Source of the DNA: an uncultured Gammaproteobacteria bacterium
GTDB taxonomy: Bacteria; Patescibacteriota; Microgenomatia; UBA12405
Assembly (NCBI GenBank): GCA_964463925.1
Contig: CAYXDV010000002.1
Span: 86,729 to 150,728, forward strand
DNA length: 64,000 nucleotides
Reading direction: 5' to 3'
In this document: piece after piece, positions 1 to 64,000 of the stretch
Layout of the letters: each line of letters opens with the position of its first letter
Numbering within the stretch: the stretch's first letter is position 1
Made by a program: the position numbers and the translations under genes
Notes under the pieces: model-generated
Databases searched by the model: none
What the model was told of the DNA's origin: nothing
The model's input: the letters and a program-made list of their open reading frames with translations, nothing else

Positions 1-389
1 GGCAACAAAAATTTGTTCAAATCAGCCACCCCAAATTTTCCCTCAGAAAACAAAACTAAATGGTTAAATGCATTGTAAAAAATTAAAAGCACTCCAATCT
101 GAAAAATTTGTGGCAAACAACCAGCTGTAGGATTCACCCCTTTTTCTCGGTAAAAGTCCATTTGTGCCTGTGCCAATTTTGTTTTATCATCTTTGTATTT
201 TTCCTGTATCTTTTTTAATTCAGGCTGCAGCTCGCGCATCTTTTTTGCCGAGCGCAAAGAGGGGAGCAGAATAGGTAATAAAACTAATCTAATCAATAAA
301 GTTACTGCAATAATTGCCATTCCCAAATTGCCAGTAATTTTATAAAAGGCAAAAAGAGCATTAACAAAAGGCGCTATTAGTACTTCCAT
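1..389 (-). CDS. yidC: YidC/Oxa1-family membrane protein insertase; the coding strand runs out of the window so only the N-terminal part is present
   Basis: Hand translation of the minus strand from ATG at 389..387: MEVLIAPFVNALFAFYKITGNLGMAIIAVTLLIRLVLLPILLPSLRSAKKMRELQPELKKIQEKYKDDKTKLAQAQMDFYREKGVNPTAGCLPQIFQIGVLLIFY. This is the typical YidC core. It sits immediately downstream of yidD-rnpA-rpmH in the classical origin-region synteny. Not present in the supplied ORF track. Confidence 0.8.
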   Translation of the reverse strand, partial: MEVLIAPFVNALFAFYKITGNLGMAIIAVTLLIRLVLLPILLPSLRSAKKMRELQPELKKIQEKYKDDKTKLAQAQMDFYREKGVNPTAGCLPQIFQIGVLLIFYNAFNHLVLFSEGKFGVADLNKFLL

Positions 390-394
390 AAAGG

Positions 395-598
395 CTAGTC
401 TAGCATATCCACTCCGCCTTTATGCCAAAAACCACATTTCAAAACTCTTTTTATTCCCAAAAACAATCCCTTAACAGTTCCATATTTTTCTACTGCCTGA
501 TAAGTATAAACACTACATGTGGGATAAAATCTACAGTTATTACCAAAAGACAGGTATTTTTTATAAAATCTAAGTAACCACAAAATTAGATATTTCAT
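395..598 (-). CDS. yidD: membrane protein insertion efficiency factor YidD
   Basis: 67 aa with the conserved YidD core (RFYKKYLSF...CRFYPTCSVYTYQAVEKYG...LKRVLKCGFWHKGGVD). It lies downstream of rnpA. Confidence 0.85.
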   Translation of the reverse strand: MKYLILWLLRFYKKYLSFGNNCRFYPTCSVYTYQAVEKYGTVKGLFLGIKRVLKCGFWHKGGVDMLD

Positions 599-893
599 TT
601 TTTATTTCTTGTAAACTAATCCCCAAAGCTGACGACTTGGCAATAAAAACTACCCATTTATCTTTTTGTTTATTTACCAGATCTAGCTCACACATAGCTT
701 GGTACACCAATCTCTTAAACCGATTTCTGTCTACTGCTCGGGGCATTACTTTCTTACTAACTACAAATCCATAGGCCAAATTAGCTGCAGACAGCTGAGC
801 CACACCCAAATACTTTCCCCAAACAACTTTCCCTTTTTCTCTAACCAACAAAAAGTCCGATCTTTTTTTTAAACGCAGTTCCTGTCTAAACAC
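570..893 (-). CDS. rnpA: ribonuclease P protein component
   Basis: 107-aa basic protein (RLKKRSDFLLVREKGK..., RNRFKRLVYQAMCEL) in the rpmH-rnpA-yidD arrangement. It overlaps the yidD start. Confidence 0.85.
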   Translation of the reverse strand: MFRQELRLKKRSDFLLVREKGKVVWGKYLGVAQLSAANLAYGFVVSKKVMPRAVDRNRFKRLVYQAMCELDLVNKQKDKWVVFIAKSSALGISLQEIKNEISNFVVT

Positions 894-895
894 TT

Positions 896-1051
896 TTATT
901 TTCGTTTGTAGCCTGCCACCGTAAGCTGTGCGCGGCCTTTATCTCGACGTTGTTTCAAAACTCTTCGTCCCTTTGCGCTCATCATTCTCTTCAAAAATCC
1001 GTGCACTCGCACTCGTCGTTTCTTTTTTGGTTGATAAGTTCTCTTAGTCAT
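896..1051 (-). CDS. rpmH: 50S ribosomal protein L34
   Basis: Hand translation from ATG (1051..1049): [51 protein letters not shown], 51 aa, the canonical L34. It was missed by the ORF track because it is under 60 aa. Confidence 0.9.
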
Positions 1052-1094
1052 AGGGGATATTCTATCATTCTATTTCCTTGTTTCCAAGCCATAA

Positions 1095-1511
1095 GTGTTA
1101 TACACTAAGATCCAGATGGATATTGAAATTTATGCAGCACATTTTGACGATGATGGGGGTTTTCAAAGAGAGCTTGCAAAAGCATTATTACCGCTAGGCA
1201 TAAAGATAGTTTTAAACGCAACTAGTGTAACAGATGCCCAAAGATTAATAAGTGAGTTTTCAAAAAATAAGGTGCGATTGGCTATATTAGATGGTAATAT
1301 GGGTACTGGTAGAGCAGGGTGCGCGGATGGCCTAGAACTTGCTTCTCATATCAAGCAGCAATATCCAGATGTGTTGACAGTGGGGCTTAGTGGTGGTTTA
1401 TTTCCCGTTCAAGATGATATGGACTTTGTAGCAAGCAAAATGGATGTTCCAGGTAAACAAGATAAACTAGCAGGACTTGTTGCCGAAATGAAAGCCAGAA
1501 TTTGTAAATAA
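1095..1511 (+). CDS. stand-alone CheY-like receiver (REC) domain protein
   Basis: 138 aa with REC landmarks: acidic pocket (HFDDDGG), a phospho-acceptor-like Asp in LAILDGNMG, DGLELASHI, TVGLSGG and a C-terminal Lys. No output domain. The true start may be the internal Met (MDIEIY). Confidence 0.5.
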   Translation: MLYTKIQMDIEIYAAHFDDDGGFQRELAKALLPLGIKIVLNATSVTDAQRLISEFSKNKVRLAILDGNMGTGRAGCADGLELASHIKQQYPDVLTVGLSGGLFPVQDDMDFVASKMDVPGKQDKLAGLVAEMKARICK

Positions 1512-1528
1512 TTCTTCTTCTTGCCAAT

Positions 1529-1537
1529 TGTGGAAAA
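1529..1537 (-). promoter_or_regulatory. DnaA-box-like 9-mer (TTTTCCACA on the minus strand) upstream of dnaA
   Basis: TGTGGAAAA is the reverse complement of TTTTCCACA, one mismatch to TTATCCACA. The same 9-mer recurs at 2928..2936 in the dnaA-dnaN spacer. Confidence 0.4.
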
Positions 1538-1560
1538 GTCATCTAAATTAAATTCACTCT

Positions 1561-2904
1561 ATGGATCTTGCAACTATCTGGGGACAAACCCTGGCCCAGA
1601 TAAAAAATCAGCTCGATCCTGCCCAATACCAAACCTTCCTGGCCAAAACCCGCCTATTGTCTGTTGACAATAATCTAGCTCAAGTAGGCTGTCCCAACAA
1701 TTACATCTTGACTATTAACCAATCCCGTTACAAATCTTTACTTACTCAAGAACTAAATAAGTTTGTTCCACAATCCCTAGAAATTAGTTTTCTTTTAGAC
1801 CCTTCCCAGCCAGTAAAAACCAAACCAATAGCCGACACTCCACTTTTTCAACCAGAAACAATTCATAAAACTGAAACTTTCAATCATGGTCTCAATCCAC
1901 GTTATACTTTCGACAATTTAATAGTCGGCAATAGTAACAACTTTGCCTATGCTGCTGCTCAGGCAATTGTTAGTCAGCCGGGGTCTACTTACAACCCTCT
2001 TTTTGTCTGGGGTGGGGTAGGTGTAGGCAAGACTCATCTAATGCAAGCAATTGGTCATCAATTATTGTCAAAAAATAAAAATTACAAATTGCGCTATTTC
2101 CCAGCTGAAACTTTTACCAATGACCTCTATCAGGCGCTGCGTACTAAAACCATCGATCGCTTCAAGGAAATTTATCGCTCACTTGATTGCATGATAGTAG
2201 ACGATATTCAATTTATTGCAGGCAAAGAGTATGCTCAGGAAGAGTTTTTCCATACTTTCAATGCACTCTATTTATCTGGTAAACAGATTATTCTTGCCTC
2301 AGATCGTAAACCATCTGAAATTAGAGATCTAGAAGACCGTTTAATTTCCCGCTTTTCAGGTGGTTTAAATGTTGACATCCAGCTACCAGATTATGAAATG
2401 CGTCTTTCTATTCTCAAACAAAAGTCTGAAGATAAAAACCTAAAAATTTCCCCCCAAGCTCTAAACTATCTTGCTGAAAACAATCCAGGTAATATCCGAG
2501 ATTTAGAGGGCAAATTACAAGAAGCTGCTCTTTTAGCCATCAGTCAACAACAGCCAGAAATTACTTTAGAAATACTAGCTGGCCATCAAACTCCCATATC
2601 TCCACTTATCCACAATCAAAACCCTCGACACATACTTTCTGTTTGTGCCAAAAATTTAAATATAAAAACTGGAGATCTTATTGGCAAAAGTCGCAAAAAA
2701 GATCTTATCTATGCACGCCATCTTACTGCCTATATTTTATTAACAGTTGGTAAACTACCCTTGCAACAAGTTGGGGAAATATTGGGCGGAAGAGATCATA
2801 CTAGCATTATTCACGCCCGGGACAAAATCCACCAAGCTTTATCCACAAACACCCAGCTATCATCTCTTTTCCACCAAATTAGCTCTCAGTTAACAACTAA
2901 TTAA
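1561..2904 (+). CDS. dnaA: chromosomal replication initiator protein DnaA
   Basis: 447 aa. AAA+ Walker A GGVGVGKTHLMQAIGH, sensor and box motifs, and the C-terminal DNA-binding domain (KSRKKDLIYARHLTAYILLTVGKLPLQQVGEILGGRDHTSIIHA). Confidence 0.95.
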   Translation: MDLATIWGQTLAQIKNQLDPAQYQTFLAKTRLLSVDNNLAQVGCPNNYILTINQSRYKSLLTQELNKFVPQSLEISFLLDPSQPVKTKPIADTPLFQPETIHKTETFNHGLNPRYTFDNLIVGNSNNFAYAAAQAIVSQPGSTYNPLFVWGGVGVGKTHLMQAIGHQLLSKNKNYKLRYFPAETFTNDLYQALRTKTIDRFKEIYRSLDCMIVDDIQFIAGKEYAQEEFFHTFNALYLSGKQIILASDRKPSEIRDLEDRLISRFSGGLNVDIQLPDYEMRLSILKQKSEDKNLKISPQALNYLAENNPGNIRDLEGKLQEAALLAISQQQPEITLEILAGHQTPISPLIHNQNPRHILSVCAKNLNIKTGDLIGKSRKKDLIYARHLTAYILLTVGKLPLQQVGEILGGRDHTSIIHARDKIHQALSTNTQLSSLFHQISSQLTTN

Positions 2905-3149
2905 CAATCCAGTAAGTTTGCCAAGCTTTTTCCACACTTAATCCACCAGTATTTCTGCACACTTAATCCACCAAATATTACCCAAAGTCTAGCCATCACT
3001 ATAAGCTATTTTCGGTCTTTTTATCAATATTTATAGTCAAATAACACTTATCCAGTTTACTTTTTTTGATCTTTCAATCTAATAATGCTTATTCCACACC
3101 AGAGCCATCTCCCTAATACTAATTACTTTTAATTAAGATAAAATTAGAT
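2905..3149. other. candidate oriC: dnaA-dnaN spacer carrying DnaA-box-like motifs, a 16-bp direct repeat and an AT-rich unwinding stretch
   Basis: TTTTCCACA at 2928..2936. CACACTTAATCCACCA occurs twice as a direct repeat (2933..2948 and 2958..2973). TTATCCAGT is at 3048..3056 and TTATTCCACA at 3089..3098. AT-rich CTAATACTAATTACTTTTAATTAAGATAAAATTAGAT sits just 5' of the dnaN start. Confidence 0.6.
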
Positions 3150-4268
3150 ATGCAAGTTACTCTCACCAAAGAAGATCTAAATTCCAGCCTTCAAAACCTT
3201 TCTCGTTTTATTGCTAGCAAGGCCCAGCTACCAATTCTAAGTAATATTTTATTAGAAACCACAGAAGATAACTATTTGCAATTATCTGCAACCAATTTAG
3301 AGCTTGGTCTTCAGCAAAAAATACCTGCCACAATTCAATCACCAGGCAAAATTACTGTTCCTGCCACTGAATTAACCGAATTTGTAAGCTATCTTAGTGA
3401 CAACAAAATTCATCTAAAACTAACAGAAAATAACTTATTAGAAATAACTTGCAACAAACAATCTGCCACCTTAACTACTCAATTACCTGATGATTTTCCT
3501 CCACAAAAAATATCTTCTACAACCCACACACTTTCTCTACCTTGGCCAGAGTTGTCATCTAATTTAAACCAAATTTTATTCGCTGCTGCCACTGACGATT
3601 CCAGACCTGTTTTAACAGGGCTTCTTTTAAAGTTTGACAACACACGACTTACTATTGCTGCCACTGATGGTTTTCGTTTGTCCTTGCTCACTAGGGAACT
3701 TGTAAAGCCCATATCCCAAGATATCGAAACTCTGCTGGTACCTGCAAAAACTTTTACAGAACTAATCAAACTAGCCAAAAATGAAAAAGAAATAAAATTA
3801 TCTCTAAATTCTGAATCCGCACAACTCGCTTTTTTTGTAAACGAAAAAACTATTTTATTTAGCCGTCTTCTACAAGGTGATTATCCAGATTATCAGCGTA
3901 TAATACCCCAATCCAGTGGTACTATTTTAACTTTAGATCGAGACGAGTCTTTACAGGCAATCAAAGCAGCTTCTATTTTTGCTCGTCAATCAGCTAATGT
4001 TGTCCGTCTAAAAATTGGAAACAGTAGCTTGATTTTCTCAGCTAATGCTCCACAACTTGGTAAAAATCAAACTGAAGTTGAAGCTAAAGTCGAAGGCAAG
4101 CCACTAGAAATTGCCTTCAATTATAAATTTCTAGTAGATTTTCTTAATTCTTGTAACTCAAATACTTTCTCTATATCTCTAAACGAATCTCTATCGCCAG
4201 CATTATTCAAAGACCCAAACACTTCTGATTTTATCCACATTATTATGCCAGTTAGACTACAGGATTAG
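3150..4268 (+). CDS. dnaN: DNA polymerase III beta sliding clamp
   Basis: 372 aa with a three-domain clamp pattern. N-terminus is MQVTLTKEDLNSSLQNLSRFIASKAQLPILSNILLE. It sits immediately after dnaA. Confidence 0.95.
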   Translation: MQVTLTKEDLNSSLQNLSRFIASKAQLPILSNILLETTEDNYLQLSATNLELGLQQKIPATIQSPGKITVPATELTEFVSYLSDNKIHLKLTENNLLEITCNKQSATLTTQLPDDFPPQKISSTTHTLSLPWPELSSNLNQILFAAATDDSRPVLTGLLLKFDNTRLTIAATDGFRLSLLTRELVKPISQDIETLLVPAKTFTELIKLAKNEKEIKLSLNSESAQLAFFVNEKTILFSRLLQGDYPDYQRIIPQSSGTILTLDRDESLQAIKAASIFARQSANVVRLKIGNSSLIFSANAPQLGKNQTEVEAKVEGKPLEIAFNYKFLVDFLNSCNSNTFSISLNESLSPALFKDPNTSDFIHIIMPVRLQD

Positions 4269-4534
4269 TCCATTTTGTCGATATATAGAGTAGATCCCGA
4301 ATACATTCCTTCTGCTTTAATATCTTTTCCAATATAGTTACTCATTTCATACTTTCGACTGTTAATATTTATTAAGTCTCCATTTTCTAACTGTAGAATA
4401 AATTCTTCCCCAATTTTACCAGTAATCTTTCCAGAAACTATTTTTCTGTTTGTCCCAGTTTCTTCACTAGTAGAGCTATTACATCCCATCATAAACAATA
4501 ATAAAAATACTAAAACAAAATATTGTTTTTTCAT
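4265..4534 (-). CDS. small lipoprotein (signal peptide with lipobox LLFMMGC)
   Basis: 89 aa. Hydrophobic N-terminus ending in a Cys lipobox, then a Ser/Thr-rich linker. It is convergent with dnaN and overlaps its stop by 4 nt. Confidence 0.5.
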   Translation of the reverse strand: MKKQYFVLVFLLLFMMGCNSSTSEETGTNRKIVSGKITGKIGEEFILQLENGDLININSRKYEMSNYIGKDIKAEGMYSGSTLYIDKMD

Positions 4535-4630
4535 TGGTTTTTTAAACGCAAAAATATAATTACTAAAACTAATACAATTAAAACAACTAATAATCTGTAT
4601 TTATATAATTTATCAATCATTGCATCTAGT

Positions 4631-5659
4631 TTACAAAATTAAACTAGTTCCCATCAACAACCTTAATACTGATTTTTTTTCCATGGTTTCTGCTTCAAAA
4701 AAAACATATGGCCATAGTTGTTTTTTTTCTGATATGTATAAATAACCCGGCTGATACATAGAAATTGTTGTATTTTCTGGTTTAAATTCAGCATCAGCAG
4801 CTATCAAACTATCGTTTGGTAATGCGTATAGCGGTTTTATACTCCTGTCATTTGTAAGCATTGCAGCATCTTTCGTTTTTAAATTTTCAGAAACTATCTG
4901 CTGATTAGTCGGAAAATATTCCACTACAAGCTCTTTTAGTTTTCCTAAACTATCATAAGTTATTCTAATTGGATATCCGTAGTTTTGTCCATATATAGGC
5001 CAATTATCAAAACTATAATTATAGTTAAAAACGATTCCGTCTGCATTTTCTCTAGTAGTAAAACCTGCACCTTCTAATTCATTTTTGAAAAATGATTTAG
5101 AACCAAGGATTGTTTTCCATGGGTCTTCAAGTCCCAATTTTGATAGCAAGATTTGATTATTTTTTTCTAAATTTTCTATAAGTTCAGTAGACATCGGAAC
5201 AAAATTATCTGCCACTTCTTTGTCTTTTATATCTATTTTTTGATCCCACCAAATACCAAGAACCGGGGTCTGATTTTGATTAATTATTAGTCTATCAATT
5301 GCTTTATTTCCAACTTGATTATCAAATATATAAACACCATTTGCAGACACCTGATTATCCATATGTTCAAATCCAAATATTTTCGCCATTTCTGTTACTT
5401 GATTATTAGTTAGTCGTTTATAATCCATTGTGTAAATTGCTGCTTGTTTTGGCAACTGATCTATTTTTGTTTGCCACTTAAAATTGCTTGCCATTGGTAT
5501 TTCTGTCTTTACTACTGGCAGAGGTAATTCTTTTGCATCCCGATCTTTTACAGTTTCCACGGTGGCACCTTTCTCAGGTCCCCTGCTTATCCACAAAAGA
5601 AACAAATAAATCAAAAACAAAACAATCCCCACAATTATCGCCAGTTGTAATCTACGCAT
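4631..5659 (-). CDS. membrane-anchored protein, last gene of the T4SS-like operon (possible VirB8/PrgL-like)
   Basis: 342 aa with a single N-terminal TM (LAIIVGIVLFLIYLFLLWI) followed by a soluble extracytoplasmic domain. The position after the hydrolase mirrors prgL/virB8 in Gram-positive T4SS loci. The assignment is by context only. Confidence 0.5.
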   Translation of the reverse strand: MRRLQLAIIVGIVLFLIYLFLLWISRGPEKGATVETVKDRDAKELPLPVVKTEIPMASNFKWQTKIDQLPKQAAIYTMDYKRLTNNQVTEMAKIFGFEHMDNQVSANGVYIFDNQVGNKAIDRLIINQNQTPVLGIWWDQKIDIKDKEVADNFVPMSTELIENLEKNNQILLSKLGLEDPWKTILGSKSFFKNELEGAGFTTRENADGIVFNYNYSFDNWPIYGQNYGYPIRITYDSLGKLKELVVEYFPTNQQIVSENLKTKDAAMLTNDRSIKPLYALPNDSLIAADAEFKPENTTISMYQPGYLYISEKKQLWPYVFFEAETMEKKSVLRLLMGTSLIL

Positions 5660-5670
5660 ATTTAATCATA

Positions 5671-8343
5671 CTAAAAACTAACCCCGCAGGCAGCAAAGCC
5701 GATACAGCCAAAAATACGGGAAAATAAAGAACCAATAATTGGCAAAAACGATAAAATACTACCCATTGAGTCAAGCTGGTAATGCAAATGAGGGCCAGTA
5801 GAATTTCCAGTCGATCCCTCAAGTCCTAACACAGCCCCTCTACTAATTTGGCCAAATACCAAAGGATAGCTCAACATGTGTCCATATAAGGTAGTAAAAT
5901 CTATCTTTTGCTTTGTGTCAGGATTTTCACACTGACCTTCCACAACTACATAATTTCCAAAGATAGGGCTGTACCCAGCTTTTTTTACCAAACCATCGTG
6001 AGTGGCATAAATCGGTGTTCCCGCTATATTTGCCAAATCAACTGCCTGAGCTCCACTATGTGAACTTGTAGTCATTGGACCCTGAGTCATATAAGCGTGA
6101 TCAAGTGGCCAGCCAGAAGGGCACGAAGATGGTATTACTCCTCCAGGATATTTTCTGGCGTCAAACATAACAAAACTGGTTGCCGGTTTTGGTGGAACCA
6201 AAGAGGATATATTTATTGCAATAAACATTTGGTAAACAAACAACCCAATGAATACAGCAACGATAACTGGCATCAAAAAAGCTAAACTAATTCCAGTTAT
6301 CGCAGCCCCAAGTACAACCACAATATCTTCTGCAATTCCAGCCATAAAACCAGGAACTTTTCCAAAATTTTCTTCCACAAATTTTTTCAATCCTATATGT
6401 ATTCCCAAATCAGCCAACAGTCCTTTTATTTTTCCAGAAACTAATCCCAAAACATCTTTAGCAATCAAAACCAAACTAACTATTGTTCCAGCCCCAGGAA
6501 TTGCTACATTAATTCCCAATCTAGTAGCTATCCAAGAGGCAGCCTTGGTCACAACTCCCCCAGACAATTTGCCCAAAGCTACCTGAGTTCCTTTTACCAA
6601 CCCATCAGCTCCCAGCTGACTTATAACTTGTTTTATTAATTGCTCACCGCCCAGTGCTTCTAAAACTTTTTTGCTTATTCCCGAAACAGACAGATTACTC
6701 AGCTGTTCTATTTTTCCCAGCTTGCTAAGCATTTCCGCTTTACCTAATCGTTGTCTTATCTGTTCAAGCATTGCCTTCCCTTTTTCTCCACTAGTAGCCC
6801 TAATTGCATTATCCAAAGCGCCAATTCTATCTCCTAAGCCTCTAATTCCGTATCTAGACAGTATTCGCATATCCTTGTTAAATCTTTCTGAAAGCACATC
6901 CACTTTCTCTTGTGGCATTGCAGCTAATCCAATCAAACTTTCTACACCCAACAAAGCTTGCTTAGTCTCCAGATTTTTTTCCAAACCGAGCTGAATTCTT
7001 GATAACTCCATTATTCTTGCCATAGGACTTTCATGTACTCTTCTTGTTGTTTCAGAAACACTAGCAGCCGCCTCCCAGATTTGCTTTTGAACTTCCGGCT
7101 TTTTTGTCAAAAATTCAGGACTTCTTTTCATAAAAACTAACTCTCGCTTCATTTGTTCTTCCAAAAACCCAGATTGTCTTACTAAAACCAAAGTCTGGTT
7201 TTCAACAATTACTTTTTCTGCAGCTACTACCACTTTTTTGGCCAACATTGGAGCAGATTCTGTTCCGACAATTGTTGCAATCTTTGAAGTTAGCTCTTCA
7301 TTAGTTGTCGAAGAGAGTATTGTTTCTTCCAAAACTTTTGCTAACTGTCTCTGTTGTTTTTCCTCCTTCAAATCAGCTAATCCTTTTGCAGTCTGCAAAA
7401 CTATATTGCCCAGAGATTCTTTGGCAATATAGTTGTTTATCTTCTGTTGCAATTCCTGCAAAACAACTGAACTGGCCTGACTCAGCTTAAGTTCTTCTTG
7501 TCTGGCTACAACCGACATTGCACTTACCAAATCTTGTTCGCTCACCAATCGATTTTCACTTTCTTTTTTTACATAATCTAATATTTTTTGTGCCCCAGTC
7601 TCTGGAATTTTCAAATGCGAAGCTATTTCGACTTCCATTAGAAGTTGATCTTTTGCCGCTTCCCTAATGTCTATTTCTCCAGCAGCTTTTTCAGTTTTTT
7701 TTATTTCAGCAGCAGTTTTTTCTTGCCGTTCCAGCCAAAATCTAACCACTTTTTTGGCTTGATCTGGGTCTAGCCCGCCAACAAATCTGGCAACCAAAGC
7801 TTCCGCCTCCTCCTTATTTTTGCCTTGATCTAAATATTGTTGATATTCCTCCAAAAGTACGGCTAAATCTTGTGAATTAAGTGATCTTGGGTCAAATTCC
7901 CTGGGATTGCTACGTGTTTGGCCAACATTTATCTGGTCTAATTTAGCTTTAAACGAAAACAATAAAGGAATATAAGGGCCAATCTCGTCACTTTCTTTCA
8001 CATAAACATTGACTCCTGGATAATAAATTGGATATACATCTTTAAAAAAGTTACTTACACTTCCGTACAAACCACTTTGCTCCAAAGTCACTGCCCCCTT
8101 GCTACTCGCTTCTTGCAACTTTCCACCTAATTCAATTGCATACTCCGTTAACTTAGGATTATCTACATGGGTAATAGAGGTACTCCCGGCAATCTGTGCC
8201 ATCTTGCCAAACAACCCAACTTTCTTGTCTCCAATTACTTCTGCTTTTGGACCAAACAAACCCTCCACCAAACTTTTAGGTCGTTTTTTTTCATTACCAT
8301 CGATTTCAACGAGGTCCACCCTTATTTTTGTATTATCTGTCAT
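5671..8343 (-). CDS. large T4SS-associated cell-wall hydrolase with a C-terminal M23/LytM peptidase domain (VirB1/PrgK-like role)
   Basis: 890 aa. A long helical N-terminal region, then a TM cluster (GFMAGIAEDIVVVLGAAITGISLAFLMPVIVAVFIGLFVY), then an M23 signature (HDGLVKKAG...GSTGNSTGPHLHYQLD). It is adjacent to the VirB4-like ATPase. Confidence 0.7.
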   Translation of the reverse strand: MTDNTKIRVDLVEIDGNEKKRPKSLVEGLFGPKAEVIGDKKVGLFGKMAQIAGSTSITHVDNPKLTEYAIELGGKLQEASSKGAVTLEQSGLYGSVSNFFKDVYPIYYPGVNVYVKESDEIGPYIPLLFSFKAKLDQINVGQTRSNPREFDPRSLNSQDLAVLLEEYQQYLDQGKNKEEAEALVARFVGGLDPDQAKKVVRFWLERQEKTAAEIKKTEKAAGEIDIREAAKDQLLMEVEIASHLKIPETGAQKILDYVKKESENRLVSEQDLVSAMSVVARQEELKLSQASSVVLQELQQKINNYIAKESLGNIVLQTAKGLADLKEEKQQRQLAKVLEETILSSTTNEELTSKIATIVGTESAPMLAKKVVVAAEKVIVENQTLVLVRQSGFLEEQMKRELVFMKRSPEFLTKKPEVQKQIWEAAASVSETTRRVHESPMARIMELSRIQLGLEKNLETKQALLGVESLIGLAAMPQEKVDVLSERFNKDMRILSRYGIRGLGDRIGALDNAIRATSGEKGKAMLEQIRQRLGKAEMLSKLGKIEQLSNLSVSGISKKVLEALGGEQLIKQVISQLGADGLVKGTQVALGKLSGGVVTKAASWIATRLGINVAIPGAGTIVSLVLIAKDVLGLVSGKIKGLLADLGIHIGLKKFVEENFGKVPGFMAGIAEDIVVVLGAAITGISLAFLMPVIVAVFIGLFVYQMFIAINISSLVPPKPATSFVMFDARKYPGGVIPSSCPSGWPLDHAYMTQGPMTTSSHSGAQAVDLANIAGTPIYATHDGLVKKAGYSPIFGNYVVVEGQCENPDTKQKIDFTTLYGHMLSYPLVFGQISRGAVLGLEGSTGNSTGPHLHYQLDSMGSILSFLPIIGSLFSRIFGCIGFAACGVSF

Positions 8344-8351
8344 TGCCTAAA

Positions 8352-10736
8352 TTATACCGTGCTTCCAAACAAATCCTCATAGCTTAATTTTGGCTTTTCT
8401 TCCGGTTTCTTTGCTTCTTCTTTTTTTACAACTATTGTTTCATTTTTAATCGGTGCTTTAGGTAGTGGTGGTAATGGCGGCAGGGGAGGTAGTGGTGGTA
8501 ACTTTTTTGGTGTTGCTAAGCTTGGTTTTGCTTTAAACAAATCTTGGTATTTTGGCAAGCTGCCAAGCATTCTTTTCCTTTCCTCCTCTTCTTTCAATCT
8601 TTCTTTTTCCTTTTCCTCTTCTTCCTCTTTTTGTTTTTGATTATGAATTTCTATCTCAGCACTTGCCTTTTGTTCTAAATTTGCAATTTTATCCGCCAAA
8701 TCCTGATGAACAGTCGGTTTTTTAGTTTCTTCTACCTCTACTTTTTCTAGCACTCTAGCAGTTTCAGGCTCCTTTTTTAATGCAACTGTCGCTATTTCAA
8801 CCGCTGGTGCCACTATTTCTTTTATCATCGGCAGTTCAACCTTCTTGGTTTCTTCATTTCCAGCTTCATTTGTTTTTTGTTCCAAAACTTCATTCATCAA
8901 TTTCAAATTGGCCTTTTGCATTGCAATTTTTTGCTTCATTTTTAGCACTTCTTCTGGATTAGAAGTTATCAAAGCATGTTCTTCTGGACTGGCAATTACC
9001 CGTAAAGCCACATGATTTGAACCAGCAAAAAATATTCCTTGTCCTTTGTCAGCCGACAAAAGTAATTGTTTTTCTCCCTCAGATAAATAGAATGTTTCGC
9101 CAACTTGGTCAATCGCAGCACTATGTTGTTTTAACAATATTTGAATAGAACTATTTGTCACAATATCTCTACCATAAGGGGCATTCAAAAAATCCCCCAC
9201 ATCTTGAGTGATTGTTGTTACAGCCAAATAATATTTTCGACCCCGTTTTACCACACCTCTTAAAAAGGCCGCAGAATCTGGATATTGCATCATATACCAA
9301 GCCTCATCCACCACCAAAATTCGTTTCTTCAAAGTCTTTTTAACTGTCGTCCATATATAGTCCAAAATAATATGCATGGCCACTGGCCTAAGGCTCTCTT
9401 CTAAGTTTCGAATCCCAAAAACAACAAAATTACTCTTAAGGTTTACTGTTGTTTTTTGGTTAAAAATTCCAGCAAAAGATCCTTTTATATATTTCTCAAA
9501 TCTGGCAGTCAAAATCTTTGCCTTTTCATCTTCCATCCCAAGTAATGATTTGTATAAATCTTCGATCAAAGGAGCCTCTCGTTTTTGAGTTTCCGGATCA
9601 GGAGTTATACCTTTCATTTTATAAGCATCAACAATTGCTCTGTCTAAAATTGATTCTTCTAATGGATCCAAATCACCAATCATTACCTTAAACAACTTAT
9701 GCAAACCTAAAATTTTATCGTTTAGGGCGTTTTCTCCCTCATCTTGAACCAATGACAAATCAAATGGGTTTATTTTACTTTCTTCACCATAACCAAAAGC
9801 CACATATTGACCCCCCACAGACTCACACATCTCCCGATATTCATTTTCAGGATCAATTACTATTACATCAGTGTCAAACATTAAGCTTCGCATAGCCTCA
9901 AGTTTAACCAAATATGATTTTCCAGAACCAGCTGATGCAAAGACCACTGAATTGTAATTTGGCATTGAAAATCGATCAAAAATTACCAAGCTCCCGTTAT
10001 GTTCATTAATCCCATACATAATTCCCTTATCGTCAGATAAATCTGAAGACACAAAAGGAAAAGTTGTTGCTAGACTAGTTGTATCCATATTTCGGGTAAT
10101 TCCGAGACTATCCTTACAAATTGGCAAGGTTGTTGTAAAGCCACCTTCCATTTCCAAAGTAGCTTTTTTTGTTGTGATCATCAAAGCTCCTAATCCGCTC
10201 TCAAGATTTTTTGTTATTTTGTTAAGTTCATCCCTATCTTTGGCCGAAATTGTTATATACAGTCCAAATTGAAAAAATCTTTCTTCACCTTTGACCAAAT
10301 CAGTTTGCAAAGTTAGTGCATCTTCCAATTTTGCTTGAGTTGCCGGGTTTACTATTTTCCCTCTCTGAATATCAGTTGTCAGTTCAGCCTCCATTTCAGC
10401 AATCTTTCGCCTCAAGTCATCTAATATTTCTTTGCCATCTGTGGGATAAATATACATAGAAATTGATAAGCTGGCGTCAAAATTGATCAAACCAGACAAC
10501 CAATTCATTCCTACGAATCTAGGATAACCAGAGACAAAAAGGGTTCGATAATAACGACCATCAATTCGGATAAAATCCCAATCAACTTCAATAGCCCCCG
10601 GAGCAATCACATCTTTAATCGACACCAATCCCTCTACAAAAGGTTTGGCCCCATTCGCCACCGTTTCTGCTTTTGCAGATTCAACTTCAGTAGTTTTCTG
10701 CTTATCTTTCTTAAGTAGGGCAAGTATACTTTTCAT
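8352..10736 (-). CDS. VirB4/TrbE/PrgJ-family type IV secretion ATPase with a C-terminal acidic coiled-coil and proline-repeat extension
   Basis: 794 aa. VirB4 N-domain (YYRTLFVSGYPRFVGMNWLSGLI), Walker A (VVFASAGSGKSY) and Walker B (ILVVDEAWYMM). The C-terminal ~190 aa are atypical: EEEEEKEKERLKEEEERK followed by LPPLPPLPPLPPLPK. Confidence 0.8.
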   Translation of the reverse strand: MKSILALLKKDKQKTTEVESAKAETVANGAKPFVEGLVSIKDVIAPGAIEVDWDFIRIDGRYYRTLFVSGYPRFVGMNWLSGLINFDASLSISMYIYPTDGKEILDDLRRKIAEMEAELTTDIQRGKIVNPATQAKLEDALTLQTDLVKGEERFFQFGLYITISAKDRDELNKITKNLESGLGALMITTKKATLEMEGGFTTTLPICKDSLGITRNMDTTSLATTFPFVSSDLSDDKGIMYGINEHNGSLVIFDRFSMPNYNSVVFASAGSGKSYLVKLEAMRSLMFDTDVIVIDPENEYREMCESVGGQYVAFGYGEESKINPFDLSLVQDEGENALNDKILGLHKLFKVMIGDLDPLEESILDRAIVDAYKMKGITPDPETQKREAPLIEDLYKSLLGMEDEKAKILTARFEKYIKGSFAGIFNQKTTVNLKSNFVVFGIRNLEESLRPVAMHIILDYIWTTVKKTLKKRILVVDEAWYMMQYPDSAAFLRGVVKRGRKYYLAVTTITQDVGDFLNAPYGRDIVTNSSIQILLKQHSAAIDQVGETFYLSEGEKQLLLSADKGQGIFFAGSNHVALRVIASPEEHALITSNPEEVLKMKQKIAMQKANLKLMNEVLEQKTNEAGNEETKKVELPMIKEIVAPAVEIATVALKKEPETARVLEKVEVEETKKPTVHQDLADKIANLEQKASAEIEIHNQKQKEEEEEKEKERLKEEEERKRMLGSLPKYQDLFKAKPSLATPKKLPPLPPLPPLPPLPKAPIKNETIVVKKEEAKKPEEKPKLSYEDLFGSTV
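8461..8502 (-). repeat. imperfect 9-bp tandem repeat (~4.5 units) encoding the (PPL)n tract of the VirB4-like protein
   Basis: ggtagtggt ggtaatggc ggcagggga ggtagtggt ggtaac on the top strand. It is in-frame within the CDS. Confidence 0.7.
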
Positions 10737-10737
10737 A

Positions 10738-11421
10738 TTATTTTAAATTCGATTGAACAAGGGGAGAGGTAAAATCGCCTGCTAACTTCTGGGTGGTAAA
10801 ACTATCCTCATTATAAATCTTAAACAACAAAGCAACCAGCTCTCTTGTGCTCAGTGGTCGGACTTCTAACCCTAACCTAGAAAACAATCGCACTATTTGA
10901 TCTTTTTTGGGCTCTAGCGATAGCTTCGCTTTTTCCAATATATATTCTTTGCTATATGGCAGAGAAGTTTTTTTACCCGTTATCCCACTGCTTCCACCTT
11001 TAATCCCCAGCTCAAAAGCTGAAAAGGGGACGATTACATAAAAAGATTTTGACAACACATCATTTTTTCTAACCAAATCTTCCACAAACATTCGATATGA
11101 TTTGATTCTTTCTCTCAATAGCGAGTTTAGTTGTTTTTCCTCTGCTGTTTTTAGATTTGTCACATAATTTGTAATATCTTTAGTGCTAGTATGTATAACT
11201 ATTTGAACCGGAAAATTAAATGAATTTAAAATTCCACCATAAGCAAATACCAAAGATTGCTGTTCTCTTTCAGACAATAAATCAAAATTTACAGATGACA
11301 ATTGTAAAACCATGGCACAGGATCCATCTTTTAGTAAAACAATATTATTTACTACGTCTTCAACAGGCAAATGTTCCTGAGTAGTTCCTTTTATGGCAAT
11401 TTTGTGTGGGTCTAAGGGCAT
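10738..11421 (-). CDS. hypothetical protein in the T4SS-like operon
   Basis: 227-aa ORF with no obvious TM. It is tightly packed, 2 nt from the VirB4-like gene. I recognise no motif. Confidence 0.55.
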   Translation of the reverse strand: MPLDPHKIAIKGTTQEHLPVEDVVNNIVLLKDGSCAMVLQLSSVNFDLLSEREQQSLVFAYGGILNSFNFPVQIVIHTSTKDITNYVTNLKTAEEKQLNSLLRERIKSYRMFVEDLVRKNDVLSKSFYVIVPFSAFELGIKGGSSGITGKKTSLPYSKEYILEKAKLSLEPKKDQIVRLFSRLGLEVRPLSTRELVALLFKIYNEDSFTTQKLAGDFTSPLVQSNLK

Positions 11422-11446
11422 TAGTTAATCTTATCTCCTTCTTACT

Positions 11447-12385
11447 TTATTTTAAAGCTTGTATTCTAATTGGTTCCAATATAGCTCCAGTCATATTAAC
11501 TGCAACCGTATCAAATTTCATTCCGTCCTTTTCAGTAATTATCATATGTCGCCCGTTTGCCAGTGGGGTTGTTGTTTTAAACTGACCAAGTGAATTTGTT
11601 TGCAAAACTCTTTCCGATCCTCCCAAATCATTCTGAATCTCAACTATGGCTTCTGATATTATCTTGCCCCCTATGTCGATCACCATCCCAACCAATATAT
11701 TTGGTTCGGTTGGTTTACTTGGCATTGGAATGTCTCCGAAATTTGCCAACCCAGTCGCTTGTATTTTGCTGGTTTTCAAATTCAAATCCGTACTATTTTT
11801 CTCAACCTGCTTCAATTCTTCAACTACAACAATAGCTTCTGGTTGCGGCTTTTTTTCTTCAACTATATTGATGCTTTCAGCTACCGTAGGTTTGGGTGCT
11901 TCAGTTTTTGTAGAAGCAGTAATTTCTTCAGTATCATCATCGTCAAAATAAATCTTTCCAGCCTTACTGCTGGGGATCGATTTAATAAACTCGTCTACTT
12001 TGGATATCTCCTTTTTTGGTCTAGATTCCTCTTCTTCAGCCTCAAGATTTAATTTCTTGCTAAAGTCTACCTCTAACCAGTTGGGGTCAACTTTTTTCTT
12101 CCATGTAAATATTGTCGGGGCGTACAAACTACGCACAAAGGCAATGACCCATTTTTCTAAAGGTCGATCTTGAAAAGGAATAAATGCGGTCGCAAGGCCC
12201 CCTAAAGCCAGTATTGCCATTAGTGGCCATTTTATAAAGAAAACCAGGGGAGTTGCGTTTACCATGACCGCCAAAATGATTCCTCCGGCTGCTTTTCCAA
12301 ACTGCTTAATTGTCATGTCTCCCACCAGCTTAAATTCGTAGCTAGTTATTTGTTGTGGTATGGGATGTTGTTCGACTCCGGGCAT
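11447..12385 (-). CDS. membrane protein with a VirB3/PrgI-like N-terminus and a C-terminal beta-rich extension
   Basis: 312 aa. The N-terminus (YEFKLVGDMTIKQFGKAAGGIILAVMVNATPLVFFIKWPLMAILALGGLATAFIPF) is a two-TM hairpin typical of VirB3-like proteins. It is the first gene of the minus-strand operon. Confidence 0.5.
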   Translation of the reverse strand: MPGVEQHPIPQQITSYEFKLVGDMTIKQFGKAAGGIILAVMVNATPLVFFIKWPLMAILALGGLATAFIPFQDRPLEKWVIAFVRSLYAPTIFTWKKKVDPNWLEVDFSKKLNLEAEEEESRPKKEISKVDEFIKSIPSSKAGKIYFDDDDTEEITASTKTEAPKPTVAESINIVEEKKPQPEAIVVVEELKQVEKNSTDLNLKTSKIQATGLANFGDIPMPSKPTEPNILVGMVIDIGGKIISEAIVEIQNDLGGSERVLQTNSLGQFKTTTPLANGRHMIITEKDGMKFDTVAVNMTGAILEPIRIQALK

Positions 12386-12406
12386 TAAGTTATTGTACAG
12401 AAAAAC

Positions 12407-13273
12407 CTAATATGTGTTGAGGGCTACCCCAATCCTCATCTTTACAAATTCGTTCCAAACCACATCAATTCCTGCCTCGTTTTTAAACCAACCCTCTAAA
12501 GTAAAATTACCGCTAGAAGAAATTGCCGATACTGCATAAATCTCTATAGAGTTAGGTACATACTTCCAAATCATTCCAATTGTTCTTCTCATACAAAACC
12601 AACTGGTTACCGCAACTATCTTTTTGTGCTTTATTCCAGTCCTTTGGATCAGATCCACAGAACGGCGTACATTATCTGCCACAGAAATTGAGTCTTCTTC
12701 TAGCACGATGGCTGATTCAGGAACACCGGCTTGTTTTGCAAACTCAGCATAAGCTTCAGCTTCACTAATCGCGGATTCTTCTTTTTGCCATACAGGCCCT
12801 TTTCCACTAAAAATAAGTTTTGAAACTTTGCCAGCTTTGTATAAATCAGCCGCCAAATTGGGTCTAGTGGGATTAGTTTTATTGCCTCCAAAGACTATCG
12901 CAACATCTGCCTTATCAAACGTGTCAGACATATTCAGGTATTCTGTAACTTGTTGTAACGCCGACGTATCTTTTGTTTTAAGGGTCTTTTGTACTACCAA
13001 ATCACGCAATCTTATTCCCTCAGTCAAAACGATGTCCGCTTCTTCAAAATCAATAGCTTTCGGATTGTAAGGTTTACGCATACGATTGCTTAAATCATAT
13101 AAATTTGTTTCTATGCCCAACGATCCTAACCATCTTTTAACGCTTGAAAAATCCGGATAATGAACCAATTTCTTGTCGGGATGCGGTTGTGACCTGAACT
13201 CTAGAGCGCAAGTTTCATGCAATTCTTTTACCGCTGGCAGTTCTTGGTTGCTTATTCTGGTACTTATGCCCAT
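12407..13273 (-). CDS. DUF218 (YdcF/SanA-like) domain protein
   Basis: DUF218-like motifs: VAIVFGG, KLIFSGKGPVWQ and EEDSISVADN. The ORF track extends it to a TTG at 13294. An in-frame ATG at 13273 (MGISTR) is the more likely start. Confidence 0.6.
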   Translation of the reverse strand: MGISTRISNQELPAVKELHETCALEFRSQPHPDKKLVHYPDFSSVKRWLGSLGIETNLYDLSNRMRKPYNPKAIDFEEADIVLTEGIRLRDLVVQKTLKTKDTSALQQVTEYLNMSDTFDKADVAIVFGGNKTNPTRPNLAADLYKAGKVSKLIFSGKGPVWQKEESAISEAEAYAEFAKQAGVPESAIVLEEDSISVADNVRRSVDLIQRTGIKHKKIVAVTSWFCMRRTIGMIWKYVPNSIEIYAVSAISSSGNFTLEGWFKNEAGIDVVWNEFVKMRIGVALNTY

Positions 13274-13308
13274 ACTCGTTTGCGGATTGTACAATGTTAA
13301 ACTATCCC

Positions 13309-14250
13309 ATGTCTACCCTCCTTATCCTAGACGGCAATGCCTTGATTCATCGTGCTTATCATTCTGTTCCTAAAAACCTAACCCACAATGGGATTGCTGT
13401 CAATGCCGTTTATGGTTTTTACTCTATTTTGTTAAATGCTCTCGATATTCTTAAACCCGAATATTTAGCCGTCTGCTTAGATCCTCCTGGTCCAGTTTTT
13501 CGCAATCAGGAATATTTGGCTTATCGCACTCAGCGCAAAGCAGCTGACCCTGATTTAAAAAAACAGTTTCCACTAGTAAAACAATCTCTCCAAGATGCCA
13601 ACCTTCCTATTTTTTCAGTTGGTGGCTACGAAGCTGATGATGCCATTGCTACTTTGGCCCGTCGCAGCCTAGCTCGTCACCATAAACACAAGAAAAAAGC
13701 AATTATTGACCAAATTTTTATCATGACTGGTGACCGTGATCTAATGCAGCTTGTTAATTCAAAGACCAGTTTATTAATGCCCGGACGTGCCCTTTCAGAT
13801 ATGACACCAACAAATTTTTCTGAAGTTAAAGCACGTCTAGGAGTCAGACCAGAACAAGTGGTCGATTACAAAGCTTTGGTCGGGGATAGTAGTGATAACT
13901 ATCCAGGTGTTCCAGGTATTGGTCCAGTTGCTGCCATTGCTCTGCTTGAAGAATTCTCCACCCTAGACAATATCTACAATCAACTTCATAAAATAAAACC
14001 ATCTTTAAAAGAAAAGTTAGAGTTAAATAAAGAAAATGCCTATCTTTCCAAAAAATTAGCCCAACTAGTCTACGACGTACCCCTGCAATTTCAACTAAGA
14101 AAACTTAAATTAACCACTAAAACCTATCAGGATTTAATTAAGGTTTTTGAAACTTATAGTTTTAAATCACTATCCACACGTTTATCAAAAAAAGTCAATC
14201 CAAAAGCTATTTTTCAACTTCCAAAACCGCAACAACCCAGCTTATTTTAA
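13309..14250 (+). CDS. 5'-3' exonuclease (Pol I N-terminal / FEN-like domain)
   Basis: Canonical start MSTLLILDGNALIHRAYH. Also GYEADDAIATLA, GDRDLMQLV, and a helix-hairpin-helix GVPGIGPVAAIALLEEF. The track ORF begins 15 nt earlier at 13294. Confidence 0.9.
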   Translation: MSTLLILDGNALIHRAYHSVPKNLTHNGIAVNAVYGFYSILLNALDILKPEYLAVCLDPPGPVFRNQEYLAYRTQRKAADPDLKKQFPLVKQSLQDANLPIFSVGGYEADDAIATLARRSLARHHKHKKKAIIDQIFIMTGDRDLMQLVNSKTSLLMPGRALSDMTPTNFSEVKARLGVRPEQVVDYKALVGDSSDNYPGVPGIGPVAAIALLEEFSTLDNIYNQLHKIKPSLKEKLELNKENAYLSKKLAQLVYDVPLQFQLRKLKLTTKTYQDLIKVFETYSFKSLSTRLSKKVNPKAIFQLPKPQQPSLF

Positions 14251-14271
14251 AATTACACAGTAAAATACACT

Positions 14272-15387
14272 ATGCGTGTTGCCCTAGTTCATGATTATCT
14301 CAAAGAATTTGGAGGTGCTGAGCGTGTTTTGGAAGTGTTATCAGATATCTTTCCAAATGCCCCAATCTATACAACTCTCTATTGTCCCTCTTATTTTGGC
14401 CCTCACAAGAATCGTGTTCAAAACAAATGGTCTAACCGGATTCATACAAGTTTCTTTCAATTTTTCCCGTTTAAAGAAAAACTACTATCTCCGCTACGTG
14501 TCTTGTCTCCACTTGCTTTTAAACAATTTGATTTTTCTAAATTTGATTTAATTATCAGTTCAGCCACAGGTGCTTATTTTCCCAATTCGTTAAACAAAAA
14601 GAAAGCCAAATTAATTTGTTATTGCCACACGCCACCTCGTTACTTGTATGGCTATCCAACTGCCAGGCGAATAAGCAATCCTATCCTACTTTTTCTAATC
14701 GATAGTCTAAATCATTTTTTGCGATTTCTTGATTTTGAATACGCCCAAAATGTTGATCATTACATTGCCAATTCTCAAACAGTTTCCCAACGTATTTCCA
14801 AATTCTACCGCCGTTCTTCAGTGGTTATTAATCCTCCTATTAATCTACCGAAAATATCAAAAAAAGCCAAAAGATTAGGAAATTATTACCTAGCAGGTGG
14901 TCGTTTAGCTCAAAGTAAAAGATTTGATTTGGCCCTACAAGCCTGTCTCGAACTAGGATTGCCTCTAAAAATTTTTGGCCGAGATTTTGCTAATACCGAA
15001 GCCCAATTAAAGAAAATAGCAAACAATTCTAGCAATGTTGAATTCCTTGGTGAAATTACCGAATCTCAGAAAGAAAACTTATTTACCCAGGCAAAAGCCT
15101 TTGTCAATCCAGGACAAGATGAAGACTTTGGTATGTTGACTGTTGAATCTATGGCCTTTGGCTGTCCGGTAATTGGCCACAACAGTGGTGGTTCTGCTGA
15201 AACTATTGTTGATGGAAAAACTGGAATATTATTTGACGATTTAAATATTACTTGTCTTAAAAAAGCAATCAAAAGATTTCAAAAAACCAATTTCTCTCAT
15301 AATCAAATTTTGTCCCATTCCCAGCAATTTTCTGTTTCCAATTTCCAAAAAAAATTTTTAGCTTTTGTACGCCAAAATTCTATTTGA
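14272..15387 (+). CDS. glycosyltransferase family 4 (GT-B, group 1)
   Basis: MRVALVHDYLKEFGGAERVLEVL at the N-terminus and a C-terminal E-x7-E region (ESMAFGCPVIGHNSGGSAETI). Confidence 0.85.
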   Translation: MRVALVHDYLKEFGGAERVLEVLSDIFPNAPIYTTLYCPSYFGPHKNRVQNKWSNRIHTSFFQFFPFKEKLLSPLRVLSPLAFKQFDFSKFDLIISSATGAYFPNSLNKKKAKLICYCHTPPRYLYGYPTARRISNPILLFLIDSLNHFLRFLDFEYAQNVDHYIANSQTVSQRISKFYRRSSVVINPPINLPKISKKAKRLGNYYLAGGRLAQSKRFDLALQACLELGLPLKIFGRDFANTEAQLKKIANNSSNVEFLGEITESQKENLFTQAKAFVNPGQDEDFGMLTVESMAFGCPVIGHNSGGSAETIVDGKTGILFDDLNITCLKKAIKRFQKTNFSHNQILSHSQQFSVSNFQKKFLAFVRQNSI

Positions 15388-15736
15388 TTTTTGTAAAATA
15401 ACGTCTTTTTCTTGGACGACCAACTTCTAACTCACAAGCTATTGATCCATCACATCTCCATTTGCATTCACTAAAAGGCAAACTCCCTAGCTTGGCATCG
15501 TCCGGATGCAAACGAGTTCGACCATTTTGAGTTATTACAAATGGGGATAAAACATATGCCGAACAAACATCCCCATTTGTTCTTCTTGCACAAGGTCCCA
15601 ATACAATTGCCAAATCTGTAGAACTGCTAACTCCACAGATACCTCTCCAAATTACTTCATTAGTCGGAACTTGTTCACCTATATAAACTCCAATATCCCT
15701 TTTTATCTTTTCTTTATCACGAGTATATTTTTTCAT
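15380..15736 (-). CDS. hypothetical Cys-rich small protein
   Basis: 118-aa ORF. Cys-rich, with no recognisable motif. Confidence 0.4.
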   Translation of the reverse strand: MKKYTRDKEKIKRDIGVYIGEQVPTNEVIWRGICGVSSSTDLAIVLGPCARRTNGDVCSAYVLSPFVITQNGRTRLHPDDAKLGSLPFSECKWRCDGSIACELEVGRPRKRRYFTKIK

Positions 15737-15835
15737 ACTAAATTTTCTCTCGTCAAACTTGATATTGCTTGATAAAATTTCAACAAAAACTTCATTTTTT
15801 AGCCTAAATTCCGAATTGTTATATAATTATGACTA

Positions 15836-16834
15836 GTGATTCAAAAAACAAACACTCTTCGCCACCTTCTAATCAAGCAAATTTACAATCTATCTGCTTC
15901 CGGCAAAAACCTCACCCTGATTGGTCCCGCTGGTAGTGGAGTTAGTGAAATTTTTTCTTATCTCCAAAATCATCCCAGCCCTCAAACTAAATTTATTTAT
16001 TTCGATCTTTTGTTGTGTCTTTCGCAGCCCATCTCTCAGTTGATTGGCTCCCTACAGCAACTTCTTGACTCCAATCCTAAACACACAACTTTAATTCTAG
16101 ATAATTTCGATCATATATCTACCCCAACTTATTCTTCTTTCCATCACTGGTTAGCAGGTTGGTATTTTAGCCATCGATGGCTATTAAATTTAGTCTTTCA
16201 AACGAATAATTTATCTCTGGTAAATGGAAAAGTTCCGGAAGTTGGCACCCTGAAACCACTATTAGTTTCTAATCTCCTAAAACTTTTACCCTTAGATCTT
16301 GCTGATGCCGGTCAATTAGCTGCAGCCTACAACCTAAACCCTTCCGAGGAAACTTTGAAAAAATTATTCTCTCAATCAGGAGGACATGTCCAAACTTTAA
16401 AGCGACTTTTAGAATTACAGTCCGATCCAGAAAAAACTAGATTGCAATTATCTCAGAACTTAAATACTTTATACAGAAACCTATCTCCATTTCTAAAAGA
16501 AAATGATTTGCTAACTGAATTTGGACTTATAGATAAGGGCAGAAAATTTAGAAATATAGAATTTGAAGAATTCTTATCTAAATCTTCCGCCTCCACAAAG
16601 GATTTTACAAAAAATGAACAGAAACTATTCGATTTTCTCAGACAAAATATAAATCAAACAATAACCAAAGAAAATTTAATCCTCCACCTTTATGGAAATC
16701 AGGCATCAGTAGAAATTTCAAATCATGCTTTGGATCAACTAATTTACCGTCTCCGATCAAAGCTCAAAAATACCCATCGCGGACTTGTTCTAAAAACAAA
16801 GTCAGGGCAGGGTCTAGTTCTTTATCCCCTCTAG
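15836..16834 (+). CDS. P-loop ATPase fused to a C-terminal OmpR/PhoB-type winged-helix DNA-binding domain
   Basis: GTG start (the upstream in-frame ATG is followed by a stop). Walker A LIGPAGSGVS. The C-terminus (LTKNEQKLFDFL...ENLILHLYGNQASVEISNHALDQLIYRLRSKL...VLKTKSGQGLVLYP) matches the trans_reg_C pattern. Confidence 0.6.
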   Translation: MIQKTNTLRHLLIKQIYNLSASGKNLTLIGPAGSGVSEIFSYLQNHPSPQTKFIYFDLLLCLSQPISQLIGSLQQLLDSNPKHTTLILDNFDHISTPTYSSFHHWLAGWYFSHRWLLNLVFQTNNLSLVNGKVPEVGTLKPLLVSNLLKLLPLDLADAGQLAAAYNLNPSEETLKKLFSQSGGHVQTLKRLLELQSDPEKTRLQLSQNLNTLYRNLSPFLKENDLLTEFGLIDKGRKFRNIEFEEFLSKSSASTKDFTKNEQKLFDFLRQNINQTITKENLILHLYGNQASVEISNHALDQLIYRLRSKLKNTHRGLVLKTKSGQGLVLYPL

Positions 16835-17926
16835 TATCCTCTCTTTAGTTATCTCTTCAACTCCATCCAGGCTAATGCTTGGATCATACTTTCCAGCCAT
16901 AATTTTTTCCCCACTTTTATAAATTAAAACAGGAACACCGCTTCCGAAAAATCTTCCTCTTCTATCAAGAATATAAGCAATTGTCCAAGATATGTCTCTC
17001 AATTCGTAATCTGTACATATCCTAACATTGCCAGGCATATGTTCTTCAATTAAATTCACCATATTTAGAACCTCCGGTCGACCATTTTTATTAAAAACAA
17101 ATTCTTTGTTTTGTAAAGTCCAAAACCCAAACCAAGCAATAAACAAGTACTTCAAGAATCTGTAGTTTGATAATTCCTTCCAAAACATCCAAACAGACCA
17201 TCCCGCCCAAAAAATTATTATTGGTTGCGACCAAAAAAATTTTTCAGAAGGCAACAATCCAACAGTAAACAACCAAATTACACAAAACAAATAAAATCCA
17301 GAGACAGTCTTTTTTTGCTTTGCCAAGAAAACCAGCATCGATCCTATTAATAGCCATATCACAAAACCTAAAATTTGTTCCCCGGTTAAGAACATACCGA
17401 CATTACCTATTTTTTCTCTCCAAACCATACTTGCAGCTGCAAAAATCACTACCAATAGCCAACTAGCCACTCTCTTTTTCTCTTGCCAAACACTTAAAGC
17501 ATAAAGAACAAAAACTAAAAAAATAAACCAAACTCTCTCCCAACTAAGGGCAAAAGCATTTTTGATTAGTCCACAGGACCAAAGCCCAGTTATTAACAAA
17601 AACCAACCCAAAAGTTTGTCAATTTTGCTCCCGATAAGCCAAAACAATCCCATAGCTAGGCAACTCAAAACCCCAATACCTACCCACGGTGTCCACAGCC
17701 CAGGTAGAAATTCAAAAAATCTAAGCAGAGCAAAATACATAATCTTATTTATCTCAGGCCACCAATGACCCAAACTCACCATTCTCGCCAAAAACAGATC
17801 CCTGGCCCCGTTTGCATTGAGTTCTAATCTACTTAAAAAATTCCACCAATGACCAAAAAAACCAACAAGAATTATCATGCACACGATCAGTTTCCTGCCC
17901 AAATCCAATCTTCTAACCTTCAACAC
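16814..17926 (-). CDS. polytopic integral membrane protein (hypothetical)
   Basis: 370 aa with about 10 hydrophobic segments. No catalytic motif is recognised. Confidence 0.55.
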   Translation of the reverse strand: MLKVRRLDLGRKLIVCMIILVGFFGHWWNFLSRLELNANGARDLFLARMVSLGHWWPEINKIMYFALLRFFEFLPGLWTPWVGIGVLSCLAMGLFWLIGSKIDKLLGWFLLITGLWSCGLIKNAFALSWERVWFIFLVFVLYALSVWQEKKRVASWLLVVIFAAASMVWREKIGNVGMFLTGEQILGFVIWLLIGSMLVFLAKQKKTVSGFYLFCVIWLFTVGLLPSEKFFWSQPIIIFWAGWSVWMFWKELSNYRFLKYLFIAWFGFWTLQNKEFVFNKNGRPEVLNMVNLIEEHMPGNVRICTDYELRDISWTIAYILDRRGRFFGSGVPVLIYKSGEKIMAGKYDPSISLDGVEEITKERILEGIKN

Positions 17927-18869
17927 TATTTTCCTCCAGCCACTTTTGCGAGTCTAGTGCAGCCCTACATCCATCGCCAGCACTAGTTATTGCCTGTTTA
18001 TACACTGAATCTACACAATCCCCAGCAGCAAAGACACCAGGGACATTGGTCATTGTTGGACATTCCAAATTGCTTCCAACTACAATATGTCCAGTTTCCT
18101 TCAGTTCTAACAAATCTTTTACAAAAGATGTCGCTGGATCACCACCAATTGCCACGAACAAACCATCTATTGGCAAATCCTTTTCTTCACTGTTTATCGA
18201 TTTTATTTTTAAACCTTCCAATTTGCTTTGGCCATAAACAGCAACTACTTGCGTATTCCAGATTATTTCAATTTTGGGATTCGACATTAACCTTTCCTGT
18301 TCTTTTGCTTTTGCTCGCAAACTATCTCTTCTATGGATTAAATATACTTTTTTTGCAAATCTGGTCAAAAAAACCGCCTCTTCCACAGCACTATCGCCCC
18401 CACCCACCACGGCTACTAATTTATCTTTAAAAAAAGCTCCATCACAAGTCGCACATCCAGAAACTCCATTTCCCATCAATCTTTCTTCACCTACCCCAAG
18501 CCACCTGGTATTGGCTCCTGTTGCAATTATCACCACTTTCGATCTTAGTTTTTCTCCTGACTGTAATTTTGTTTCCCAAACGCCGCGAGGGTTCATCTTA
18601 ATATTTTCAACCAAATCGTAAATTATTTTTGTTCCCAATTTTTCAGTCTGTTTTTGCATCTCCATCATCAGATCAAGACCATTAACCCCATCAGCAAAAC
18701 CTGGCCAATTCTCAACCTTGGTTGTTATTGTCAACTGCCCTCCAGGCCTATTGCCTGCAATTAATACTGTTTTTAGATTTGCCCTAACTTGATAAATTGC
18801 AGCTGTTAATCCAGCAGGGCCCGAGCCGACTATTAGGCAGTCAAAATCTACAGAGCTTAAATTTTCCAT
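17913..18869 (-). CDS. trxB: thioredoxin-disulfide reductase
   Basis: FAD motif DCLIVGSGPAGLTAAIY, redox CATCDG, and NADPH motif VVGGGDSAVEEA. Confidence 0.9.
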   Translation of the reverse strand: MENLSSVDFDCLIVGSGPAGLTAAIYQVRANLKTVLIAGNRPGGQLTITTKVENWPGFADGVNGLDLMMEMQKQTEKLGTKIIYDLVENIKMNPRGVWETKLQSGEKLRSKVVIIATGANTRWLGVGEERLMGNGVSGCATCDGAFFKDKLVAVVGGGDSAVEEAVFLTRFAKKVYLIHRRDSLRAKAKEQERLMSNPKIEIIWNTQVVAVYGQSKLEGLKIKSINSEEKDLPIDGLFVAIGGDPATSFVKDLLELKETGHIVVGSNLECPTMTNVPGVFAAGDCVDSVYKQAITSAGDGCRAALDSQKWLEENSVEG

Positions 18870-18872
18870 CCA

Positions 18873-20552
18873 CTATTTTAGCCTATTTAGCAAATGGTTT
18901 AAATGTATTTTTTTAAGTTTCTCGAATTTTCTGGGATCATTTTTTAACTTTTTTATTAACCCACTTGCATGTTTTGCCCCTAAATAGTGAGGCATTATTA
19001 CATAACCAGCTCCTGCCTCATATAATTTCTTTGCTTCTATTGTTGTGTGTGCCAAGCCAATAAACAATACCTTTTTTTTATTTTTGGATAAAAATTTACA
19101 CAGTAACTGATTCGTTTTTAAATCGGGAATTGTCGATACTACCAATTCTAGATTACTAGTTGGCAAGCTATCTAAAAATTCAATATCATCTGCATCTCCA
19201 TATCTTGCATCGATCTTTTTTTGCTTCAATCTAGTCACTGCCTGCGGATTAAAATCCACCACAAAGAATCTTTTCTCTAGATATTCAAACGATTTTACAA
19301 AATCTAATCCCACACGATCATAACCAAACAGGGCTGCCTGATATTTTATTCGGCTTCTAACATTATCCTTTTCTTCTGCTGGCCACAACTTGTTCAAAAA
19401 TGGTCGAATCCAGCCAAACAGACTCTCACTATAGTGCATTATGTAGCTGGAAATGCTAATTGTAACCAAAGCTACCAAAGCTACCAATCCAGTTTCTTCC
19501 CTCCCAACCTGACCCACTTGCCTACCTAAAGCCATCAAAATTAAAGAAAATTCACTAATTTGAGCCATACTAAATCCAGCAAAAACTCCAACTCGGTTTC
19601 CTTGTCCTGTAGCTCGTAAAACTAACCAAGTGATAACTGGACCACCTACTAATACAAACATTGACAAAACTAGCGCCAATGGCAGCCTGTGCTCCAAACC
19701 ACTTATTTCAATTTGTGTTCCTAATAAGACAAAAAATATGGCCAAAAACAAATCTCTCACCGGTTTTAGCCTGGAACTAATTTCCTCATTAAAATTACTT
19801 CCAGATACAGCTACGCCAGCCAATAAAGCCCCGATTTCCATCGAAAGTCCCAAAGCTGAAAACAAGCTGGCAACCCCAAGTCCCCAGCCAACCGCAAGTA
19901 AAAACAGTACCTCACCCCACCCCGCAGCCAATTTAAAAACAAGTGGAATTATCCAGTTAGATGCTATCAACAAAAACATTGCTAACCCGCAAATTTTTAC
20001 AATCATTAAAGCAAGTTGCCAATTGGTGTCTAAACCATTTTGCATGCTTCCGCTCATCGAAATTGCCAATAACACAATTGTGGCTACCAAATCCTGGACT
20101 AGTAAAATTCCAATTGCAATTTTCGCATAAAGTTTGTCCATGTCTTTTCTGTCAGAAAACGATTTAACAGCTACGATTGTGCTGCTAAAGGTCAAAGCCA
20201 AAGCCACATACAATGCTGGTATTGTTTTCATTCCCAAACCAAGCAACAATAGCCACCCAAAAGCTAAAGTAACAATAATCTGGCCACCTCCAGCAATTAC
20301 TGCCACCAGTCCTGTTTCTTTTAACAACTTAGGCTCCAAATGTAAACCAACCGCAAATAATAGAAAAGCAACTCCAATTTTTGAATATAGCTCTAATTCA
20401 TCGCCACGACCTACAACTTGTAACCAAGCAGGGCCAAGTAACATTCCAGACAATAAATATCCCACTAATGCTGGTTGTTTTAGCCAAGACACAATCAAAC
20501 CCATAATCCCAGCCACTAAAAAAATTACAGATAGCTGATAAAAAATTAGCAT
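18873..20552 (-). CDS. CPA2-family cation:proton antiporter with a C-terminal TrkA-N (KTN) domain (Kef-type)
   Basis: 559 aa. The N-terminus has about 12 TMs typical of Na+/H+ exchanger-type CPA2. The C-terminal Rossmann KTN domain has GYDRVGLDFVKSF. Confidence 0.85.
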   Translation of the reverse strand: MLIFYQLSVIFLVAGIMGLIVSWLKQPALVGYLLSGMLLGPAWLQVVGRGDELELYSKIGVAFLLFAVGLHLEPKLLKETGLVAVIAGGGQIIVTLAFGWLLLLGLGMKTIPALYVALALTFSSTIVAVKSFSDRKDMDKLYAKIAIGILLVQDLVATIVLLAISMSGSMQNGLDTNWQLALMIVKICGLAMFLLIASNWIIPLVFKLAAGWGEVLFLLAVGWGLGVASLFSALGLSMEIGALLAGVAVSGSNFNEEISSRLKPVRDLFLAIFFVLLGTQIEISGLEHRLPLALVLSMFVLVGGPVITWLVLRATGQGNRVGVFAGFSMAQISEFSLILMALGRQVGQVGREETGLVALVALVTISISSYIMHYSESLFGWIRPFLNKLWPAEEKDNVRSRIKYQAALFGYDRVGLDFVKSFEYLEKRFFVVDFNPQAVTRLKQKKIDARYGDADDIEFLDSLPTSNLELVVSTIPDLKTNQLLCKFLSKNKKKVLFIGLAHTTIEAKKLYEAGAGYVIMPHYLGAKHASGLIKKLKNDPRKFEKLKKIHLNHLLNRLK

Positions 20553-20557
20553 ATTCT

Positions 20558-21178
20558 ATGCTAACATGTCATATGGATCTGCCCATATCCTTCAATCAAA
20601 TTGGACTTAAAATCCTTTTTAATTTGTTGGGACATTTTTTAATCTTCATACACATCACAATTCTTATTGTGGCATTTCGCCAGTCATTTCAAACGGCTGA
20701 TTTTTTTGTATTTTTTTCATATTTACCAGTTTTGTCACTAACTTTAGTCTTCAGTTTGGTAATCATTAAACTATTTCCATTAGAAAATAGCGCTCATTTT
20801 GGTTTAATCTCTCTGATTTTTCTATCATTATTTCGTGATTTTCAATTTGGGGTTTTACTTTTGGCCTTTAGTCTAACCTTCTTTTTTCTAAAGACTTTTT
20901 TTGTTGAAAATCTTGAGCTAATTCAGCTCCAAATAGACTCTGCAAAGAAAACGCTAGAAAAAAAACAACTACAAACTTATTTTCAGAATCTTCTTGGTAT
21001 AAAATACTGGTCTTTTGTTTCCACTTTTAGTTTATTTTGGCTTTTATCCCTACTCTTTTTGGTTCACAGTTTACTACTTGGAGAAAAAGATTTTTATACA
21101 TTTCTTTTCGGACTCCTATCTGTTTTTCAGTTCTTGGTATTGTTGTTTTTTGTCCAGGAAAGAAAATTTAAAATTTAG
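20558..21178 (+). CDS. hypothetical membrane protein
   Basis: 206 aa with several hydrophobic helices, Phe/Leu-rich. Confidence 0.45.
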   Translation: MLTCHMDLPISFNQIGLKILFNLLGHFLIFIHITILIVAFRQSFQTADFFVFFSYLPVLSLTLVFSLVIIKLFPLENSAHFGLISLIFLSLFRDFQFGVLLLAFSLTFFFLKTFFVENLELIQLQIDSAKKTLEKKQLQTYFQNLLGIKYWSFVSTFSLFWLLSLLFLVHSLLLGEKDFYTFLFGLLSVFQFLVLLFFVQERKFKI

Positions 21179-21191
21179 TCGTAATATTATT

Positions 21192-21611
21192 ATGTTGGTT
21201 AGATATTTTTCTTTTTGTTTATTAATTTTAGCCATCTTCTCTTTATTGTCCCCACCAAAGACTTTTGCAACTTCAAACCCTATTCAAAAAATCATTTTAA
21301 AAAACCTTGAGAATCGTTACTCCCAACTGGAAAACAACGAACAAAAATTACTTTATAAGTTAAATCAAAGCACTGAACCAAGTCAGTTTGGCCAGATAAT
21401 CAGGCAAAAATTACAAGAAAATCAAGACCTAAAGCAAGGGTTCCAAGTGATCTTAAAACAATATTCCGAAGCTCCTAGTCTTTCCATTTATATTCAACTC
21501 CAATCGGACCTGAAGCAGTTACGGCAAAATCAACTTGATCTAATAAAAGTACTTTCAAATAAACAACAACCATCTGTCAAGCAGAGCAAAAAAACAGGCC
21601 AAAAAGATTGA
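21192..21611 (+). CDS. hypothetical secreted protein
   Basis: Internal Met start MLVRYFSFCLLILAIFSLLSPPKTFATS gives a signal peptide. The upstream extension in the ORF track overlaps the previous gene. TGA stop. Confidence 0.5.
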   Translation: MLVRYFSFCLLILAIFSLLSPPKTFATSNPIQKIILKNLENRYSQLENNEQKLLYKLNQSTEPSQFGQIIRQKLQENQDLKQGFQVILKQYSEAPSLSIYIQLQSDLKQLRQNQLDLIKVLSNKQQPSVKQSKKTGQKD

Positions 21612-21974
21612 TAAACCAATAACAACTATCCAGCGCTTTACCCAGATTTGTCTATAGTTATGTCCAACATGTTCATATCCAATCAGTCCTCCGATTATTC
21701 CAAGTAGTGCAAATCCAACCCACAGCCAGGAAAAATCCGCCCACAGCAACTCGCCATATTCATTCCATAGTCCATTCGTGCTTCTCGCTCTAATTATCCA
21801 ACTCTCGATCAATATTAACCCCAAACCCGATAGCAGAGAACAAAACAATACTAATCCCAGGACCATCGAGTGTTCTAACTTAAAAATATACACAGGTCTC
21901 ATATTTAGCCTCCCTGTTTCGATTTGCTCCATCACCTTCCTTTTAATATTATTCGACCTTCTTTCTTTATTCAT
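21555..21974 (-). CDS. membrane protein, probable anti-sigma factor (by position)
   Basis: 139 aa with an N-terminal cytoplasmic segment and several TMs. Its start overlaps the stop of the ECF sigma gene by 8 nt. Confidence 0.5.
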   Translation of the reverse strand: MNKERRSNNIKRKVMEQIETGRLNMRPVYIFKLEHSMVLGLVLFCSLLSGLGLILIESWIIRARSTNGLWNEYGELLWADFSWLWVGFALLGIIGGLIGYEHVGHNYRQIWVKRWIVVIGLSIFLACFFALLDRWLLFI

Positions 21975-22503
21975 TTTTTGTTAGTAATTCTTTTAATTTT
22001 TTCTTAGCTCTCATTAAAAGTACACCAGCTGTAGATACGGGAATCTGCAGAATATCAGATATTTCCTCATAACTTCTTTCTTCTAAATAATACAACAATA
22101 TGACTTCTCTATATTTCCAATCCATTTTTTTCAAGGCATTTTTTAATAAATCTTTTTCCACTTCTGCAATTGCTAAATCTTCCACACTCGTTTGTTTGCT
22201 AGCAAGCACTTCTTCTAAGTCATCAATATTTGCAGTCTTTTTCTGTGTTTTTAAAAAATCGACTCCAACATTATGAGCAATCCGATAAATCCAAGAAGAA
22301 AATTTCAACTTCAGATCAAAGCTAGCCAAATTTTTATATACTTTTATAAAAGTATCCTGAACCATATCTTCTATGGAAAGCTGGTCCCATCCAGTTAGTC
22401 TTCTTAGATAAAAATATATTTTTTTCTCGTATCTGTCCAATATCTCCCCATACAATCTTTTATCTCCTTTAATTATTTTGGCAACTATTTCTTCATCAGT
22501 CAC
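21967..22503 (-). CDS. RNA polymerase sigma-70 family, ECF subfamily
   Basis: Region 2 (YEKKIYFYLRRLTGWDQLSIEDMVQDTFIKVYKNLASFD...FSSWIYRIAHNVGVDFL) and region 4 (REVILLYYLEERSYEEISDILQIPVSTAGVLLMRAKKKL). Confidence 0.85.
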   Translation of the reverse strand: MTDEEIVAKIIKGDKRLYGEILDRYEKKIYFYLRRLTGWDQLSIEDMVQDTFIKVYKNLASFDLKLKFSSWIYRIAHNVGVDFLKTQKKTANIDDLEEVLASKQTSVEDLAIAEVEKDLLKNALKKMDWKYREVILLYYLEERSYEEISDILQIPVSTAGVLLMRAKKKLKELLTKNE

Positions 22504-22536
22504 TATCTATTATATCTATTAAAAACAGTTTTCCTG

Positions 22537-22608
22537 TGCCCCTAGCTGGAGTCGAACCAGCCTCAGTGGTTTCGGAAACCACTATTCTATCCACTAAACT
22601 ATAGGGGC
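22537..22608 (-). tRNA. tRNA-Arg (anticodon CCG)
   Basis: Hand-folded cloverleaf: acceptor GCCCCTA/TAGGGGC, anticodon stem GTGGT/ACCAC with loop TTCCGAA, T-arm GCTGG-TTCGACT-CCAGC, discriminator A. No encoded CCA. Confidence 0.8.
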
Positions 22609-22613
22609 CACGC

Positions 22614-23249
22614 CTATTTCACCTCAATCACGAGATCTTTCTCCAAAAACCTCACTTTAGAGTTTGTCGCAGATTGATCCTCGGCACTCCTATATCCCAA
22701 CGTAGCCACTACCGTACTGGCAACACCAAACTCAGACAGGCCCAATATTTCATCGAACTTCTCTTTGGCAAAACCTTCCATTGGACAGGCATCAATCTCA
22801 AGTAAAGCAGCAGACTCAAGTAGAAAACCTAAAGAAATGTATACTTGCTTATCCATCCAGGACTGAAGTTCAAATTCGCTTCTACCAAGTAAACCTAACA
22901 ACATTTGCTTATACCCAGCCAAACTTTCCACATTAGTTTTTCTAGTACTTGCAGTATTTTCTATATGCTTATCAATTACTGCCTCATCTAGTTTTTTAAG
23001 TCGACACAATACTACCAACTTATCTGCAGATACTATTTGTTCTTGGCCCCAGGCAGCCTCTTTTAGTTTTTCTCGAACTTCTTGATTCTCTACCACCACA
23101 AATTTCCATGGCTGTAGACCATAAGACGATGGCGCCAATCTGAGGCTATCCAACAAAGTCTGCCAGTTCTCTGTAGAAATTTTTCTATCTTTGTCAAATT
23201 TTTTGGTTGCGTAACGCCAATTTAAAGCGGTTGTGATTTGTTGGTTCAT
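22614..23249 (-). CDS. NAD(P)H nitroreductase family protein
   Basis: MNQQITTALNWRYATKKFD...LAPSSYGLQPWKFVVV is the typical nitroreductase N-terminus. Confidence 0.85.
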   Translation of the reverse strand: MNQQITTALNWRYATKKFDKDRKISTENWQTLLDSLRLAPSSYGLQPWKFVVVENQEVREKLKEAAWGQEQIVSADKLVVLCRLKKLDEAVIDKHIENTASTRKTNVESLAGYKQMLLGLLGRSEFELQSWMDKQVYISLGFLLESAALLEIDACPMEGFAKEKFDEILGLSEFGVASTVVATLGYRSAEDQSATNSKVRFLEKDLVIEVK

Positions 23250-23264
23250 ATGAAGAGAGTATAT

Positions 23265-24101
23265 CTAACCAACCCAAAAACTACCACTTGGTATTTTTTT
23301 AAGCGCTATTACCAACAACCACGACAAACCCAGTGTAAATAAAAAAAGAATTGGTGGTGTAAAAACAAGTAATCTTTCCAAAAATAACAAATGTATCAAA
23401 TAAATAGCATAACTATTTGCAGCCAAGCTGTTCACTAGATTGTTTTTGGGCCAACTTATGTTTCTAAAAAATGAAAATATTGCCGCACTAAAGACAATTA
23501 TCAACGGATTCAAATAATCCCAATACTGTTCAACCAACACACCTTTTTCTTTGCTACTAACAATAGTAATCACATAAAGCAGGATTATTGCGATTACTGC
23601 GACCCCCAGACTTTGCCTTTGTTTAAACTTCCATTGAGTTAAAAAATATCCAGCTAAAAAATACCCCCCATATCCGCCGATTTTACTTACGAATAAAACC
23701 AGAATTAACACTCCTAGAATCATGGTATTTGTTTTCCGAACAAACCATACAAATATTGGTGTCAAAAGATATAAAGGAATAATCATATACACAAACCAAA
23801 AATGATAATCATATGACTTGCTAAGTCTATATACGACCCACCACACTACAAAAGGCACAATCACCCTTAATATTTTTTTACCATAAAAATCTCGCCAGTT
23901 TTTATATTTTAAAATTGCCAGATATCCAGATATCATTACAAAGATTGGAACACAATTCCTAGCAATTGACATTACACCAAGCAATATCGCCCAACTAACA
24001 GGAGAGTCAAACATCTGACTCCTTAAAAAATTATGACTTGAGTGAACGGCTATCACCTCTAATATAGCTAAGCCTCTAAGCCAACTAATCCATTCAAGCA
24101 T
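23265..24101 (-). CDS. acyltransferase-3 family membrane protein
   Basis: 278 aa. Polytopic, with the AT3-like N-terminal pattern (AILEVIAVHSSHNF). Confidence 0.65.
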   Translation of the reverse strand: MLEWISWLRGLAILEVIAVHSSHNFLRSQMFDSPVSWAILLGVMSIARNCVPIFVMISGYLAILKYKNWRDFYGKKILRVIVPFVVWWVVYRLSKSYDYHFWFVYMIIPLYLLTPIFVWFVRKTNTMILGVLILVLFVSKIGGYGGYFLAGYFLTQWKFKQRQSLGVAVIAIILLYVITIVSSKEKGVLVEQYWDYLNPLIIVFSAAIFSFFRNISWPKNNLVNSLAANSYAIYLIHLLFLERLLVFTPPILFLFTLGLSWLLVIALKKIPSGSFWVG

Positions 24102-24461
24102 TTATTTTAAATATTCCCATGGCAGTTTAACCCAGCCAATTTTTATCAAAATAATCATTAGTAAAGTGTATAAAAATGTCATCGGGAAGTTTTCTTTTAT
24201 CATTTCACCCATTGTTTTTTCATTCACACCTTTCCACTGTAAAACTCCAAGATGCATCAATATAAACCCAAGTAAATTTGTAAGCCAATAAAAGATAACC
24301 AAAGATACTGTAAACCAGGACTTGTTTATACTTGCCATCAGGCTCGCAAAAAAATAAGCAATCGGGATATTTACAAACAGATCATTCCACCAAGATAATG
24401 GGGAAAGTACAAACCCAAGCGCAGCAACCACAGCTCCAACAATTTTCTTTTTTTTAAGCAT
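24102..24461 (-). CDS. small membrane protein (hypothetical)
   Basis: 119-aa ORF with 3-4 TMs. It abuts the previous gene. Confidence 0.45.
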   Translation of the reverse strand: MLKKKKIVGAVVAALGFVLSPLSWWNDLFVNIPIAYFFASLMASINKSWFTVSLVIFYWLTNLLGFILMHLGVLQWKGVNEKTMGEMIKENFPMTFLYTLLMIILIKIGWVKLPWEYLK

Positions 24462-24520
24462 GAATCAATTTTATCATCAACATATCCAAATAAAACCCGA
24501 AAACAGTATATACTTTTCCT

Positions 24521-25069
24521 ATGCCAAGCCCTGCTCTCTTATTTGTTGACACTGAAACTACCGGTACTTGCAGTAGGTATTCTCGGATCATCGAAATTGG
24601 CCTGATTCGTGTAGAAAAAAATCGTATTGTTGACACCTATTCTTCTTTAATTGACCCAGAAATAGATTTACCCCCATTCATCACTAAAATTACAGGTATA
24701 AATGATTATGAGTTAACCAGGGCACCTCAATTTGCGCAATCTTATCGTGACTTCAAATCATTGTTTTTCAATGCCATATTTGTTGCCCACAATGCTAGTT
24801 TTGATTATTCTTTTTTCTCTTCTGAATTGTCCCACTTAGAAGTTCCATTTTCCCTGCCCAAACTTTGTACAGTTCGTCTTTCCAGAAAACTTTATCCGCA
24901 GCACAAAAGCCACAGTCTAGATAGTTTAATTACTAGGCACAATTTAGAGGTAAACATCCGCCATCGAGCTCTGGCCGACGCCCATCTTTTGTGGCAGTGG
25001 TGGCAAATTGCCAAACAAGAACATGGTCCAAAAAAGTTCAATTCAGCTTGGCAAAAACTGGTATCATAG
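24521..25069 (+). CDS. DEDDh 3'-5' exonuclease (DNA polymerase III epsilon-like)
   Basis: Exo I LFVDTETTG, Exo II VAHNASFDYSF, Exo III RHRALADAHL. Confidence 0.85.
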   Translation: MPSPALLFVDTETTGTCSRYSRIIEIGLIRVEKNRIVDTYSSLIDPEIDLPPFITKITGINDYELTRAPQFAQSYRDFKSLFFNAIFVAHNASFDYSFFSSELSHLEVPFSLPKLCTVRLSRKLYPQHKSHSLDSLITRHNLEVNIRHRALADAHLLWQWWQIAKQEHGPKKFNSAWQKLVS

Positions 25070-25072
25070 GGG

Positions 25073-25552
25073 ATGAATATATCCCTCAAAAACGATCATT
25101 CCGGTTTTTTAGTTAAACTTGATTCTTTTTTCCAAACCTATCTAGTAGACAAAAGCCCCATCTCTCTTCCAGAATCATTCAAAGATTTTTTAGTACAGAT
25201 TTTACCAATCTTATCGCTAATCTTTGCAATTGTTTTGGTTCCCATCTTGTGTGCCAGTTTAGGTCTCAGTGCACTTTTTTCTCCACTGCGTTTTCTTTTC
25301 AATCTCAATCGACCAATTAGTAATATTTTTAGCCTACTCTCTTGGTTTTTATCTGCTATAAGTCTTTTTTTTGGCATTTTATCTATTTCCGGACTATTTC
25401 AACAAACCAAAAAGGGTTGGACCTATACCTATTACAACTTACTTCTCAATTTCCTAAATAGCTTTTTATTAGGGAATCTAACCAATGGCCTCTTTTCTAC
25501 CTTTTTGGGTCTCTACATCTTATATCAAATCAAAAATAGATATCAAAACTAG
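25073..25552 (+). CDS. hypothetical membrane protein
   Basis: 159-aa ORF with 4 hydrophobic helices. Confidence 0.45.
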   Translation: MNISLKNDHSGFLVKLDSFFQTYLVDKSPISLPESFKDFLVQILPILSLIFAIVLVPILCASLGLSALFSPLRFLFNLNRPISNIFSLLSWFLSAISLFFGILSISGLFQQTKKGWTYTYYNLLLNFLNSFLLGNLTNGLFSTFLGLYILYQIKNRYQN

Positions 25553-25577
25553 CACCAAAAATACTATACAATAACTC

Positions 25578-26090
25578 ATGTCTAAAATTATCTTATATGT
25601 TGCCAGCTCCTTAGATGGTTTTATCTCAGGTCCCAACGATGATGTGTCTTGGCAGGATACTTATAGTCAAGTAGATTATGGTTATAATGACTTTGTTTCT
25701 ACCGTAGGAGCTATAATTCTTGGGCGCCGTACTTTTGATTTAATTACCTCCAAATCTTCTTGGTCTTACCCCATACCCACCTTTGTTCTTACTAGCCGGG
25801 TTCTCAAGAATTCAAACAAGGATCTAAGTATTACTGCCGTTTCCAGTCCCCAAGAGGCCGCTAATCTAGCTCAAAAATCTACCAACCAAAACATCTGGCT
25901 AGTAGGAGGCCAAGACACTATTAAACAATTTCTAGACGCCAATCTGGTTGATGAGCTGGTGATTACCATAACTCCAGATCTCTTGGGCAGTGGCACCAAA
26001 CTTTTTGATTCTACCACCCAAAAGCTTCAGCTTATTCAAAGCATTACTTTAAATCAAGGGCTCGTCCAACTTACTTACCGTCCTGTCTAA
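25578..26090 (+). CDS. dihydrofolate reductase-like (RibD C-terminal domain family) protein
   Basis: MSKIILYVASSLDGFISGPNDDVSWQ...LGRRTF...VGGQDTIKQFLDANLVDEL matches the RibD_C/DHFR-like pattern. Confidence 0.75.
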   Translation: MSKIILYVASSLDGFISGPNDDVSWQDTYSQVDYGYNDFVSTVGAIILGRRTFDLITSKSSWSYPIPTFVLTSRVLKNSNKDLSITAVSSPQEAANLAQKSTNQNIWLVGGQDTIKQFLDANLVDELVITITPDLLGSGTKLFDSTTQKLQLIQSITLNQGLVQLTYRPV

Positions 26091-26510
26091 CTATTCTGTG
26101 GTTGTCCCATCAAAATGCTCGGGTTGGGATGTAGCCTCTACTTTAGTTTTTCTAACTGTCTGATCTTTATGTTCAGGTGGGGAATAAATTGTATATAGTT
26201 TTAAATCCCTGTCCCCAGTATTTATAACATTGTGTAAAGCTCCCGCTGGCACAATTACAGCTAAACCGTCAGTTACAGCGTGTTCTACGCCATCGATTTT
26301 TACAACTCCCTTTCCCGATTCAAATCTAAAAAATTGATCTACATCTTCGTGGATCTCTTCTCCAATTTCTTCGCCTGGATTTAAGCTAATTAAAACTAAT
26401 TGACTATATTTTCCAGTATACAAAACCTGTCTGAAATTATTATTAGCTTTTGTAAGTTCTTCTATATTAGAGATATATCCTTTCATAAATATAAAAATGT
26501 TAACAATCAA
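26091..26510 (-). CDS. cupin domain protein
   Basis: 139 aa. Cupin motifs around EIHEDVDQFFRFESGKG and GALHNVINTGDRDLKLYTIYSPP. Confidence 0.65.
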   Translation of the reverse strand: MIVNIFIFMKGYISNIEELTKANNNFRQVLYTGKYSQLVLISLNPGEEIGEEIHEDVDQFFRFESGKGVVKIDGVEHAVTDGLAVIVPAGALHNVINTGDRDLKLYTIYSPPEHKDQTVRKTKVEATSQPEHFDGTTTE

Positions 26511-26569
26511 TTATACACCTAACTTTTAGCAGTCATTGACACTATCTGCTAAAAGTTTTATACTTTGCC

Positions 26570-28945
26570 ATGAACTTACCACTGTCTACAGCTACTCAAG
26601 AACTGATTCAGCGAGCCATCAATCTAGCCAAAACCAGAGGCGACCAACAGCTTACCTCTAGGCATTTAGCTGAAGTAATGAATCTCAAACTAAACTCCAT
26701 TGACCAAAACGTAACCATTGAATTACTTCTGGAAAAGGCTTCAGAAATTGCTCAGAATCAATCAGAACCAGAGATAAATCCAGAAATCTTGCGCCTTGCT
26801 CTTACCAATGAACCTTATGAACAAAAGTCTATTTTAGACAAATACACCACAAATCTAACTTCGCAAGCGAGTCTTGGAAAACTAGATCCAGTAATTGGTC
26901 GAGATGATGAAATCAGGCGAGTCATGCAAGTTCTTTCCCGTCGAACTAAAAACAATCCTGTTTTGATTGGTGATCCAGGAGTAGGTAAAACAGCAATTGT
27001 TGAAGGCCTTGCTTCAAGGGTCATCTCTGGCGACGTTCCAGAATCACTAAAAAATAAAAAAATATTATCTCTCCAAATGAGCTCCCTGCTGGCTGGAGCT
27101 AAATTTCGTGGTGAATTCGAAGAAAGGTTAAAAAATGTTATTGACGAAGTTATCAAAAGTGATGGCCAAATCATCCTTTTTATTGATGAGCTACACACCA
27201 TTGTCAAAGCAGGAGGTGGCGAAGGGGCAGTTGATGCTGGCAATATGTTAAAACCAGCACTTGCTCGTGGTGTTTTGCGTTTAATCGGCGCAACTACCAC
27301 CTCTGAATACAAAAAATATATTGAAACAGATCCTGCTCTAGAACGGCGTTTTCAGCCAGTTTTAGTCAATGAACCAACAGCAGATGACACCATCTCAATT
27401 CTCCGTGGCTTAAAAGAACGATATGAATTACATCATGGTTTAAAAATTACTGACTCGGCTTTAGTTGCTGCTAGCCAGTTATCTTCTCGCTATATCAAAG
27501 ACCGCTTTTTACCTGATAAGGCTATTGATTTAATGGATGAAGCTGCTTCGGGATTACGCATTCAACTAGAAAGTAGTCCCGCAGAAATTGATTCTCTAAA
27601 TCACCAAGTGCGCCAATTGGAAATTGAGCAAAAGGCTCTACAAAAGGAATCAGCAGACAGCTCAAAACTTCGCCTTTCTGAAGTTGAAAAACAACTTCAA
27701 ACAAAACAGAAATTGCTACAAGAGCTAACAGCTGCCTGGCAGAAGCAAAAAACACTCCTTGCCAATATTCAGAACAATAGAAGTCAAATTGACATCCTAA
27801 AAGCCGAATTAGACAAAGCCGAAAGGTTGGTTCAACTGGATCGGGCTGCCGAAATAAAATATGGTCAATTACCCAAAGCTCAAGCTGATTTAGAAAAAGC
27901 TGAATCAGCTTGGCTTAATCTCCCAGAAAATGAACGGCTAATGGCTCAGCAGGTAGACGATGAAGCAGTTGCCAAGGTGGTAGAACGTTGGACTAGCATA
28001 CCTGTGGCTAAACTTCTAAAGACTGATACTGAAAAATTGAAAAATCTGGAAAACCTTTTGGCTCAAAAGGTTATTGGCCAGGCGGAAGCTGTGTCTGCCG
28101 TAGCTCGGGCCATCCGGCGTTCCCGGCTGCATTTATCACCAGCACAAAAGCCTATTGCCACTTTTCTATTTCTCGGTCCAACAGGCGTTGGTAAAACCGA
28201 AACCGCCAAGGCTATTGCTTCCGAATTGTTTAACAATCCAAAAGCACTAATACGTCTCGACATGAGTGAGTATTCAGAAAGCCATTCAGTTTCTAAATTA
28301 ATCGGTTCTCCTCCTGGTTATATTGGTTATGATCAAGGTGGTCAATTAACCGAGGCAGTTCGTAGACACCCCTATAGTGTAGTTCTTCTAGACGAAATTG
28401 AAAAAGCGCATCCCCAAATTTTCAACGCATTTCTGCAGGTTTTTGACGAGGGACGTCTTACTGATGGTCAAGGCCGAACCGTAGATTTTACTAACACTGT
28501 TTTTATCATGACAAGTAATCTTGGTGCCGAATTAATTTCTAATTTTACGGGCAAGGATTTAGGCAAATTAAATGAACAGGTTTTGTCTTTAGTCCGCTCC
28601 ACTCTAAAACCAGAATTTTATAATCGTCTGGATCAGGTCATTGTTTTCAACAAACTAAGTCCCCAAAATTTAGAAAACATCGTCGATCTGCAGCTTGCCG
28701 AGGTCAAAATTCGTCTTTCTCAACAACAGCTAGTTCTCCAGGTCACACCCCAAGCCAAAAAATATTTTTCCCAACAAGGCTATGATCCGATTTTTGGAGC
28801 AAGGCCCTTAAAACGTCTTTTGGAAAGAGAACTTTTAGATCGCCTGGCTTTAACCTTACTTGATGCGGATGGACAAACAAGGCAAGTAGTTAAGGTTGAT
28901 GTTAAAAGAGGAGAGTTGTCTATCTCTCTTCAGCCTTTTGACTAA
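26570..28945 (+). CDS. clpB: ATP-dependent chaperone ClpB
   Basis: Two AAA+ modules (GDPGVGKTAIVEGLA; GPTGVGKTETAKAIA), a long coiled-coil middle domain between them, and sensor-2 GARPLKR. Confidence 0.9.
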   Translation: MNLPLSTATQELIQRAINLAKTRGDQQLTSRHLAEVMNLKLNSIDQNVTIELLLEKASEIAQNQSEPEINPEILRLALTNEPYEQKSILDKYTTNLTSQASLGKLDPVIGRDDEIRRVMQVLSRRTKNNPVLIGDPGVGKTAIVEGLASRVISGDVPESLKNKKILSLQMSSLLAGAKFRGEFEERLKNVIDEVIKSDGQIILFIDELHTIVKAGGGEGAVDAGNMLKPALARGVLRLIGATTTSEYKKYIETDPALERRFQPVLVNEPTADDTISILRGLKERYELHHGLKITDSALVAASQLSSRYIKDRFLPDKAIDLMDEAASGLRIQLESSPAEIDSLNHQVRQLEIEQKALQKESADSSKLRLSEVEKQLQTKQKLLQELTAAWQKQKTLLANIQNNRSQIDILKAELDKAERLVQLDRAAEIKYGQLPKAQADLEKAESAWLNLPENERLMAQQVDDEAVAKVVERWTSIPVAKLLKTDTEKLKNLENLLAQKVIGQAEAVSAVARAIRRSRLHLSPAQKPIATFLFLGPTGVGKTETAKAIASELFNNPKALIRLDMSEYSESHSVSKLIGSPPGYIGYDQGGQLTEAVRRHPYSVVLLDEIEKAHPQIFNAFLQVFDEGRLTDGQGRTVDFTNTVFIMTSNLGAELISNFTGKDLGKLNEQVLSLVRSTLKPEFYNRLDQVIVFNKLSPQNLENIVDLQLAEVKIRLSQQQLVLQVTPQAKKYFSQQGYDPIFGARPLKRLLERELLDRLALTLLDADGQTRQVVKVDVKRGELSISLQPFD

Positions 28946-28965
28946 TTAGTGCGGTATAATAGGTA

Positions 28966-29472
28966 ATGTATCAACCCAATCAGTCTGGTTTGGGTCGGAC
29001 CTACGACGAGAGGTCAGCAGGGGGAATTGTTTTTAAACGTGATGGACAACGCCTATTATGGCTTACCATCAAAACACTTGCTCTACGTTCTCAGTCACGA
29101 CACAAACTATTTTTAAAACCACCAAAACTACTTTACAAGTTTCCAAAGGGCCATGTTAATCCTGGAGAATTTCTCAAAGCGGCTGCTCTTCGGGAAGTCG
29201 AGGAAGAAGCCTGGATCAAAGCCAAGATCATTACCAAACTTGGCAGCAATGATTATCTAATCTATGACAAACTTCAAAGCAAAAAGATTGTCAAAAAAGT
29301 CACTTTCTTTTTAATGGAATTTGTCGCTACAAGTGACAAAAAATACAAAGATGCCGAAGGGGTTGTTGGAAAAGATTGGTTATTACACAAGGATGCATAC
29401 AAGCTTTTAGCCTATGATTCGGAAAAAGAATTGCTACTAAAAGCCGTAGACTATGTCCAAAACGCCCTGTGA
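28966..29472 (+). CDS. NUDIX hydrolase
   Basis: Nudix box GHVNPGEFLKAAALREVEEEAWI. Confidence 0.75.
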   Translation: MYQPNQSGLGRTYDERSAGGIVFKRDGQRLLWLTIKTLALRSQSRHKLFLKPPKLLYKFPKGHVNPGEFLKAAALREVEEEAWIKAKIITKLGSNDYLIYDKLQSKKIVKKVTFFLMEFVATSDKKYKDAEGVVGKDWLLHKDAYKLLAYDSEKELLLKAVDYVQNAL

Positions 29473-29547
29473 ACAGGAAACTTTTTTTTTGCATCTTTTT
29501 TCACTACATAGTATATTGTCCACAGATAAGCTATAGAGGAGCCACCC

Positions 29548-29577
29548 AGAAAAGGTAACAGCAATGTTACCTTTTTT
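29548..29577 (+). terminator. putative rho-independent terminator after the NUDIX gene
   Basis: Stem AAAAGGTAAC / GTTACCTTTT (GC core GGTAAC/GTTACC), loop AGCAAT, then TTTTTT. It lies 77 nt after the stop. Confidence 0.5.
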
Positions 29578-29672
29578 AATCTTTGCAAAACATTTAATTT
29601 TCTCCAAGTATCACAAAAAGTGGCTATATTTTGATTACAAATTTCCTGCCTATCGGGTATAATTCAGCCACT

Positions 29673-29755
29673 AGGAAGGGTCGGATAGTGGTTTATTCCA
29701 CACGCTTGGAAAGCGTGCACCGCAAGGTATCGTGGGTTCGAATCCCACCCCTTCC
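29673..29755 (+). tRNA. tRNA-Ser (anticodon GGA), class II with a long variable arm
   Basis: Acceptor GGAAGGG/CCCTTCC, anticodon stem CACGC/GCGTG with loop TTGGAAA, long variable arm, T-arm GTGGG-TTCGAAT-CCCAC, discriminator G. No CCA. Confidence 0.85.
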
Positions 29756-29796
29756 GCACTTCGTGTAATGTTCGAGTAATTTGGTAGAATTGATTT

Positions 29797-30834
29797 ATGA
29801 ATTTTGTGAAATTACCTAAACTCAAAAGAGGTAATAAAGTTGCTATTTTATCTCCATCTTTTGCGGCTCCAGGTAAATGGCCTTTGGTTTATGAATTGGG
29901 ATGTCAAAGATTGAGAGATATTTTTGGGTTGGAACCGATTGAATTTTCAACTACCAAAAAAATTGGAGCTAGCGGTGAAGAAAGGAGTAGGGATTTGATT
30001 GATGCTTTTGAAAATAAAGAAATTAAAGCTGTAATTGCTTCACTTGGTGGAGATGATCAAATAACTTATATTAAAAACCTTCCTCAAAGACCTTTTGTCG
30101 AAAATCCAAAACCATTTTTTGGTTATAGTGATAACACTCATTTTATTAACCATCTTTGGTTGTGTGGTATCCCTTCCTTTTATGGTGGACATTTATTTAC
30201 TGAATTTGCCATGCAAAAAGAAATGGATGAATTTACTATCAAATATTTAAAACACGCTTTATTTGATAACGGCAGTTTTGAGTTAGAGTCAAGTCCTATT
30301 TTTAACGATATTGGTTTGAATTGGAATGATGAATCAACTCTAAATCAAAAACGAAGATATCAATCAAATGACGGTTGGCATTGGGATGGATTAAAAAATA
30401 CCCAAGGCATTACTTGGGGTGGTTGTCTTGAATCAGTCGATGAATTACTTAGACACGGAATTACAATTCCAACTCTTGATGAGTTTAAAAATATTATTTT
30501 ATTTTTAGAAACTTCAGAAGAAATTCCCAGCCATGATTATTTTCGTCGAGTTTTGAGAGCTTTGGGCGAAAAGGGAATCTTAAGAAACATCAAAGGACTT
30601 TTGGTTGGTCGACCGAAAGCTTGGGAGTTTAATAAACAAAATTCTGACGAAGAAAAAGAAATTTACAAAAAAGGGCAAAGAGAAATGGTATTAGAAATTG
30701 TCAGAAAATATAATCAAGAAATCCCAATCATTCAAAATTTGGATTTCGGTCATACTGCACCACAAATTTGTTTACCGACTGGTAAAAAAGTAGTTATTGA
30801 CTCTAATAGCAAATTAGTAGAAGCAGAATTCTAG
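29797..30834 (+). CDS. LD-carboxypeptidase (peptidase S66 family)
   Basis: Ser nucleophile motif FFGYSDNTHF, and KVAILSPS at the N-terminus. Confidence 0.8.
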   Translation: MNFVKLPKLKRGNKVAILSPSFAAPGKWPLVYELGCQRLRDIFGLEPIEFSTTKKIGASGEERSRDLIDAFENKEIKAVIASLGGDDQITYIKNLPQRPFVENPKPFFGYSDNTHFINHLWLCGIPSFYGGHLFTEFAMQKEMDEFTIKYLKHALFDNGSFELESSPIFNDIGLNWNDESTLNQKRRYQSNDGWHWDGLKNTQGITWGGCLESVDELLRHGITIPTLDEFKNIILFLETSEEIPSHDYFRRVLRALGEKGILRNIKGLLVGRPKAWEFNKQNSDEEKEIYKKGQREMVLEIVRKYNQEIPIIQNLDFGHTAPQICLPTGKKVVIDSNSKLVEAEF

Positions 30835-30840
30835 TTATAA

Positions 30841-30880
30841 GGATAGAAAGGTTCCAAACTCATATGCTCCGCCAATGTCG
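30841..30880. repeat. degenerate copy of the 37-bp intergenic repeat
   Basis: AGAAAGGTTCCAAACTCATATGCTCCGCCAATG compared with AAAATAGGTTCTAACAGCGTCAATGATTCGCCGCCAA. They share AGGTTCyAA...TCCGCCAA. Confidence 0.5.
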
Positions 30881-30897
30881 TGACAATTAAATATTGT

Positions 30898-31279
30898 CTA
30901 TTGTTTCAGCCGTTTTCCTGACCATAGGTGAAAGTGAATTTGACCAATTTTTTGACGTTCACCACCATTCACTAGAATGGTGTAACCGCTGTTGTTCCAC
31001 CCTAATTCTTTAACAATTTCTTTGGCTACTAGATAAACTTCGCTGATAAAGACACTGTCTTCTTGCGATAAAGTGGTTATAGATTTAATAGCTTTTTTAG
31101 GAACTAAGACAATATGCTTTTCCCAAAAAAGGTTTGGGGTGCCAAAAAGCGATAATTTTGTCGGTTTCTTTAATTCTGGTGACAGGCAATAATTGACTAA
31201 ATTTTCCAAAAGCTAAACCGACAATTAAATCTCCAAGCGGTGATTTAGCTAATTCAAAAACTTTTTTCGAAATGCTCAT
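30898..31279 (-). pseudogene. HIT-family hydrolase disrupted by a 1-nt frameshift in a T6/A6 homopolymer
   Basis: The N-terminal frame (31279..31097) reads ...TDKIIAFWHPKPF. The C-terminal frame (31209..30898) reads ...LFWEKHIVLVPKK...GYTILVNGGERQKIGQIHFHLWSGKRL, a HIT triad region. Removing one base from the A6 run at 31125..31130 yields the continuous ...IIAFWHPKPFWEKHIVLVPKK..., matching AF.DI.P.AP.HILViPK. Confidence 0.7.
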
Positions 31280-31304
31280 TAAGTAAATTATAGTTCATAG
31301 CTAT

Positions 31305-31341
31305 AAAATAGGTTCTAACAGCGTCAATGATTCGCCGCCAA
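31305..31341. repeat. 37-bp intergenic direct repeat, copy 1 (AAAATAGGTTCTAACAGCGTCAATGATTCGCCGCCAA)
   Basis: Identical 37-mer to 32106..32142. It lies 43 nt upstream of the epimerase start. Confidence 0.85.
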
Positions 31342-31383
31342 GATATGATTACCCTATTCTACTGATGTTTTTTGTTGTTATAA

Positions 31384-32091
31384 TTGATTATGAAGATGTT
31401 TGTAACTGGTTCGAGTGGATTTATTGGATCTGAATTAATTAAAAAAATATTACATGAAAATGAAATTGTGACTTTTGATTTGAAAAATAGTCAAAATATT
31501 CTTGATTTTGAAAGGTTAAAAGAATCTATGAAAGGTTGTAAAGTAGTAATTCATTTAGCGGCTTTAAGAAAACCTTATGAAGATAAAACTTTTGAAGATT
31601 ACTTCAGAACTAATGTGGAGGGAACTTTTAATGTAGCTCAAGCTTGTCTAGAAAATGGAGTCAAAAAGATGATTTATTCTAGTTCAACATCGTATTATGG
31701 AGTAGAAGAAGGTATCCCTTTTCAAAAACCAATTAAAGAAAATAATTTGACCGTGGCTCAAAATGTTAAAGAAAATGAATTAAAATGTAGAGATTGTGAC
31801 ATGGCTTATTCGACGAGTAAAGTCATAGCTGAACAGGTCTTAGCGAATTATGGCTTAAGGAAAAAGTTTCAAGTGATTATTTTAAGATTGGGACCAACAA
31901 GGGAAACAGGAGAATATCGTCCTTTTGGCGAATTAAAACTTCATTTGAAGATAGAAAATGCAATTCAGTCAATCGAAAAATCAATAAATAATAAAAGGGA
32001 GATATGGTATGAGGCTTTTACTATTACTGATAAAGTTGATGAAGTTGATATTTCAAAAGCCGAAAGATTACTAGGTTACAAACCAGAGTAG
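31384..32091 (+). CDS. NAD-dependent epimerase/dehydratase family protein (short SDR)
   Basis: Rossmann motif VTGSSGFIGSEL and catalytic YSTSK. Confidence 0.75.
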   Translation: MIMKMFVTGSSGFIGSELIKKILHENEIVTFDLKNSQNILDFERLKESMKGCKVVIHLAALRKPYEDKTFEDYFRTNVEGTFNVAQACLENGVKKMIYSSSTSYYGVEEGIPFQKPIKENNLTVAQNVKENELKCRDCDMAYSTSKVIAEQVLANYGLRKKFQVIILRLGPTRETGEYRPFGELKLHLKIENAIQSIEKSINNKREIWYEAFTITDKVDEVDISKAERLLGYKPE

Positions 32092-32105
32092 GTATTTGTT
32101 TTCAC

Positions 32106-32142
32106 AAAATAGGTTCTAACAGCGTCAATGATTCGCCGCCAA
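32106..32142. repeat. 37-bp intergenic direct repeat, copy 2
   Basis: Identical to copy 1. It lies 28 nt upstream of the DMT transporter start. Confidence 0.85.
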
Positions 32143-32169
32143 TTTTAAAAAATAAGATATACTCTGCTC

Positions 32170-33017
32170 ATGACTTGGTATACATACGCGTTGATTCCGA
32201 TGGTTTTGTATACCGTGTTTAATATCCTCACAAGAGTGGTTTTAAAAGATACAGAAGACACCAAATCATTCGCAGTTTTATTCTATGGCTTGACAGCCAT
32301 ATTTAACTTATGTATCGGATTCTTTGAATCAATCAAAATTGGAAACATCACCCCGCTTATTGCCATTTTGACTGCAATAGTATTCGTGAATTGGGGCGTG
32401 TTTGGTTTTTTGGAAACAAATGCAAAAAAACATACTGAAATTTCGACTTTTATGGTCTTGGTAAAAACTGGAACCGTGTTGTCGTTTATTCTTTCAGTGA
32501 TTTTCCTAAAAGAGTTAGTTACGGTTCGAAAGATTATAGCTTTAGTATTGATGGTGGGGACAATGGTGGTACTTATATTTAGAATTTATGGAATAAAATT
32601 AAAAGTGGACAAAGGCTTTGTCTATTCGGCGCTATTGGGAATAATTTTGGGAATAGGTTGGACAATTGATAAGATTGTGGCGGTGGCTTGGGGAGCAGTA
32701 TTGTACTCCGCGATCTCAAGCTTTAGCTCTTGTGCTTTTGCCATAGCAGTACCTCCAGTAAAAGTTGGTGCCTTAAAAAACAGTTTAAACTAATAACTTC
32801 GACGTTTATATTTCTGGTGCTAATCAATGCCGTGGCATATTATTTTTTTATGAAAGCCATGACAATAGGGGAAGTTTCGAGAGTAGTCTTGGTGGTGACT
32901 TTGAATGAGATATTAACGATAATTGCGGGAATATTTTTTCTTGGAGAAAAATCGCATTGGGTAGAAAAAATTGTCGCAGGGGTAGTAATAGTATCGGCTT
33001 CGTTTTTATTGTTATAA
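32170..33017 (+). pseudogene. DMT/EamA-family transporter split by a 1-nt frameshift in an A6 homopolymer
   Basis: Two overlapping ORFs (32170..32793 and 32730..33017). The second carries the EamA C-terminal helices (VAYYFFMKAMTIGEVSRVVLVVTLNEILTIIAGIFFLGEK). Adding one A to the run at 32775..32780 fuses them as ...VGALKKQFKLITSTFIFLVLINAVAYY.... Confidence 0.6.
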
Positions 33018-33072
33018 CGACAGAAAGGTTCTAATCCCTTATCCTTAAGGGGATGCGAATATATAATTTGTT

Positions 33073-33459
33073 ATGAAAACAATTCTCGTTGATGCAGCTG
33101 GAACTTTTGTAATTGAGGGTGAAGGGATTTATCAACCACTATATGAATTGCTGAAAAGATATCCGAATAAGAAGATTATCCTGACGAATGCCAGTGATGA
33201 CCAAATAATTGAATTTGGTTTAACAAATCTACCTTATCCACTTTTTACTCTTAAACACAATCCTGACAAGACTGACCCCAAGTATTTCAAGAAAATGTTG
33301 ATCAAATTTAATCTAAAATCTAAAGACGTAATATATTTCGAGCACAATTTGGATGCAGTAAAAAGTGCTGAATCGGTTGGAATTAAATCATTCTTCTACG
33401 ATGCTGAGAAAAAGGATCAGATGGCTTTAAAAGAATTTCTAGATACAAACCTAAATTAA
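33073..33459 (+). CDS. HAD-like hydrolase (degenerate motif I)
   Basis: 128 aa with ILVDAAGT at the N-terminus and a HAD motif III-like YFEHNLDAVKSAESVGI. The second Asp of DxD is replaced. Confidence 0.5.
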   Translation: MKTILVDAAGTFVIEGEGIYQPLYELLKRYPNKKIILTNASDDQIIEFGLTNLPYPLFTLKHNPDKTDPKYFKKMLIKFNLKSKDVIYFEHNLDAVKSAESVGIKSFFYDAEKKDQMALKEFLDTNLN

Positions 33460-33669
33460 GTTGAGACTTTTTCAATTTGTTTATCATTTAGAATGAATCT
33501 GATCTCGAGTAATGCCAATATTTCTTACTTTTCTTCTATCGAGTTTTCTCTGATAAATGGACAGTCAACAACCTCCATTAAATATTCAAATCAAATAGAC
33601 AGGAAAGACGTGGCACATTCTACTAGTTTCTAATCCTGAATGTTAATATATGGTACACAAATTATATAT

Positions 33670-34362
33670 ATGAAAATCAAAATCTTATCTTGGAATATCT
33701 GGATAGATGGCTTTCTAGAAAAATGGGAAACATATCTACGATCTGCTGACGCAGATGTTATTGGTTTGCAAGAAGTCAAAAACAGTGACCCAAATCGAGA
33801 CATTATCGGAATGCTAACAAAACTTGGATATAACTACACATTTGCAGAAACCGAGCAAGTCTGGAATGGAAAAACATATCGGCATGGGCCAGCAATCTTC
33901 ACTAAGTTTCCTATTATAAAATCCGAGAAAATTCAACTCGAAATTGGAGAAGGAGAACGGGCAGCTGCCTATGCAAAATTAGATATTGGGGGAACTCCAC
34001 TCCATGTTTATAATACTCACTTGATTCATACGCACCAACAAGAATCCACCCAGCAAGAACAGCAAACCAATAATTTAATAGCCAAATTGCCAGATAATCA
34101 TGTGGTCGTGATGGGGGATTTCAACGCCACATCCAAAAGTAAATCCATCCAAGCAATGAATAAAATACTTGTAGATACAGACCCTTCAGCCCTTCCTACA
34201 TGGAGTGTGTATCCAGAAGGATGTATCAAATGTAATCCACAAAGAGTCGACACAAAACTAGACTATATTTTCATAAGCAAGGACTTAAAGAAACATTCCT
34301 TTGAAGTTGGGAAATCTGATGGCTCTGACCATCTACCCATTTTGGCCGTTATAGAAACGTAG
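33670..34362 (+). CDS. endonuclease/exonuclease/phosphatase (EEP) family protein
   Basis: Start MKIKILSWNIW. Motifs GLQEV, GDFNA and a C-terminal SDHLPILAVIE. Confidence 0.8.
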   Translation: MKIKILSWNIWIDGFLEKWETYLRSADADVIGLQEVKNSDPNRDIIGMLTKLGYNYTFAETEQVWNGKTYRHGPAIFTKFPIIKSEKIQLEIGEGERAAAYAKLDIGGTPLHVYNTHLIHTHQQESTQQEQQTNNLIAKLPDNHVVVMGDFNATSKSKSIQAMNKILVDTDPSALPTWSVYPEGCIKCNPQRVDTKLDYIFISKDLKKHSFEVGKSDGSDHLPILAVIET

Positions 34363-34416
34363 ACTCTAGATATCTTCAGATCATTTCACCTTATTCGAAT
34401 CCCATTATAATCAATT

Positions 34417-35124
34417 ATGTCCTTCAATTCGGTCACTAGCCTAAAGGCTGACCCTTACTTTCTAAAAGATGATTTCCAATCAAAGCCTAGTACCAAGATT
34501 TGGGGACTAAAACGTCAACCACTAATGATCAATAGTCACTCGTTGTCACAAGGTAAAAATATTGGCAGCCAGGAACCTAGAAATTGTCTGAAAGTAACTT
34601 GTTGTCCTGGAGATATTACCATAGTAGGGCAGAGTGGACGTATTACTGAACGAGCAGAACTGGTGGAAAACAAGGAATTGTGGTTACTACACGGAGTTAA
34701 TATTTGGTACACTTTTTCTTTATTGATACCCAAAGATTATCAACAGAATTCAAATCGTTTAGTTTTTGCCCAATGGAAACAATTTGGCAATACCCATTCC
34801 CCATTTTTATCTCTCCGTTACATAAGTAGAAGTTTTGAATCAAAATTGAGCAACTCAAATGAACAGATAAAAACCAATTTTGGCCAATTAGCAACAGACA
34901 TTTGGCACACTTTTCTAATTAATTACCAATTGAACAATAACGAAACAGGACAGTTTTCTATTTGGTTAGACAAAAGGCTAGTTCAAACCTACACAGGTCG
35001 CTTAGGTTTCAAACCAAATGGTGATTTTATCCATTTTCATTTAGGCATATATCGGGACCATCTTCCTTTTGCACAGACTCTTTATTTCTCCAACTTCCTT
35101 CGCTCTTCCTATGATTTACAATAA
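34417..35124 (+). CDS. hypothetical protein, possibly a PL7-like (alginate-lyase fold) jelly-roll protein
   Basis: Weak resemblance to PL7 motifs (RITERAELVE, AQWKQ, IHFHLGIYRDH). Low confidence. Confidence 0.45.
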   Translation: MSFNSVTSLKADPYFLKDDFQSKPSTKIWGLKRQPLMINSHSLSQGKNIGSQEPRNCLKVTCCPGDITIVGQSGRITERAELVENKELWLLHGVNIWYTFSLLIPKDYQQNSNRLVFAQWKQFGNTHSPFLSLRYISRSFESKLSNSNEQIKTNFGQLATDIWHTFLINYQLNNNETGQFSIWLDKRLVQTYTGRLGFKPNGDFIHFHLGIYRDHLPFAQTLYFSNFLRSSYDLQ

Positions 35125-35168
35125 CACCACGTTGGAGGAGTTCTGGCTAATACTGATGTTAATTTCCG

Positions 35169-35423
35169 TTAATGTATAATTCTGCCTACTGCAATCAAAA
35201 CACAGGCACCGATTACAGACACCACTAAACTGTATAAATTAAACCCAGTTACTCCAGCCTGACCAAAAAAGTTCATCACAAAGCCACCCACCAAACCTCC
35301 TACTATGCCCAAGATAATATCCATTATCATTCCTTGATTAGCATCATTCTTCATAACCATAGAGGCGATCCAGCCGGCAGCACCACCCAAAATCAAAGAC
35401 AGAACCAAATTATTTAAGTTCAT
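35169..35423 (-). CDS. GlsB/YeaQ/YmgE-family transglycosylase-associated membrane protein
   Basis: 84 aa with the family's GxxxG-rich pattern (LILGGAAGWIASMVM...IILGIVGGLVGGFVMNFF). Confidence 0.85.
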   Translation of the reverse strand: MNLNNLVLSLILGGAAGWIASMVMKNDANQGMIMDIILGIVGGLVGGFVMNFFGQAGVTGFNLYSLVVSVIGACVLIAVGRIIH

Positions 35424-35472
35424 TTTTATATAAACAAACTAGTAATTACTAAATTATACAACTTTATCTCCA

Positions 35473-36354
35473 CTAAAGTATTCTCGCGCCTCTGAATTGC
35501 CAATCATGGTAAATTTCTCCATTTGGAAAAAAAATTATCTGCCTTGCCTTTGTCGGGTCTGGGCTGTGGGTAAGGGCATTGGTCAAACATACATTTTGTC
35601 CAGCTACGTCATAGATAATTGATCCATGCCCACCTTCAAGCACAGGGACACCATTTAGGTCCAAATATCTTTTTACCTCTCTAATTTGCATATCATTTAG
35701 AAAATGTTCCTCTGTCCACCGTCCTATTTCAGTGTTTTCGCTAGTCCCTGGCTTTGCAACTCTTCGCAAAGTCAATTGGGCTACCCCCAACTGTCTGGTC
35801 CAATCTATCATTTCTCCTACTTTTTCAAAACTATCCACCCCGCCATTAAACATAGTTACCGAAAAACGAGTAGAGAAGCCAATTCGGTGCAAGTCCTCTA
35901 TTACTGCAGGCAAATTTATATATTCTTTGTCCCTGGGGGTATATACTCCACGATTCAAATCCGACCTATGGCCTACTACAGAAACTGCTACAAACCCCAA
36001 GCCCAAGTCGTACCATTTCTTTAAATATTCTTTATATTCATTTGGCTTTTTCTCAAACATTATGGCATTAGTTTGCAAATCAATTAAAGGAAATTGGTGT
36101 GGTTTCAAGTGTTCCAAATATTCTGTAATTTGATTTGGAAATAATGTCGGTTCACCTTTTCCAGTGATTACCACGCTACCAACCCTTAAATCTCGCGCCA
36201 TCCTTGCAGCAATTTCAAAATTTCTCCAATTGATTGGTTGTGGTTTCATACCCAAATGTTCAATCCCTGTCATCTTTGATACGCAAAATGGACAACTGGC
36301 GTTACAGGCAGCCGTACCACAAACAATACTAAAATTCTCAGCTTTCTCTATCAT
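35473..36354 (-). CDS. radical SAM protein (paralog of 57257..58009)
   Basis: N-terminal cluster CNASCPFC (CxxxCxxC) and SAM motif ITGKGEPTLFP. It shares CNA[SK]C[PF]FCV[ST]K[ML]T and ITG.G.P.L.P with the second radical SAM ORF. Confidence 0.8.
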   Translation of the reverse strand: MIEKAENFSIVCGTAACNASCPFCVSKMTGIEHLGMKPQPINWRNFEIAARMARDLRVGSVVITGKGEPTLFPNQITEYLEHLKPHQFPLIDLQTNAIMFEKKPNEYKEYLKKWYDLGLGFVAVSVVGHRSDLNRGVYTPRDKEYINLPAVIEDLHRIGFSTRFSVTMFNGGVDSFEKVGEMIDWTRQLGVAQLTLRRVAKPGTSENTEIGRWTEEHFLNDMQIREVKRYLDLNGVPVLEGGHGSIIYDVAGQNVCLTNALTHSPDPTKARQIIFFPNGEIYHDWQFRGARIL

Positions 36355-37291
36355 TTTTTTCCTCCTCTAAAAAATAAGGGGTCAAACAAAATCTATAAGT
36401 ATCTCCACGGGCATATTTAGTTAAATCCATCTCACCATCACCTATCTCTATCTTCTCCTTTGGCATATTTGCCAGTAAAACAACTTCACTCGGTTTTGCT
36501 TTCAATCCAAAATTGCGATTAAGTCTAGAAACCGCCTTCTGTTGCTTTTGTCGATATTTTTGTACTAAATCCAGGCTATTAACATTGGCCAAAACCCGAC
36601 TCGCTACCATTATCGAATAAACATTTTTAAACCATTTGTTTACTTCCAAAGTTGGCAGGGGATAACGGGCAAATATGGCCCCTATTCGCAGGTAGTACAG
36701 GCCAAAGGGCTTGCTCATGGAAGCTACTACAGCTTCAATTGCCGGATGATTTACATTAACTTTTAATTCATCAGTTAGCCCTATGTAAGTGGCATCGTAA
36801 AAAATCCTGTGCCCAGAATTCAGAATATTTTTCCAGTCTGACTCGTTAAAGCTGTTACCATCTTTTGCCTTTGGATTAGATACAAACAAAATTCCTGGTA
36901 ATTGTTGTCCGAGGTCTTTAGTCGACTCAACCGTTATACAATTTATTCCTAAATTCTTAGCATACCCTGCATAGCCTTCGTATTCACCATTCAAAGTATA
37001 CAGTTTTACCGCAGAATTTATAGATTTTTCTCTAGCCAATAAATGGAAAATTGCTTCCGATGCTCCACCAGTTATATATGACTCGGGATATTTATCTAGT
37101 CCTGCCAGCTGTTTTGCCAAATATCGACGATACTCATCCAAAAAGGGTTTATGAAAGTCATCTAATCCAGGGTCAACCGATCTTAATAAAACGCGGTTTA
37201 GTTCTGTTGGTTTTACAGATTCAATAACCTCTCTTACTTCCGGAAACAAATAGCTATAAACTGGCTTTAATGGCTGTATTTTCTCTCTCAT
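36338..37291 (-). CDS. PLP-dependent class I/II aminotransferase-fold protein (short)
   Basis: GGASEAIFHLL, YDATYIG and the PLP-lysine motif SMSKPFGLYYLRIG. The start overlaps the stop of the radical SAM gene. Confidence 0.55.
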   Translation of the reverse strand: MREKIQPLKPVYSYLFPEVREVIESVKPTELNRVLLRSVDPGLDDFHKPFLDEYRRYLAKQLAGLDKYPESYITGGASEAIFHLLAREKSINSAVKLYTLNGEYEGYAGYAKNLGINCITVESTKDLGQQLPGILFVSNPKAKDGNSFNESDWKNILNSGHRIFYDATYIGLTDELKVNVNHPAIEAVVASMSKPFGLYYLRIGAIFARYPLPTLEVNKWFKNVYSIMVASRVLANVNSLDLVQKYRQKQQKAVSRLNRNFGLKAKPSEVVLLANMPKEKIEIGDGEMDLTKYARGDTYRFCLTPYFLEEEKNDRES

Positions 37292-37349
37292 AAAGAAAGT
37301 GTAATATGGACACTATCTAAAGTCAAGAGATATTAACGCTACACAAAAA

Positions 37350-38012
37350 TCAGGCGAAATATTGAATACTTCTTTTTACAAAACGGTACATTCTTGCAGG
37401 TCTAAAAGCACCTTCTTTTATCTTATCTACCTTTTCTACCAAGCCCAACTGCAACATTTTTTTTCTAAAATTTCTTTTATCAAGTGGTCTACCCCAAATA
37501 ATTTCATAAATATGTTGCAATTCGGTCAAAGTAAATTCTGTGGGTAGTAGGGCATAGGCCACATTGGAGTAAGCTATTTTATCTTGTAACCTAGCTGTTG
37601 CCGTTTTTATAATTTTTTCATGGTCAAAAGCCATTTTTGGTAATTTATTGACGTCAAACCAAGCCATATCTTGGTAATAATCTGGCTTCCTTATTTCTAA
37701 CTTTTCAGCCATATTTAGTAATAAAAAATAAGCCACAGAGATTGCTCTACTTCGCAAATCACGGTTCAGTTCTCCAAAAGTATATAGCTGTTCCAAATGT
37801 TTAATTTTAAGATTGGTCTTTTGTTCCATTACTCTTTCTGCCGCTAAATCCAAGGTTTCCCCGGATTGAACCAAACCACCGGGAACTGCCCATTTTTTAG
37901 CGTACATACCTTCTTTAATTTGCAGCAAGAGAACTTTTAATCTGTCATCCAAAATACTTAAAACCACAGTATCAACAGCAACCTTTGGTGACAACAAATT
38001 TGTTTTTGTCAT
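37350..38012 (-). CDS. NUDIX hydrolase with a C-terminal extension
   Basis: Nudix box VPGGLVQSGETLDLAAERVMEQKTNL, plus ~90 extra C-terminal residues. Confidence 0.75.
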   Translation of the reverse strand: MTKTNLLSPKVAVDTVVLSILDDRLKVLLLQIKEGMYAKKWAVPGGLVQSGETLDLAAERVMEQKTNLKIKHLEQLYTFGELNRDLRSRAISVAYFLLLNMAEKLEIRKPDYYQDMAWFDVNKLPKMAFDHEKIIKTATARLQDKIAYSNVAYALLPTEFTLTELQHIYEIIWGRPLDKRNFRKKMLQLGLVEKVDKIKEGAFRPARMYRFVKRSIQYFA

Positions 38013-38030
38013 ATGCTATTTTAGCAGTCT

Positions 38031-39440
38031 CTAAAAACCTGGAAAATAGTCAGTCACTATCTTTTTGACGCCCATTTTTGTCAAACTGTTTTTATATCTA
38101 GCAACCATCCCTCCAGGACCAGAAACAAAAAACACTCTTTCTTTGAAGTCAGGCACTAATTCTTTGATTTTTTCATCTTCTAGATAACCATATTTATCAG
38201 TATTATGTCTTACCACAGTAACCCCAGAATTTTCAATTTCCGTAGCCATTGGAAAATTGTCTCCTTTATTCACATACAAAAGCACTGGCCTTACTATACT
38301 AGAAATCTTATCCAAATCTTTGGCCATACTTGCAAACGGTGTTATTCCAATGCCTCCAGCCAGCCAAGCCATTTTTTCTTCTTTCTTGGCCACAAAATCA
38401 CCGGCAACCAGTGATACTTTTACTTCTTCTCCTGGCCTAATTTGCAGCAGGCGTTTTTTATATTGACTACAATCCGATTCAGGTACTCTTATTATAAGTT
38501 CAATATGTTCATTTCCCGGTCCGTTTGCTAAGGTAAAATATCTGCGATTTCCACGCATGTCAATTTTTACTCCTGGCAATGTCCACTCAATATATTGTCC
38601 GGCTTTAAAAGCTATCTTTTCTGTTGCCGTGAAAACAAATTTCCACACCCCATCACCCAGTTCTTGCTTTTCTACAAACTCAATCAGATAAAACCTTTTT
38701 TTTGCAAGTATATAAACTACCAGATTTCCCAATAGGAGCGCCTGCTCAGGGCCCTTATAATATGCCAAACCAACAATCAACCCCATAATTATCTCTGTTT
38801 TCAAGTTAGTAGCTCCCGTAATTGGTTCAGTCAGCATAATAGTAGCAAAAAATACCAGTGGTCCAGATAACCATAAATATTGCGCTTGACCACCGCTAAA
38901 CCATGTCATTATCGAGGCCTCCAACATTACAATTAACACTAATTTTTCGCGCTTAACTTTTCTTACTACCAAAAAACCGACAATCGCCACTGTCGGAAGC
39001 ATGCTTCGGCTACCAACCCACCACGAAGCCATACCGCTTCCGGCGAGTCCCCCAAAGTATGTAGCCATGGCTGCTGGATTGAAAACATGTAGCTTTTTCC
39101 ATTGCAAAATAAATTTACCAAACTGGGCTAAAGCCAAAATCGCCACTACTTGCCACCACTCACTATTTGTTCTTGGCAAATCTACTATTAAAAACAAGAT
39201 CACGGCGGTAATCAGCCAAGATTCTTGACCCAAAGTTGCCCTAAAAACTTTTGCCAATATCCAAGCCATCAGTCCCGAAACCGTTATACACACGACAAAA
39301 TGTTCAGCTAAGGATAGTGGGGAAAATTTAAGCCATCCAAATACACTTTCCACAAATGCCACCAAGCATAAAACCAAAAGACCATATAAAACAGTTTTAT
39401 ACATAGTTATCCCATTTAGTAGTTGATCAATTTTGTGCAT
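38031..39440 (-). CDS. membrane oxidoreductase: polytopic N-domain with a TGAT flavinylation-like motif, fused to an FNR-like FAD/NAD(P)-binding domain
   Basis: The N-terminal ~250 aa are multi-TM and contain EPITGATNLK, which compares with the S/TGAT FMN-attachment motif of RnfD/NqrB. The C-terminus has an FAD-binding RRYFTLANGP and an NAD-binding WLAGGIGITPFASM. Confidence 0.65.
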   Translation of the reverse strand: MHKIDQLLNGITMYKTVLYGLLVLCLVAFVESVFGWLKFSPLSLAEHFVVCITVSGLMAWILAKVFRATLGQESWLITAVILFLIVDLPRTNSEWWQVVAILALAQFGKFILQWKKLHVFNPAAMATYFGGLAGSGMASWWVGSRSMLPTVAIVGFLVVRKVKREKLVLIVMLEASIMTWFSGGQAQYLWLSGPLVFFATIMLTEPITGATNLKTEIIMGLIVGLAYYKGPEQALLLGNLVVYILAKKRFYLIEFVEKQELGDGVWKFVFTATEKIAFKAGQYIEWTLPGVKIDMRGNRRYFTLANGPGNEHIELIIRVPESDCSQYKKRLLQIRPGEEVKVSLVAGDFVAKKEEKMAWLAGGIGITPFASMAKDLDKISSIVRPVLLYVNKGDNFPMATEIENSGVTVVRHNTDKYGYLEDEKIKELVPDFKERVFFVSGPGGMVARYKNSLTKMGVKKIVTDYFPGF

Positions 39441-40284
39441 AGAACAATTCCACTGGCATATTTAAGGATTTTTTAATCTTCATTTCTTGATTCAAAATTA
39501 AATACTCAAAATCTATTTTATCAACCAATATCTCTACGGGTACTAAGAATAAACAAGTTGCCAAAGTGTCAGCAATCATTGCATTTTTCGCTACCACCCA
39601 TGTTGCAATTATTTCTTGAGGTGATTCTTGTTTTGATGGGTCAAATATATGATGATATTTTCCCCATTTTCGCCGATTTGAAGCCGAGCCGCAAATACTT
39701 CCCTGACTAACCATAGCAATCCCAATAGCTTCTTTTGTGTCTACTGGATTTTCCAGAGCAATCTTTTCACTTTTTGATTTTGATAGAAAAATGTCACCAC
39801 CAGCATTTACCACAAAATCACTCACTAGATTATTCCTGAGTAAGTCTGCCACTTGGTCAACCGCCCACCCTTTGCCAGCAGCCCCCAAATCAAGTTGTAT
39901 TTGTTGCTTTGTAACCACATTATCCATCTCAAGTCTTAGTGCTTCATCCCATTTTGGCAAAAAACTCAAGAGTTTTTCTTTGTTAAAAGAATATTCCTTA
40001 TCATATCCAATTTCTTCCAAATTTTTACCTATCATTGGGGTAAATTTACCACCAGTCCAATCATACATTTTTTCATACCAAGACCATAGCTCCATCATTT
40101 TTCTCTCCTGTCTATAAATCCCAGGCCGTTTTGACATCTGATTTAAATAAGAGTTTGGTATAAACCGTGAATACTCCATCTCAAAATTAGAAAGCCAATG
40201 AAGTATCTTTTCTCTAGCTCTAGTGTTAACCTCTCCCTGGACTAGCCAAGAAGTTCCCAAAGCATTAAATTTCCAATTGGTCAC
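39427..40284 (-). CDS. apbE: FAD:protein FMN transferase (ApbE family)
   Basis: ApbE motifs LDLGAAGKGWAVDQVADLL and VNAGGDIF. Confidence 0.8.
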   Translation of the reverse strand: MTNWKFNALGTSWLVQGEVNTRAREKILHWLSNFEMEYSRFIPNSYLNQMSKRPGIYRQERKMMELWSWYEKMYDWTGGKFTPMIGKNLEEIGYDKEYSFNKEKLLSFLPKWDEALRLEMDNVVTKQQIQLDLGAAGKGWAVDQVADLLRNNLVSDFVVNAGGDIFLSKSKSEKIALENPVDTKEAIGIAMVSQGSICGSASNRRKWGKYHHIFDPSKQESPQEIIATWVVAKNAMIADTLATCLFLVPVEILVDKIDFEYLILNQEMKIKKSLNMPVELFYAQN

Positions 40285-40766
40285 ACACCGGCTTGTTGCT
40301 TAATCTTGCCCAAGGCATCTAAAAATCCTTGGGGGGTCAATGACCCACCTGAAATATTTACTGTGTCAAGTTGACTCAATTTTTTACCAACTACAGCTGG
40401 ACCAAAGTTGCTAGCAAATTCTTGCTGAAATCTCACTGACTGCCTATCTCTTCCCATGACTGTAGCCACTCCATTGCTAACTATTCCATTCCTTATGCTA
40501 AGTTCTATCCCAATTTGTTCGGGCCCTTCTGGAGTCATATAATTACCAATTGCTTGATAAGATTTCTCGCCATTTGCTGGCAAATTAGATCCAGTTGTTG
40601 GAGTATTTGTTACAACGATTCCAGTTTCTGTACTAGTAACTTTTGCCACAAGCCCATTGTTTGACTGATTCAAACTACCTTCCTGATTTTTAGCGCCACA
40701 ACCAGCCAATAATATAGTTGCCAAGGCGACAGTTGAAATTATTTTTTTATTTTGCATAAGTTTCAT
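40281..40766 (-). CDS. FMN-binding-domain lipoprotein (candidate ApbE substrate)
   Basis: Lipobox LLAGCGA. The C-terminal TVNISGGSLTPQGFLDAL resembles the FMN_bind flavinylation motif D.vSGATiTS. Confidence 0.55.
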   Translation of the reverse strand: MKLMQNKKIISTVALATILLAGCGAKNQEGSLNQSNNGLVAKVTSTETGIVVTNTPTTGSNLPANGEKSYQAIGNYMTPEGPEQIGIELSIRNGIVSNGVATVMGRDRQSVRFQQEFASNFGPAVVGKKLSQLDTVNISGGSLTPQGFLDALGKIKQQAGV

Positions 40767-40786
40767 TGTATCAGGGCTTTTAAAAA

Positions 40787-41248
40787 TTAATTTGTTTTAT
40801 TTAAAGCAGGACTAGGATTTCTAATCATTGGATTAAGCTGCACATCTTGAGCTGTAACGCTACCATCTGTATTTTCCGTTCCAAGTATTCTAACGGTCTT
40901 GCCAATTGCCATATCAGAATTTGATCCAACTTCTGTCTTCTCAATTGCTGTATTAGTAGTTAACAAAATAATTTTACTGCTCCCATCTTGACTCTTGATA
41001 GTAATTGAAGAATCATCTCGGGCACTTATCTCTCCTACAATTGGCCTAAATCTGTTTTGTCCATTCGATCCAAATCCATTTCTAACGCCAGCAGGATTAC
41101 TACCCATCATCCCTCCAAACTGACCATTTCTCCCAGAAGAACCCAAGGCCTTAGACTTGCCATATTGCCATCCACCCAAAAAACCAACAATACTTCCAGC
41201 AAAAGCAATTACTAACATTAACCACATAGCATTATTTTTTTGTTTCAT
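40787..41248 (-). CDS. hypothetical secreted Gly/Asn/Ser-rich protein
   Basis: 153 aa with an N-terminal signal/TM and a low-complexity middle. Confidence 0.45.
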   Translation of the reverse strand: MKQKNNAMWLMLVIAFAGSIVGFLGGWQYGKSKALGSSGRNGQFGGMMGSNPAGVRNGFGSNGQNRFRPIVGEISARDDSSITIKSQDGSSKIILLTTNTAIEKTEVGSNSDMAIGKTVRILGTENTDGSVTAQDVQLNPMIRNPSPALNKTN

Positions 41249-41290
41249 ATTGTATGTATACTAAAAATTTAATCTGAAAGTTTACTGAAT

Positions 41291-42514
41291 TTATTCATAA
41301 CGCAAAGCTTCAATTGGTTGCAAATTGGCGGCCCTCTTGGCAGGATAATACCCAAAAACTAGGCCAATTATCACCGAGACTGCAAAAGCCAATAAAACTG
41401 AGGTAGGTGATACCACAAATATTGACCCAGTTAACTTGGCATAAACAAAAGAAGCTAGAATTCCAAAAGCTATTCCAATCATTCCTCCTGTGAATGTCAG
41501 CAAAATTGACTCAACCAAGAATTGTGTCGTAATAATAACTTTTTTTGCACCCAACGCCTTTCGTAGACCAATCTCTCTTGTACGTTCGGTCACCGTGACC
41601 AACATGATATTCATAATACCAATTCCTCCCACAACTAAAGAAATTGCTGCCACCCCAGAAAGCAGAGTAGTAAATGTCTGCGTTGTACTTCCTGCTGTAT
41701 TCAAAATATCTTGCTGGGAAAAAATAGAAAAATCAGCCTGAGAAGGATCGTTGAATTTGTGTCTTGCTAGCAACAAATATCCAACTTCATTTTGAGCCGT
41801 GGTCATTAAGTCAGCACTTTTTGCTTCAAGAGCAATTGATGACAAGTTATTTGACCCAAACAGTAGTTTCATTGCAGTTGTAAGAGGTACATACACTACA
41901 TCATCTTGATTTTGAAACCCAGTTCCACCTTTTGCCCTAGTAACCCCGATTATCACAAGTGATTGTCCATTTATTCGTATATTTTGACCCAATGCACTGG
42001 TCACATCACCAAACAGATTAATAGCTGTCGTTGGTCCTACTATTGCAACCCTGCCCATGTTCTGGACTTCACTTTGTCCAAAAAAATTACCAACATCTAT
42101 ATTAACTTTATGGACTTCCAAATAATTTTGAGTACAGCCCACAATTTGACTGTTGCTGTTGTTTTTTCCAGTACTGATTTGAGCACGTCGGTTATATTCT
42201 GGTGAAACTAGTTGAACGCTTGTGACATCAGTCGAATTGCTTATGGCTTGTGCATCTTCAAATGTTAATGTGGTAGCCCCGCCAAGTGCTCCGCGCACAG
42301 CTCCTTGTCTGGTAGAACCAGGCATCACAGTCAATAAATTCGAACCCAAAGATTGAATCTGCGACTGTATGGCTTTTTGGCTGGACTGCCCCAAGGAAAT
42401 TAAAGTAATTACACTGGCAATCCCAATTACGATTCCTAAAATTGCCAGGCCTGTTCTGGTTTTGTTCAAAGTCAACATTCCTAAACTTTCTTGTAATAAT
42501 TCCCAAAAACTCAT
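41291..42514 (-). CDS. ABC transporter permease, MacB/FtsX family
   Basis: Single N-terminal TM, a large periplasmic MacB-like domain, and a C-terminal FtsX 3-TM bundle. Confidence 0.85.
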   Translation of the reverse strand: MSFWELLQESLGMLTLNKTRTGLAILGIVIGIASVITLISLGQSSQKAIQSQIQSLGSNLLTVMPGSTRQGAVRGALGGATTLTFEDAQAISNSTDVTSVQLVSPEYNRRAQISTGKNNSNSQIVGCTQNYLEVHKVNIDVGNFFGQSEVQNMGRVAIVGPTTAINLFGDVTSALGQNIRINGQSLVIIGVTRAKGGTGFQNQDDVVYVPLTTAMKLLFGSNNLSSIALEAKSADLMTTAQNEVGYLLLARHKFNDPSQADFSIFSQQDILNTAGSTTQTFTTLLSGVAAISLVVGGIGIMNIMLVTVTERTREIGLRKALGAKKVIITTQFLVESILLTFTGGMIGIAFGILASFVYAKLTGSIFVVSPTSVLLAFAVSVIIGLVFGYYPAKRAANLQPIEALRYE

Positions 42515-42515
42515 C

Positions 42516-43196
42516 TCAATTCTGGCTCAAATGGCCATCACGTATATGAATAACTCTTTGGGCATAAGCAGCAATATCTGGTTCATGGGTAATCATCACT
42601 ATTGTGTGTCCCTCTTTATGTAATTTACTGAAAATAGACATAATTTCTTCTGCTTGGGCACTGGCAATATTCCCAGTAGGCTCATCAGCCAAAATTAAGG
42701 CAGGATTTAAACCAAGAGCCCTGGCTACTGCCACTCTTTGTTGTTGCCCTCCCGAGAGTTGATTACTTGTATGTAGCATTCGATCACCCAAGCCAACCAT
42801 TTTTAACAGTTCTCTTGATCTTTTCTCTCTTTCTTCCAGTTCAATTCCGGCGTATACCATTGGCAACATGACATTTTTAAGTGCAGTAATTCTTGGTAAT
42901 AAATTAAATGCCTGAAACACAAAGCCAATCTTTTTGTTTCTTACTTCTGATAGTTCATCATCATTCATCTGACTAATTTCTACTCCGTCCAAAAAATATT
43001 TACCTCCCGTTGGCTTGTCCAAAGCCCCAAGTATGTGCATCAAAGTAGACTTTCCCGAACCAGATGGCCCCATTATGGCTACAAATTCTCCCTTTTTTAT
43101 CTCGATGTTTATATCTTCCAAAGCCACAGTCTCTATCAAATCAGTTTTGTATACTTTACTTATCCCTGTTGTTTTTATTACTACGCTACTCTTCAT
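42516..43196 (-). CDS. ABC transporter ATP-binding protein (MacB/LolD-like)
   Basis: Walker A GPSGSGKST, signature LSGGQQQRVA, and Walker B LILADEPTG. The preferred start is MKSSVVIKT. The track ORF extends to 43241 and overlaps the adaptor gene. Confidence 0.9.
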   Translation of the reverse strand: MKSSVVIKTTGISKVYKTDLIETVALEDINIEIKKGEFVAIMGPSGSGKSTLMHILGALDKPTGGKYFLDGVEISQMNDDELSEVRNKKIGFVFQAFNLLPRITALKNVMLPMVYAGIELEEREKRSRELLKMVGLGDRMLHTSNQLSGGQQQRVAVARALGLNPALILADEPTGNIASAQAEEIMSIFSKLHKEGHTIVMITHEPDIAAYAQRVIHIRDGHLSQN

Positions 43197-43203
43197 TTGC
43201 CAA

Positions 43204-44403
43204 CTAACGTAAATTTCTAAATTGGCCACCGCCACCACCAATCCCTACTCCTCCAAAAGGAGAGCTAGTGTTCGTACTGGTTGTCGTATTTGTGCTCGAA
43301 GTACTAGTAATTACGCTTTGCCCTTCCGAAATCCCACTGATAATCTGAGTCTGAGTATCGTTGTTTATGCCAACTTCAACCGTCTGATTCTGAACTTGAT
43401 TATTTTGCAGTATTTTGACAGTACTTGTGCCAGTGCTCGTATTCGTTGTCACTGCTTTGTTTGGCACCAACAATGCATCAGCAACTACATTTGTAATAAT
43501 TTTTGCTGTCACCGCCATGTTGGCATATATACCATCTGGCGTATCATCAAATACCAATATGCAGGGATAAGAAACTACACCAGAACTCGATGTCCCAGTG
43601 GTATCTATTGCTAATACTTTGCCAGTAAACGTTTTATTTGCGATAGCATCTAAACTAAAAGTAACTTTCTCTCCTGGCAAAACTTTGCCAACATCTGACT
43701 CTGATAAGTTTACAGTTGCCTGAATTTTGCTCAACGTATTTTTTATGGCTCCAATTTTTTGCCCAGAAGTAGAAATTGTAATTCCTGGTTCAAGGGCAAA
43801 ATTAACCAAGGTACCACTACCAGGGGACAGAATATTGCTCGAAACAGATTGGTAATCCAAATAATTACTTTGCAAACTAGTCTGAGATTGGGCAATTGCA
43901 CTTGACTGATTTTTATAGTCAGCTTCTGCCTGAAGCCAATCAGCCTTTTCTTGGATATATGTCGGATCCAAATCACTCAAATTTCTTGCAACTGCATCAT
44001 TTATAAATTTCTGATTAGCCTTAAAAGCAGCAGACTGAAGAGAGTTTAGCCTATCTTTGTTATTCTGCAATTGATTTTTCGCTGCCAAATAAGCTGCATA
44101 TGAACTTATCTGTTTTTGTTTGGAAGCTAAATCAGGCTGTAGTCTGGCCAAGATTTGACCAGCATATATTTTTTGCCCATCTTTTACATATACTTTGTCC
44201 ACAATGCCAGTAGTCGTAGTGGTGATCGGACTAATATTAGTCCCACTAATCAATCCAGACGCAGAGACATAAGCAACCAATGTTCCACGCTCAACCACAG
44301 ATGTTTGATAACTTATTTGATTTGTTTTATTACTTAGTTTCCAGCGGTAGCCAGCATAAATTAACCCTGCAAGTAAACAGCCAATTAATATTTTTTTCCA
44401 CAT
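43204..44403 (-). CDS. HlyD/MacA-family periplasmic adaptor subunit with a Gly-rich C-terminus
   Basis: N-terminal TM, a coiled-coil region, lipoyl/beta-barrel-like segments, and a tail of GGVGIGGGGGQ. Confidence 0.7.
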   Translation of the reverse strand: MWKKILIGCLLAGLIYAGYRWKLSNKTNQISYQTSVVERGTLVAYVSASGLISGTNISPITTTTTGIVDKVYVKDGQKIYAGQILARLQPDLASKQKQISSYAAYLAAKNQLQNNKDRLNSLQSAAFKANQKFINDAVARNLSDLDPTYIQEKADWLQAEADYKNQSSAIAQSQTSLQSNYLDYQSVSSNILSPGSGTLVNFALEPGITISTSGQKIGAIKNTLSKIQATVNLSESDVGKVLPGEKVTFSLDAIANKTFTGKVLAIDTTGTSSSGVVSYPCILVFDDTPDGIYANMAVTAKIITNVVADALLVPNKAVTTNTSTGTSTVKILQNNQVQNQTVEVGINNDTQTQIISGISEGQSVITSTSSTNTTTSTNTSSPFGGVGIGGGGGQFRNLR

Positions 44404-44443
44404 AGCCTTATCTTACTCCCAATCCTGAACCATAGCTGAAGGA

Positions 44444-45451
44444 TTAACCCTTTGGTAATTGCATATAAAAAGTTGACCCTTCCCCTAACTTGCTTTCAAG
44501 CCAAATTTTGCCATTGGCGCTTTCAATTAATCTTTTTGCAATTGGCAACCCTAAACCAAAGCCATTATTGCCAGATCTGGAACCATCAATTCGATAAAAT
44601 CTTTCAAATATTTTCTCAATTTGATCTTTTGCAATACCCATCCCTTGGTCTGCAATCGCAATCACCACCGAATTTGTTCTATTCTTTATTTTTATCCGAA
44701 TCCTAGACTTTTTTTGGCTATATTTAATAGCGTTATCTAAAAGAATTGTCAAAGCCCTTCCCATATCATCTGAATTCCACCAAACTTTACTTGAAATTTT
44801 AGTGCGAGAAATCGTAATCAGTTTCTTTTTAGCTAATGGGGCGATACTCTCCATAACCACATCAATATTTCTTGCTACTAAAATCGCTTTGTTTTCGACA
44901 ACATTTCTACCGTTTTCTAATTTTCCAAGAAACAATAAGCTTTCAACTAGTTTCTGAAGTCGGTCAACATCAGAAAGACTACCATCAAGCATTTCTTTAA
45001 TTTCTTCTTTACTATTCATTTTCCAACCACGAAGATATACCTCCAAATTTGTCTTAAGGGCGGTTAGAGGAGTTTTTAACTCATGTCCTGCGTCATTAAT
45101 AAATCTTCTCTGTTCTTCCAGGCTTTCTTCGATCGGACCCAAAGTCTTTCCAGCTAAAAAATATCCTCCTCCAGCACCAAGTAGCCAAAGTAAACCATTG
45201 ATTACCATCAAACTTAGAAAAGCTCTTTTTTTTGCTTCTTCCATTACATCATCATCAATGATCACGGGAACCATCATTCTCCTTTCCAATCGAACTTTCT
45301 GTGCCGTAGCAAAACGTTCCATCTCTATACTCCAAGAACGATAAATTACTACACTGAAGCTAGTGCTTACAAGCATAATTGCAAGCACATACCAGGCTGT
45401 TAATCTTAATCTGGCTTCCTTAAACATGAACCACATCCAACAAATATCCAA
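44444..45451 (-). CDS. sensor histidine kinase
   Basis: Two TMs, an H-box DAGHELKTPLTAL, and HATPase_c N/G boxes (LDNAIKYS; DQGMGI; GFGLGL). Confidence 0.85.
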   Translation of the reverse strand: MDICWMWFMFKEARLRLTAWYVLAIMLVSTSFSVVIYRSWSIEMERFATAQKVRLERRMMVPVIIDDDVMEEAKKRAFLSLMVINGLLWLLGAGGGYFLAGKTLGPIEESLEEQRRFINDAGHELKTPLTALKTNLEVYLRGWKMNSKEEIKEMLDGSLSDVDRLQKLVESLLFLGKLENGRNVVENKAILVARNIDVVMESIAPLAKKKLITISRTKISSKVWWNSDDMGRALTILLDNAIKYSQKKSRIRIKIKNRTNSVVIAIADQGMGIAKDQIEKIFERFYRIDGSRSGNNGFGLGLPIAKRLIESANGKIWLESKLGEGSTFYMQLPKG

Positions 45452-46088
45452 AGCCGCGACGAGTATGAATTAGCTCAGGTAAACCAAGTTTTCTCCTTAA
45501 ATTTTTGATATTAACCTCAATAGTATTTGGTAATACTTCAGCTCCAAAACTCCAGATTCGTGAGATTATTTGTTCTTTACTAATAACTTTTTTTTGATTT
45601 CTTAAGAAATATTCTAATAGCGCAAACTCCTTTTGTGATAACTCGATAGTTTTTTTACTACGCTTAACAATCAGAGCAGTCAAATCCATTTCTATATCTT
45701 CAAATTTTAAAATATTTTCAATCATGTTTATTGGTCTCCTGACCAAAGCCCGCATTCTTGACAGCAACTCCTCAAAAGCAAATGGTTTAGCTAAATAGTC
45801 ATCAGCACCACTGTCTAAACCAACCACTTTGTCTCTTACTTGGTCTTTTGCAGTAAGCATTAGAATAGGAGTCTTTATTTTATCTGCACGCAACTTTTTA
45901 CACACTGTAATTCCATCCATTTTAGGCAACATTAAATCTAAAATCACCAAATCATATTCACCACCACCAGCCAAATCATAACCCTCTTCACCATCACTCG
46001 CAATATCCACCACATAATTTTCCTGTCTCAAACCTTTAGCCAAGCCACGGGCTATCCGTTCTTCATCTTCTATAATTAACACTTTCAT
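45420..46088 (-). CDS. OmpR-family response regulator
   Basis: Receiver domain (MKVLIIEDEERI...DLVILDLMLPKMDG...LMLTAKD) and a winged-helix output domain. Confidence 0.9.
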   Translation of the reverse strand: MKVLIIEDEERIARGLAKGLRQENYVVDIASDGEEGYDLAGGGEYDLVILDLMLPKMDGITVCKKLRADKIKTPILMLTAKDQVRDKVVGLDSGADDYLAKPFAFEELLSRMRALVRRPINMIENILKFEDIEMDLTALIVKRSKKTIELSQKEFALLEYFLRNQKKVISKEQIISRIWSFGAEVLPNTIEVNIKNLRRKLGLPELIHTRRGFGYLLDVVHV

Positions 46089-46137
46089 ACTATATTTTAG
46101 TCCTTATTTCCTGAAAAACAGCTGAAACATTTAAATT

Positions 46138-46170
46138 AAACACCCGGCGATATTTATCTACCGGGTGTTT
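46138..46170 (-). terminator. putative rho-independent terminator after the CpxP-like gene
   Basis: Perfect 10-bp stem AAACACCCGG / CCGGGTGTTT with a 13-nt loop. It lies 8 nt beyond the stop. The minus-strand downstream sequence is TTTAATTTAAATGTTT. Confidence 0.5.
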
Positions 46171-46177
46171 AATTTAT

Positions 46178-46645
46178 CTACCATCTCATGCCACGACCCA
46201 TCATCCCCATGCCTCCGCCAAACCCACCACCATTCATCATTCCACCTCGTCCACCACCTAAATAGCTCACGTCAATATTATTACTGGTTACCCAGTCAGA
46301 CACGCCCTGCATGTATGTCTTTCTTTCTAGATCCCAGGAATTCAGTTTTGTTAGCATTTCTTTGTGCTTTTCCAAAATTAAATTTTTCTGACTAGCAGTT
46401 ATTTTTCCATCGGTCACCAAGCTACTCAACCGATCCTCATAATTTTTTTCAGCTTGAGATTGGCGATCTTTTTGTAGCTCATCTACTGCTGTTTGCATTT
46501 TTGACTGAGGCAAGCCCAACTTAGTAGCCAGTTGTTGCCAGATATTTTGAAAAACTGGCGCTGCACCAGTATCAGCAGCCAACGCGGGTTTAGTTGCAAC
46601 TCCTACCGCTAAGGCAGCCATAAATATGATTTGTTTTTTGTTCAT
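46178..46645 (-). CDS. periplasmic CpxP/Spy/ZraP-like protein with a Gly/Met-rich C-terminal tail
   Basis: Signal peptide, helical body with an LTxxQ-like ITASQ, and a tail GGGRGGMMNGGGFGGGMGMMGRGMRW. Confidence 0.45.
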   Translation of the reverse strand: MNKKQIIFMAALAVGVATKPALAADTGAAPVFQNIWQQLATKLGLPQSKMQTAVDELQKDRQSQAEKNYEDRLSSLVTDGKITASQKNLILEKHKEMLTKLNSWDLERKTYMQGVSDWVTSNNIDVSYLGGGRGGMMNGGGFGGGMGMMGRGMRW

Positions 46646-46712
46646 ATTGTTTATTTACATTAACTGTTAATGGGATATTTTGACTATCAAATCTGAAATG
46701 TTTCTGAAACAT

Positions 46713-49700
46713 CTAGACTAGTTTTACTTTGCCACTGCGTCCGAATTTATTCCACCCCACCAGTTTTCCCTCTATAATTGCCAAAAAAGATTTGAAACTA
46801 ATTACATACATAATTTGACGAAAAAATAAACGTTGTACAAAAAGCCATCCTAAATCCCACAATCTTTCTTCACCTTCTAGTATCAAAGCCAAAACTCCTG
46901 CTACCAAATCCAATACTAAAAATAGTAAATAGAAGCGCAGCTGTATGACTGCATTGGTCCAAGAAAAAACCTCGGAATGTAAGTGGCTATTTATCCAACC
47001 AGTCGATAAAGTCACCAGTGCAGTTAAATCTAATAAAGGAGCCAAAATAGGAAATATAATTTGAAATATTATTACTTGGGGTATTGCTATCCAGCCCAAT
47101 CCTGGTTGCCTGAAACTAAAGCATATATCGATATGTTTGTATATTACTTGGATAGTTCCAAACATCCATCTAAATCTTTGTTTGATAAAATTATTTAAAG
47201 TCTCTGGAGCTTCTGTAAAAGCCAGTGCTTCATCTTCATATACCACCCTTTTTCCAGCCTCTAGAATTGCATATGTTAGATCTGCATCTTCTGCCAAAGT
47301 GTCGGTAGCAAACCCTCCCAACCTTAAAACTAAATCTTTTCTCCATGCACCAATCGCTCCGGGAACTACCGTAATCGCATTAATCAAACCAAAGGCTCGT
47401 CTATCTAAATTTTGCGAAGTGATATATTCAACGCTTTGAATTTTTGTCAGCCAATTAATCCGATTTCCCACTTTTACATTCCCAGCCACTGCTCCAATTT
47501 CATCATTACTAAAATGGCTAACTAACTTAGTAATTGTCTTTCTAGTAAATATTGTATCCGCATCAATAATAACCACTATTTCACCTTTGGCTTTTTGTAA
47601 CCCAAGATTAATACTGGCGGCCTTTCCAGAGTTCGGTTTATCAACTACCTTTGCTCGGGAATCCTTATTTTTACAAAGTTCTAGTACATGCAAAGTATTG
47701 TCTGTAGATCCGTCATTCACTGCTACTACTTCCAGTTTTTTATAATCAGAATTCAAAACACTATTAATGGTTCTTTCTACTACTACAGCTTCATTAAAAG
47801 CAGGAATAATCACGCTTACCAAGCCCGTAAATGTGCCTACGTCTTTCCCAAGACTTTGCTTAAGCCGAGCAATTACAGCTAATATGGATACTAATAAAAA
47901 TCTACCAAGACCTAATACAATTCCTCCAAAAAACATATAATAAAGGCAAAATCTAAACAAATCCAATAACCAAAATCCCAGCATATCCACTCTCAACATA
48001 TTCTTTTCTTCCGAGGAAACCATAGGCATAATTTGCTGCGGTGAGACACCAATTAGTGTAGACACAGGAACAATCTTCCAGCCACTATTTTGTAAAGCTT
48101 CAATCAGTTTTGGAAGTGCTAGCACAGTTTGACTTCTGTCGCCTCCACTATCATGTAGCAGGATAACCCTACCTCTATTTTCTGAAAGTTGTTTCAAACT
48201 TTCTTCAATTATTTGAGTAGAACTAGTTTTGTCCCAATCTTTTGGATCTATGCCTATGCCAACAGTATAGTAACCTAACTGACTTGATTCCATTAAGGGT
48301 TTTACTTGCTCAGGTGTTTCCGGTTCTATATCCTCGGCATAAGGCGGTCTAAATAGTAGAGTACTTATGCCCAGTCTACTCTGCAACAATCTATCAGTCG
48401 TGTTTAACTCCAATTTTAACTGGCCATAGCCAATTGCACTAATGTCTGGATGACTAAATGTATGATTCCCTAGTTCGTGCCCTTCTTTATATGTCCGCTG
48501 TAAAATATTTGTATTCTTATCAGCATTGTCGCCTGTTACAAAGAAAGTCGCTTTTATTCCATATTTCTTCAGAATATCTAATATTTTTGGGGTATAAACC
48601 GCATCAGGACCGTCGTCAAAAGTCAGAGCAACTTCTTTCTCCTTTGGTAGTCCGTGTCTGTCAATTACATAACCGCTAGGAAAAGAAAGCACTTCTTCAC
48701 CATTAATCAACCCTGATTCTGGATCAAAAGTTATTTTTCGCTGCCCCTCTTTGGGTGCCGCCACAACTTTTAAAATTTCACCGCTGCCTTCATAATCTAT
48801 GTCAAAACCATATTCCATTTTTTCTAAGTCCTGGCTTTTTGTCCTATCCAAGTCAATCTGCAAACTCCACAAATTCCACACCGCTGGGTCTTCGGACCCT
48901 AGACGCCACAAAGCGATACCCCCTATTTTTACTTTTTTTAATTCGTGGATTTGGTTAAAAACAGTAATCGAATCAGTAAAAAAAACCTTTCTTAAATTGT
49001 TGTTCTCATCGTAATATTCATAGGTAGGATTTAAATTTGTCGCATCAAGTTTAATTTTAGCTTGACTCTCTTTTGCAATCCTTATAGCCTCTTGAAAAGA
49101 TATGTCGTTGGCATTTCCTGTCTGTGGCCAATCATAGCCATAATTAGCCAATGCTACTATCATTTTTTCAGCTGGAATTCTGTCTAAATTTTTATTTATC
49201 ACTTGCACAAACCAATTTTGTGAGGCGACAGGACCACTCGGCCCCCCTGGCCAATGTTCATCATAAGCCATCACGATTACCCAATCTGCAGTTAATCCTA
49301 TCTGATGATATTCTGTCTCCGGATTATCTGCTGGTACTGATACTGCTAATTGCCAGCTATGTAGCTGCATAACTTGTTTCAATTGGCTCAAAAAAGTTGG
49401 TAGTTTCTTTTGAGAGTTAGACGATAAGTTTTCCCAATCTATTGCCAATCCCTGATAATTGTTTGACATCATATATTTGGTTAAATCTTCAATTAGTGCT
49501 TTTTGCTTGGCTGGATCATCTAATAACTTATCAATCCAATCAGTCTGCCAATCTCCAGAATTTGCTTCATAGTTATTTATCAACGGCCAAATTTCTGTTT
49601 TAGAGGAATTTTGCCTGATAAAATCAGTTATTAATTTCTCTTTTTTGGGATTATCTATCTCTATATTGCCTAATCTATTTAGATGCAGATTCTCTGGAAT

Positions 49701-50081
49701 AATCACATCTAATTTCCCAAGATTTTGTCGCAATGATGTAAAGCTAGTATCGTCCCAATTCACCACAAAACCAACTCTCTTTTCTTGGCCTGATGTCACT
49801 GGTACGTTTTGCAATGAGACTGTCGTAGGACGCGGTTTCAAGCTAAGTAGCCTGCTTTTGGCCCGACTGTACTTTGCCTCTTTATCGTTGACTACCGATC
49901 TGAGTTTCGGAAGTTTAGGAGCTTGCAAGCTTATTTCTGGTAAATGTGGTATTTCCAATATGGTTAGTCCTGTGGCTATTCCAACCAGCCCCAGCAAAGT
50001 CAATATAAAAGTTAAACTAATCCAAAAGATTTTTTTACGTCTTCCTCCTGGATCAAAAAATACAAAGTTATGGTTCTCCAT
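46713..50081 (-). CDS. trifunctional exopolysaccharide enzyme: GH18-like domain + NodB polysaccharide deacetylase + processive family-2 glycosyltransferase
   Basis: 1122 aa with an N-terminal TM. GH18-like YQGLAIDWENL. NodB motifs ALTFDDGPD and HTFSHP. GT2 motifs IIPAFNE, NDGSTDNT, IDADT and QRFRW (Q-x-x-R-W of processive beta-GTs). C-terminal TM helices. Confidence 0.8.
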   Translation of the reverse strand: MENHNFVFFDPGGRRKKIFWISLTFILTLLGLVGIATGLTILEIPHLPEISLQAPKLPKLRSVVNDKEAKYSRAKSRLLSLKPRPTTVSLQNVPVTSGQEKRVGFVVNWDDTSFTSLRQNLGKLDVIIPENLHLNRLGNIEIDNPKKEKLITDFIRQNSSKTEIWPLINNYEANSGDWQTDWIDKLLDDPAKQKALIEDLTKYMMSNNYQGLAIDWENLSSNSQKKLPTFLSQLKQVMQLHSWQLAVSVPADNPETEYHQIGLTADWVIVMAYDEHWPGGPSGPVASQNWFVQVINKNLDRIPAEKMIVALANYGYDWPQTGNANDISFQEAIRIAKESQAKIKLDATNLNPTYEYYDENNNLRKVFFTDSITVFNQIHELKKVKIGGIALWRLGSEDPAVWNLWSLQIDLDRTKSQDLEKMEYGFDIDYEGSGEILKVVAAPKEGQRKITFDPESGLINGEEVLSFPSGYVIDRHGLPKEKEVALTFDDGPDAVYTPKILDILKKYGIKATFFVTGDNADKNTNILQRTYKEGHELGNHTFSHPDISAIGYGQLKLELNTTDRLLQSRLGISTLLFRPPYAEDIEPETPEQVKPLMESSQLGYYTVGIGIDPKDWDKTSSTQIIEESLKQLSENRGRVILLHDSGGDRSQTVLALPKLIEALQNSGWKIVPVSTLIGVSPQQIMPMVSSEEKNMLRVDMLGFWLLDLFRFCLYYMFFGGIVLGLGRFLLVSILAVIARLKQSLGKDVGTFTGLVSVIIPAFNEAVVVERTINSVLNSDYKKLEVVAVNDGSTDNTLHVLELCKNKDSRAKVVDKPNSGKAASINLGLQKAKGEIVVIIDADTIFTRKTITKLVSHFSNDEIGAVAGNVKVGNRINWLTKIQSVEYITSQNLDRRAFGLINAITVVPGAIGAWRKDLVLRLGGFATDTLAEDADLTYAILEAGKRVVYEDEALAFTEAPETLNNFIKQRFRWMFGTIQVIYKHIDICFSFRQPGLGWIAIPQVIIFQIIFPILAPLLDLTALVTLSTGWINSHLHSEVFSWTNAVIQLRFYLLFLVLDLVAGVLALILEGEERLWDLGWLFVQRLFFRQIMYVISFKSFLAIIEGKLVGWNKFGRSGKVKLV

Positions 50082-50104
50082 TTTTAGCTAGTATAACCCC
50101 ACCC

Positions 50105-50731
50105 CTAATAACAAAAAAAATTCTCTACTTTTTTTAACAAATTAGCTTGACTTTCAATTACCTTCCTTTGGCTCTCAAAACAACTCAACAAATTTCTTTT
50201 TTGATTCCAAACCTGCCCTATTTCTACTCTGCAGTTGGTAGCTTTCGAATTGTATAAAAAAAGTTTTGGTCTTCCACGGTGTTTTCCTCCCAAACTTGGC
50301 AAGGTAGCATCTATCAAAATCACGTCGAGACTAGCCTCAGCTATTACCCTATGATCAGGATGATAGTCTTCATGCAGACTATGCTGTTTTTCTGGGTCAA
50401 AGGTATATATCAAATCTGGTTCGAAACTATTAATAATCTCAAGTAACCTTTGTTTATATTCGCGAATTTTATATTCCAATCTCGAATCTTCAAACCCCAT
50501 ATGAATTATCTTTTTTGCTCCCAAAATTTCTGCTGCCTTTTGCTGTTCCTGCTTCCTCTCCTCAATAATCAGTGTTCCTTTTTTACTTCCATCATGTCCA
50601 TGTCTACCATCTGTAGCAATCACCATTACCAATTCAATTTTGTCCCTATTCAAAAGCAAACTGCCGCCGGCGTAAAACTCAATATCGTCAGCGTGGGCTC
50701 CAATCGCTAGTACTTTATTTTTTTTATGCAT
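50105..50731 (-). CDS. PIG-L/LmbE-family N-acetylglucosaminyl deacetylase
   Basis: LAIGAHADDIEFYAGGS at the N-terminus, and an HPDH motif. Confidence 0.8.
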   Translation of the reverse strand: MHKKNKVLAIGAHADDIEFYAGGSLLLNRDKIELVMVIATDGRHGHDGSKKGTLIIEERKQEQQKAAEILGAKKIIHMGFEDSRLEYKIREYKQRLLEIINSFEPDLIYTFDPEKQHSLHEDYHPDHRVIAEASLDVILIDATLPSLGGKHRGRPKLFLYNSKATNCRVEIGQVWNQKRNLLSCFESQRKVIESQANLLKKVENFFCY

Positions 50732-50871
50732 AAAAAATCCCCCAAGCTGGGGGATAAGTATTTGCTGTTTTTACAACTACTCAGTTCCCCAGCCAAGCAG
50801 GGGACAACAGCAAATGCAATTTACAATCATTAACATACTGGCATTATACCTTACTTGATCTAAAATTCAGT

Positions 50872-51936
50872 ATGTTTTATTCTTTTCAAAATTTTATCTA
50901 TCAATCTCTTCTCAAGCCGGTTTTTTTTCTACTTGATGCCGAGTTTATTCACGACATGCTTACTAGCACAGGTCTATTCTTAGGCAAATTCAGCCCCAGT
51001 CGTTTTCTAACTCGGCTGGTTTTGCGCCCTTCTCTAGAAACACATACAAAAATTATTGATGGCATAAGGTTTCCCGGCTTAGTCGGCCTACCAGCTGGTT
51101 TTGACTACAATGCCAACCTCACCCAGATTTTGCCAGAAGTTGGCTTTGGTTTCATTACTATTGGTACAATCACCTTAGAACCCTACGCTGGCAATCCCAA
51201 GCCACGCTTAGGACGTTTTCCCAAATCTAAAGCCTTGCTGGTCAATAAAGGACTCAAAACTATTGGTGCCCGTGCCGTTATCTCAAAATTAAAAAATCTA
51301 ACTTTTACCGTACCTATTGGGATTAGTATCGGCGCCACCAATCGAGCCTACAAAAACTCCCAAGAGCAAATAGACAACTATTACCAATGTTTTCAACTCT
51401 TTGAAGAATCCAAAGTCTCCCATTCCTATTATGAATTAAACATTAGCTGCCCCAACACTTTTGGTGGCGAGCCCTTCACTACTATTTCTCGGCTAGATAA
51501 ATTGTTAACCACTCTCAATAAATTAAAAATTTCTCGTCCGGTTTACATAAAAATGCCCATCGATTTATCAGAAGAGGATATTCTGAATCTGTTAAATGCT
51601 TCTCAAAAATATAGATTTATTTCTGGTGTTATTTTTGGCAACTTGACCAAAGATCACAATAATCCACATGTGCATCCAGACGACTCTAAGCTTTGGGCCA
51701 AATCAATTGGCAATCTTTCTGGCGCCCCTACTTTTCATAGATCCAATCAGCTAATTGCTCTAACCAAAAAACATTTTGCCAAACGTTTTACTATTATTGG
51801 CTGTGGCGGTATTTTTTCCACTCAAGATGCTCAAACCAAACTAGATCTTGGAGCTGATTTGGTCCAACTAATTACCGGAATGATTTACCAGGGTCCCCAG
51901 TTAATAGGGGAAATCAACCGATCTCTAAGACCATGA
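50872..51936 (+). CDS. pyrD: dihydroorotate dehydrogenase (quinone), class 2
   Basis: N-terminal membrane-association helix, GLPAGFDYN, NISCPNT, GNLSGAP, and IGCGGIFSTQDAQTKLDLGADLVQLITGMIYQGP. Confidence 0.9.
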   Translation: MFYSFQNFIYQSLLKPVFFLLDAEFIHDMLTSTGLFLGKFSPSRFLTRLVLRPSLETHTKIIDGIRFPGLVGLPAGFDYNANLTQILPEVGFGFITIGTITLEPYAGNPKPRLGRFPKSKALLVNKGLKTIGARAVISKLKNLTFTVPIGISIGATNRAYKNSQEQIDNYYQCFQLFEESKVSHSYYELNISCPNTFGGEPFTTISRLDKLLTTLNKLKISRPVYIKMPIDLSEEDILNLLNASQKYRFISGVIFGNLTKDHNNPHVHPDDSKLWAKSIGNLSGAPTFHRSNQLIALTKKHFAKRFTIIGCGGIFSTQDAQTKLDLGADLVQLITGMIYQGPQLIGEINRSLRP

Positions 51937-52619
51937 TTACCCTTTTTTTGTTTGTTCTAAATTTTCTAAGCCATCCTACATTTGCCCAGAGCAAAAAAGT
52001 TGCTCTGACTTTTGATGCCGATTTAACACCCTACATGCTTTCAGAACTAAAGACTGGTAAAGTAAAATCTTGGTATAACTCCAAAGTAATTGGCCTTTTA
52101 CAAAAAACTAACACCCCGGCCACTTTATTTCTCACTGGTATGTGGGCCGAACAATATCCTGAAATTACCAAAAGCCTTAGTCAAGACTCTCTGTTTGAAA
52201 TTGGCAACCACTCTTACTCTCATCCCGGTTTTCACCAACCCTGCTATGGTTTAAGCCAAGTTTCTGAAGTAGACAAAAAATTGGAAATCCAAAAAACCCA
52301 AAACATTTTACAAAAGTTAACCAACCAGCAACCAAAACTATTTCGCTTTCCTGGTGGTTGCGGGGATTCTTCTGACATCCAGTTAGTTGAAAAAATGGGA
52401 TTAAAAGTAATTGGCTGGGACATATCTTCAGGTGATGCCTTTAATCCTTATCCCAAAAAAATTATCCATCAAGTTTTAAATAATCTAAAAGATAATGCCA
52501 TTATTGTTTTTCATCTAAATGGTAGCCCCAATGCGCCTGCCACTGCCTCTGTCCTAAAAACTCTCCTGCCTATCCTACATCAAAAAGGGTACATGGCTGT
52601 TAAAGTAACTGATTTGTAA
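51933..52619 (+). CDS. secreted NodB-type polysaccharide deacetylase
   Basis: Signal peptide, then NodB motifs LTFDADL and HSYSHP. Confidence 0.75.
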   Translation: MITLFLFVLNFLSHPTFAQSKKVALTFDADLTPYMLSELKTGKVKSWYNSKVIGLLQKTNTPATLFLTGMWAEQYPEITKSLSQDSLFEIGNHSYSHPGFHQPCYGLSQVSEVDKKLEIQKTQNILQKLTNQQPKLFRFPGGCGDSSDIQLVEKMGLKVIGWDISSGDAFNPYPKKIIHQVLNNLKDNAIIVFHLNGSPNAPATASVLKTLLPILHQKGYMAVKVTDL

Positions 52620-52757
52620 GCCTTTACTTTGGCCAGCTTATCTACTTTTGACAAAACTCCAGACCGTTGATTAGCTTCACTTTGGTGTCAGTTAAATTGC
52701 ACACAGATGTTTAAGAGTTCTTCTTTGATAAATCCCATAATCATATTACAATAAGCC

Positions 52758-54134
52758 ATGTCAAAAATAAGATTGATAATTGCGGCCTGCTTAGTTTTAT
52801 TGTTTGTTCAACTCACCAAGGTTGTCCTTGCCGGCAGCGGTGGTCCAGACCATGCTCGTTTTTTCTTTCTAGATCCCCAGAACTATGCTGCTGGCGGGTC
52901 AGTCATAATCCTAAAAAAGGATAGTCAGACGGGAATTATTAGCGATGTTACTACCGATCAAACCTTAGTAACCTTAAAAACCGGAAACTATTATTTTGGC
53001 AAATTAGCCCCAGATTGCTCAGGTGTATTGGAGTTCGATTATCCTCCAGCTAATAGTTATTATTCTTACGACTTGCGTTGGGTCAAAGAAAACAATCTAT
53101 ATCAAAATAATGTTCAGATTTTAGATACTAACTTTTTTAAATTTGGAGAAAATTTTTTGACTGATCATAATCCCGCTTCTGTTCATTATGTCTCTCTGCA
53201 AGTAAACGGCTTTGACTTTAATGGAGATGGTATAGTTACCCCAGAAGAGCTAAGTCAGACACGATTACTGCAAAATCAAAATTGTGGTTCTGGATCGGTT
53301 TATTACTATGGTAACGGCGGTTCTCCCACCCCTACCCTTTGGCCTACCACTACCCCGACCGCAACTCCCACCACTTCTCCTACAGTTACTCCAATTCCAA
53401 CTCTAGTTCCCACATCCACGCCTACTCCTACGCCAACACCAATTAGTATGAATAGCCTTGGTTTTCAAGATCCTGGGGCAATTACAGTCACTGTTTCTCC
53501 TGGCAATATTCAATTTGCCTTTAATCTAACTTCTATTTCTGCAACCCAATTTAGCTTCTATAGTTATCCTACCTCTTATGGTCCTGGCATCAACACCAAT
53601 CCATCTAGCGGGGGAATAACGCCTGGTCAAACTATATCTATTTCAATCTCAATCAACTCTAATGTTCCACTCGGTGTCTATACTGGTTATCAAAAAGTAG
53701 TTTCCTCACAGGGTCCAAATATTTACGCCCAGATACCTTTTACTGTCAATGTTGTGCAGGCAGTTCCCACATCTACCCCCAACCCTCTCCCAACCTTCAC
53801 TCCCACCCCTACGCTCATGCCAACTTTGATACCTACCCCGACCGCTATGCCCGCTCTTTCTTTTACCAATGTCTATGTTTCTTCTCTAACTAAAACTTCG
53901 GCTAACATCAACTGGACCACAAATTTGGCTTCTACTTCTCTAGTAAAATACGGCCCATCTGCAACCAGATTAGACCAATCAACCGCTGAACTTCTGTCCA
54001 ACCAGCAGAATCATTTAATTTCCCTCTCTGGATTGACCAAACAAAAAACTTATTACTACCAAATATATAGTCGGGATTATACAGGGCTGCTCAAAACAGA
54101 CGGTAAAACCTATTCCTTTACTACTACAAAATAA
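52758..54134 (+). CDS. secreted Pro/Thr-rich surface protein with a C-terminal fibronectin-III-like domain
   Basis: Signal peptide, PT-linkers (TPTATPTTSPTVTPIPTLVPTSTPTPTPTP), and a C-terminal Fn3-like region (VSSLTKTSANINWTT...VKYGPS). Confidence 0.55.
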   Translation: MSKIRLIIAACLVLLFVQLTKVVLAGSGGPDHARFFFLDPQNYAAGGSVIILKKDSQTGIISDVTTDQTLVTLKTGNYYFGKLAPDCSGVLEFDYPPANSYYSYDLRWVKENNLYQNNVQILDTNFFKFGENFLTDHNPASVHYVSLQVNGFDFNGDGIVTPEELSQTRLLQNQNCGSGSVYYYGNGGSPTPTLWPTTTPTATPTTSPTVTPIPTLVPTSTPTPTPTPISMNSLGFQDPGAITVTVSPGNIQFAFNLTSISATQFSFYSYPTSYGPGINTNPSSGGITPGQTISISISINSNVPLGVYTGYQKVVSSQGPNIYAQIPFTVNVVQAVPTSTPNPLPTFTPTPTLMPTLIPTPTAMPALSFTNVYVSSLTKTSANINWTTNLASTSLVKYGPSATRLDQSTAELLSNQQNHLISLSGLTKQKTYYYQIYSRDYTGLLKTDGKTYSFTTTK

Positions 54135-54229
54135 CAACTATCTAAAGACAAATGCGAGTTTTCTGAAAGTTTTCTGAAAGTGAATACAGATTCTAGTTCT
54201 TGATCGAGTCACATAGAACTTTGACCCTT

Positions 54230-54320
54230 TGGCGGTAGGAGAGGGAGTCGAACCCTCATGCCGCTTTTTACACGACGCAGGTTTAGCAAACCTGTGGCTT
54301 ACCATTCGCCGCATCCTACC
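54230..54320 (-). tRNA. tRNA-Ser (anticodon GCU), class II, CCA encoded
   Basis: Acceptor GGTAGGA/TCCTACC, anticodon stem CAGGT/ACCTG with loop TTGCTAA, long variable arm, T-arm GAGGG-TTCGACT-CCCTC, discriminator G, and 3' CCA. Confidence 0.85.
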
Positions 54321-54380
54321 TTAGCCAATTCTAGGCTTCGCAAGTATACCAAAGTAAGCCAAAATCGCGTATATTAAGAT

Positions 54381-54962
54381 ATGGTAGAAGCTAAAAAAGA
54401 AATAAAGGATGAAACAACTTCCACAGAAAAAAACCAGCAAGATCTAAACGAGGAAAAAGTCTGGTATTCGTGGCAGGCTCCAGTGCGAGCATTCAGACGG
54501 CAAGATACTCAATTTTGGACTACAATTCTTTCAATATTGGCCTTAGTGGCCATAATCTTCTTTTTTGCCAAAGACTTTCTGGTGATTATTCCGGCAGCTT
54601 CGGCTATTTTTTTATATTACGTCTTGTCAAGTGTTCCTCCTGAAACAGGGGAGAACAAGATCACCAATCGTGGTGTTTATTTCGGTCCAAATTTCTTTCC
54701 TTGGTCGCAAATCAGTCATTTTTGGCTCAATAAAACTGGCGACGATCATGCACTTTATTTAGAAACTTTTAGTCCCAACCTTTTTAATCGACAAGTAGTA
54801 CTTTTAGTCCCTTCCTCCGAAGTGGATCAAATAAAAGAACTTTGCCTACGCAACATACCATTAGTTGAGAATCCGCCTCGTTTTATAGACAGATTTACCG
54901 AGTCTTTGGGAAAATTACTCCCATTTGAAGACAAAGAATCCAAACCTACTCACAAATCTTAG
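54381..54962 (+). CDS. hypothetical membrane protein
   Basis: 193 aa with two central TMs (TTILSILALVAIIFFFAKDFLVIIPAASAIFLYYVL). Confidence 0.5.
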   Translation: MVEAKKEIKDETTSTEKNQQDLNEEKVWYSWQAPVRAFRRQDTQFWTTILSILALVAIIFFFAKDFLVIIPAASAIFLYYVLSSVPPETGENKITNRGVYFGPNFFPWSQISHFWLNKTGDDHALYLETFSPNLFNRQVVLLVPSSEVDQIKELCLRNIPLVENPPRFIDRFTESLGKLLPFEDKESKPTHKS

Positions 54963-54991
54963 CCGTAAGATAAGGTATAATATGCAACTTC

Positions 54992-55065
54992 GCGCCCGTA
55001 GCTTAATTGGATAGAGCATTGGTTTGCGGAACCAAAGGTTGCTGGTTCAAGTCCAGCCGGGCGCA
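54992..55065 (+). tRNA. tRNA-Arg (anticodon read as GCG)
   Basis: Acceptor GCGCCCG/CGGGCGC, D-loop with A20, anticodon stem TTGGT/ACCAA with loop TTGCGGA, T-arm GCTGG-TTCAAGT-CCAGC, discriminator A. A GCG anticodon is unusual for Bacteria. Confidence 0.7.
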
Positions 55066-55075
55066 CACATAAATT

Positions 55076-55163
55076 GGAGGGTTGGCCCAGTGGTTTAAGG
55101 CACTGGTTTCGAAAACCAGCGGGAGCAATTCCATCGCAGGTTCGAATCCTGCACCCTCCGCCA
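55076..55163 (+). tRNA. tRNA-Ser (anticodon CGA), class II, CCA encoded
   Basis: Acceptor GGAGGGT/ACCCTCC, anticodon stem CTGGT/ACCAG with loop TTCGAAA, long variable arm, T-arm GCAGG-TTCGAAT-CCTGC, discriminator G, and CCA. Confidence 0.85.
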
Positions 55164-55170
55164 TGAAAAT

Positions 55171-55626
55171 ATGACAGAGATTGTTCAACTCGAAAGATCA
55201 CAAAAACTAAGCGAAGACCTCATTAACTATGTAGAAGCAAAATGGCCAGAGGTTGTGAACGTGGTCGTGCCAGTTATCAAAGAGAGCCAAAGAGTTACTT
55301 CTGGACTACCATTTGTTTTTGTATTATTAAAAAATAAAAAAATTATTGGCTTTTACCAGATAATTAAACAAGAAATAGTTCTCAGAAAAGATATTTCGCC
55401 TTGGATATCACCAATATTTGTTGATGAACAAGAAAGAGGAAATTCTTATGGTAAATTAATGCTTAACCATGCCAGGAAGGTAATTGGAGATCTTGGATAT
55501 CAAACAGTTTATCTAGCTACTGATCATATTGGGTATTATGAAAAATACGGATTTCGAGAAATTGGACTAAGCAACTTTGAATGGGGAAGACCAACTAAAA
55601 TTTATAAGGCTGATGCGATTAAATAA
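55171..55626 (+). CDS. GNAT-family N-acetyltransferase
   Basis: 151 aa with the acetyl-CoA motif region (VDEQERGNSYGKLMLNHARKV) and YLATDHIGYYEKYGF. Confidence 0.65.
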   Translation: MTEIVQLERSQKLSEDLINYVEAKWPEVVNVVVPVIKESQRVTSGLPFVFVLLKNKKIIGFYQIIKQEIVLRKDISPWISPIFVDEQERGNSYGKLMLNHARKVIGDLGYQTVYLATDHIGYYEKYGFREIGLSNFEWGRPTKIYKADAIK

Positions 55627-55632
55627 TTATTG

Positions 55633-55665
55633 GGACAGAAAGGTTTCAGACCCATCCGCTCTGCC
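55633..55665. repeat. short relative of the AGAAAGGTTC intergenic motif
   Basis: GACAGAAAGGTTTCAGACCC...GCCAAAC. It shares GACAGAAAGGTT with 33011..33025 and AGGTTC...GCCAA with the 37-bp repeats. It sits ~55 nt upstream of the 55720 gene. Confidence 0.35.
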
Positions 55666-55719
55666 AAACTTCTCATATTTGCCTTTTTACACTTCGTCTG
55701 TAAAACTAGCAAATAGTTT

Positions 55720-56316
55720 ATGACGCAATATCTGGTGTTCGTTGGTGCAATTGTCCAACTAATTGGTATAGCCTCTTACATAAAAGACATAATCAAAGGC
55801 GATACCAAACCAAACAGAGTCACTTGGCTTTTATGGTCCATAGCTCCATTAATCGCAACTTTTGCCGCTATGTCAAATGGAGTAAAGTGGTCTGTCATTC
55901 CGGTTTTCATGACAGGCCTTGGACCACTATTAGTTCTATTTGTGTCTTTTGCAAACAAAAATTCCTATTGGAAATTAGAAAAACTTGACTATTTATGCGG
56001 TCTATTTTCTATTTTAGCCTTGGTGTTATGGGGGATTACTAAACAACCAAATATTGCCATTATCTTTTCCATTATAGGTGACGGTCTGGCAGCCATCCCA
56101 ACTTTAATTAAGTCTTGGAAACATCCAGAAACTGAAACAGTAGATGCTTATACAACTAGTCTATTTAACTCCCTAACCAGCTTTGCGGCAATAAAGATGT
56201 GGACCTTTGCAGAAATAGCTTTTCCTGTTTATTTGGTATTTGTAAACTCGGTATTAATTATTTCTATTTTGAGAAAAAAAATTTTCAAGTATGTACAAAG
56301 ATCTAATCACCTATAA
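55720..56316 (+). CDS. hypothetical membrane protein
   Basis: 198 aa with 6 predicted TMs. Confidence 0.5.
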   Translation: MTQYLVFVGAIVQLIGIASYIKDIIKGDTKPNRVTWLLWSIAPLIATFAAMSNGVKWSVIPVFMTGLGPLLVLFVSFANKNSYWKLEKLDYLCGLFSILALVLWGITKQPNIAIIFSIIGDGLAAIPTLIKSWKHPETETVDAYTTSLFNSLTSFAAIKMWTFAEIAFPVYLVFVNSVLIISILRKKIFKYVQRSNHL

Positions 56317-56614
56317 ATTAGCAGATGGGATAACCCAAAAACATTTACTAAAAATTGCAGAAAAAATTATTGAAACTTGGATGAGTAAACAAGCTGGTTT
56401 CATTGCCTGGGAAATTCATAAAAACAATGACGGCACTTATACCGATATAGTTTATTGGCAATCAAAAGAAGATGCCAAAAAGTCTGAATCCGATATGGTC
56501 AATATTCCCAACGCCAGTGCTTGGTATTCCTGCTACCAAGAAGGATCAATTTCTAGTAAGAACCTTAATCTAATTTGTACTTTTACCAATGACAACAGCT
56601 TGTCATCAAAATAA
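56291..56614 (+). CDS. hypothetical small protein
   Basis: 107-aa ORF that overlaps the previous gene's end. No motif recognised. Confidence 0.4.
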   Translation: MYKDLITYKLADGITQKHLLKIAEKIIETWMSKQAGFIAWEIHKNNDGTYTDIVYWQSKEDAKKSESDMVNIPNASAWYSCYQEGSISSKNLNLICTFTNDNSLSSK

Positions 56615-56714
56615 AAAAATCCTCGTTCAAATCTTAATCTAGCTACAAAGTTGAGTTTATAGAACATATAGTCCTTGCCATACTACGGCTATCAGAATTT
56701 ATTTAAAATCAAGC

Positions 56715-57260
56715 ATGAGTTGGCTTACAGGCAATCAAATTATCCAAGAAGTTAAAAACAATAAAATATCTATCACTCCGTTTTCTCAATCCCAAGTCAA
56801 TCCCAACAGTTATGACTATCGACTTGGCCCGGTTTTAAAACGACTAAAAACTAACAGTGTCCGTATGGGCCGTAGCTGTGTTGATCCCTGCCTAGAAACA
56901 GCTATTGAAGAACTTGTAATTCCCAAAACAGGGTTGTTATTAGAGCCAGGTCAAGCTTACCTTGGCCATACCGAAGAAATTTTTGGATCCAATTATTTTG
57001 CTAGTTTAGTTACTGGGAAAAGCTCAGTAGGACGTTTGTTTATCAATAACCACCACTGTGCCGGTTTAATCGATCAGGGATTTTTAGGTCCGATAACTTT
57101 AGAAATTACTTGTCAGTTACCAACTATTGTCTATGCAGGAATGCGTCTTGGTCAAATTTTCTGGTTTAAAACTATGGGCAAAGCCAAACTATATCATGGC
57201 AAATATCAAACCAATAATTATGCCCAAATTAGTAAAATTTTTTTGGATTTAAAACAATGA
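56715..57260 (+). CDS. dcd: dCTP deaminase (dUTPase-superfamily)
   Basis: MSWLTGNQIIQEV...ITPFSQSQVNPNSYDYRLG...LLLEPGQAYLGHTEE matches the Dcd pattern. Confidence 0.8.
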   Translation: MSWLTGNQIIQEVKNNKISITPFSQSQVNPNSYDYRLGPVLKRLKTNSVRMGRSCVDPCLETAIEELVIPKTGLLLEPGQAYLGHTEEIFGSNYFASLVTGKSSVGRLFINNHHCAGLIDQGFLGPITLEITCQLPTIVYAGMRLGQIFWFKTMGKAKLYHGKYQTNNYAQISKIFLDLKQ

Positions 57261-58009
57261 AACTATACGTTATCCCAGTCGGCGCTTACTGTAATGCCAA
57301 ATGTTTCTTTTGCGTGACCAAGCTGACCCCGCAACTTAAAATGGCTGAATTTTTGTCTCTGGATTATCTTTCTCAGTTGCAAACTTTTAAGTTTGAAAAA
57401 ATCGAAATAACTGGCGGTGGTGATCCTTTACTTCATCCCAAAATCAATCAAATTATTCATAAGCTATCCTCATTTGCCCCCACTCAACTTTATACCAATG
57501 GCCTAGCTTTAGAGAAACTTAGCTCAGCAAGTCTACGGCAGCTATGCAGATTATGTATTTCCAGATCTCATTATAATCCTGCTGTTAATTGCAAATTAAT
57601 GGGTGTTCTCATAAACAATGACGATTATCTCAAACAAATTAACACCCAGGTTAATTTAAAAATGTCTGCAGTTCTTTGCCATTCAGGACTCAACTCTGAA
57701 GCAGAAATCACTAACTACATTAAGTGGGCTATTTCCCTAGGTGCCAAAGAAGTGGTTTTTCGCAAACTTTTTGACATAAAATATTCTTCAAAATATAAGA
57801 ACGAAGCCAATGTAGATCTAAATCAGATCATATCTGATCTGAAAAAACACCATCGATTAGTTGCAAGCAGCCAGGAAAAAGTTAATTTTGTAATTCTGGG
57901 TTTGCCTGTAGAAATTGAGTTGAGAAGCTGTGCTTGTGAGCTAGTCAATCCTGTTTTAAGGCCCAATGGAAAACTTTATTCAGGCTGGGGACAACATGAA
58001 TTCCATTAA
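57257..58009 (+). CDS. radical SAM protein (paralog of 35473..36354), translationally coupled to dcd
   Basis: CNAKCFFC at residues 12-19 and ITGGGDPLLHP. The start overlaps the dcd stop (ATGA). There is a C-terminal CAC. Confidence 0.75.
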   Translation: MKLYVIPVGAYCNAKCFFCVTKLTPQLKMAEFLSLDYLSQLQTFKFEKIEITGGGDPLLHPKINQIIHKLSSFAPTQLYTNGLALEKLSSASLRQLCRLCISRSHYNPAVNCKLMGVLINNDDYLKQINTQVNLKMSAVLCHSGLNSEAEITNYIKWAISLGAKEVVFRKLFDIKYSSKYKNEANVDLNQIISDLKKHHRLVASSQEKVNFVILGLPVEIELRSCACELVNPVLRPNGKLYSGWGQHEFH

Positions 58010-58583
58010 TATCTGTTTTTTTGGCCCCTCAGGTTCTGGCAAATCTATTTGTGCCAAATTTTCCCTGAACTATTTTAAAAAGAAAAATCTTCGTGCCAAA
58101 CAACTGAATATTGCTAAACCTCTACATAATATTCAAAAGTATGCCTATTCCAAATTTTTTATAAATTGCCAAGGTCAAGATGGTATATTGCTTCAGTTTC
58201 TAGCCAAACATTTTGAACCAAACTTAGGACCCAGTTATCAAAAGCAGATCGTCAAACTACAAGCCAATTACCAAGGCCAAAATTTGATAATTATAAATAG
58301 CGACTGCCGCAATAACGCTTATATTTATCTTCAGCAGCTTAATTTTATTTTTATCAAAGTGTCAACCAAATTAGAAATTATTTCCAAGCGATTAGATAAA
58401 AGGGGGGACATTAGCTTAGCTAGCAAAAGTCATTGGGTAGAACAAACTAATCTTATTCAGCCAGATTTTGTTATACACAATAATGGCACCAAACATGATC
58501 TAAAATATAGCTTGGAAAAATTATTTGATTCCAATCTGCTCCGAATCTGTCCCCAGCTTAACACTGCCGCCGCTAGCAATTAA
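57996..58583 (+). CDS. P-loop NTPase, nucleotide/nucleoside-kinase-like
   Basis: Start MNSINICFFGPSGSGKS (Walker A) overlaps the radical SAM stop by 14 nt. It has a small-kinase fold size of 195 aa. The family is unresolved. Confidence 0.6.
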   Translation: MNSINICFFGPSGSGKSICAKFSLNYFKKKNLRAKQLNIAKPLHNIQKYAYSKFFINCQGQDGILLQFLAKHFEPNLGPSYQKQIVKLQANYQGQNLIIINSDCRNNAYIYLQQLNFIFIKVSTKLEIISKRLDKRGDISLASKSHWVEQTNLIQPDFVIHNNGTKHDLKYSLEKLFDSNLLRICPQLNTAAASN

Positions 58584-58609
58584 CTTTTTGACTTTGTATA
58601 CTGGTTACC

Positions 58610-59809
58610 ATGAGTAATGATAGTGCACCGGAAAAGGGACCAGATCTAGCTGTATATGAATGTCTCCCTAAAGATATTCTAGAAGCTTTTTTCAGTAGAG
58701 CAAGAGAATTTATGCACAAAGATCCTCGAAGTATTCTGTTTGAAGTTTTAAAAATATTTGATCCACCAAAGCCACAATTATCAAAAGAAGAATTAGACAA
58801 AAAGTATACTGATCTGCCCTCTGGAGAAACAGATATCCCCAAGCACAATCCAGAAGTTCTTAATAGAGCAAAGCCACTAGACGAATCAGACTGGAAAGCC
58901 AAAAACGAGCTCAGTTCCAATCCAGAGTACGTCGTTAATGGCATTCTTTATGAGCACCTAAACCCAAAATCATACATAGATTTAGAAACTTATCACCCAG
59001 ACCAAGCTCAAGATCATGCCGTGCTCCATATTTCTGGGCACAACGCTGCTGGGGATGGTATGACTAGTATTAGCAGAAAACTAATTAAACAGAGTTTAGA
59101 GGATAACGACAAATGGAAAAATGCTGTTCATCTTGAACTACTTATGCCAGGACAGGGATCTCCTCTACCTGATGGAGTTAGCGGTGAAGACTTATCTCTT
59201 GGCACTACTTACGAGCCTGCCTATATTCTCCAAACCCTGCGCCAGCTAAAAGTTCGTGGTATTACTTCGGTTGTAATTTGTGCCGAAAGCGCGGGTGGAC
59301 AAGCTGTTTTAAATGCCCTTGCGGCTGCCTGTTTAATAGATGATGGTTCAATGTTAGATGAGCTGCCTAGAATCGAAGGTATCTTTGGCAACGCCCCCTT
59401 AGTCAATCCATCAATTGGCCCCATGAACTATGTCAAGGGGCACACAGAACTTCTCAATCCAACAGAAATAGATGATTTTCTAATGGATAGATATGCAAAA
59501 TTTAACATACCAAGTTGTACAAGATTTACTCTTAAAGATAGAAACCGTGCAGTTGCCAATTTTCTGACCCAATTTTCTACCCATTTTCTGGCCTTTATGC
59601 ACAAAACAGATAATAGTCTTGACTCTCAACAAACCGAGCAAGCTTTCGACGCTATAAAAAACCTAGATTCCACCCTGGCAGATCTTATGACTTTTGAATT
59701 ACACGAGGCGCCAGCAAGCAGAAAAATAGTACATGTGCTTGATGTAGTTTTAAACCCAGCAGCCTATATGTTAAGAGTCCAGAAGTTCTTTACCCAACTT
59801 TCCAAATAA
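58610..59809 (+). CDS. hypothetical protein, possibly alpha/beta-hydrolase-like
   Basis: 399 aa. Candidate nucleophile elbow VVICAESAGGQAV. Weak evidence. Confidence 0.45.
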   Translation: MSNDSAPEKGPDLAVYECLPKDILEAFFSRAREFMHKDPRSILFEVLKIFDPPKPQLSKEELDKKYTDLPSGETDIPKHNPEVLNRAKPLDESDWKAKNELSSNPEYVVNGILYEHLNPKSYIDLETYHPDQAQDHAVLHISGHNAAGDGMTSISRKLIKQSLEDNDKWKNAVHLELLMPGQGSPLPDGVSGEDLSLGTTYEPAYILQTLRQLKVRGITSVVICAESAGGQAVLNALAAACLIDDGSMLDELPRIEGIFGNAPLVNPSIGPMNYVKGHTELLNPTEIDDFLMDRYAKFNIPSCTRFTLKDRNRAVANFLTQFSTHFLAFMHKTDNSLDSQQTEQAFDAIKNLDSTLADLMTFELHEAPASRKIVHVLDVVLNPAAYMLRVQKFFTQLSK

Positions 59810-59811
59810 TA

Positions 59812-60336
59812 TTGAAAGTTAACATAAACTATAAATCCTTCTTGCGACCCGGCAACGGGGCCACAGATATCACCCCCTTATTCGGGAACTCCCAAGCTTT
59901 TAATTCTCTAATCGACGAACTTTTTACTCTTTTTGCCAATTTAAAACCCGAAAAAATCGCTTGTATCGAGGGTAGAGGATTTCTGCTTGGTAGCGCTCTG
60001 GCTTACAAGTTCAAGGCCGGTCTTGTTCCCATTCGTACTTTAGGAAAATTAAAAAACAAAACGTATTCCCAAGCCTATACTGACTATTCCAACAAAGAAA
60101 AAACTCTACAGATCCACCAAGATGCTCTCATCAAAGGGGAAAAAGTCATTTTAATTGACGACTGGCTAGAAACAGGAGCCACGATTAAAGCTTCAATAAA
60201 TTTGTTAGAGTCATGCGGTGCCCAAGTTGTTGGTATTGCTGTCTTTATGGATGATTCCAATGCTAGCCTAAAAAAAGACCTGCAAAAGTATAACTATCGC
60301 TATTTACTGCAAATTAAACCCGAAGATAAATTTTAA
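59812..60336 (+). CDS. apt: adenine phosphoribosyltransferase
   Basis: PRTase type I motif VILIDDWLETGATIKA, IEGRGFLLGSALAYK and DITPLF. Confidence 0.8.
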   Translation: MKVNINYKSFLRPGNGATDITPLFGNSQAFNSLIDELFTLFANLKPEKIACIEGRGFLLGSALAYKFKAGLVPIRTLGKLKNKTYSQAYTDYSNKEKTLQIHQDALIKGEKVILIDDWLETGATIKASINLLESCGAQVVGIAVFMDDSNASLKKDLQKYNYRYLLQIKPEDKF

Positions 60337-60383
60337 GTCTAAACATTGACACAGCCATCTACTAAATCTTACAATCAATCATC

Positions 60384-60719
60384 ATGATTAACAAAAATTC
60401 CACAACTCCAGATCAGTCCAAAGAAATGTCTACAGATACGAAAACTATTATCACAATTTTGCTTTTAATTTTTATTTATCCAATTGGATTAATATTGATG
60501 TGGGTCTGGACTGGTTGGAAAACTTGGGTAAAAGTTTTGGTCTCTTTGCCAGTAATTTTAGTTGCCTGCATTCCTCTCTTTGTTGGCCTGTTGGCAGCAC
60601 TGAATCCGGGTCAAAGTATAAGAAAAGCTGAATGTGTAAGACAGTGTCAAAATTCAACTAATTCGCAATGTGTTTCATCCTGTCTAAACAACGGTCCAAC
60701 ATCTCCAGCCATAAAATAG
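60384..60719 (+). CDS. small membrane protein with a Cys-rich C-terminus
   Basis: 111 aa with two TMs, then ECVRQCQNSTNSQCVSSCLNN. Confidence 0.45.
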   Translation: MINKNSTTPDQSKEMSTDTKTIITILLLIFIYPIGLILMWVWTGWKTWVKVLVSLPVILVACIPLFVGLLAALNPGQSIRKAECVRQCQNSTNSQCVSSCLNNGPTSPAIK

Positions 60720-60752
60720 CTTTTATAAATTAGGTCTATGTTAAACTGATTT

Positions 60753-61145
60753 ATGGATCAGTTTTCCTGGTATTCGTCTTTAAATAAACCCTCTTGGGCC
60801 CCGCCACCTTGGTTATTCGGACCAGTCTGGAGCATACTTTACCTAATTATTTTTTATTCTTTTGGACAGGTTTTTTTGGCTTTCTTTCATAAAAAAATAA
60901 ATTTATTAGTAGTTCTACCTTTTTTTCTAAATCTAATTTTTAATCTAGCTTTTACGCCCATTCAATTTGGCCTAAAAAATAATTTACTCGCCGGTTTAGA
61001 TATCCTTTTGGTTCTTTTTAGCTTACTTTGGGCAATCTACCAGATTTATCCATACTCCCGATTACTCGCTTATCTGCAAATACCTTATTTACTTTGGGTT
61101 TCTTTTGCCACTTTTCTTCAGTTAAATATTATTTACCTAAACTAA
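60753..61145 (+). CDS. TspO/MBR-family (tryptophan-rich sensory) membrane protein, short form
   Basis: N-terminal LNKPSWAPPPWLFGPVWSILYLII is the TspO signature. Confidence 0.7.
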   Translation: MDQFSWYSSLNKPSWAPPPWLFGPVWSILYLIIFYSFGQVFLAFFHKKINLLVVLPFFLNLIFNLAFTPIQFGLKNNLLAGLDILLVLFSLLWAIYQIYPYSRLLAYLQIPYLLWVSFATFLQLNIIYLN

Positions 61146-61148
61146 AAA

Positions 61149-61733
61149 TTGGCTGGTTCTAAAATTCAACAAATAGAATTCTCCAGTGTACTTTTCGACA
61201 CCTTATTTGGCTTGGTCCTTTTCTACAGCATGGATTCCTTTTTGGAAATAAAAGATCCTCTGCATTTTTTATTTTACTTATTCAGTGTAGTCATCTTGGT
61301 TCACTGGTGGTTAATTTATAAGTCAGTAGACGATGCTTTTGGAGAAGAAGTGGCTAACTCGGGTCTAGATTTGATAATAGGTATTATTCAAATAATATTT
61401 ATAGAGTATATAGCCCTAACCTCTCGCGATTTCAGCTATTTACAAACCACCTGGTTTGTTGTTTGTCTATTGGCTTCGGATCTTCTTTGGACTGCAATTT
61501 GGCGTTTTGTGGGTCGTTGGCACACTCATCACCCCTCAAAAGTAAAAGTTATGGAAAGTGAGCTAAAAAACAATTTTTTGACCACCATTCCGGTCTTAAT
61601 AATTTTTTTACTGCTAATTGTCTGCCATAGTCTACTGTCGAATCAGATTTATGTTTTTTGTTACATTGCCTCTTATATCTTATTTATTGTTTTAACCCTT
61701 AAATTAAAAATTATTGATGTTAGTCTGTTCTAA
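61149..61733 (+). CDS. hypothetical membrane protein
   Basis: 194 aa with 5-6 TMs. Confidence 0.5.
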   Translation: MAGSKIQQIEFSSVLFDTLFGLVLFYSMDSFLEIKDPLHFLFYLFSVVILVHWWLIYKSVDDAFGEEVANSGLDLIIGIIQIIFIEYIALTSRDFSYLQTTWFVVCLLASDLLWTAIWRFVGRWHTHHPSKVKVMESELKNNFLTTIPVLIIFLLLIVCHSLLSNQIYVFCYIASYILFIVLTLKLKIIDVSLF

Positions 61734-61756
61734 TTATAAATTTATACAAATCATCT

Positions 61757-62152
61757 ATGTTTCTAAAACTATATTTTCTATCCCTTCCTTTATTTTTAGG
61801 CCTAGATTTTGCCTGGCTAACCTTTGTGGCCAGGAAATTTTATGCTGACAATCTGGGCTCACTCATGAAACCGACCCCAAATCTGCCAGCAGCCATTATT
61901 TTTTATCTAATTTATTTAGCTGGTTTCGTCTACTTTGTCATGCTTCCCAACTTTTCATCCAAAAATTTATTAACCACAGTTTTATCCGGAGCTGCTTTTG
62001 GTTTTATTGCCTATGCTACTTATGATTTAACCAATCTAGCCACTCTAAAAAATTGGCCTCTATCGGTGACTATTGTTGACATTCTTTGGGGTGCCTTCGC
62101 TTCTGGTCTAACTAGCGCAATAGTTTTCTCATTAATCCAAAAAATTAAATAA
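61757..62152 (+). CDS. DUF2177-like small membrane protein
   Basis: 131 aa. The pattern LGLDFAWLTFVARKFY with 4 TMs is recalled for DUF2177. Confidence 0.5.
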   Translation: MFLKLYFLSLPLFLGLDFAWLTFVARKFYADNLGSLMKPTPNLPAAIIFYLIYLAGFVYFVMLPNFSSKNLLTTVLSGAAFGFIAYATYDLTNLATLKNWPLSVTIVDILWGAFASGLTSAIVFSLIQKIK

Positions 62153-62658
62153 TGCAGCCAGTCCCAATTTTCGATTTGTCCTGTTTGGACGAACTATATG
62201 GGAAGAAAGTTCTTTTTCACGGAAGTCAAAAATTTAACGACATCTTGAAGCCACAGAAGCCAATTTGTGGTGAACAACAGTTAAATAAAAGAGGGGTCTA
62301 TGCTACAGACCAAATACAAATTGCCCTTTTTAAAGCAATCTTAAAAAAGAAACATGCAATTCCTTCAGTGCCTTTGATATATTCTTGGTACCTAAATAAA
62401 GGCACGTGGAAATTCGGAGTTAATCTAGAATATTTAAACCAAGTACCTTTTTATAATGGGTTTTTGTATGTCCTAAGCCCAAGCAATTTTAAACCACTTC
62501 CCTTTCCAAACGAATGGGTTTCGACTTTAAATGAACTTCCATTCAAAACATACCAAGTCAAGCCGGAAACAGTGTTACCATTGTTAAATATCCAAGCACT
62601 ACCAAATAAATATCTATCGATCATCTATTCAAATTTAAAATCAACTATCGCCATTTAA
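62152..62658 (+). CDS. hypothetical protein
   Basis: 168-aa ORF with start/stop overlap (TAATG) with the previous gene. Confidence 0.5.
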   Translation: MQPVPIFDLSCLDELYGKKVLFHGSQKFNDILKPQKPICGEQQLNKRGVYATDQIQIALFKAILKKKHAIPSVPLIYSWYLNKGTWKFGVNLEYLNQVPFYNGFLYVLSPSNFKPLPFPNEWVSTLNELPFKTYQVKPETVLPLLNIQALPNKYLSIIYSNLKSTIAI

Positions 62659-63168
62659 ATGCTCACAAAAACACTAATTTCTGTCTCTGATCTAATGCAG
62701 GCTGATTACTCCTATATTTTGTCGCAGCCAACAGGTAAAAACTTTTCTCCAGACTTTAAGCCAGAACTGACTCCGCAACAAATGCTCGAGCTAGGAGTTT
62801 TTGGTGGTAAATATATGACCGATTGTAAGGATGAATTTCCTTCTTCTTGGTTTAAAAAAGCCAAATTTTGTCATGACTATCACAATCCAAAACTTAACTT
62901 TTTCCAAACAAATGCTAGTCAGCCTTTATCAGTTTGGCGGCAAAAAGGCTGGATTCACCCCGATGATCCTCGTGGCTGGTTTCAATGGTATTGTCGCTAT
63001 TATCTAGGACGTCGACATCCAGATGATCATCGTCAAATCCGTCGTTGGCAAGCCATGAAACGGCATTTGTTCCAACTGGCCTTACATTGTCCTAATCTAA
63101 ACCTTTCCTGTCGCCGCAAACAACGTCAGGCGTTGTTACATTGGGCCTATGATACTCGTAAATACTAA
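62659..63168 (+). CDS. hypothetical protein (Trp/Arg/His-rich C-terminus)
   Basis: 169-aa ORF. C-terminus is GWIHPDDPRGWFQWYCRYYLGRRHPDDHRQIRRWQAMKRH. The family is not recognised. Confidence 0.5.
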   Translation: MLTKTLISVSDLMQADYSYILSQPTGKNFSPDFKPELTPQQMLELGVFGGKYMTDCKDEFPSSWFKKAKFCHDYHNPKLNFFQTNASQPLSVWRQKGWIHPDDPRGWFQWYCRYYLGRRHPDDHRQIRRWQAMKRHLFQLALHCPNLNLSCRRKQRQALLHWAYDTRKY

Positions 63169-63171
63169 TAT

Positions 63172-63780
63172 ATGACACGCAAAATACTAATTTTAATCAT
63201 CGTTCTTCTACCACTACCTTATATTTTTTTTAAAATTAGGCTGCATTTTTCTTCTATAAACCAAAATCCACCTCTGGCACTTGTTTTTGGAGCCGGTATC
63301 TTGCCAAATCATCAACCTTCTTTGGTTCTCCAGTCAAGATTAGATATGGCCCTGAATCTATATAAGGATAAAAAGATCAAGGCAATTTTAGTCTCTGGAG
63401 ATAATAGGGTAGAAGATTACAACGAACCTGATGTCATGGGAGATTATTTGGTCGCCAAAGGTGTTCCTAGTCAAAACGTAATTAGGGATTATGGTGGTAG
63501 ACGAACAGTCGACTCTTGTTGGCGTGCCCGTCACGTTTTTAATGCCAAAAGTGTTTACTTGATAACTCAAGCCTTTCATTTGCCAAGGGCTAACTTTTTA
63601 TGCGAACAAGAGGGGTTGTTGACCCAAATAGTCGTTGCTCCAACGCCAACCAAGTCTCTTTGGTTTTACCAAGAGGCTAGGGAAATTCTAGCCTCTTGGC
63701 GCTCGCTTCTTGAGCTTTATAACTATCAGCCACCCATCAGGTCCAATGGCACAGAACCAGACTTGGGAGTCTTTAATTGA
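63172..63780 (+). CDS. SanA/YdcF (DUF218) family protein
   Basis: N-terminal TM, then ALVFGAGILPNHQPSLVLQSRLDMALNLYKDKKIKAILVSGDN...YNEPDVMGDYLVAKGVP...DYGGRRTVDSCWRA...YLITQAFHLPRANFL, a close match to the SanA pattern. Confidence 0.75.
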   Translation: MTRKILILIIVLLPLPYIFFKIRLHFSSINQNPPLALVFGAGILPNHQPSLVLQSRLDMALNLYKDKKIKAILVSGDNRVEDYNEPDVMGDYLVAKGVPSQNVIRDYGGRRTVDSCWRARHVFNAKSVYLITQAFHLPRANFLCEQEGLLTQIVVAPTPTKSLWFYQEAREILASWRSLLELYNYQPPIRSNGTEPDLGVFN

Positions 63781-63787
63781 CAGAATC

Positions 63788-64000
63788 CTAGATTACAATA
63801 GGTTTTTTCCTACCAATATCTCTTGGCGGATCTGCAGTGACCAGAATTTTCTTATTGGGACTCACTGTCAAAACACCCGTACCTCTCCTCGGCGATACAC
63901 GCACAATTTCCTTATATTCATCTCCATTTGTAATCCTCAGCCCATTGGCCCTTCCGTGAACTAAGCCATCTCTATCTGTACTTGGTAATCTCCCTAAATC
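63788..64000 (-). CDS. C-terminal end of an unidentified gene (partial; the coding strand enters from beyond the window)
   Basis: Hand translation of the minus strand gives an open frame ...DLGRLPSTDRDGLVHGRANGLRITNGDEYKEIVRVSPRRGTGVLTVSPNKKILVTADPPRDIGRKKPIVI* ending at the TAG at 63790..63788. It is preferred over the overlapping plus ORF 63710..63964. Confidence 0.4.
   Translation of the reverse strand, partial: DLGRLPSTDRDGLVHGRANGLRITNGDEYKEIVRVSPRRGTGVLTVSPNKKILVTADPPRDIGRKKPIVI

Follow-up and report, generated by a model that had tools for sequence, protein, structure and literature searches.

The host is a small-genome bacterium of the Patescibacteria, and the window, by which we mean the whole 64-kb stretch of DNA analysed, carries a tRNA-Ser(GGA) gene at 29674..29757 on the plus strand (ARAGORN; Rfam, 54 bits). 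Seven small genes of unrelated function lie 3' of it, with shared short elements at their junctions, and a minus-strand gene array starts at 35169. An earlier sequence-only reading had proposed this layout of a tRNA followed by seven short unrelated genes and then a minus-strand array, and it was confirmed by ARAGORN, Rfam and Pfam; the tRNA was the sole Rfam match in the block. The tRNA gene forms the proximal anchor of a variable array. Segment 1 is an S66 LD-carboxypeptidase gene (29797..30834, plus strand). Segment 2 is a HIT-family gene in reverse orientation (30898..31279, minus strand), consisting of two overlapping frames (30898-31209 and 31097-31279) with the Pfam HIT match on the C-terminal frame. 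Segment 3 is a short SDR epimerase-like gene (31384..32091, plus strand), and segment 4 is an EamA/DMT transporter gene (32170..33017, plus strand) in two pieces (32170-32793 and 32730-33017) that both match Pfam EamA. Beyond segment 5 lie an EEP nuclease/phosphatase gene (33640..34362, plus strand) and the distal member, a PF14099 polysaccharide-lyase-like (PL7) gene (34417..35124, plus strand). Pfam assigned all of these genes to the families first proposed for them. The HAD-like identity suggested for segment 5 (33073..33459, plus strand), which encodes a 128-aa protein, survived only as a weak resemblance, the Pfam HAD_2 match being sub-threshold (E = 0.014). The HIT and DMT genes had been described as broken, and each does carry a 1-nt frameshift, read from the sequence, in a homopolymer: an A6 run (plus strand) at 31125-31130 for the former, and one at 32775-32780 for the latter. 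These frameshifts could represent true decay or sequencing error. A defence island was also considered and rejected, as PADLOC yielded just a marginal HIT-family (ThsC) match (E = 9e-4).

No other 5.4-kb interval of the window is as low in GC as the block (34.3% vs 37.2%), which also ranks in the top 2% for tetranucleotide distance. At the level of single genes, two of the seven are clear GC3 outliers: the LD-carboxypeptidase and SDR genes both have a GC3 of 21% (z = -2.4), compared to 31 ± 4% elsewhere. These two genes look foreign in GC3; the composition of the EEP gene is native.

The junction elements belong to two families, A (~41 nt) and B (36-37 nt), which both have the motif AGGTTCYAA near the start and end in YCCGCCA, an end that appears to resemble the acceptor end of tRNA-Ser. 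The motif AWAGGTTCYAA is found four times in the block, always intergenic and on the plus strand, against an expected 0.3; none of 100 shuffles reaches four. The shared element noticed before several genes, and the repeats at gene boundaries, are therefore real and exceed chance. Element E1 (family A; 30834..30874, plus strand) has the sequence GTTATAAGGATAGAAAGGTTCCAAACTCATATGCTCCGCCA and a leave-one-out nhmmer E of 5e-8; it is followed by a trailer, TGTCGTGACA (30876-30885), and then a hairpin (30882-30898). E2 (family B; 31305..31341, plus strand; AAAATAGGTTCTAACAGCGTCAATGATTCGCCGCCAA) and E3 (family B; 32106..32142, plus strand) are identical, and so provide a perfect 37-bp direct repeat that flanks the SDR gene. 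E4 (33011..33054, plus strand), a more diverged member of family A with 78% identity to E1 over 40 nt and a leave-one-out E of 2e-3, overlaps the DMT stop codon. The window also contains a second, one-gene array (55076..55671, plus strand), comprising a tRNA-Ser(CGA) gene (55076-55163; ARAGORN), an acetyltransferase-like gene (55171-55626) and a family-A element (55627-55671), for which nhmmer gave E = 2e-4 before the copy joined the model and 2.6e-4 when it was left out.

Both families recur beside unrelated genes in other Microgenomates genomes, with the elements conserved at 86-96% and their flanks unrelated. The five family-B copies, from four genomes, are discrete modules that each stand upstream of a different gene (SDR, DMT, 2',5' RNA ligase, NUDIX and UCP014422) and give a leave-one-out E of 2e-3 or better; homologous copies of E2 are present in L007 (34/37 positions), L021 and L028. 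Family A has five supported copies, including the one after the first gene 3' of tRNA-Ser(CGA) in the window and one in L006 located 1.6 kb downstream of tRNA-Ser(GCT). Over the first 24 bases of the L023 copy, E1 is identical at 23, and hairpins follow the family-A copies. A sixth candidate (L006 4248-4296) was dropped as a model built without it failed to detect it. Neither family HMM detects the other family.

E1 and its trailer can be aligned to the 3' end and trailer of tRNA-Ser(ACU) in L007 at about 7 sd above shuffles. The tRNA-Ser(ACU) gene is intact in L007 and L011, and the L011 trailer is similar to that of E1. By this alignment, E1 is a diverged tRNA-Ser(ACU) 3' end plus trailer. 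Simple copying of tRNA-Ser 3' ends does not account for the elements, since a profile of 20 real ends recovers every tRNA and no element; the resemblance to tRNA ends therefore rests on spacing, G-CCA ends and one pairwise alignment. Other identities for the elements were also rejected. A promoter role fails on the lack of consistent -35/-10 spacing and of any enrichment of promoter-like sites. Only chance matches came from pattern scans of viral contigs and from BLAST against phage and plasmid collections, and a DNA uptake signal, of which hundreds of copies would be spread over the genome, does not fit with the five present in 64 kb, each of them in an array near a tRNA-Ser gene. Rfam finds tRNAs only, and no inverted termini or flanking duplications, as would mark a MITE or insertion-sequence remnant, surround any copy. 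DNA folding of four junctions on both strands revealed no dyad symmetry or significant fold (-2.7 to -6.1 kcal/mol; z-scores -1.0 to +1.1).

The placement of the elements follows tRNA-Ser genes. Seven of the eight assessable copies lie 0.5-3.3 kb downstream of a co-oriented tRNA-Ser gene (GGA, CGA, GCT or ACU). Away from such arrays, a single orphan copy in L023 was all that about 190 kb of other related sequence contained, and a related locus that has no tRNA-Ser (L029) carries no element. There are also several related genomes in which tRNA-Ser(GGA) is present with no element nearby. Across the window, L006, L007 and L021, the units are 465-1118 nt long with one gene each, and 8/11 are co-oriented. 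No integrase or recombinase was found by Pfam scans of the block and 20 other ORFs of the window, in agreement with the sequence-only reading, nor in the arrays of L003, L006, L007, L021 and L028 or the precomputed Pfam annotations of the L001 and L003 flanks. A direct repeat of the tRNA 3' end at the distal boundary (~35.1 kb), which the sequence-only reading had named as a check, was looked for and not found.

Comparison with relatives shows that both flanks of the locus are kept (ClpB-NUDIX-tRNA to the left, Transgly_assoc-radical SAM-NrtR to the right) while the content between them differs. Gene order is thus not conserved, and the conserved order that would have told against the sequence-only reading is not what relatives show. 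In L003 (NUDIX 89% identical), similarity ends at the 3' end of tRNA-Ser(GGA), the LD-carboxypeptidase gene is absent from the same place, and the locus holds only the tRNA, UDG and a C-terminal remnant of PL7. The closer relative L028 (radical SAM 85%) has a B element, a UCP014422-family gene at the position of segment 5, and then EEP (91% amino-acid identity, same position) and PL7 (92%); similarity to it starts at 33664, and EEP-PL7 and the right flank are collinear at 84% identity. The L007 locus contains about ten other genes. Because relatives keep the flanks and differ between them, 29.8-33.6 kb is the variable part of the locus. EEP and PL7 are both shared with L028, and PL7 leaves its remnant in L003, so they are the ancestral part and no recent arrivals. 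The proposal of a tRNA-flanked acquired island thus holds as regards a variable locus at a tRNA, but not for a single island spanning 29.7-35.1 kb. The relatives compared are only about 75% identical in DNA; tRNA-Ser(GGA) is 96-97% identical in L003 and L007, vs 65-75% for coding DNA.

Near-identical strains also differ beside a tRNA-Ser gene. L007 and L008, which are 96-99.6% identical, differ by 1716 nt that include four genes and a B element, and the difference begins exactly at the 3' end of tRNA-Ser(ACU), directly after CTCCGC. It is a replacement (1716 nt vs 32 nt), with a distal edge that is a start codon and carries no element. The start of this difference and the point where L003 similarity stops both place the insertion point at the 3' part of the tRNA. 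Independent assemblies break at the same points: the L001 break falls within a B element, those of L005 and L012 at the tRNA 3' end. An all-against-all comparison of array-encoded proteins found no cassette common to different arrays, and a scan of a genome collection with the NUDIX protein gave a distant Chloroflexota match only. An SDR homolog in a distant relative is located among housekeeping genes, and the contexts of SDR homologs in L019/L020 and L026 carry no elements.

The explanation that we favour, and to which we give about half of our confidence, is that the block is a gene-capture array anchored on tRNA-Ser, in which an enzyme encoded elsewhere would recombine DNA at the junction elements. 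The variability of the locus, the conserved sequence and position of the elements, and the strain difference that begins at a tRNA-Ser 3' end are observed; we infer the use of the elements in recombination and the site specificity of the reaction. Single-gene segments of 0.47-1.1 kb would be gained, exchanged and allowed to decay beside the 3' end of tRNA-Ser(GGA), with EEP and PL7 at the far end being old. Families A and B would be att-like sites joining the segments, and the recombinase would come from elsewhere in the genome or from a mobile element. The newest arrivals would be the low-GC3 LD-carboxypeptidase and SDR genes; for the latter, a unit of gene plus B element may have been inserted into a pre-existing B element, giving the perfect 37-bp flanking repeat. 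This reading draws on the differing contents between kept flanks, the recurrence of both families near tRNA-Ser genes, the repeat and the GC3 of the SDR gene, the L007/L008 difference and the assembly breaks. Against it speak the lack of a recombinase among the ORFs scanned, of a fold and of profile matches to tRNA-Ser 3' ends, the replacement character and distal edge of the L007/L008 difference, the absence of a cassette common to two contexts, the tRNA-Ser(GGA) genes with no element nearby, and the failure of each family HMM to detect the other family.

Such an array has much in common with serial integration at tRNA genes followed by integrase loss (gene capture, tandem islands). In both, a co-oriented array lies at a tRNA 3' end, content varies between relatives and strains, the newer, compositionally odd genes are nearest the tRNA, and one or more incomplete tRNA 3' ends, still carrying a trailer, have come to lie within the array (here E1). 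The tRNAs involved here have long variable arms and include several isoacceptors, which agrees with a review (PMC8371274) that describes integrases as targeting the asymmetric 3' ends of tRNA genes and switching among long-variable-arm tRNAs. The differences are that the units here are single genes of 0.5-1.1 kb whereas known elements are multi-kb, that there is no integrase or integrase fragment, that the elements are two cross-genome families and not plain copies of the adjacent tRNA 3' end, and that the distal border has no tRNA repeat. Pan-genome integration hotspots between core genes share the conserved flanks, high turnover and pseudogenes, but here turnover is tied to tRNA-Ser of four anticodons and punctuated by cross-genome elements.

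Patescibacteria have tiny genomes with few recognisable mobile elements, and little is understood of how they come by accessory genes. If the capture reading is true, a recurrent tRNA-Ser-anchored site that stacks single genes would be a concrete route of gene flow in these bacteria, and if the elements are true recombination sites, they would define a cassette system distinct from integrons. A broader and rather unlikely version is that Microgenomates carry an integron-like platform of a new kind, with tRNA-Ser 3' ends in the role of attI and families A and B in that of attC, and with single-gene cassettes inserted, stacked and lost via a non-adjacent recombinase. No account of such arrays in Patescibacteria turned up in literature searches. 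If the elements are not recombination sites, the locus is still a clear tRNA-linked hotspot of turnover in a reduced genome.

A tentative alternative, which we hold to be possible but improbable, is that genes by the tRNA are swapped by homologous recombination of DNA from relatives, anchored by the conserved tRNA, the short elements and neighbouring core genes, with the elements kept for some other role, for instance in forming or processing transcript 3' ends. These bacteria possess DNA-uptake machinery. The L007/L008 replacement, bounded by the tRNA and the start codon of a conserved gene, is consistent with such exchange, as are the failure to find a recombinase, the high identity of the tRNA amid diverged coding DNA, and the hairpins after family-A copies, reminiscent of a tRNA 3' end with its terminator. 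However, at 36-41 nt the elements are barely long enough for homologous recombination to work efficiently, and neither their 86-96% conservation amid unrelated flanks nor their clustering near tRNA-Ser of four anticodons is explained by exchange. The perfect repeat around the compositionally foreign SDR gene also fits insertion better.

It is less probable still that this is an ordinary fast-evolving accessory region whose content differs since the compared genomes are distant, in which the elements would be cis-regulatory or terminator motifs, or leftovers of a decayed tRNA-Ser cluster, and play no part in gene movement. All five family-B copies stand upstream of a co-oriented gene, and at least one element is a tRNA gene remnant because E1 is clearly related to the tRNA-Ser(ACU) 3' end and trailer; the relatives compared are indeed only about 75% identical. 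A regulatory role is at odds with an element-to-start-codon distance of anything from 7 to 150 nt, with inconsistent -35/-10 boxes, and with two family-A copies that lie between convergent genes. Distance between genomes does not account for variation in the near-identical strains L007 and L008, and independent decay would not produce copies that share derived states (TTCCAGAC, not TTCGAATC). All five window copies, moreover, lie in tRNA-Ser-proximal arrays.

An assembly artefact, with the SDR segment or whole block mis-joined in a metagenome-assembled genome, is very improbable: a same-sample Logan contig does break inside the 37-bp repeat (E2) and both frameshifts are in homopolymers, but that contig reproduces the tRNA, LD-carboxypeptidase, E1, HIT and the start of E2, L028 shows EEP-PL7 and the right flank in collinear order, and the elements recur across unrelated samples and assemblers. 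Equally implausible is the classical integron cassette array, or integrase-less attC cluster (CALIN), as a version of the cassette array suggested from the sequence: the one-gene units of 0.5-1.1 kb, mostly co-oriented and of mixed function, the short conserved element after each and the fixed anchor are all alike, but the anchor is a tRNA gene and not an attI next to intI, there is no IntI-like gene, 3/11 units are reversed, R''/R' core pairs are absent, Rfam reports nothing besides tRNA, and the asymmetric 36-41 nt elements are unfolded (-3 to -6 kcal/mol; z -1.0 to +1.1) where attC sites form folded hairpins.

Two tentative T-arm fragments lie towards the distal end of the block. The first, TTCGAATCCCA (34394..34404, plus strand), agrees with the tRNA-Ser(GGA) T arm at 11/11 positions and scores no better than a chance coding-sequence match in the tRNA-Ser 3'-end profile. 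The second, T-arm-like AGTTTCTAATCCTG (33625..33639, plus strand), is non-significant in the profile test, matches the tRNA-Ser(CGA) T arm at 12/14 positions (p about 0.003 by shuffling), and lies at the boundary of the region similar to L028.

The tRNA-Ser(GGA) gene (29674-29757, called by ARAGORN and Rfam) has downstream of it an S66 LD-carboxypeptidase gene (29797-30834), a HIT gene on the opposite strand that falls into two frames (30898-31279), a short gene of SDR epimerase type (31384-32091), an EamA/DMT transporter gene likewise in two frames (32170-33017), a gene for a 128-aa, weakly HAD-like protein (E = 0.014), an EEP nuclease/phosphatase gene (33640-34362) and a gene for a PF14099 polysaccharide-lyase-like protein (PL7; 34417-35124). 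A run of minus-strand genes starts at 35169. The breaks in the HIT and EamA/DMT genes are both single-base shifts in six-base homopolymers (31125-31130 and 32775-32780) and may reflect either true decay or sequencing error. The sequence-only reading had described a tRNA-adjacent block with repeats and broken genes, and the gene, repeat and frameshift data confirm that observation.

The junctions between these genes carry short conserved elements of two kinds. Four copies of the 11-mer AWAGGTTCYAA lie in the 64 kb (0.3 expected), each on the plus strand and at a junction of the block. Family A was named from the pair E1 (30834-30874) and E4 (33011-33054), which are 78% identical over 40 nt and have GTTATAAsGAyAGAAAGGTTCyAA in common. 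Family B was named from E2 (31305-31341) and E3 (32106-32142), the two copies of a perfect 37-bp direct repeat, AAAATAGGTTCTAACAGCGTCAATGATTCGCCGCCAA, that bracket the SDR gene. A Logan contig assembled from the same sample stops within E2, 31 bases into the repeat, where a k = 31 graph is expected to break at a genuine repeat. The window also holds a second array of the same design with a single gene (55076-55671), comprising tRNA-Ser(CGA), an acetyltransferase-like gene and, directly 3' of it, a family-A element (55627-55671).

Family B is present in three other genomes. In contig L007 the copy matches at 34 of 37 bases, overlaps the stop codon of an NTPase gene lying directly 3' of tRNA-Ser(ACU), and is upstream of a 2',5' RNA ligase gene. 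In L021, a JGI contig retrieved via its tRNA sequence, it lies about 715 nt downstream of tRNA-Ser(GGA) and 7 nt ahead of a NUDIX gene; the sole gene between tRNA and element (354-950, plus strand) is reversed and has an in-frame TAG stop, a further instance of a broken gene in these arrays. In L028 the element precedes a UCP014422-family gene. None of the five family-B copies shares flanking sequence with another, even immediately outside the element. Family A recurs in L023, where the copy agrees with the first 24 bases of E1 at 23 positions, and in L006, where 1.6 kb and two genes separate the copy from tRNA-Ser(GCT) upstream of it. Leave-one-out HMM searches over 258 kb recovered every listed element at E <= 2e-3; one more candidate, which these searches missed, was dropped. 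The ten supported copies give eight that can be assessed, as the identical E2 and E3 count once and the L028 contig stops before any tRNA, and seven of these eight lie 0.5-3.3 kb downstream of a tRNA-Ser gene and are co-oriented with it. Between anchors, each unit has a single gene and a length of 465-1118 nt. No copy was found in L029, a related locus without tRNA-Ser. As far as literature searches show, these element families recurring at tRNA-Ser genes are undescribed. Small GIY-YIG nuclease genes or fragments were also seen near elements or tRNA-Ser(GGA), all on the minus strand (L023, 7930-8110; L011, 9364-9627; L029, 13827-14114); the truncated L023 gene comes after the family-A element and a long hairpin.

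The elements end in YCCGCCA, which is the acceptor end of tRNA-Ser with discriminator G and CCA, and the GGTTC-to-CCA spacing of family A (25 nt) equals the T loop-to-CCA spacing in real tRNA-Ser genes. When E1 and the trailer after it (TGTCGTGACA) are aligned with the 3' end and trailer of the L007 tRNA-Ser(ACU), the score is about 7 sd over shuffled controls, and the L011 trailer is similar. These likenesses argue that E1 derives, at least in part, from a tRNA-Ser(ACU) 3' end that was displaced or has decayed. A tRNA-Ser(ACU) gene is absent from the 64-kb window, in which this putative remnant of 3' end and trailer is the only trace. The unusual ACU anticodon is found in tRNA-Ser genes of L007 (8865-8955, minus strand) and L011 (11489-11576, minus strand), beside a normal tRNA-Ser(GCU). 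A profile built from 20 real tRNA-Ser 3' ends detected every tRNA but no element. The family-A copies have derived states in common (TTCCAGAC instead of TTCGAATC) and form a separate family rather than being tRNAs next to them that each decayed on its own. No dyad symmetry, significant fold or Rfam match was found for the elements, nor any counterpart in phage and plasmid collections.

Relatives show which part of the block varies. In L003 the left flank (ClpB, a NUDIX gene 89% identical to that of the window, tRNA-Ser(GGA)) and the right flank (Transgly_assoc, radical SAM, aminotransferase-like gene, NrtR-type NUDIX regulator and onward) are as in the window, and the interval between them holds nothing but a gene of the UDG family and an 80-aa ORF that is what is left of the C terminus of the PL7-like gene. 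L028 aligns collinearly with the window from position 33664 on (84% DNA identity; radical SAM 85% identical) and retains EEP and PL7 at 91-92% protein identity, with its UCP014422-family gene upstream of EEP, where the window has the HAD-like gene. In L007 the tRNA is inverted and about ten other genes run from its 3' side. The comparison therefore points to EEP and PL7 as ancestral and to 29.8-33.6 kb as the variable part. Composition agrees with this division: block GC is 34.3% vs 37.2%, the lowest among all 5.4-kb windows, and the tetranucleotide distance is in the top 2%, the clear GC3 outliers being only the LD-carboxypeptidase and SDR genes (GC3 21%, z = -2.4), with the other block genes native-looking. 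An SDR homolog in a distant relative sits amid housekeeping genes. The short SDR family (~232 aa; window 31384-32091) is spread at 60-72% identity across many Patescibacteria and DPANN archaea, with source names including Nanoarchaeales, Pacearchaeota and Diapherotrites, which suggests exchange between these two small-genome groups. Source names of the NUDIX homologs include Shapirobacteria and Woesebacteria, placing the organism within the Microgenomates group of Patescibacteria.

Turnover is also seen between near-identical strains of one species, L007 and L008 (96-99.6% identical in aligned parts). From the tRNA-Ser(ACU) 3' end to the PNP_UDP_1 start codon, L007 has 1716 nt (7151-8866) with the NTPase gene, B element, RNA ligase gene and two small ORFs, where L008 has 32 unrelated bases (12376-12408). 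A second indel, further along the array, comprises a single 198-aa gene (L007 5273-5933 vs L008 11150-11158). The L005 and L012 assemblies stop exactly at the tRNA-Ser(GGA) 3' end, as a mixed-population branch point would give; with the Logan contig, three independent short-read contigs stop there or within the 37-bp element, consistent with assembly-graph branch points from population variation or repeats. In L014, an IS256-family (Transposase_mut) remnant (2576-3460) directly adjoins tRNA-Ser(CGA), a further sign that tRNA-Ser 3' sides gather foreign DNA in this clade.

We think this pattern is best explained by recombination at the junction elements, which would join single-gene units beside the tRNA-Ser anchor through an enzyme supplied in trans. 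We favour this because a conserved anchor is followed by single-gene units with a short conserved site after each, the same site adjoins different genes in different genomes, a foreign-looking gene sits within a perfect repeat, and strain differences begin at a tRNA 3' end. Integrases that use the asymmetric tRNA 3' end and switch among tRNAs with long variable arms are documented (review PMC8371274), and 'gene capture' after integrase loss is a known outcome according to references cited in that review. Three results weaken a clean site-specific model and leave a serious rival standing, homologous exchange with the tRNA and other conserved sequence as anchors: Pfam searches found no recombinase in the block, in 20 other window ORFs or in the arrays of L003, L006, L007, L021 and L028; the L007/L008 event is a replacement with its distal edge away from any element; and an all-against-all comparison of array-encoded proteins revealed no cassette in two different contexts. 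A lesser rival is that the elements serve only in regulation; no consistent promoter geometry was found at them. The earlier interpretation as a horizontally acquired island or cassette array holds in part, as a tRNA-linked, repeat-punctuated turnover locus, and fails as an integron or a single island across 29.7-35.1 kb.

The conserved right flank (35473-38012) consists of the radical SAM, aminotransferase-like and NrtR-type NUDIX regulator genes. In L029 (5566-10879), the more distant relative, these adjoin nadC-nadA-nadB, so they probably belong to an NAD-related regulon. The window itself opens with the replication-origin region (rnpA, dnaA, dnaN; 570-4268), and a type IV secretion-like cluster (5671-12385) includes a VirB4-like ATPase, a PrgI-family protein and a large secreted protein with, as judged by eye, an M23 peptidase-like end.

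What the first reader, a model, noticed from the sequence alone, without database searches (positions are those of the whole stretch)
30841..33060. 37-bp perfect direct repeat flanking the epimerase gene, with degenerate relatives at other gene 5' ends
AAAATAGGTTCTAACAGCGTCAATGATTCGCCGCCAA occurs identically at 31305..31341 and 32106..32142. That is about 40 nt and 30 nt upstream of the epimerase and DMT transporter starts respectively, so the pair brackets the epimerase gene.

Three degenerate relatives also sit in 5' regions of genes:
- 30841..30880: AGAAAGGTTCCAAAC...TCCGCCAA.
- 33011..33060: GACAGAAAGGTTCTAATCCCTTATCCTTAAGGGGATGCGAATATATAAT, which contains the perfect palindrome CCTTAAGG.
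- 55633..55665: GACAGAAAGGTTTCAGACCC.

Possible explanations include a shared promoter/operator for a regulon, a cassette recombination site, or a miniature mobile repeat. It is not CRISPR.
Basis: seen in the sequence. Interest (0 to 1): 0.55.

Follow-up and report, generated by a model that had tools for sequence, protein, structure and literature searches.

The report
tRNA-Ser-anchored gene cassette boundary repeats
The repeat is a roughly 41-nt site that imitates the end of a serine-tRNA gene and marks the far edge of small gene insertions stacked behind serine-tRNA genes in tiny-genome (CPR) bacteria, which looks like an integron-like gene-capture arrangement that the literature searched does not describe.

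Summary
The 37-mer occurs exactly twice (31305-31341, 32106-32142), and three degenerate relatives lie at about 30834, 33011 and 55627.

It is not a promoter or operator. These copies belong to a conserved site I call R, of about 41 nt, with consensus GTTATAAGGAYAGAAAGGTTCCAGACCCnnATGCTCCGCCA. I found R in about 45 low-GC, CPR-like metagenome contigs and one related genome assembly.

R copies the last 28 nt of a tRNA-Ser gene in exact register: the T-loop GGTTC.A..C and the acceptor end TCCGCCA.

- All 74 copies are intergenic.
- Within a locus they share the orientation of a tRNA-Ser gene lying upstream.
- Neighbouring genes face either way.
- Copies are spaced about 0.9 kb apart.

Near-identical contigs differ by insertions that begin right after the tRNA's TCCGC and end with R's own TCCGC. 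The same cassette (99.8-100% identical) follows the tRNA in one genome and an R in another.

So R is most likely the cassette-borne half of an att site. In the window, tRNA-Ser(gga) anchors four or more cassettes: LD-carboxypeptidase, a HIT pseudogene, the epimerase and an EamA pseudogene. tRNA-Ser(cga) anchors one, a GNAT gene.

I found no recombinase, so the enzyme and its activity are inferred. The 37-mer pair is a divergent R subtype, and its membership is less certain.

The parts
29674..29757 (+). tRNA-Ser(gga). It anchors the main array, acting as the attB-like site. The variable DNA begins right after ...CCTTCCGC.
   Evidence: ARAGORN and Rfam. The identical tRNA is present in relative L024, with divergence starting at its 3' end. 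The NUDIX-tRNA-Ser(gga) context is conserved in L046 and L049, which carry other cassettes.
29797..30834 (+). Cassette 1 cargo: an LD-carboxypeptidase (Peptidase_S66).
   Evidence: Pfam. GC is 0.33, against 0.40-0.41 for the flanking core genes.
30834..30875 (+). R1, the best-preserved R copy: GTTATAAGGATAGAAAGGTTCCAAACTCATATGCTCCGCCAA. Its first base is the last base of the LD-carboxypeptidase stop codon.
   Evidence: Scores 50 bits (E=1e-14), and E=4e-14 with the metagenome-only profile.
30898..31279 (-). Cassette 2 cargo: a HIT-family gene split by a frameshift into two ORFs (30898-31209 and 31097-31279). It is in reverse orientation.
   Evidence: ORF list; Pfam.
31297..31341 (+). R2, a divergent R subtype. 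The first copy of the exact 37-mer spans 31305-31341.
   Evidence: 12.6 bits. Not detected by the independent profile.
31396..32091 (+). Cassette 3 cargo: a 231-aa NAD-dependent epimerase/oxidoreductase. The unit from R2 to R3 is 801 bp.
   Evidence: Pfam. P0121 matches at 100% identity over 231 aa. The family is shared by CPR bacteria and DPANN archaea at 60-72% identity.
32098..32142 (+). R3. The second copy of the exact 37-mer spans 32106-32142.
   Evidence: 8.9 bits.
32170..33017 (+). Cassette 4 cargo: an EamA/DMT transporter split by a frameshift into 32170-32793 and 32730-33017.
   Evidence: The Logan contig shows the same 207-aa ORF.
33011..33059 (+). R4, an R copy whose 3' half is disrupted by a palindromic insertion (TCCCTTATCCTTAAGGGGA). 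The EamA stop codon lies inside its GTTATAA.
   Evidence: Scores 28 bits (E=8e-8) and E=7e-4. Fold shown.
33073..35124 (+). Rest of the variable region: a 128-aa ORF, an EEP-family nuclease/phosphatase (33640-34362) and a polysaccharide lyase (34417-35124). The lyase is truncated in relative L024, which marks the right border of the hotspot.
   Evidence: Pfam; synteny.
34394..34404 (+). TTCGAATCCCA, an exact 11-mer of the tRNA-Ser(gga) T-arm. It may be a genuine tRNA 3' fragment left by an older event.
   Evidence: Seen in the sequence. The chance expectation in 64 kb is about 0.03 by my own arithmetic. Not tested further.
55076..55163 (+). tRNA-Ser(cga), the anchor of the second, one-cassette array.
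55171..55626 (+). Cassette cargo: a GNAT acetyltransferase.
   Evidence: Pfam. GC is 0.33.
55627..55666 (+). R5: TTATTGGGACAGAAAGGTTTCAGACCCATCCGCTCTGCCA.
   Evidence: Scores 37 bits (E=1e-10) and E=3e-8. L061 has the analogous layout, tRNA-Ser(cga), one gene, then R, while L029 has the same site empty.
54206..54320 (-). tRNA-Ser(gct) with an unoccupied site. The tRNA is followed directly by its native flank, CCGCCA|AAGGGTCAAAGTTCTATGTGAC.
   Evidence: In L026 a DUF8168 gene and an R copy sit between the tRNA and this flank.

Best explanation
**What R is.** The five copies are instances of R, a site of about 41 nt carried by small gene cassettes that accumulate behind tRNA-Ser genes in Microgenomates-type CPR bacteria. 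R imitates the last 28 nt of a tRNA-Ser gene with no gaps. It has G53 T54 T55 C56 . A58 . . C61, then T70 C71 C72 G73 C74 C75 A76.

**How it works (proposed).**
1. A cassette consists of a promoter-bearing left end, one or a few genes in either orientation, and R.
2. The cassette recombines through the short shared core TCCGC(CA) with the 3' end of a tRNA-Ser gene, or with an R already in place.
3. The tRNA stays intact.
4. The cassette lands right behind the tRNA and pushes older cassettes outward.
5. Repeated events build arrays in which each cassette ends in a co-oriented R.

**In this window.** tRNA-Ser(gga) carries an old, partly decayed array: LD-carboxypeptidase|R1, HIT pseudogene|R2, epimerase|R3, EamA pseudogene|R4, and more beyond. 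tRNA-Ser(cga) carries one cassette, GNAT|R5. The perfect 37-mer pair is simply two neighbouring cassettes that end in the same R subtype.

**Shown:**
- the R family and its resemblance to the tRNA 3' end;
- its position and orientation rules;
- exact filled versus empty junctions;
- the same cassette at different array positions.

**Inferred:**
- that a site-specific recombinase acting in trans does the job;
- that circular cassette intermediates exist;
- that the window's array is now largely inactive.
For: **1. The family is real and widespread.** A pattern scan of metagenome contigs returned 56 loci. About 45 of them are low-GC, CPR-like contigs that share the conserved site, including a 5' part that was not in the search pattern.

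**2. R is tied to tRNA-Ser.** In 16 or more loci a tRNA-Ser (gct, cga, gga or tga) lies 0.25-10 kb upstream on the same strand. 30 of the 74 copies have such a tRNA within the DNA held. The window follows the same rule.

**3. Arrays recur.** L044 holds four co-oriented R copies; L064, L066 and L073 hold three each; several other loci hold two. One or a few ORFs lie between copies, and the median spacing is 913 bp. None of the 74 copies lies inside an ORF of 100 aa or more.

**4. Junctions are exact.**
- L053 and L075 are 99.94% identical for 1625 bp, up to ...CCTTCCGC of tRNA-Ser(gct). L075 then carries 5.4 kb ending in R ...ATGCTCCGC|CAAAGGGTC, which is the flank that follows the tRNA directly in L053.
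- L029 and L061 show the same relationship at tRNA-Ser(cga), with a one-gene cassette.
- The window and L026 show it at tRNA-Ser(gct).

**5. Cassettes move between positions.** One cassette, 99.8-100% identical, follows the tRNA in L055 but follows an R in L056 and L045. The tRNA regions of those contigs are only 86% identical. The identity starts 4-6 nt before the junction.

**6. The window's own hotspot is variable.** ClpB-NUDIX-tRNA-Ser(gga) and the far flank (Transgly_assoc, radical SAM) are syntenic in L024, which is 83% identical in ClpB. L024 holds different genes in between. L046 and L049 have yet other cassettes with R copies at the same tRNA.

**7. Composition.** The array has lower GC (0.34) than the flanking core genes (0.40-0.41).

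**8. Shared identity is too short for homologous recombination.** R and the tRNA share only 7-9 identical nt at the junction (my reading).
Against: **No recombinase found.** None turned up in the window ORFs I checked. None turned up among about 400 ORFs of the family loci, which I screened by a regex, by clustering, and by Pfam on the recurrent and tRNA-adjacent ORFs. That screen was not exhaustive.

**No direct evidence of excision or circular forms.**

**The window's copies are degenerate.**
- R4 is disrupted.
- R5 reads TCTGC where the core is TCCGC.
- The tRNA-Ser(gga) junction reads CCGCAC, with no CCA.
- Two cargo genes are frameshifted.

This array may therefore be a fossil.

**The 37-mer pair is weakly supported as a family member.** The profile built from metagenome copies alone does not recognise it.

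**Not every gene here behaves as a cassette.** LD-carboxypeptidase homologs in L054 and L063 follow an R plus flank but have no R after them.

**Sampling bias.** The metagenome family was retrieved with a pattern derived from R1, R5 and one L026 copy. Its core conservation is therefore partly imposed by the search.
Confidence: 0.6

Rival explanations
1. **Scars of ordinary integrase-bearing islands.** The R copies would be leftover attR scars of conventional tRNA-integrating islands or prophages, of the tycheposon type. The integrases and most of the content have since been deleted in these reduced genomes. On this view there is no dedicated cassette system.
For: - Stacking behind tRNA genes, with partial-tRNA repeats scattered through islands, is well documented for tycheposons (10.1101/2020.12.28.424599, read).
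- The window's array has pseudogenes and degenerate R copies.
- A genuine tRNA-Ser(gct) 3' fragment lies inside the L075 insert. An 11-nt fragment of the tRNA-Ser(gga) T-arm lies at 34394.
Against: - R is not a copy of the host tRNA's 3' end. It is about 61% identical to it.
- R is nearly the same behind four different tRNA-Ser isoacceptors and across contigs whose core DNA is only 74-88% identical.
- Spacing is single-gene, with a median of 913 bp.
- No integrase or integrase remnant was seen.
- Identical cassettes sit at different array positions.
Confidence: 0.17
2. **Passive homology for recombination.** R and the conserved flank that follows it would serve only as homology arms. Cassettes would be swapped between cells by DNA uptake and RecA-dependent recombination, with no site-specific enzyme.
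For: - Many cassettes are bracketed by R (about 41 nt) and a conserved flank module of about 105 nt.
- The perfect 37-bp identity of R2 and R3 is close to the minimum length for RecA-dependent recombination. This figure comes from my own knowledge, not from a tool result.
Against: - In three independent comparisons the breakpoint sits at the tRNA|cassette junction, where the tRNA and R share only 5-9 nt. That is too short for homologous recombination.
- The strong conservation of R's tRNA-like register suggests it is recognised by a protein.
Confidence: 0.1
3. **An RNA-level or expression signal.** R would act as a promoter or operator, a terminator, or a tRNA-like 3' minihelix processed by tRNA enzymes.
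For: - R mimics the T-loop, acceptor end and CCA, and sits right after stop codons in many cases.
- RNAalifold can draw a small helix, GGAYA paired with TG(C)TCC.
- The long form of R is preceded by a TATACT-like -10 box.
Against: - R's orientation is independent of the genes on either side, which are split roughly 50/50.
- Short R copies fold no better than shuffled sequence, with z from +1.3 to -1.3.
- There is no covariation: the observed score equals the shuffled score.
- R matches no Rfam family, not even tRNA at E<=10.
- Promoter-like hits are at background frequency.
Confidence: 0.08
4. **A local duplication or assembly artefact.** The 37-mer pair would have nothing to do with the other three copies.
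For: - The independent profile does not detect the pair.
- The Logan assembly breaks at both copies.
Against: - The pair aligns with R1, R4 and R5 at the AGGTTCYAA core, at CAATG and at the CGCCAA end.
- The pair lies in the array, in the same orientation and in intergenic gaps.
- Near-identical R subtypes within one array also occur in L064.
- Two assemblies agree on the flanking sequence.
Confidence: 0.05

Closest known systems
Tycheposons and other tRNA-targeting integrative elements of Prochlorococcus (Hackl et al., bioRxiv 10.1101/2020.12.28.424599)
   Same: - Insertion at the 3' end of specific tRNA genes, including a tRNA-Ser.
- The tRNA is kept intact.
- A partial-tRNA repeat sits at the far end of the insertion.
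- Successive insertions push older ones outward, building variable islands of niche and defence genes in streamlined genomes.
   Different: - Tycheposons carry their own tyrosine or large serine recombinase, and often replication genes. They measure several kb to more than 10 kb.
- Their flanking repeats are copies of the host tRNA's own 3' part.
- Here the units are mostly single genes of about 0.9 kb, and no recombinase was found.
- Here the repeat is a conserved tRNA mimic, about 61% identical to the tRNA, shared across four isoacceptors.
Chromosomal integrons, and attC clusters that lack an integrase (CALINs)
   Same: - Arrays of small, mostly single-gene cassettes, each ending in a recombination site.
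- Insertion at one primary site, so that new cassettes are proximal.
- Site subtypes can be homogeneous within an array: R2=R3 here and L064, comparable to the Vibrio VCRs.
- The ORF often runs into the site.
- Arrays without a nearby integrase are known.
   Different: - attC sites are 57-141-bp imperfect palindromes that recombine as folded single strands. R is about 41 nt, not palindromic, and not structured.
- The primary site here is the 3' end of a tRNA-Ser gene, not an attI next to intI.
- About 45% of cassette genes here are reversed.
- Many cassettes here bring their own promoter-like module.
Xer-dependent modules: pdif modules on Acinetobacter plasmids, and IMEX elements such as CTX phage (from my own knowledge)
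   Same: Small gene modules bounded by short recombination sites, which move without encoding a recombinase because they use a host enzyme.
   Different: - Those sites are 28-bp dif-like sequences with XerC and XerD arms, in alternating orientation for pdif modules.
- R is tRNA-like and always in direct orientation.
- No dif resemblance was seen by eye, but this was not formally tested.

Membership tests
Integron cassette array (attC sites) | The site is an imperfect inverted repeat (R''-L''...L'-R', RYYYAAC...GTTRRRY) of 57-141 bp that folds into a hairpin. | tested here: not met
   R is about 41 nt. Short copies fold no better than shuffles, with z from +1.3 to -1.3. There is no covariation. 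No GTTRRRY partner is visible in the sequence.
Integron cassette array (attC sites) | An intI tyrosine recombinase gene, with attI and the Pc promoter, lies next to the first cassette. | tested here: not met
   The array starts at tRNA-Ser(gga). The neighbouring genes are NUDIX and ClpB. No integrase was found in the related loci.
Integron cassette array (attC sites) | An array of small cassettes, each ending in a co-oriented site. | tested here: met
   The window holds R1-R4. L044, L064, L066 and L073 show the same layout, with a median spacing of 913 bp. Unlike in integrons, gene orientation is mixed.
tRNA-targeting integrative element or genomic island (tycheposon-like) | Insertion at the 3' end of a tRNA gene, shown by filled versus empty sites, with the tRNA restored. 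| tested here: met
   L053 versus L075, L029 versus L061, L055 versus L056, and the window versus L026.
tRNA-targeting integrative element or genomic island (tycheposon-like) | The direct repeat at the far end is a copy of the host tRNA's 3' part. | tested here: inconclusive
   R keeps the tRNA register and the TCCGCCA end. It is only about 61% identical to the tRNA and is the same behind different isoacceptors.
tRNA-targeting integrative element or genomic island (tycheposon-like) | The element encodes its own integrase. | tested here: not met
   None was found in the cassettes or inserts examined. The screen was not exhaustive.
tRNA gene or pseudogene | A cloverleaf recognised by tRNA models. 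| tested here: not met
   ARAGORN and Rfam find only the five true tRNAs. No tRNA match at R even at E<=10. The T-stem pairs are broken, as the sequence shows.
Sigma-70 promoter or operator of a regulon | Fixed orientation and distance relative to the regulated gene. | tested here: not met
   The downstream ORF is on the + strand in 28 cases and the - strand in 25. Distances vary. R1 faces a convergent gene. Promoter-like hits are at background frequency.
MITE or REP-type miniature repeat | Terminal inverted repeats or a palindrome, with dispersed copies. | tested here: not met
   R has no inverted repeat. The window holds five copies in two clusters, each behind a tRNA-Ser.
Xer/dif-type module | A 28-bp site with two 11-bp recombinase arms around a 6-bp spacer. 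| not tested
   Inspected by eye only. I had no dif model for this lineage.

The most novel reading that the evidence does not exclude
CPR bacteria of the Microgenomates type have a gene-capture system that works like an integron but is built from different parts.
- The 3' ends of tRNA-Ser genes serve as the primary insertion sites.
- A conserved tRNA-mimicking site of about 41 nt (R) closes each cassette. It sometimes carries an upstream module with three copies of the 9-mer GTCTCATTT.
- A dedicated recombinase, not yet identified and encoded elsewhere in the genome, moves the cassettes.

The cassettes carry metabolic, cell-envelope and anti-phage genes.
Probability: 0.4. Interest if true: 0.85.

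Novelty: new variant of a known kind. Interest (0 to 1): 0.7.

Why it matters
CPR bacteria have tiny genomes and few recognisable mobile elements. How they acquire and shuffle accessory genes is poorly understood.

A cassette system anchored at tRNA-Ser genes would explain hypervariable regions next to these tRNAs. The cargo seen here includes:
- TOTE and AbiV defence genes;
- RelA/SpoT-like genes;
- queuosine salvage genes;
- glycosyltransferases;
- small hydrolases.

The system would also provide a short sequence tag (R) with which to find such regions in metagenomes. It would pose a concrete biochemical question: which enzyme recognises a tRNA-Ser 3' end and its mimic?

There is a practical consequence too. 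Assemblies break at these sites, so cargo genes end up on contigs of about 0.9 kb and are lost from genome bins.

Tried and rejected
**Collection scans that found nothing useful**
- The genome-contig scan with AGAAAGGTTYYARNCNCNTN{4,16}YGCSAA returned 14 hits in unrelated phyla, at about the chance level. None was CPR. The source genome is evidently not in that collection.
- Viral-contig scans gave only chance hits in coding DNA for a loose pattern. They gave no hits for the R core or the 37-mer. R is therefore not a known phage attP in that collection.
- The plasmid collection gave no match.
- Rfam at relaxed thresholds gave nothing meaningful.

**Weak or uninformative leads**
- Short T-loop-like words such as TTCNAATCC are too common in this window to count as evidence on their own. 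I therefore did not count 33628 as an R copy, and I treat 34394 only as a lead.
- The nearest homologs of the epimerase sit in other lineages without R (L084-L087; one of these contexts carries MCM and PolB). They did not help with the 37-mer subtype.

**Ideas tested and dropped**
- The search for a recombinase by regex, clustering and Pfam was negative.
- I considered and rejected a small ORF reading through the long form of R, because the spacer length varies between copies (11, 12 or 14 nt).
- I considered that the hairpin TGTCTCATT/AATGAGACA in long-form R might be an RNA stem. About half of the copies carry an uncompensated C.A mismatch there, so repeated protein-binding sites seem more likely.
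Full report
**1. The observation**

The 37-mer AAAATAGGTTCTAACAGCGTCAATGATTCGCCGCCAA is present exactly twice, at 31305-31341 and 32106-32142 on the + strand. None of 100 shuffles gave a match. Identity ends sharply on both sides.

An independent short-read assembly of run SRR12404947 breaks its contigs inside both copies. A real repeat longer than the assembler's word would produce that.

The three degenerate relatives are real. Aligned together, the five copies share A.A.AAGGTTYYAR...C.T...YGCSAA. A sequence profile finds only these five in the 64-kb window, and the next-best hits score 7 bits or less.

One of those weak hits is the true 3' end of tRNA-Ser(cga). It aligns to the motif without gaps.

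**2.

R1 lies one gene downstream of tRNA-Ser(gga) (29674-29757). R5 lies one gene downstream of tRNA-Ser(cga) (55076-55163).

From GGTTC to CCA, R1 and R5 have exactly the spacing found in a tRNA. G53 to A76 is 24 nt, with T54, T55, A58, C61 and the ending TCC-G-CCA in place. That ending is the acceptor end common to tRNA-Ser genes.

The T-stem does not pair, however, and neither ARAGORN nor Rfam calls the motif a tRNA.

**3. The organism and the locus**

The ClpB-like protein next to the locus has its best named relatives in Shapirobacteria, Woesebacteria and the Microgenomates group.

In the closest relative available (L024, ClpB 83% identical) the flanks are syntenic. ClpB, NUDIX and an identical tRNA-Ser(gga) lie on one side. 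Transgly_assoc, radical SAM and an aminotransferase lie on the other.

The DNA in between is different. L024 holds a UDG gene and a truncated lyase, where the window holds seven genes. Divergence starts right at the end of the tRNA.

Two metagenome contigs, L046 and L049, have the same NUDIX-tRNA-Ser(gga) context followed by yet other genes.

The window's array has lower GC (0.34) than its flanking core genes (0.40-0.41). Two of its genes, HIT and EamA, are frameshifted.

**4. The family**

A first pattern scan of the species-representative genomes gave only chance hits.

In a related genome assembly (L026, GCA_964442385.1) the profile found two copies behind tRNA-Ser(gct). The first copy is followed by AAGGGTCAATGTTCTATGCGAC. 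In the window, that sequence directly follows tRNA-Ser(gct). This was the first filled-versus-empty pair.

A pattern covering R1, R5 and the L026 copy then retrieved 56 metagenome loci. About 45 are low-GC contigs with a tightly conserved site, GTTATAAGGAYAGAAAGGTTCCAGACCCnnATGCTCCGCCA. The 5' third of that consensus was not part of the pattern.

Some copies have a long form with an upstream module:
- a TATACT-like box;
- two or three direct copies of GTCTCATTT;
- one inverted copy of the same 9-mer.

None of the window's copies has this module.

Many copies are followed by a module of about 105 nt, AAGGGTCAAAGTTCTATGCGACCCCAGTG...CAACATTTTTC...AGCCTGTAAYA. This is the same module that follows genuine tRNA-Ser(gct) genes.

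**5. Rules of occurrence**

In 16 or more loci a tRNA-Ser (gct, cga, gga or tga) lies upstream on the same strand, 0.25-10 kb away.

Across 74 copies:
- None lies inside an ORF of 100 aa or more.
- All copies within a locus are co-oriented. The exception is L053, where two copies follow an oppositely oriented tRNA-Ser(cga) on that tRNA's strand.
- The gene before R is on the + strand in 35 cases and the - strand in 27.
- The gene after R is on the + strand in 28 cases and the - strand in 25.
- R-to-R spacing has a median of 913 bp.

Arrays like the window's recur:
- L044 has four copies.
- L064 has three copies of one near-identical subtype, which parallels R2=R3.
- L066 and L073 have three each.

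Cargo is miscellaneous. It includes:
- aldo-keto reductase and peptidase S51;
- class I LysRS;
- NUDIX and histidine phosphatase;
- QueC, QueF-like and YhhQ-like proteins;
- glycosyltransferases;
- an ABC exporter;
- a TOTE primase-helicase and an AbiV HEPN protein;
- a RelA/SpoT-like protein;
- RHH and HTH_17 proteins;
- a GIY-YIG nuclease.

**6. Junctions**

L053 and L075 are 99.94% identical over 1625 bp, up to ...CCTTCCGC of tRNA-Ser(gct).
- L053 continues CAAAGGGTC...
- L075 continues with 5.4 kb of other DNA that ends in R ...ATGCTCCGC, and then CAAAGGGTC....

L029 and L061 show the same relationship at tRNA-Ser(cga).
- Empty site: ...CCCTCCGC|AATAATTTAG.
- Filled site...CCCTCCGC|TAAAATG...gene...R...CTACTCCGC|AATAATTTAT.

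This is the counterpart of the window's tRNA-Ser(cga), GNAT, R5 arrangement.

One cassette, 99.8-100% identical, follows the tRNA in L055 but follows an R in L056 and L045. The tRNA regions of those contigs are only 86% identical. The identity starts 4-6 nt before the junction.

Insertions therefore occupy the position after T70-C74 of the tRNA gene. The 5-nt TCCGC is present at both ends. The tRNA and R share only 7-9 nt at that point. That points to site-specific rather than homologous recombination. This last step is my inference.

**7. What R is not**

- *Not a structured RNA.* Short copies fold no better than shuffles. The small helix proposed by RNAalifold has no covariation, and observed values equal shuffled values. 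No Rfam family matches.
- *Not an attC-like hairpin.*
- *Not a promoter or terminator.* Its orientation ignores the genes, and promoter-like and terminator-like hits are at background frequency.
- *Not found in viral contigs or plasmids*.

**8. What is missing**

I found no recombinase in the window ORFs I checked. The window begins at dnaA and dnaN and carries type IV secretion-like genes.

I also found none among about 400 ORFs of the family loci. That screen was not exhaustive.

The three 9-mer repeats of the long form look like binding sites for a protein, but this is inference.

The literature library returned nothing describing such arrays in CPR bacteria. The closest documented system is the tycheposon family.

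**9. The 37-mer pair itself**

The pair brackets an 801-bp unit (31339-32139 if cut after GCCGC) that holds the 231-aa epimerase.

By hand alignment it matches the R consensus at AGGTTC.A, CAATG and C.CCGCCAA, with insertions of 2 and 3 nt. A profile built from metagenome copies alone does not detect it.

I read it as a divergent R subtype shared by two neighbouring cassettes, as in L064. I give this part lower confidence than the rest.

The epimerase belongs to a family of about 232 aa shared by CPR bacteria and DPANN archaea at 60-72% identity. Many homologs sit on contigs of about 0.9 kb, which is the size expected if repeats flank them. The nearest homolog loci I could read carry no R.

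**10. Verdict**

The finding is real. It is one decayed example of a recurrent arrangement, which the literature searched does not describe: arrays of small cassettes behind tRNA-Ser genes, each closed by a tRNA-mimicking site.

The arrangement works like tRNA-targeting islands in where it inserts, and like integron arrays in how it is organised. It fails the defining tests for membership of either family.

Noticed in passing
window 30898-31279 (-) and 32170-33017 (+): Two cargo genes of the array are split by frameshifts: the HIT-family gene and the EamA transporter. The EamA frameshift is also present in the independent Logan contig, so it is not an error of a single assembly.
   Followed up: partly
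window 33034-33054; L035 (oriented as in my analysis) about 7680-7700: R4 carries a palindromic insertion, TCCCTTATCCTTAAGGGGA. In L035 the flank after R carries an unrelated GC-rich palindrome, CCTGCCTGCCGGCAGGCAGG. Small hairpin-forming insertions seem to target these sites.
   Followed up: no
window 34394-34404 and 33623-33636: TTCGAATCCCA is an exact 11-mer of the tRNA-Ser(gga) T-arm and lies just upstream of the polysaccharide lyase start. GTTTCTAATCCTG resembles R4 and lies just upstream of the EEP gene. Both may be older, eroded boundaries.
   Followed up: partly
Metagenome loci, e.g. L054 (oriented) 5005-5122, L071 1270-1385, L069 125-236: A long form of R has a TATACT-like box, two or three direct copies of GTCTCATTT and one inverted copy, about 58 nt upstream of the core. 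It is present at roughly 30 of the 74 copies and at none of the copies in the window.
   Followed up: partly
window 54206-54229 (-); L042, L053, L055, L056 directly after tRNA-Ser(gct): A flank of about 105 nt after tRNA-Ser(gct) is conserved between genomes whose proteins are only about 60% identical. It reads AAGGGTCAAAGTTCTATGCGACC, with the inverted repeat GGGTC...GACCC, and ends in a promoter-like CAACATTTTTC...AGCCTGTAAYA. It is repeated after many R copies.
   Followed up: partly
L058 (oriented) 3495-3567: ARAGORN reports an odd tRNA-like gene of undetermined type, with a two-base anticodon (ct), about 135 bp upstream of a long-form R.
   Followed up: no
window 31396-32091; proteins P0122-P0240: The small epimerase/oxidoreductase family (about 232 aa) is shared at 60-72% identity by CPR bacteria and DPANN archaea (records named Nanoarchaeales, Pacearchaeota and Diapherotrites). 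In L086 and L087 it sits right after a tRNA-Thr in a contig that carries MCM and PolB. Many homologs are on contigs of about 0.9 kb.
   Followed up: partly
window 1561-4268 and 5671-12385: The window starts at dnaA and dnaN, so it probably lies near the replication origin. These are followed by large minus-strand ORFs and a PrgI-family protein, which suggests a type IV secretion-like cluster.
   Followed up: no
window 53326-53866, inside ORF 52758-54134: A repetitive C- and A-rich coding stretch (CTACCCC..., probably Pro/Thr-rich) lies in a protein that ends in a purple-acid-phosphatase N-terminal-type domain.
   Followed up: no
L057 (oriented) 1445-1909: A small GIY-YIG nuclease gene lies immediately after tRNA-Ser(gct), as the first gene of a 5-kb insert that ends in an R copy.
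   Followed up: no

Follow-up and report, generated by a model that had tools for sequence, protein, structure and literature searches.

Gene Layout of the Locus

The 64,000-nucleotide stretch of DNA analyzed here, referred to as the window, carries three flavin-related genes on its minus strand. The ORFs lie at 40281-40766 (161 aa), 39427-40284 (285 aa, with a GTG start) and 38031-39440 (469 aa), in agreement with the three overlapping genes reported in the initial annotation. The lipoprotein and ApbE genes overlap by 4 nt (GTGA), and the ApbE and fusion genes by 14 nt. The trio and the genes upstream of it are as follows.

40281..40766, minus strand: gene for a 161-aa FMN-binding lipoprotein, an NqrC/RnfG-like subunit (ORF, profile search, AF2 and Foldseek)
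39427..40284, minus strand: gene for a 285-aa ApbE-family FAD:protein FMN transferase, "type B" (Pfam PF02424)
38031..39440, minus strand: gene for a 469-aa protein in which an NqrB/RnfD-like membrane domain is fused to an FNR-type NAD(P)H/FAD domain (Pfam, NCBIfam and homologs)
40787..46088, minus strand: possibly linked upstream block of six genes (annotated by Pfam in the syntenic locus L001)

The upstream block encodes a response regulator, a histidine kinase, an HlyD/YknX-like adaptor, an ABC ATPase, a MacB/FtsX permease and a DUF5666-like membrane protein, the last assigned by a weak Pfam match. It recurs beside the trio in about 14 loci with differing orientations and is possibly tied to the flavin genes, by association only. 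The DUF5666-like gene was considered as part of the flavin module and rejected, as it remains beside the ABC transporter genes in loci with inverted blocks. A TGA read-through that would fuse the lipoprotein to ApbE was also rejected, since the ApbE frame differs; the standard code is favored because long ORFs are found under table 11. Promoter and terminator scans were at or below chance level and gave no indication of the operon's limits.

The FMN-Binding Lipoprotein

The product of the first gene consists of a lipid anchor, a flexible tether and a divergent FMN_bind domain.

40698..40766, minus strand: signal peptide and lipobox, LAG followed by C23 (MKLMQNKKIISTVALATILLAGC) (direct reading; weak NCBIfam lipoprotein-signal matches; same anchor in relatives)
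40569..40697, minus strand: Ser/Thr/Asn-rich disordered tether of about 43 residues (24-66) between lipid anchor and FMN domain (AF2)
40284..40568, minus strand: divergent FMN_bind domain, residues 67-161 (alignment, Pfam on the family, AF2 and Foldseek)
40341..40343, minus strand: Ser142 in I-S-G-G-S142-L-T, predicted flavinylated residue (invariance and alignment to 8p2a)

The C-terminal flavinylation motif of FMN_bind type that had been read in this protein, NISGGSLTPQGFL, is in place, and a profile alignment pairs its Ser142 with the flavinylated Thr of SGAT in the FMN-binding domain 8p2a. A profile search recovers 2,913 relatives, and Ser142 is invariant among the aligned family members (57/57). 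Pfam FMN_bind (PF04205) is matched by 20 of these 57 sequences, with no match for the window lipoprotein itself. In the AF2 model, the domain blocks have a pLDDT of 85-96, and the top Foldseek match is again 8p2a, at a modest E of 1.7e-3, with weaker matches to RnfG. The protein has the [S/T]G[A/S][S/T]-type motif at the N-terminus of the last helix of the FMN_bind fold; the canonical Asp at position -3 of the motif is absent from it. The tether, by comparison, is modeled at a pLDDT of 44-57 without secondary structure, and the alignment shows variable length and low conservation in this region. Lipoboxes are found in the window protein and in 7 other FMN partners, while an N-terminal hydrophobic anchor is present in 67 of 75. 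The flank on the N-terminal side of these anchors is the richer one in K/R in 51 cases vs. 6, indicating an N-in/C-out orientation. A covalent flavin on Ser142 is likely.

The ApbE Flavin Transferase

The second gene encodes an ApbE flavin transferase, as had been suggested: PF02424 is matched at E 5e-37 from residue 10 onward, over profile positions 2-249 of 266. No signal peptide, lipobox or anchor was found in this ApbE, even in the longest possible ORF, and an N-terminal hydrophobic segment is lacking in all 72 cluster-linked ApbEs examined (72/72, the window protein included). The ApbE subtype co-varies with the flavinylation motif of the FMN partner. Type B ApbEs are paired with an xG[SGA]S-LT motif in 21/22 cases, and all type A ApbEs with a scored motif (20/20) have a partner of the [ST]GA[ST] type, SGAT in 17 of them. 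A further 18 type A cases were missed by the regular expression; the 12 of them that were listed all read SGAT or SGAS.

A signal-less ApbE and a substrate presumed to be exported leave the flavinylation step topologically unexplained, a point that counts against the conduit preferred below. It is conceivable, if somewhat doubtful, that the C-terminal motif receives its FMN while still in the cytoplasm, where FAD is at hand, and that Sec export of the flavinylated protein follows.

Domain Structure of the Fusion Protein

The third gene joins a membrane domain to a C-terminal dehydrogenase domain, in which the following features can be placed.

38697..39440, minus strand: RnfD/NqrB-like membrane domain, residues 1-248, made up of ten helices preceded by an amphipathic helix at the N-terminus (PF03116, profile, AF2 and positive-inside rule)
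38034..38693, minus strand: FNR-type FAD/NAD(P)H domain, residues 250-469 (NCBIfam, profile vs. PDB and Foldseek)
39000..39044, minus strand: shortened linker between helices V and VI, residues 133-147, AGSGMASWWVGSRSM, replacing the linker of ~50 residues in RnfD (alignment to 7zc6_D)
39069..39089, minus strand: H118-V-F-N121-P-A-A, riboflavin-site equivalent (alignment to "NIVNPAL" of 7zc6_D)
38808..38852, minus strand: F197-FATIMLTEPITGAT-211, homolog of the NqrB/RnfD riboflavin-binding motif "FMATD(P/Y)" (alignments; E205 = D346/D248)
38808..38819, minus strand: T208-G-A-T211, earlier proposed as a flavinylation site; judged a chance tetrapeptide inside the riboflavin motif

The FNR domain is recognized by R300-Y-F-T303 (in RRYFT, 299-303), GGIGITPF (362-369) and a C-terminal aromatic residue, F466. 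It gives NCBIfam matches to FNR families down to E 9e-14, and its profile aligns to NqrF (E 8e-18), with an RxYS-type motif, GGxGxxP and a C-terminal Phe, as well as to other FNR-family PDB chains. Over residues 250-469, the dehydrogenase domain of SpNOX is the best Foldseek match (TM 0.81), and NqrF and FNR domains are also found. PF00175 is not reported for the window fusion at E<=0.1, while most of its homologs carry it.

For the membrane domain, PF03116 reaches 24.3 bits (E 2.5e-5) in the window fusion, under the cut-off of 27.7, and many homologs at 36-43% identity have precomputed matches to both PF03116 and PF00175. A profile of the N-domain searched against the PDB finds RnfD as its only significant match (8ahx_D, E 0.0013) and does not reach NqrB. 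The same search with the full-length fusion profile returns FNR relatives only, and FNR-domain matches likewise dominate Foldseek with the full-length model, leaving the RnfD fold without structural confirmation there. The RnfD-like identity is real at the family level, because the homologs carry PF03116 and the N-domain profile finds RnfD. Thus, the fusion of an RnfD/NqrB-like domain to an FNR domain stands as initially described, with the quoted peptides in place and matches at the family level; its description as unusual does not, given a published architecture and more than 3,240 homologs. The full-length AF2 model (pLDDT 91.8, pTM 0.86) shows ten membrane helices, and the homology-derived topology has both ends of the membrane domain in the cytoplasm. 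Predicted inner loops have a mean of 10.1 K+R vs. 1.2 in outer loops, and the positive-inside pattern is seen in 120/120 sequences.

Two regions of the membrane domain bear on its cofactors. In RnfD, the flavinylated Thr153 lies within a linker spanning 140-190 (PMC9588780). Residues 146-197 of RnfD 7zc6_D correspond to about 14 profile positions of the fusion family, and the helix V-VI linker is 15 residues long in 114/120 homologs. A flavinylation-like motif occurs within it in one of the 120 and not in the window fusion. In the fusion, the external loop that bears covalent FMN in RnfD/NqrB has been lost. The second region is H118-V-F-N121-P-A-A, the counterpart of RnfD N121/N124 and NqrB N200/N203/A205; residue by residue, H118 maps to RnfD N121, N121 to N124, and E205 to D248 or NqrB D346. 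Riboflavin-site roles have been described for NqrB N200/N203/D346 and RnfD N124/D248 (PMC9293633, PMC10643135, PMC9588780). Within the family (60 sequences), H118, N121, P122, T204 and E205 are invariant, as are the polar intramembrane residues E73 and S74. The family keeps the riboflavin-site residues of NqrB/RnfD, with H conservatively replacing N and E replacing D, and riboflavin binding is predicted. Their conservation could alternatively reflect ion handling and not flavin binding, because the residues are substituted in this way and have been implicated in Na+ binding in Rnf.

The TGAT Sequence Is Part of a Riboflavin Motif

The EPITGAT sequence at residues 205-211 of the fusion had been proposed as a covalent-FMN site. 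Under this proposal, the membrane domain would bear FMN on Thr211, installed extracytoplasmically by ApbE, and two covalent FMNs would act in series. The local sequence does fit the loose ApbE motif [DE]xx[ST]GA[ST], the PF03116 match spans the region, and the tetrapeptide is uncommon, with about 0.05 occurrences expected in a protein of 469 aa, yet its two occurrences in the 20,230 aa of window ORFs are within chance for the window as a whole. However, the stretch aligns with "ATD248-YATSP"/"ATDPVTSP" of RnfD and "ATD346-PVSAS" of NqrB (the latter sequence taken from a primer in PMC10643135), which places it in the FMATD(P/Y) riboflavin motif and not in the flavinylated linker. Position 211 is Pro in 87/120 homologs and Thr in 7/120, position 209 is Gly and position 210 is Ala in 4/120 each, and the two closest full-length relatives read TGAN, with Asn at 211. 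In addition, homology-derived topology and the positive-inside rule put the TGAT loop within the membrane's cytoplasmic half. Independently, Huang et al. report a lack of conservation of the flavinylation site in NQR/RNF-like membrane domains (PMC10979944/PMC11334425). With the loop in that half and no conserved flavinylatable Thr at 211, two outcomes that the initial annotation had itself named as refuting, covalent FMN on Thr211 is largely refuted and is given next to no weight here. The case illustrates that a plausible S/TGAT motif can mislead, being located here in a riboflavin-binding helix and not in a flavinylation loop.

Family and Gene Neighborhood

Judged by their names, most of the more than 3,240 fusion homologs belong to Patescibacteria. 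Across about 81 loci, of which 72 have ApbE and 74 have the FMN protein, the gene order FMN protein, ApbE, fusion is nearly invariant, and the trio is found in Patescibacteria, Chloroflexota, Actinomycetota, Alphaproteobacteria and Spirochaetota. No RnfA/B/C/E or NqrA/D/E/F gene was found in the neighborhood of the window trio or of the 80 related loci, the sole Rnf/Nqr-related neighbor being the NqrC/RnfG-like FMN protein. Ndh2, EetA/EetB and dedicated quinone genes are likewise lacking from the neighborhood. MsrA/MsrB genes lie directly downstream of the fusion in loci L002 and L003; methionine-sulfoxide repair was considered as an electron acceptor and rejected, as these genes occur in just 5 of about 84 loci, a minor association.

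The original census of NQR/RNF-like clusters (Méheust et al., 2021, PMC8238504) reported 127 and counted only those for which a signal peptide or lipobox was predicted. Most FMN partners collected here have plain membrane anchors, and the cluster ApbEs lack any signal. The family is far larger than that census indicated, and in Patescibacteria it is much commoner.

Comparison With Known Systems

Méheust et al. (2021, eLife, PMC8238504) defined the NQR/RNF-like system, and Huang et al. (2024, mSystems, PMC11334425) modeled it. The definition calls for an N-terminal PF03116 and a C-terminal NqrF-type PF00175 domain in one polypeptide, with ApbE or FMN_bind within five genes and one or more signal peptides or lipoboxes predicted in the cluster (PMC8238504). 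The window trio shows all of these features, the two domains being recognized via homologs and profiles: ApbE and a lipoprotein with a lipobox (LAGC) lie directly upstream of the fusion and overlap. The trait described by Huang et al., a membrane domain without the flavinylated Thr, is also seen. The trio is therefore an NQR/RNF-like system in the sense of both studies, sharing the NqrB/RnfD-like and PF00175-type fusion, apbE, the NqrC/RnfG-like protein, the loss of the covalent site and the proposed route from NAD(P)H to external FMN; the taxa agree as well (Actinobacteria, CPR, Ktedonobacteria). It differs in nothing essential. The window subtype is characterized by a longer ApbE, a lipobox anchor, and Ser as the acceptor in an xG[S/G]S-LT motif that lacks the canonical Asp, and its sequence falls under the Pfam thresholds for both defining domains.

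Compared with RnfD/NqrB themselves, the fusion shares the 5+5 topology of ten helices, cytoplasmic termini and an outer-face FMN pocket, as well as the motifs responsible for holding riboflavin (NPA-type and (F)M(A/L)T(D/E)P). It differs in lacking the covalent-FMN Thr, in an inter-half linker cut from ~50 to 15 residues, and in having a C-terminal FNR domain in place of docked RnfC/NqrA. RnfA/B/C/E and NqrA/D/E/F partners are missing from the neighborhood, and electron flow is presumed to be unidirectional and outward. Flavin-based extracellular electron transfer (EET) in Listeria (Ndh2, EetA/B, DmkA/B, FmnB, PplA) likewise leads from cytoplasmic NAD(P)H to a lipoprotein outside the cell, whose FMN_bind domain bears covalent FMN installed by ApbE, and also occurs in organisms without a classical respiratory chain. 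Its membrane step, however, relies on type II NADH dehydrogenase plus a pool of demethylmenaquinone, whereas the window has one RnfD-like/FNR polypeptide and no quinone. FmnB is an exported lipoprotein while the window ApbE has no signal, and PplA has two FMN_bind domains where the window lipoprotein has one. The NOX/ferric-reductase family (SpNOX) also combines a membrane electron-transfer domain and a C-terminal FNR-type dehydrogenase domain in a single polypeptide, but the SpNOX membrane domain is a six-helix di-heme unit unrelated to RnfD, and the carriers in the window protein are taken to be flavins.

Proposed Function and Alternatives

The preferred reading, to which we assign a probability of roughly 0.7, is that the trio comprises a dedicated flavin transferase and an outward electron conduit of two subunits and NQR/RNF-like type, which probably carries electrons from intracellular NAD(P)H to an external flavin-carrying lipoprotein. 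ApbE would transfer FMN from FAD onto Ser142 of the lipoprotein, and the FAD of the FNR domain would be reduced by NAD(P)H. Electrons would next reach a flavin held non-covalently in the riboflavin pocket that has been retained, within the membrane's cytoplasmic half. The covalent FMN of the lipoprotein may dock into the uncapped outer-face FMN pocket to take them up, a step that rests on the multimer model of a distant (type A) member by Huang et al., and the tethered FMN domain would finally hand them to an acceptor outside the cell. The outcome would be a three-flavin wire free of quinone, heme and FeS centers, corresponding to Rnf's RnfD limb operated in the outward direction. Cofactor content, direction of electron flow and acceptor are all inferred, and no experiment on any member of the NQR/RNF-like family was found in the searchable literature. 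Of the conduit first suggested for this locus, the NAD(P)H-fed route to an external covalent FMN, resembling flavin-based EET, survives in the form that Méheust et al. (2021) and Huang et al. (2024) propose, and the covalent FMN on the membrane domain does not.

Since RnfD/NqrB is the ion-translocating subunit of its complexes, the RnfD-like core could instead be mainly a Na+/H+ pathway in an ion-coupled redox machine and not a simple wire. Electron export coupled to cation uptake, or an inward run that reduces NAD(P)+ with an external reductant, would be examples. D248 and N124 of RnfD, equivalent to E205 and N121 here, have been proposed to bind Na+ besides riboflavin (PMC9588780), and both are invariant in the family along with the polar intramembrane E73 and S74. 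On the other hand, coupling in Rnf/Nqr involves RnfA/E (NqrD/E), which are absent from these loci, as well as wide swings of RnfG/NqrC from one of two docking sites to the other. The elements proposed to gate the channel, covalent FMN and an occluding linker, are deleted, and mutation of NqrB N200/N203/D346 left the Km for Na+ unchanged (PMC9293633). An ion-coupled machine is thus considered unlikely. Less likely still is a module that works inside the cell, in which ApbE would flavinylate the FMN_bind protein and the domain would stay cytoplasmic as a carrier or as part of a soluble reductase. The absence of an export signal from all 72 ApbEs would be accounted for in this way, and ApbEs that act in the cytoplasm on enzymes located there have been documented (PMC12052999). 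Such a domain could serve as a carrier between the FNR and membrane domains or act as in cytoplasmic fumarate reductases. This is at odds with the lipoboxes and the predominantly N-in/C-out anchors of the partners, with their homology to the external subunits NqrC/RnfG, and with the published multimer model, which docks the partner on the outer face (PMC10979944/PMC11334425).

Biological Significance

The NQR/RNF-like architecture and its proposed role were already published in 2021 and 2024 and are very common, and the value of the window trio as a catalogue entry is accordingly small. What appears to be new relative to the published descriptions consulted is the invariance of the NqrB riboflavin-site residues and the signal-less ApbE in 72/72 clusters. 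Both lead to testable points, namely the retained riboflavin site as a mid-membrane electron carrier and the way in which a signal-less ApbE and an exported substrate fail to match. Patescibacteria mostly lack respiratory chains. If the conduit is their main route of NAD(P)H re-oxidation without quinones or cytochromes, it bears on redox balance in reduced-genome bacteria. Cofactor loading before Sec export, if true, would remove the need for FAD secretion, and in combination with the NqrB-type riboflavin pocket that is retained would turn the module into a self-contained, three-flavin, quinone-free outlet for NAD(P)H. With more than 3,000 homologs, such an outlet could count among the major routes by which Patescibacteria balance redox.

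The flavinylation module and its published relatives

The module consists of three overlapping genes, for which the initial annotation had the coordinates exactly right and all quoted peptides in their correct positions:

40281-40766, minus strand: lipoprotein gene, 161 aa, ATG start
39427-40284, minus strand: ApbE gene, 285 aa, GTG start
38031-39440, minus strand: RnfD/NqrB-like and FNR fusion gene, 469 aa, ATG start

GTGA is shared by the stop of the lipoprotein gene and the start of the ApbE gene, and the ApbE and fusion genes overlap by 14 nt. ApbE gives a strong Pfam match (PF02424, E 5e-37), and the lipoprotein has no Pfam match. In the fusion, residues 142-226 match Pfam NQR2_RnfD_RnfE at a sub-threshold 24.3 bits (cut-off 27.7), and residues ~254-462 are assigned to the FNR family by NCBIfam (best E 9e-14). 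The database copy of the fusion (P0001) has 457 aa and begins at Met13. Because residues 1-12 (MHKIDQLLNGIT, window 39405-39440) fit a near-invariant N-terminal motif of the homologs (D5, L8, N9, T12, M13), the 469-aa start overlapping ApbE is probably correct.

This architecture has been described as the NQR/RNF-like system, a flavinylation-associated cluster with a fusion of NqrB/RnfD (PF03116) and NqrF-type (PF00175) domains, for which NAD(P)H was proposed to drive one-way transfer of electrons to an FMN-binding domain outside the cell (Méheust et al., 2021; PMC8238504). A Ktedonobacter complex was later modelled, in which the membrane domain lacks the NqrB/RnfD flavinylation site and a vacant flavin pocket adjoins the residue that is flavinylated in the NqrC/RnfG-like subunit (Huang et al., 2024; PMC11334425). 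Since both studies describe the same architecture, the module and general mechanism initially proposed agree with the literature; the trio is a real, well-formed instance of this known system, and the identities given to the lipoprotein, ApbE and fusion genes hold. The description of the domain fusion as unusual does not hold, as the architecture was already published and a search of 5.8 billion proteins gave over 3,240 significant full-length homologs among the matches listed. Most of these carry precomputed PF03116 and/or PF00175, and the named ones include Daviesbacteria, Levybacteria, Shapirobacteria and 'Patescibacteria group'. The earlier survey counted 127 NQR/RNF-like clusters, chiefly in Actinobacteria and the candidate phyla radiation (CPR), and retained clusters in which a signal peptide or lipobox was predicted at least once (PMC8238504); this filter probably explains why the count was only 127 and CPR was judged under-represented.

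The TGAT motif of the fusion

TGAT (residues 208-211 of the fusion) had been proposed as a covalent-FMN site. In the N-domain profile, the stretch aligns with 'FFIATDPVTSPIS' in the RnfD chain 8ahx_D and with 'IFMATD248YATSP' in 7zc6_D. The equivalent NqrB stretch is FFMATD346PVSA, as read from the D346A primer (PMC10643135), and D346, T345, F342, N200 and N203 of NqrB hydrogen-bond non-covalent riboflavin, which is lost in the double mutants N203A/D346A and N200A/D346A (PMC9293633). The covalent FMN of RnfD resides on Thr153, inside an external 'five-helix linker' (140-190; PMC9588780). That linker (7zc6_D residues 146-197) is represented by only ~14 positions of the fusion N-domain profile; it has 15 residues in 114 of 120 aligned homologs, and a flavinylation-like motif occurs there in just one.

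The same 120 homologs give a local consensus of M-L-T-E-P-L-T-T-P-P, in which M202, E205 and P206 never vary. Gly209 and Ala210 are each found in only four sequences, and position 211, without a conserved Thr or Ser, has Pro in 87 sequences and Thr in 7. TGAN is found even in the two full-length relatives of highest identity (58-61%). Elsewhere in the window's ORFs, [ST]GA[ST] occurs just once, as DWLETGATIKAS at residue 121 of an unrelated 174-aa ORF (59812-60336); this occurrence served solely as a chance baseline.

Topology also bears on this assignment. The helices of RnfD form a 5+5 inverted arrangement, and both of its termini are cytoplasmic (PMC9588780). Cryo-EM places riboflavin closer to the cytoplasm and covalent FMN closer to the periplasm (PMC10643135). 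In the AF2 model of the fusion (pLDDT 91.8, pTM 0.86), an amphipathic helix at the N-terminus precedes ten membrane helices, which are followed by the FNR domain. With loops assigned from the RnfD topology and the AF2 helices, the homologs average 10.1 K+R in cytoplasmic loops vs 1.2 in external loops, and the inner loops exceed the outer in all 120. The modelled V-VI linker, with W140/W141, is accordingly placed on the outer face, and the VIII-IX loop (TEPITGAT) in the cytoplasmic half of the membrane; the latter is almost devoid of K/R, as expected of a buried cofactor site. Taken together, the alignment to the RnfD/NqrB riboflavin motif, the Pro at position 211 and the inferred cytoplasmic-side position of the loop argue strongly against TGAT as a flavinylation site. 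A cytoplasmic-side location and the want of a conserved Thr or Ser in alignments were two of the outcomes that the initial annotation itself had named as refuting the proposal.

The lipoprotein as probable flavin carrier

The reading of the lipoprotein C-terminus as an FMN_bind flavinylation motif is upheld by several lines of evidence. Only three relatives were found by word-based search, and 2,913 by exhaustive profile search. All 57 aligned family members keep Ser142 within [S/A]G[S/A/G]S-L-T-P-x-G-F, and 20 of them reach Pfam FMN_bind. The family profile aligns with the solved FMN-binding domain 8p2a, placing Ser142 on the Thr of SGAT, and 8p2a is also the best PDB match by Foldseek (E 1.7e-3), with RnfG matches weaker. 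The AF2 model shows three strands and three helices, with pLDDT 85-96 in the domain blocks. At the N-terminus, a lipoprotein signal (LAG|C23) leads into a ~43-residue disordered tether.

Pairing and localization of ApbE and its partner

The synteny sample comprised 80 loci from genomes, three from metagenomes and the window; ApbE is present in 72 of the loci and the FMN protein in 74 of them. The gene order FMN-protein, ApbE, fusion is near-invariant, and the trio occurs in Patescibacteria, Ktedonobacteria and other Chloroflexota, Actinomycetota, Alphaproteobacteria and Spirochaetota. Two ApbE types can be distinguished. The short type A (~247 aa) goes with [ST]GA[ST]-type partner motifs, mostly canonical VDxxSGAT, and the longer type B (~285-295 aa), to which the window's enzyme belongs, goes with xG[S/G/A]S-LT partners in 21 of 22 cases, these Ser-acceptor partners usually lacking Asp at -3. 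Because ApbE subtype co-varies with partner motif, the sequences support an enzyme-substrate pair.

Even in their longest possible ORFs, the 72 cluster ApbEs leave no space for a signal peptide, a lipobox or an anchor, and none has an N-terminal hydrophobic segment; in all but six, the catalytic domain begins within the first 1-30 residues. Of 75 partner proteins, 67 carry a hydrophobic anchor at the N-terminus and 8 carry lipoboxes. As the N-terminal flank of the partners is the K/R-richer one (51 cases vs 6), their FMN_bind domain appears to face outward. The arrangement appears to combine a cytosolic transferase with a substrate that is exported. Canonical ApbE is an exported lipoprotein, and cytoplasmic ApbEs are described only for cytoplasmic substrates (PMC12052999). 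The accessible literature on the NQR/RNF-like system, including PMC11334425, contains no comment on this mismatch. One possibility is that FMN is attached in the cytoplasm before export.

Genomic context

A six-gene block, co-directional with the trio, lies directly upstream (40787-46088):

45420-46088, minus strand: response regulator
44444-45451, minus strand: histidine kinase
43204-44403, minus strand: HlyD/YknX-like adaptor
42516-43241, minus strand: ABC ATPase
41291-42514, minus strand: MacB/FtsX permease
40787-41248, minus strand: DUF5666-like membrane protein

The block adjoins the trio in ~14 related loci in varying orientations, and a histidine kinase or response regulator does so in ~21. 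MsrA/MsrB genes adjoin or lie near the fusion gene in five related loci (L002, 7342-8204; L003, 7673-8585; L012; L021; L073), though not in the window, and may reflect an oxidative-stress link. All of these neighbours are associations only, and no terminal electron acceptor is evident among trio neighbours in the window and related loci.

Directly downstream of the fusion is an NrtR-type regulator with Nudix and winged-helix domains (37350-38012), found beside the fusion in only four loci, all close relatives. Overlapping class I/II aminotransferase-like and radical SAM genes (35473-37291) are syntenic in the related locus L001. GC skew is strongly negative over most of the window and changes sign at ~28-34 kb, where genes turn plus-strand. 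Five tRNA genes are present (22537-22608, 29674-29756, 54233-54320, 54992-55065 and 55076-55160).

A retained riboflavin pocket and the likely electron path

In the N-domain profile, H118, N121 and E205 of the fusion align with RnfD N121, N124 and D248 (NqrB N200, N203 and D346), respectively, and H118, N121, P122, M202, E205, P206, E73 and S74 are invariant in 60 diverse homologs. From this conservation we infer that a non-covalent flavin would occupy the retained pocket and link the FAD of the FNR domain to the outer pocket. The riboflavin of Rnf is separated by 7.7 Å from the FMN of RnfD and by 11.7 Å from the first cytoplasmic FeS cluster (PMC9588780). A retained riboflavin site in the NQR/RNF-like family is not discussed in the two Light-lab papers (PMC8238504, PMC11334425).

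The most likely path, to which we give a probability of roughly 0.7, would carry electrons from NAD(P)H to the FAD of the FNR domain and on to the pocket flavin, from which they would pass to FMN bound covalently to Ser142 of the lipoprotein and docked in the uncapped outer pocket, and finally to an external acceptor. The scale of the family in Patescibacteria and the puzzle of the signal-less ApbE slightly raise an otherwise modest interest.
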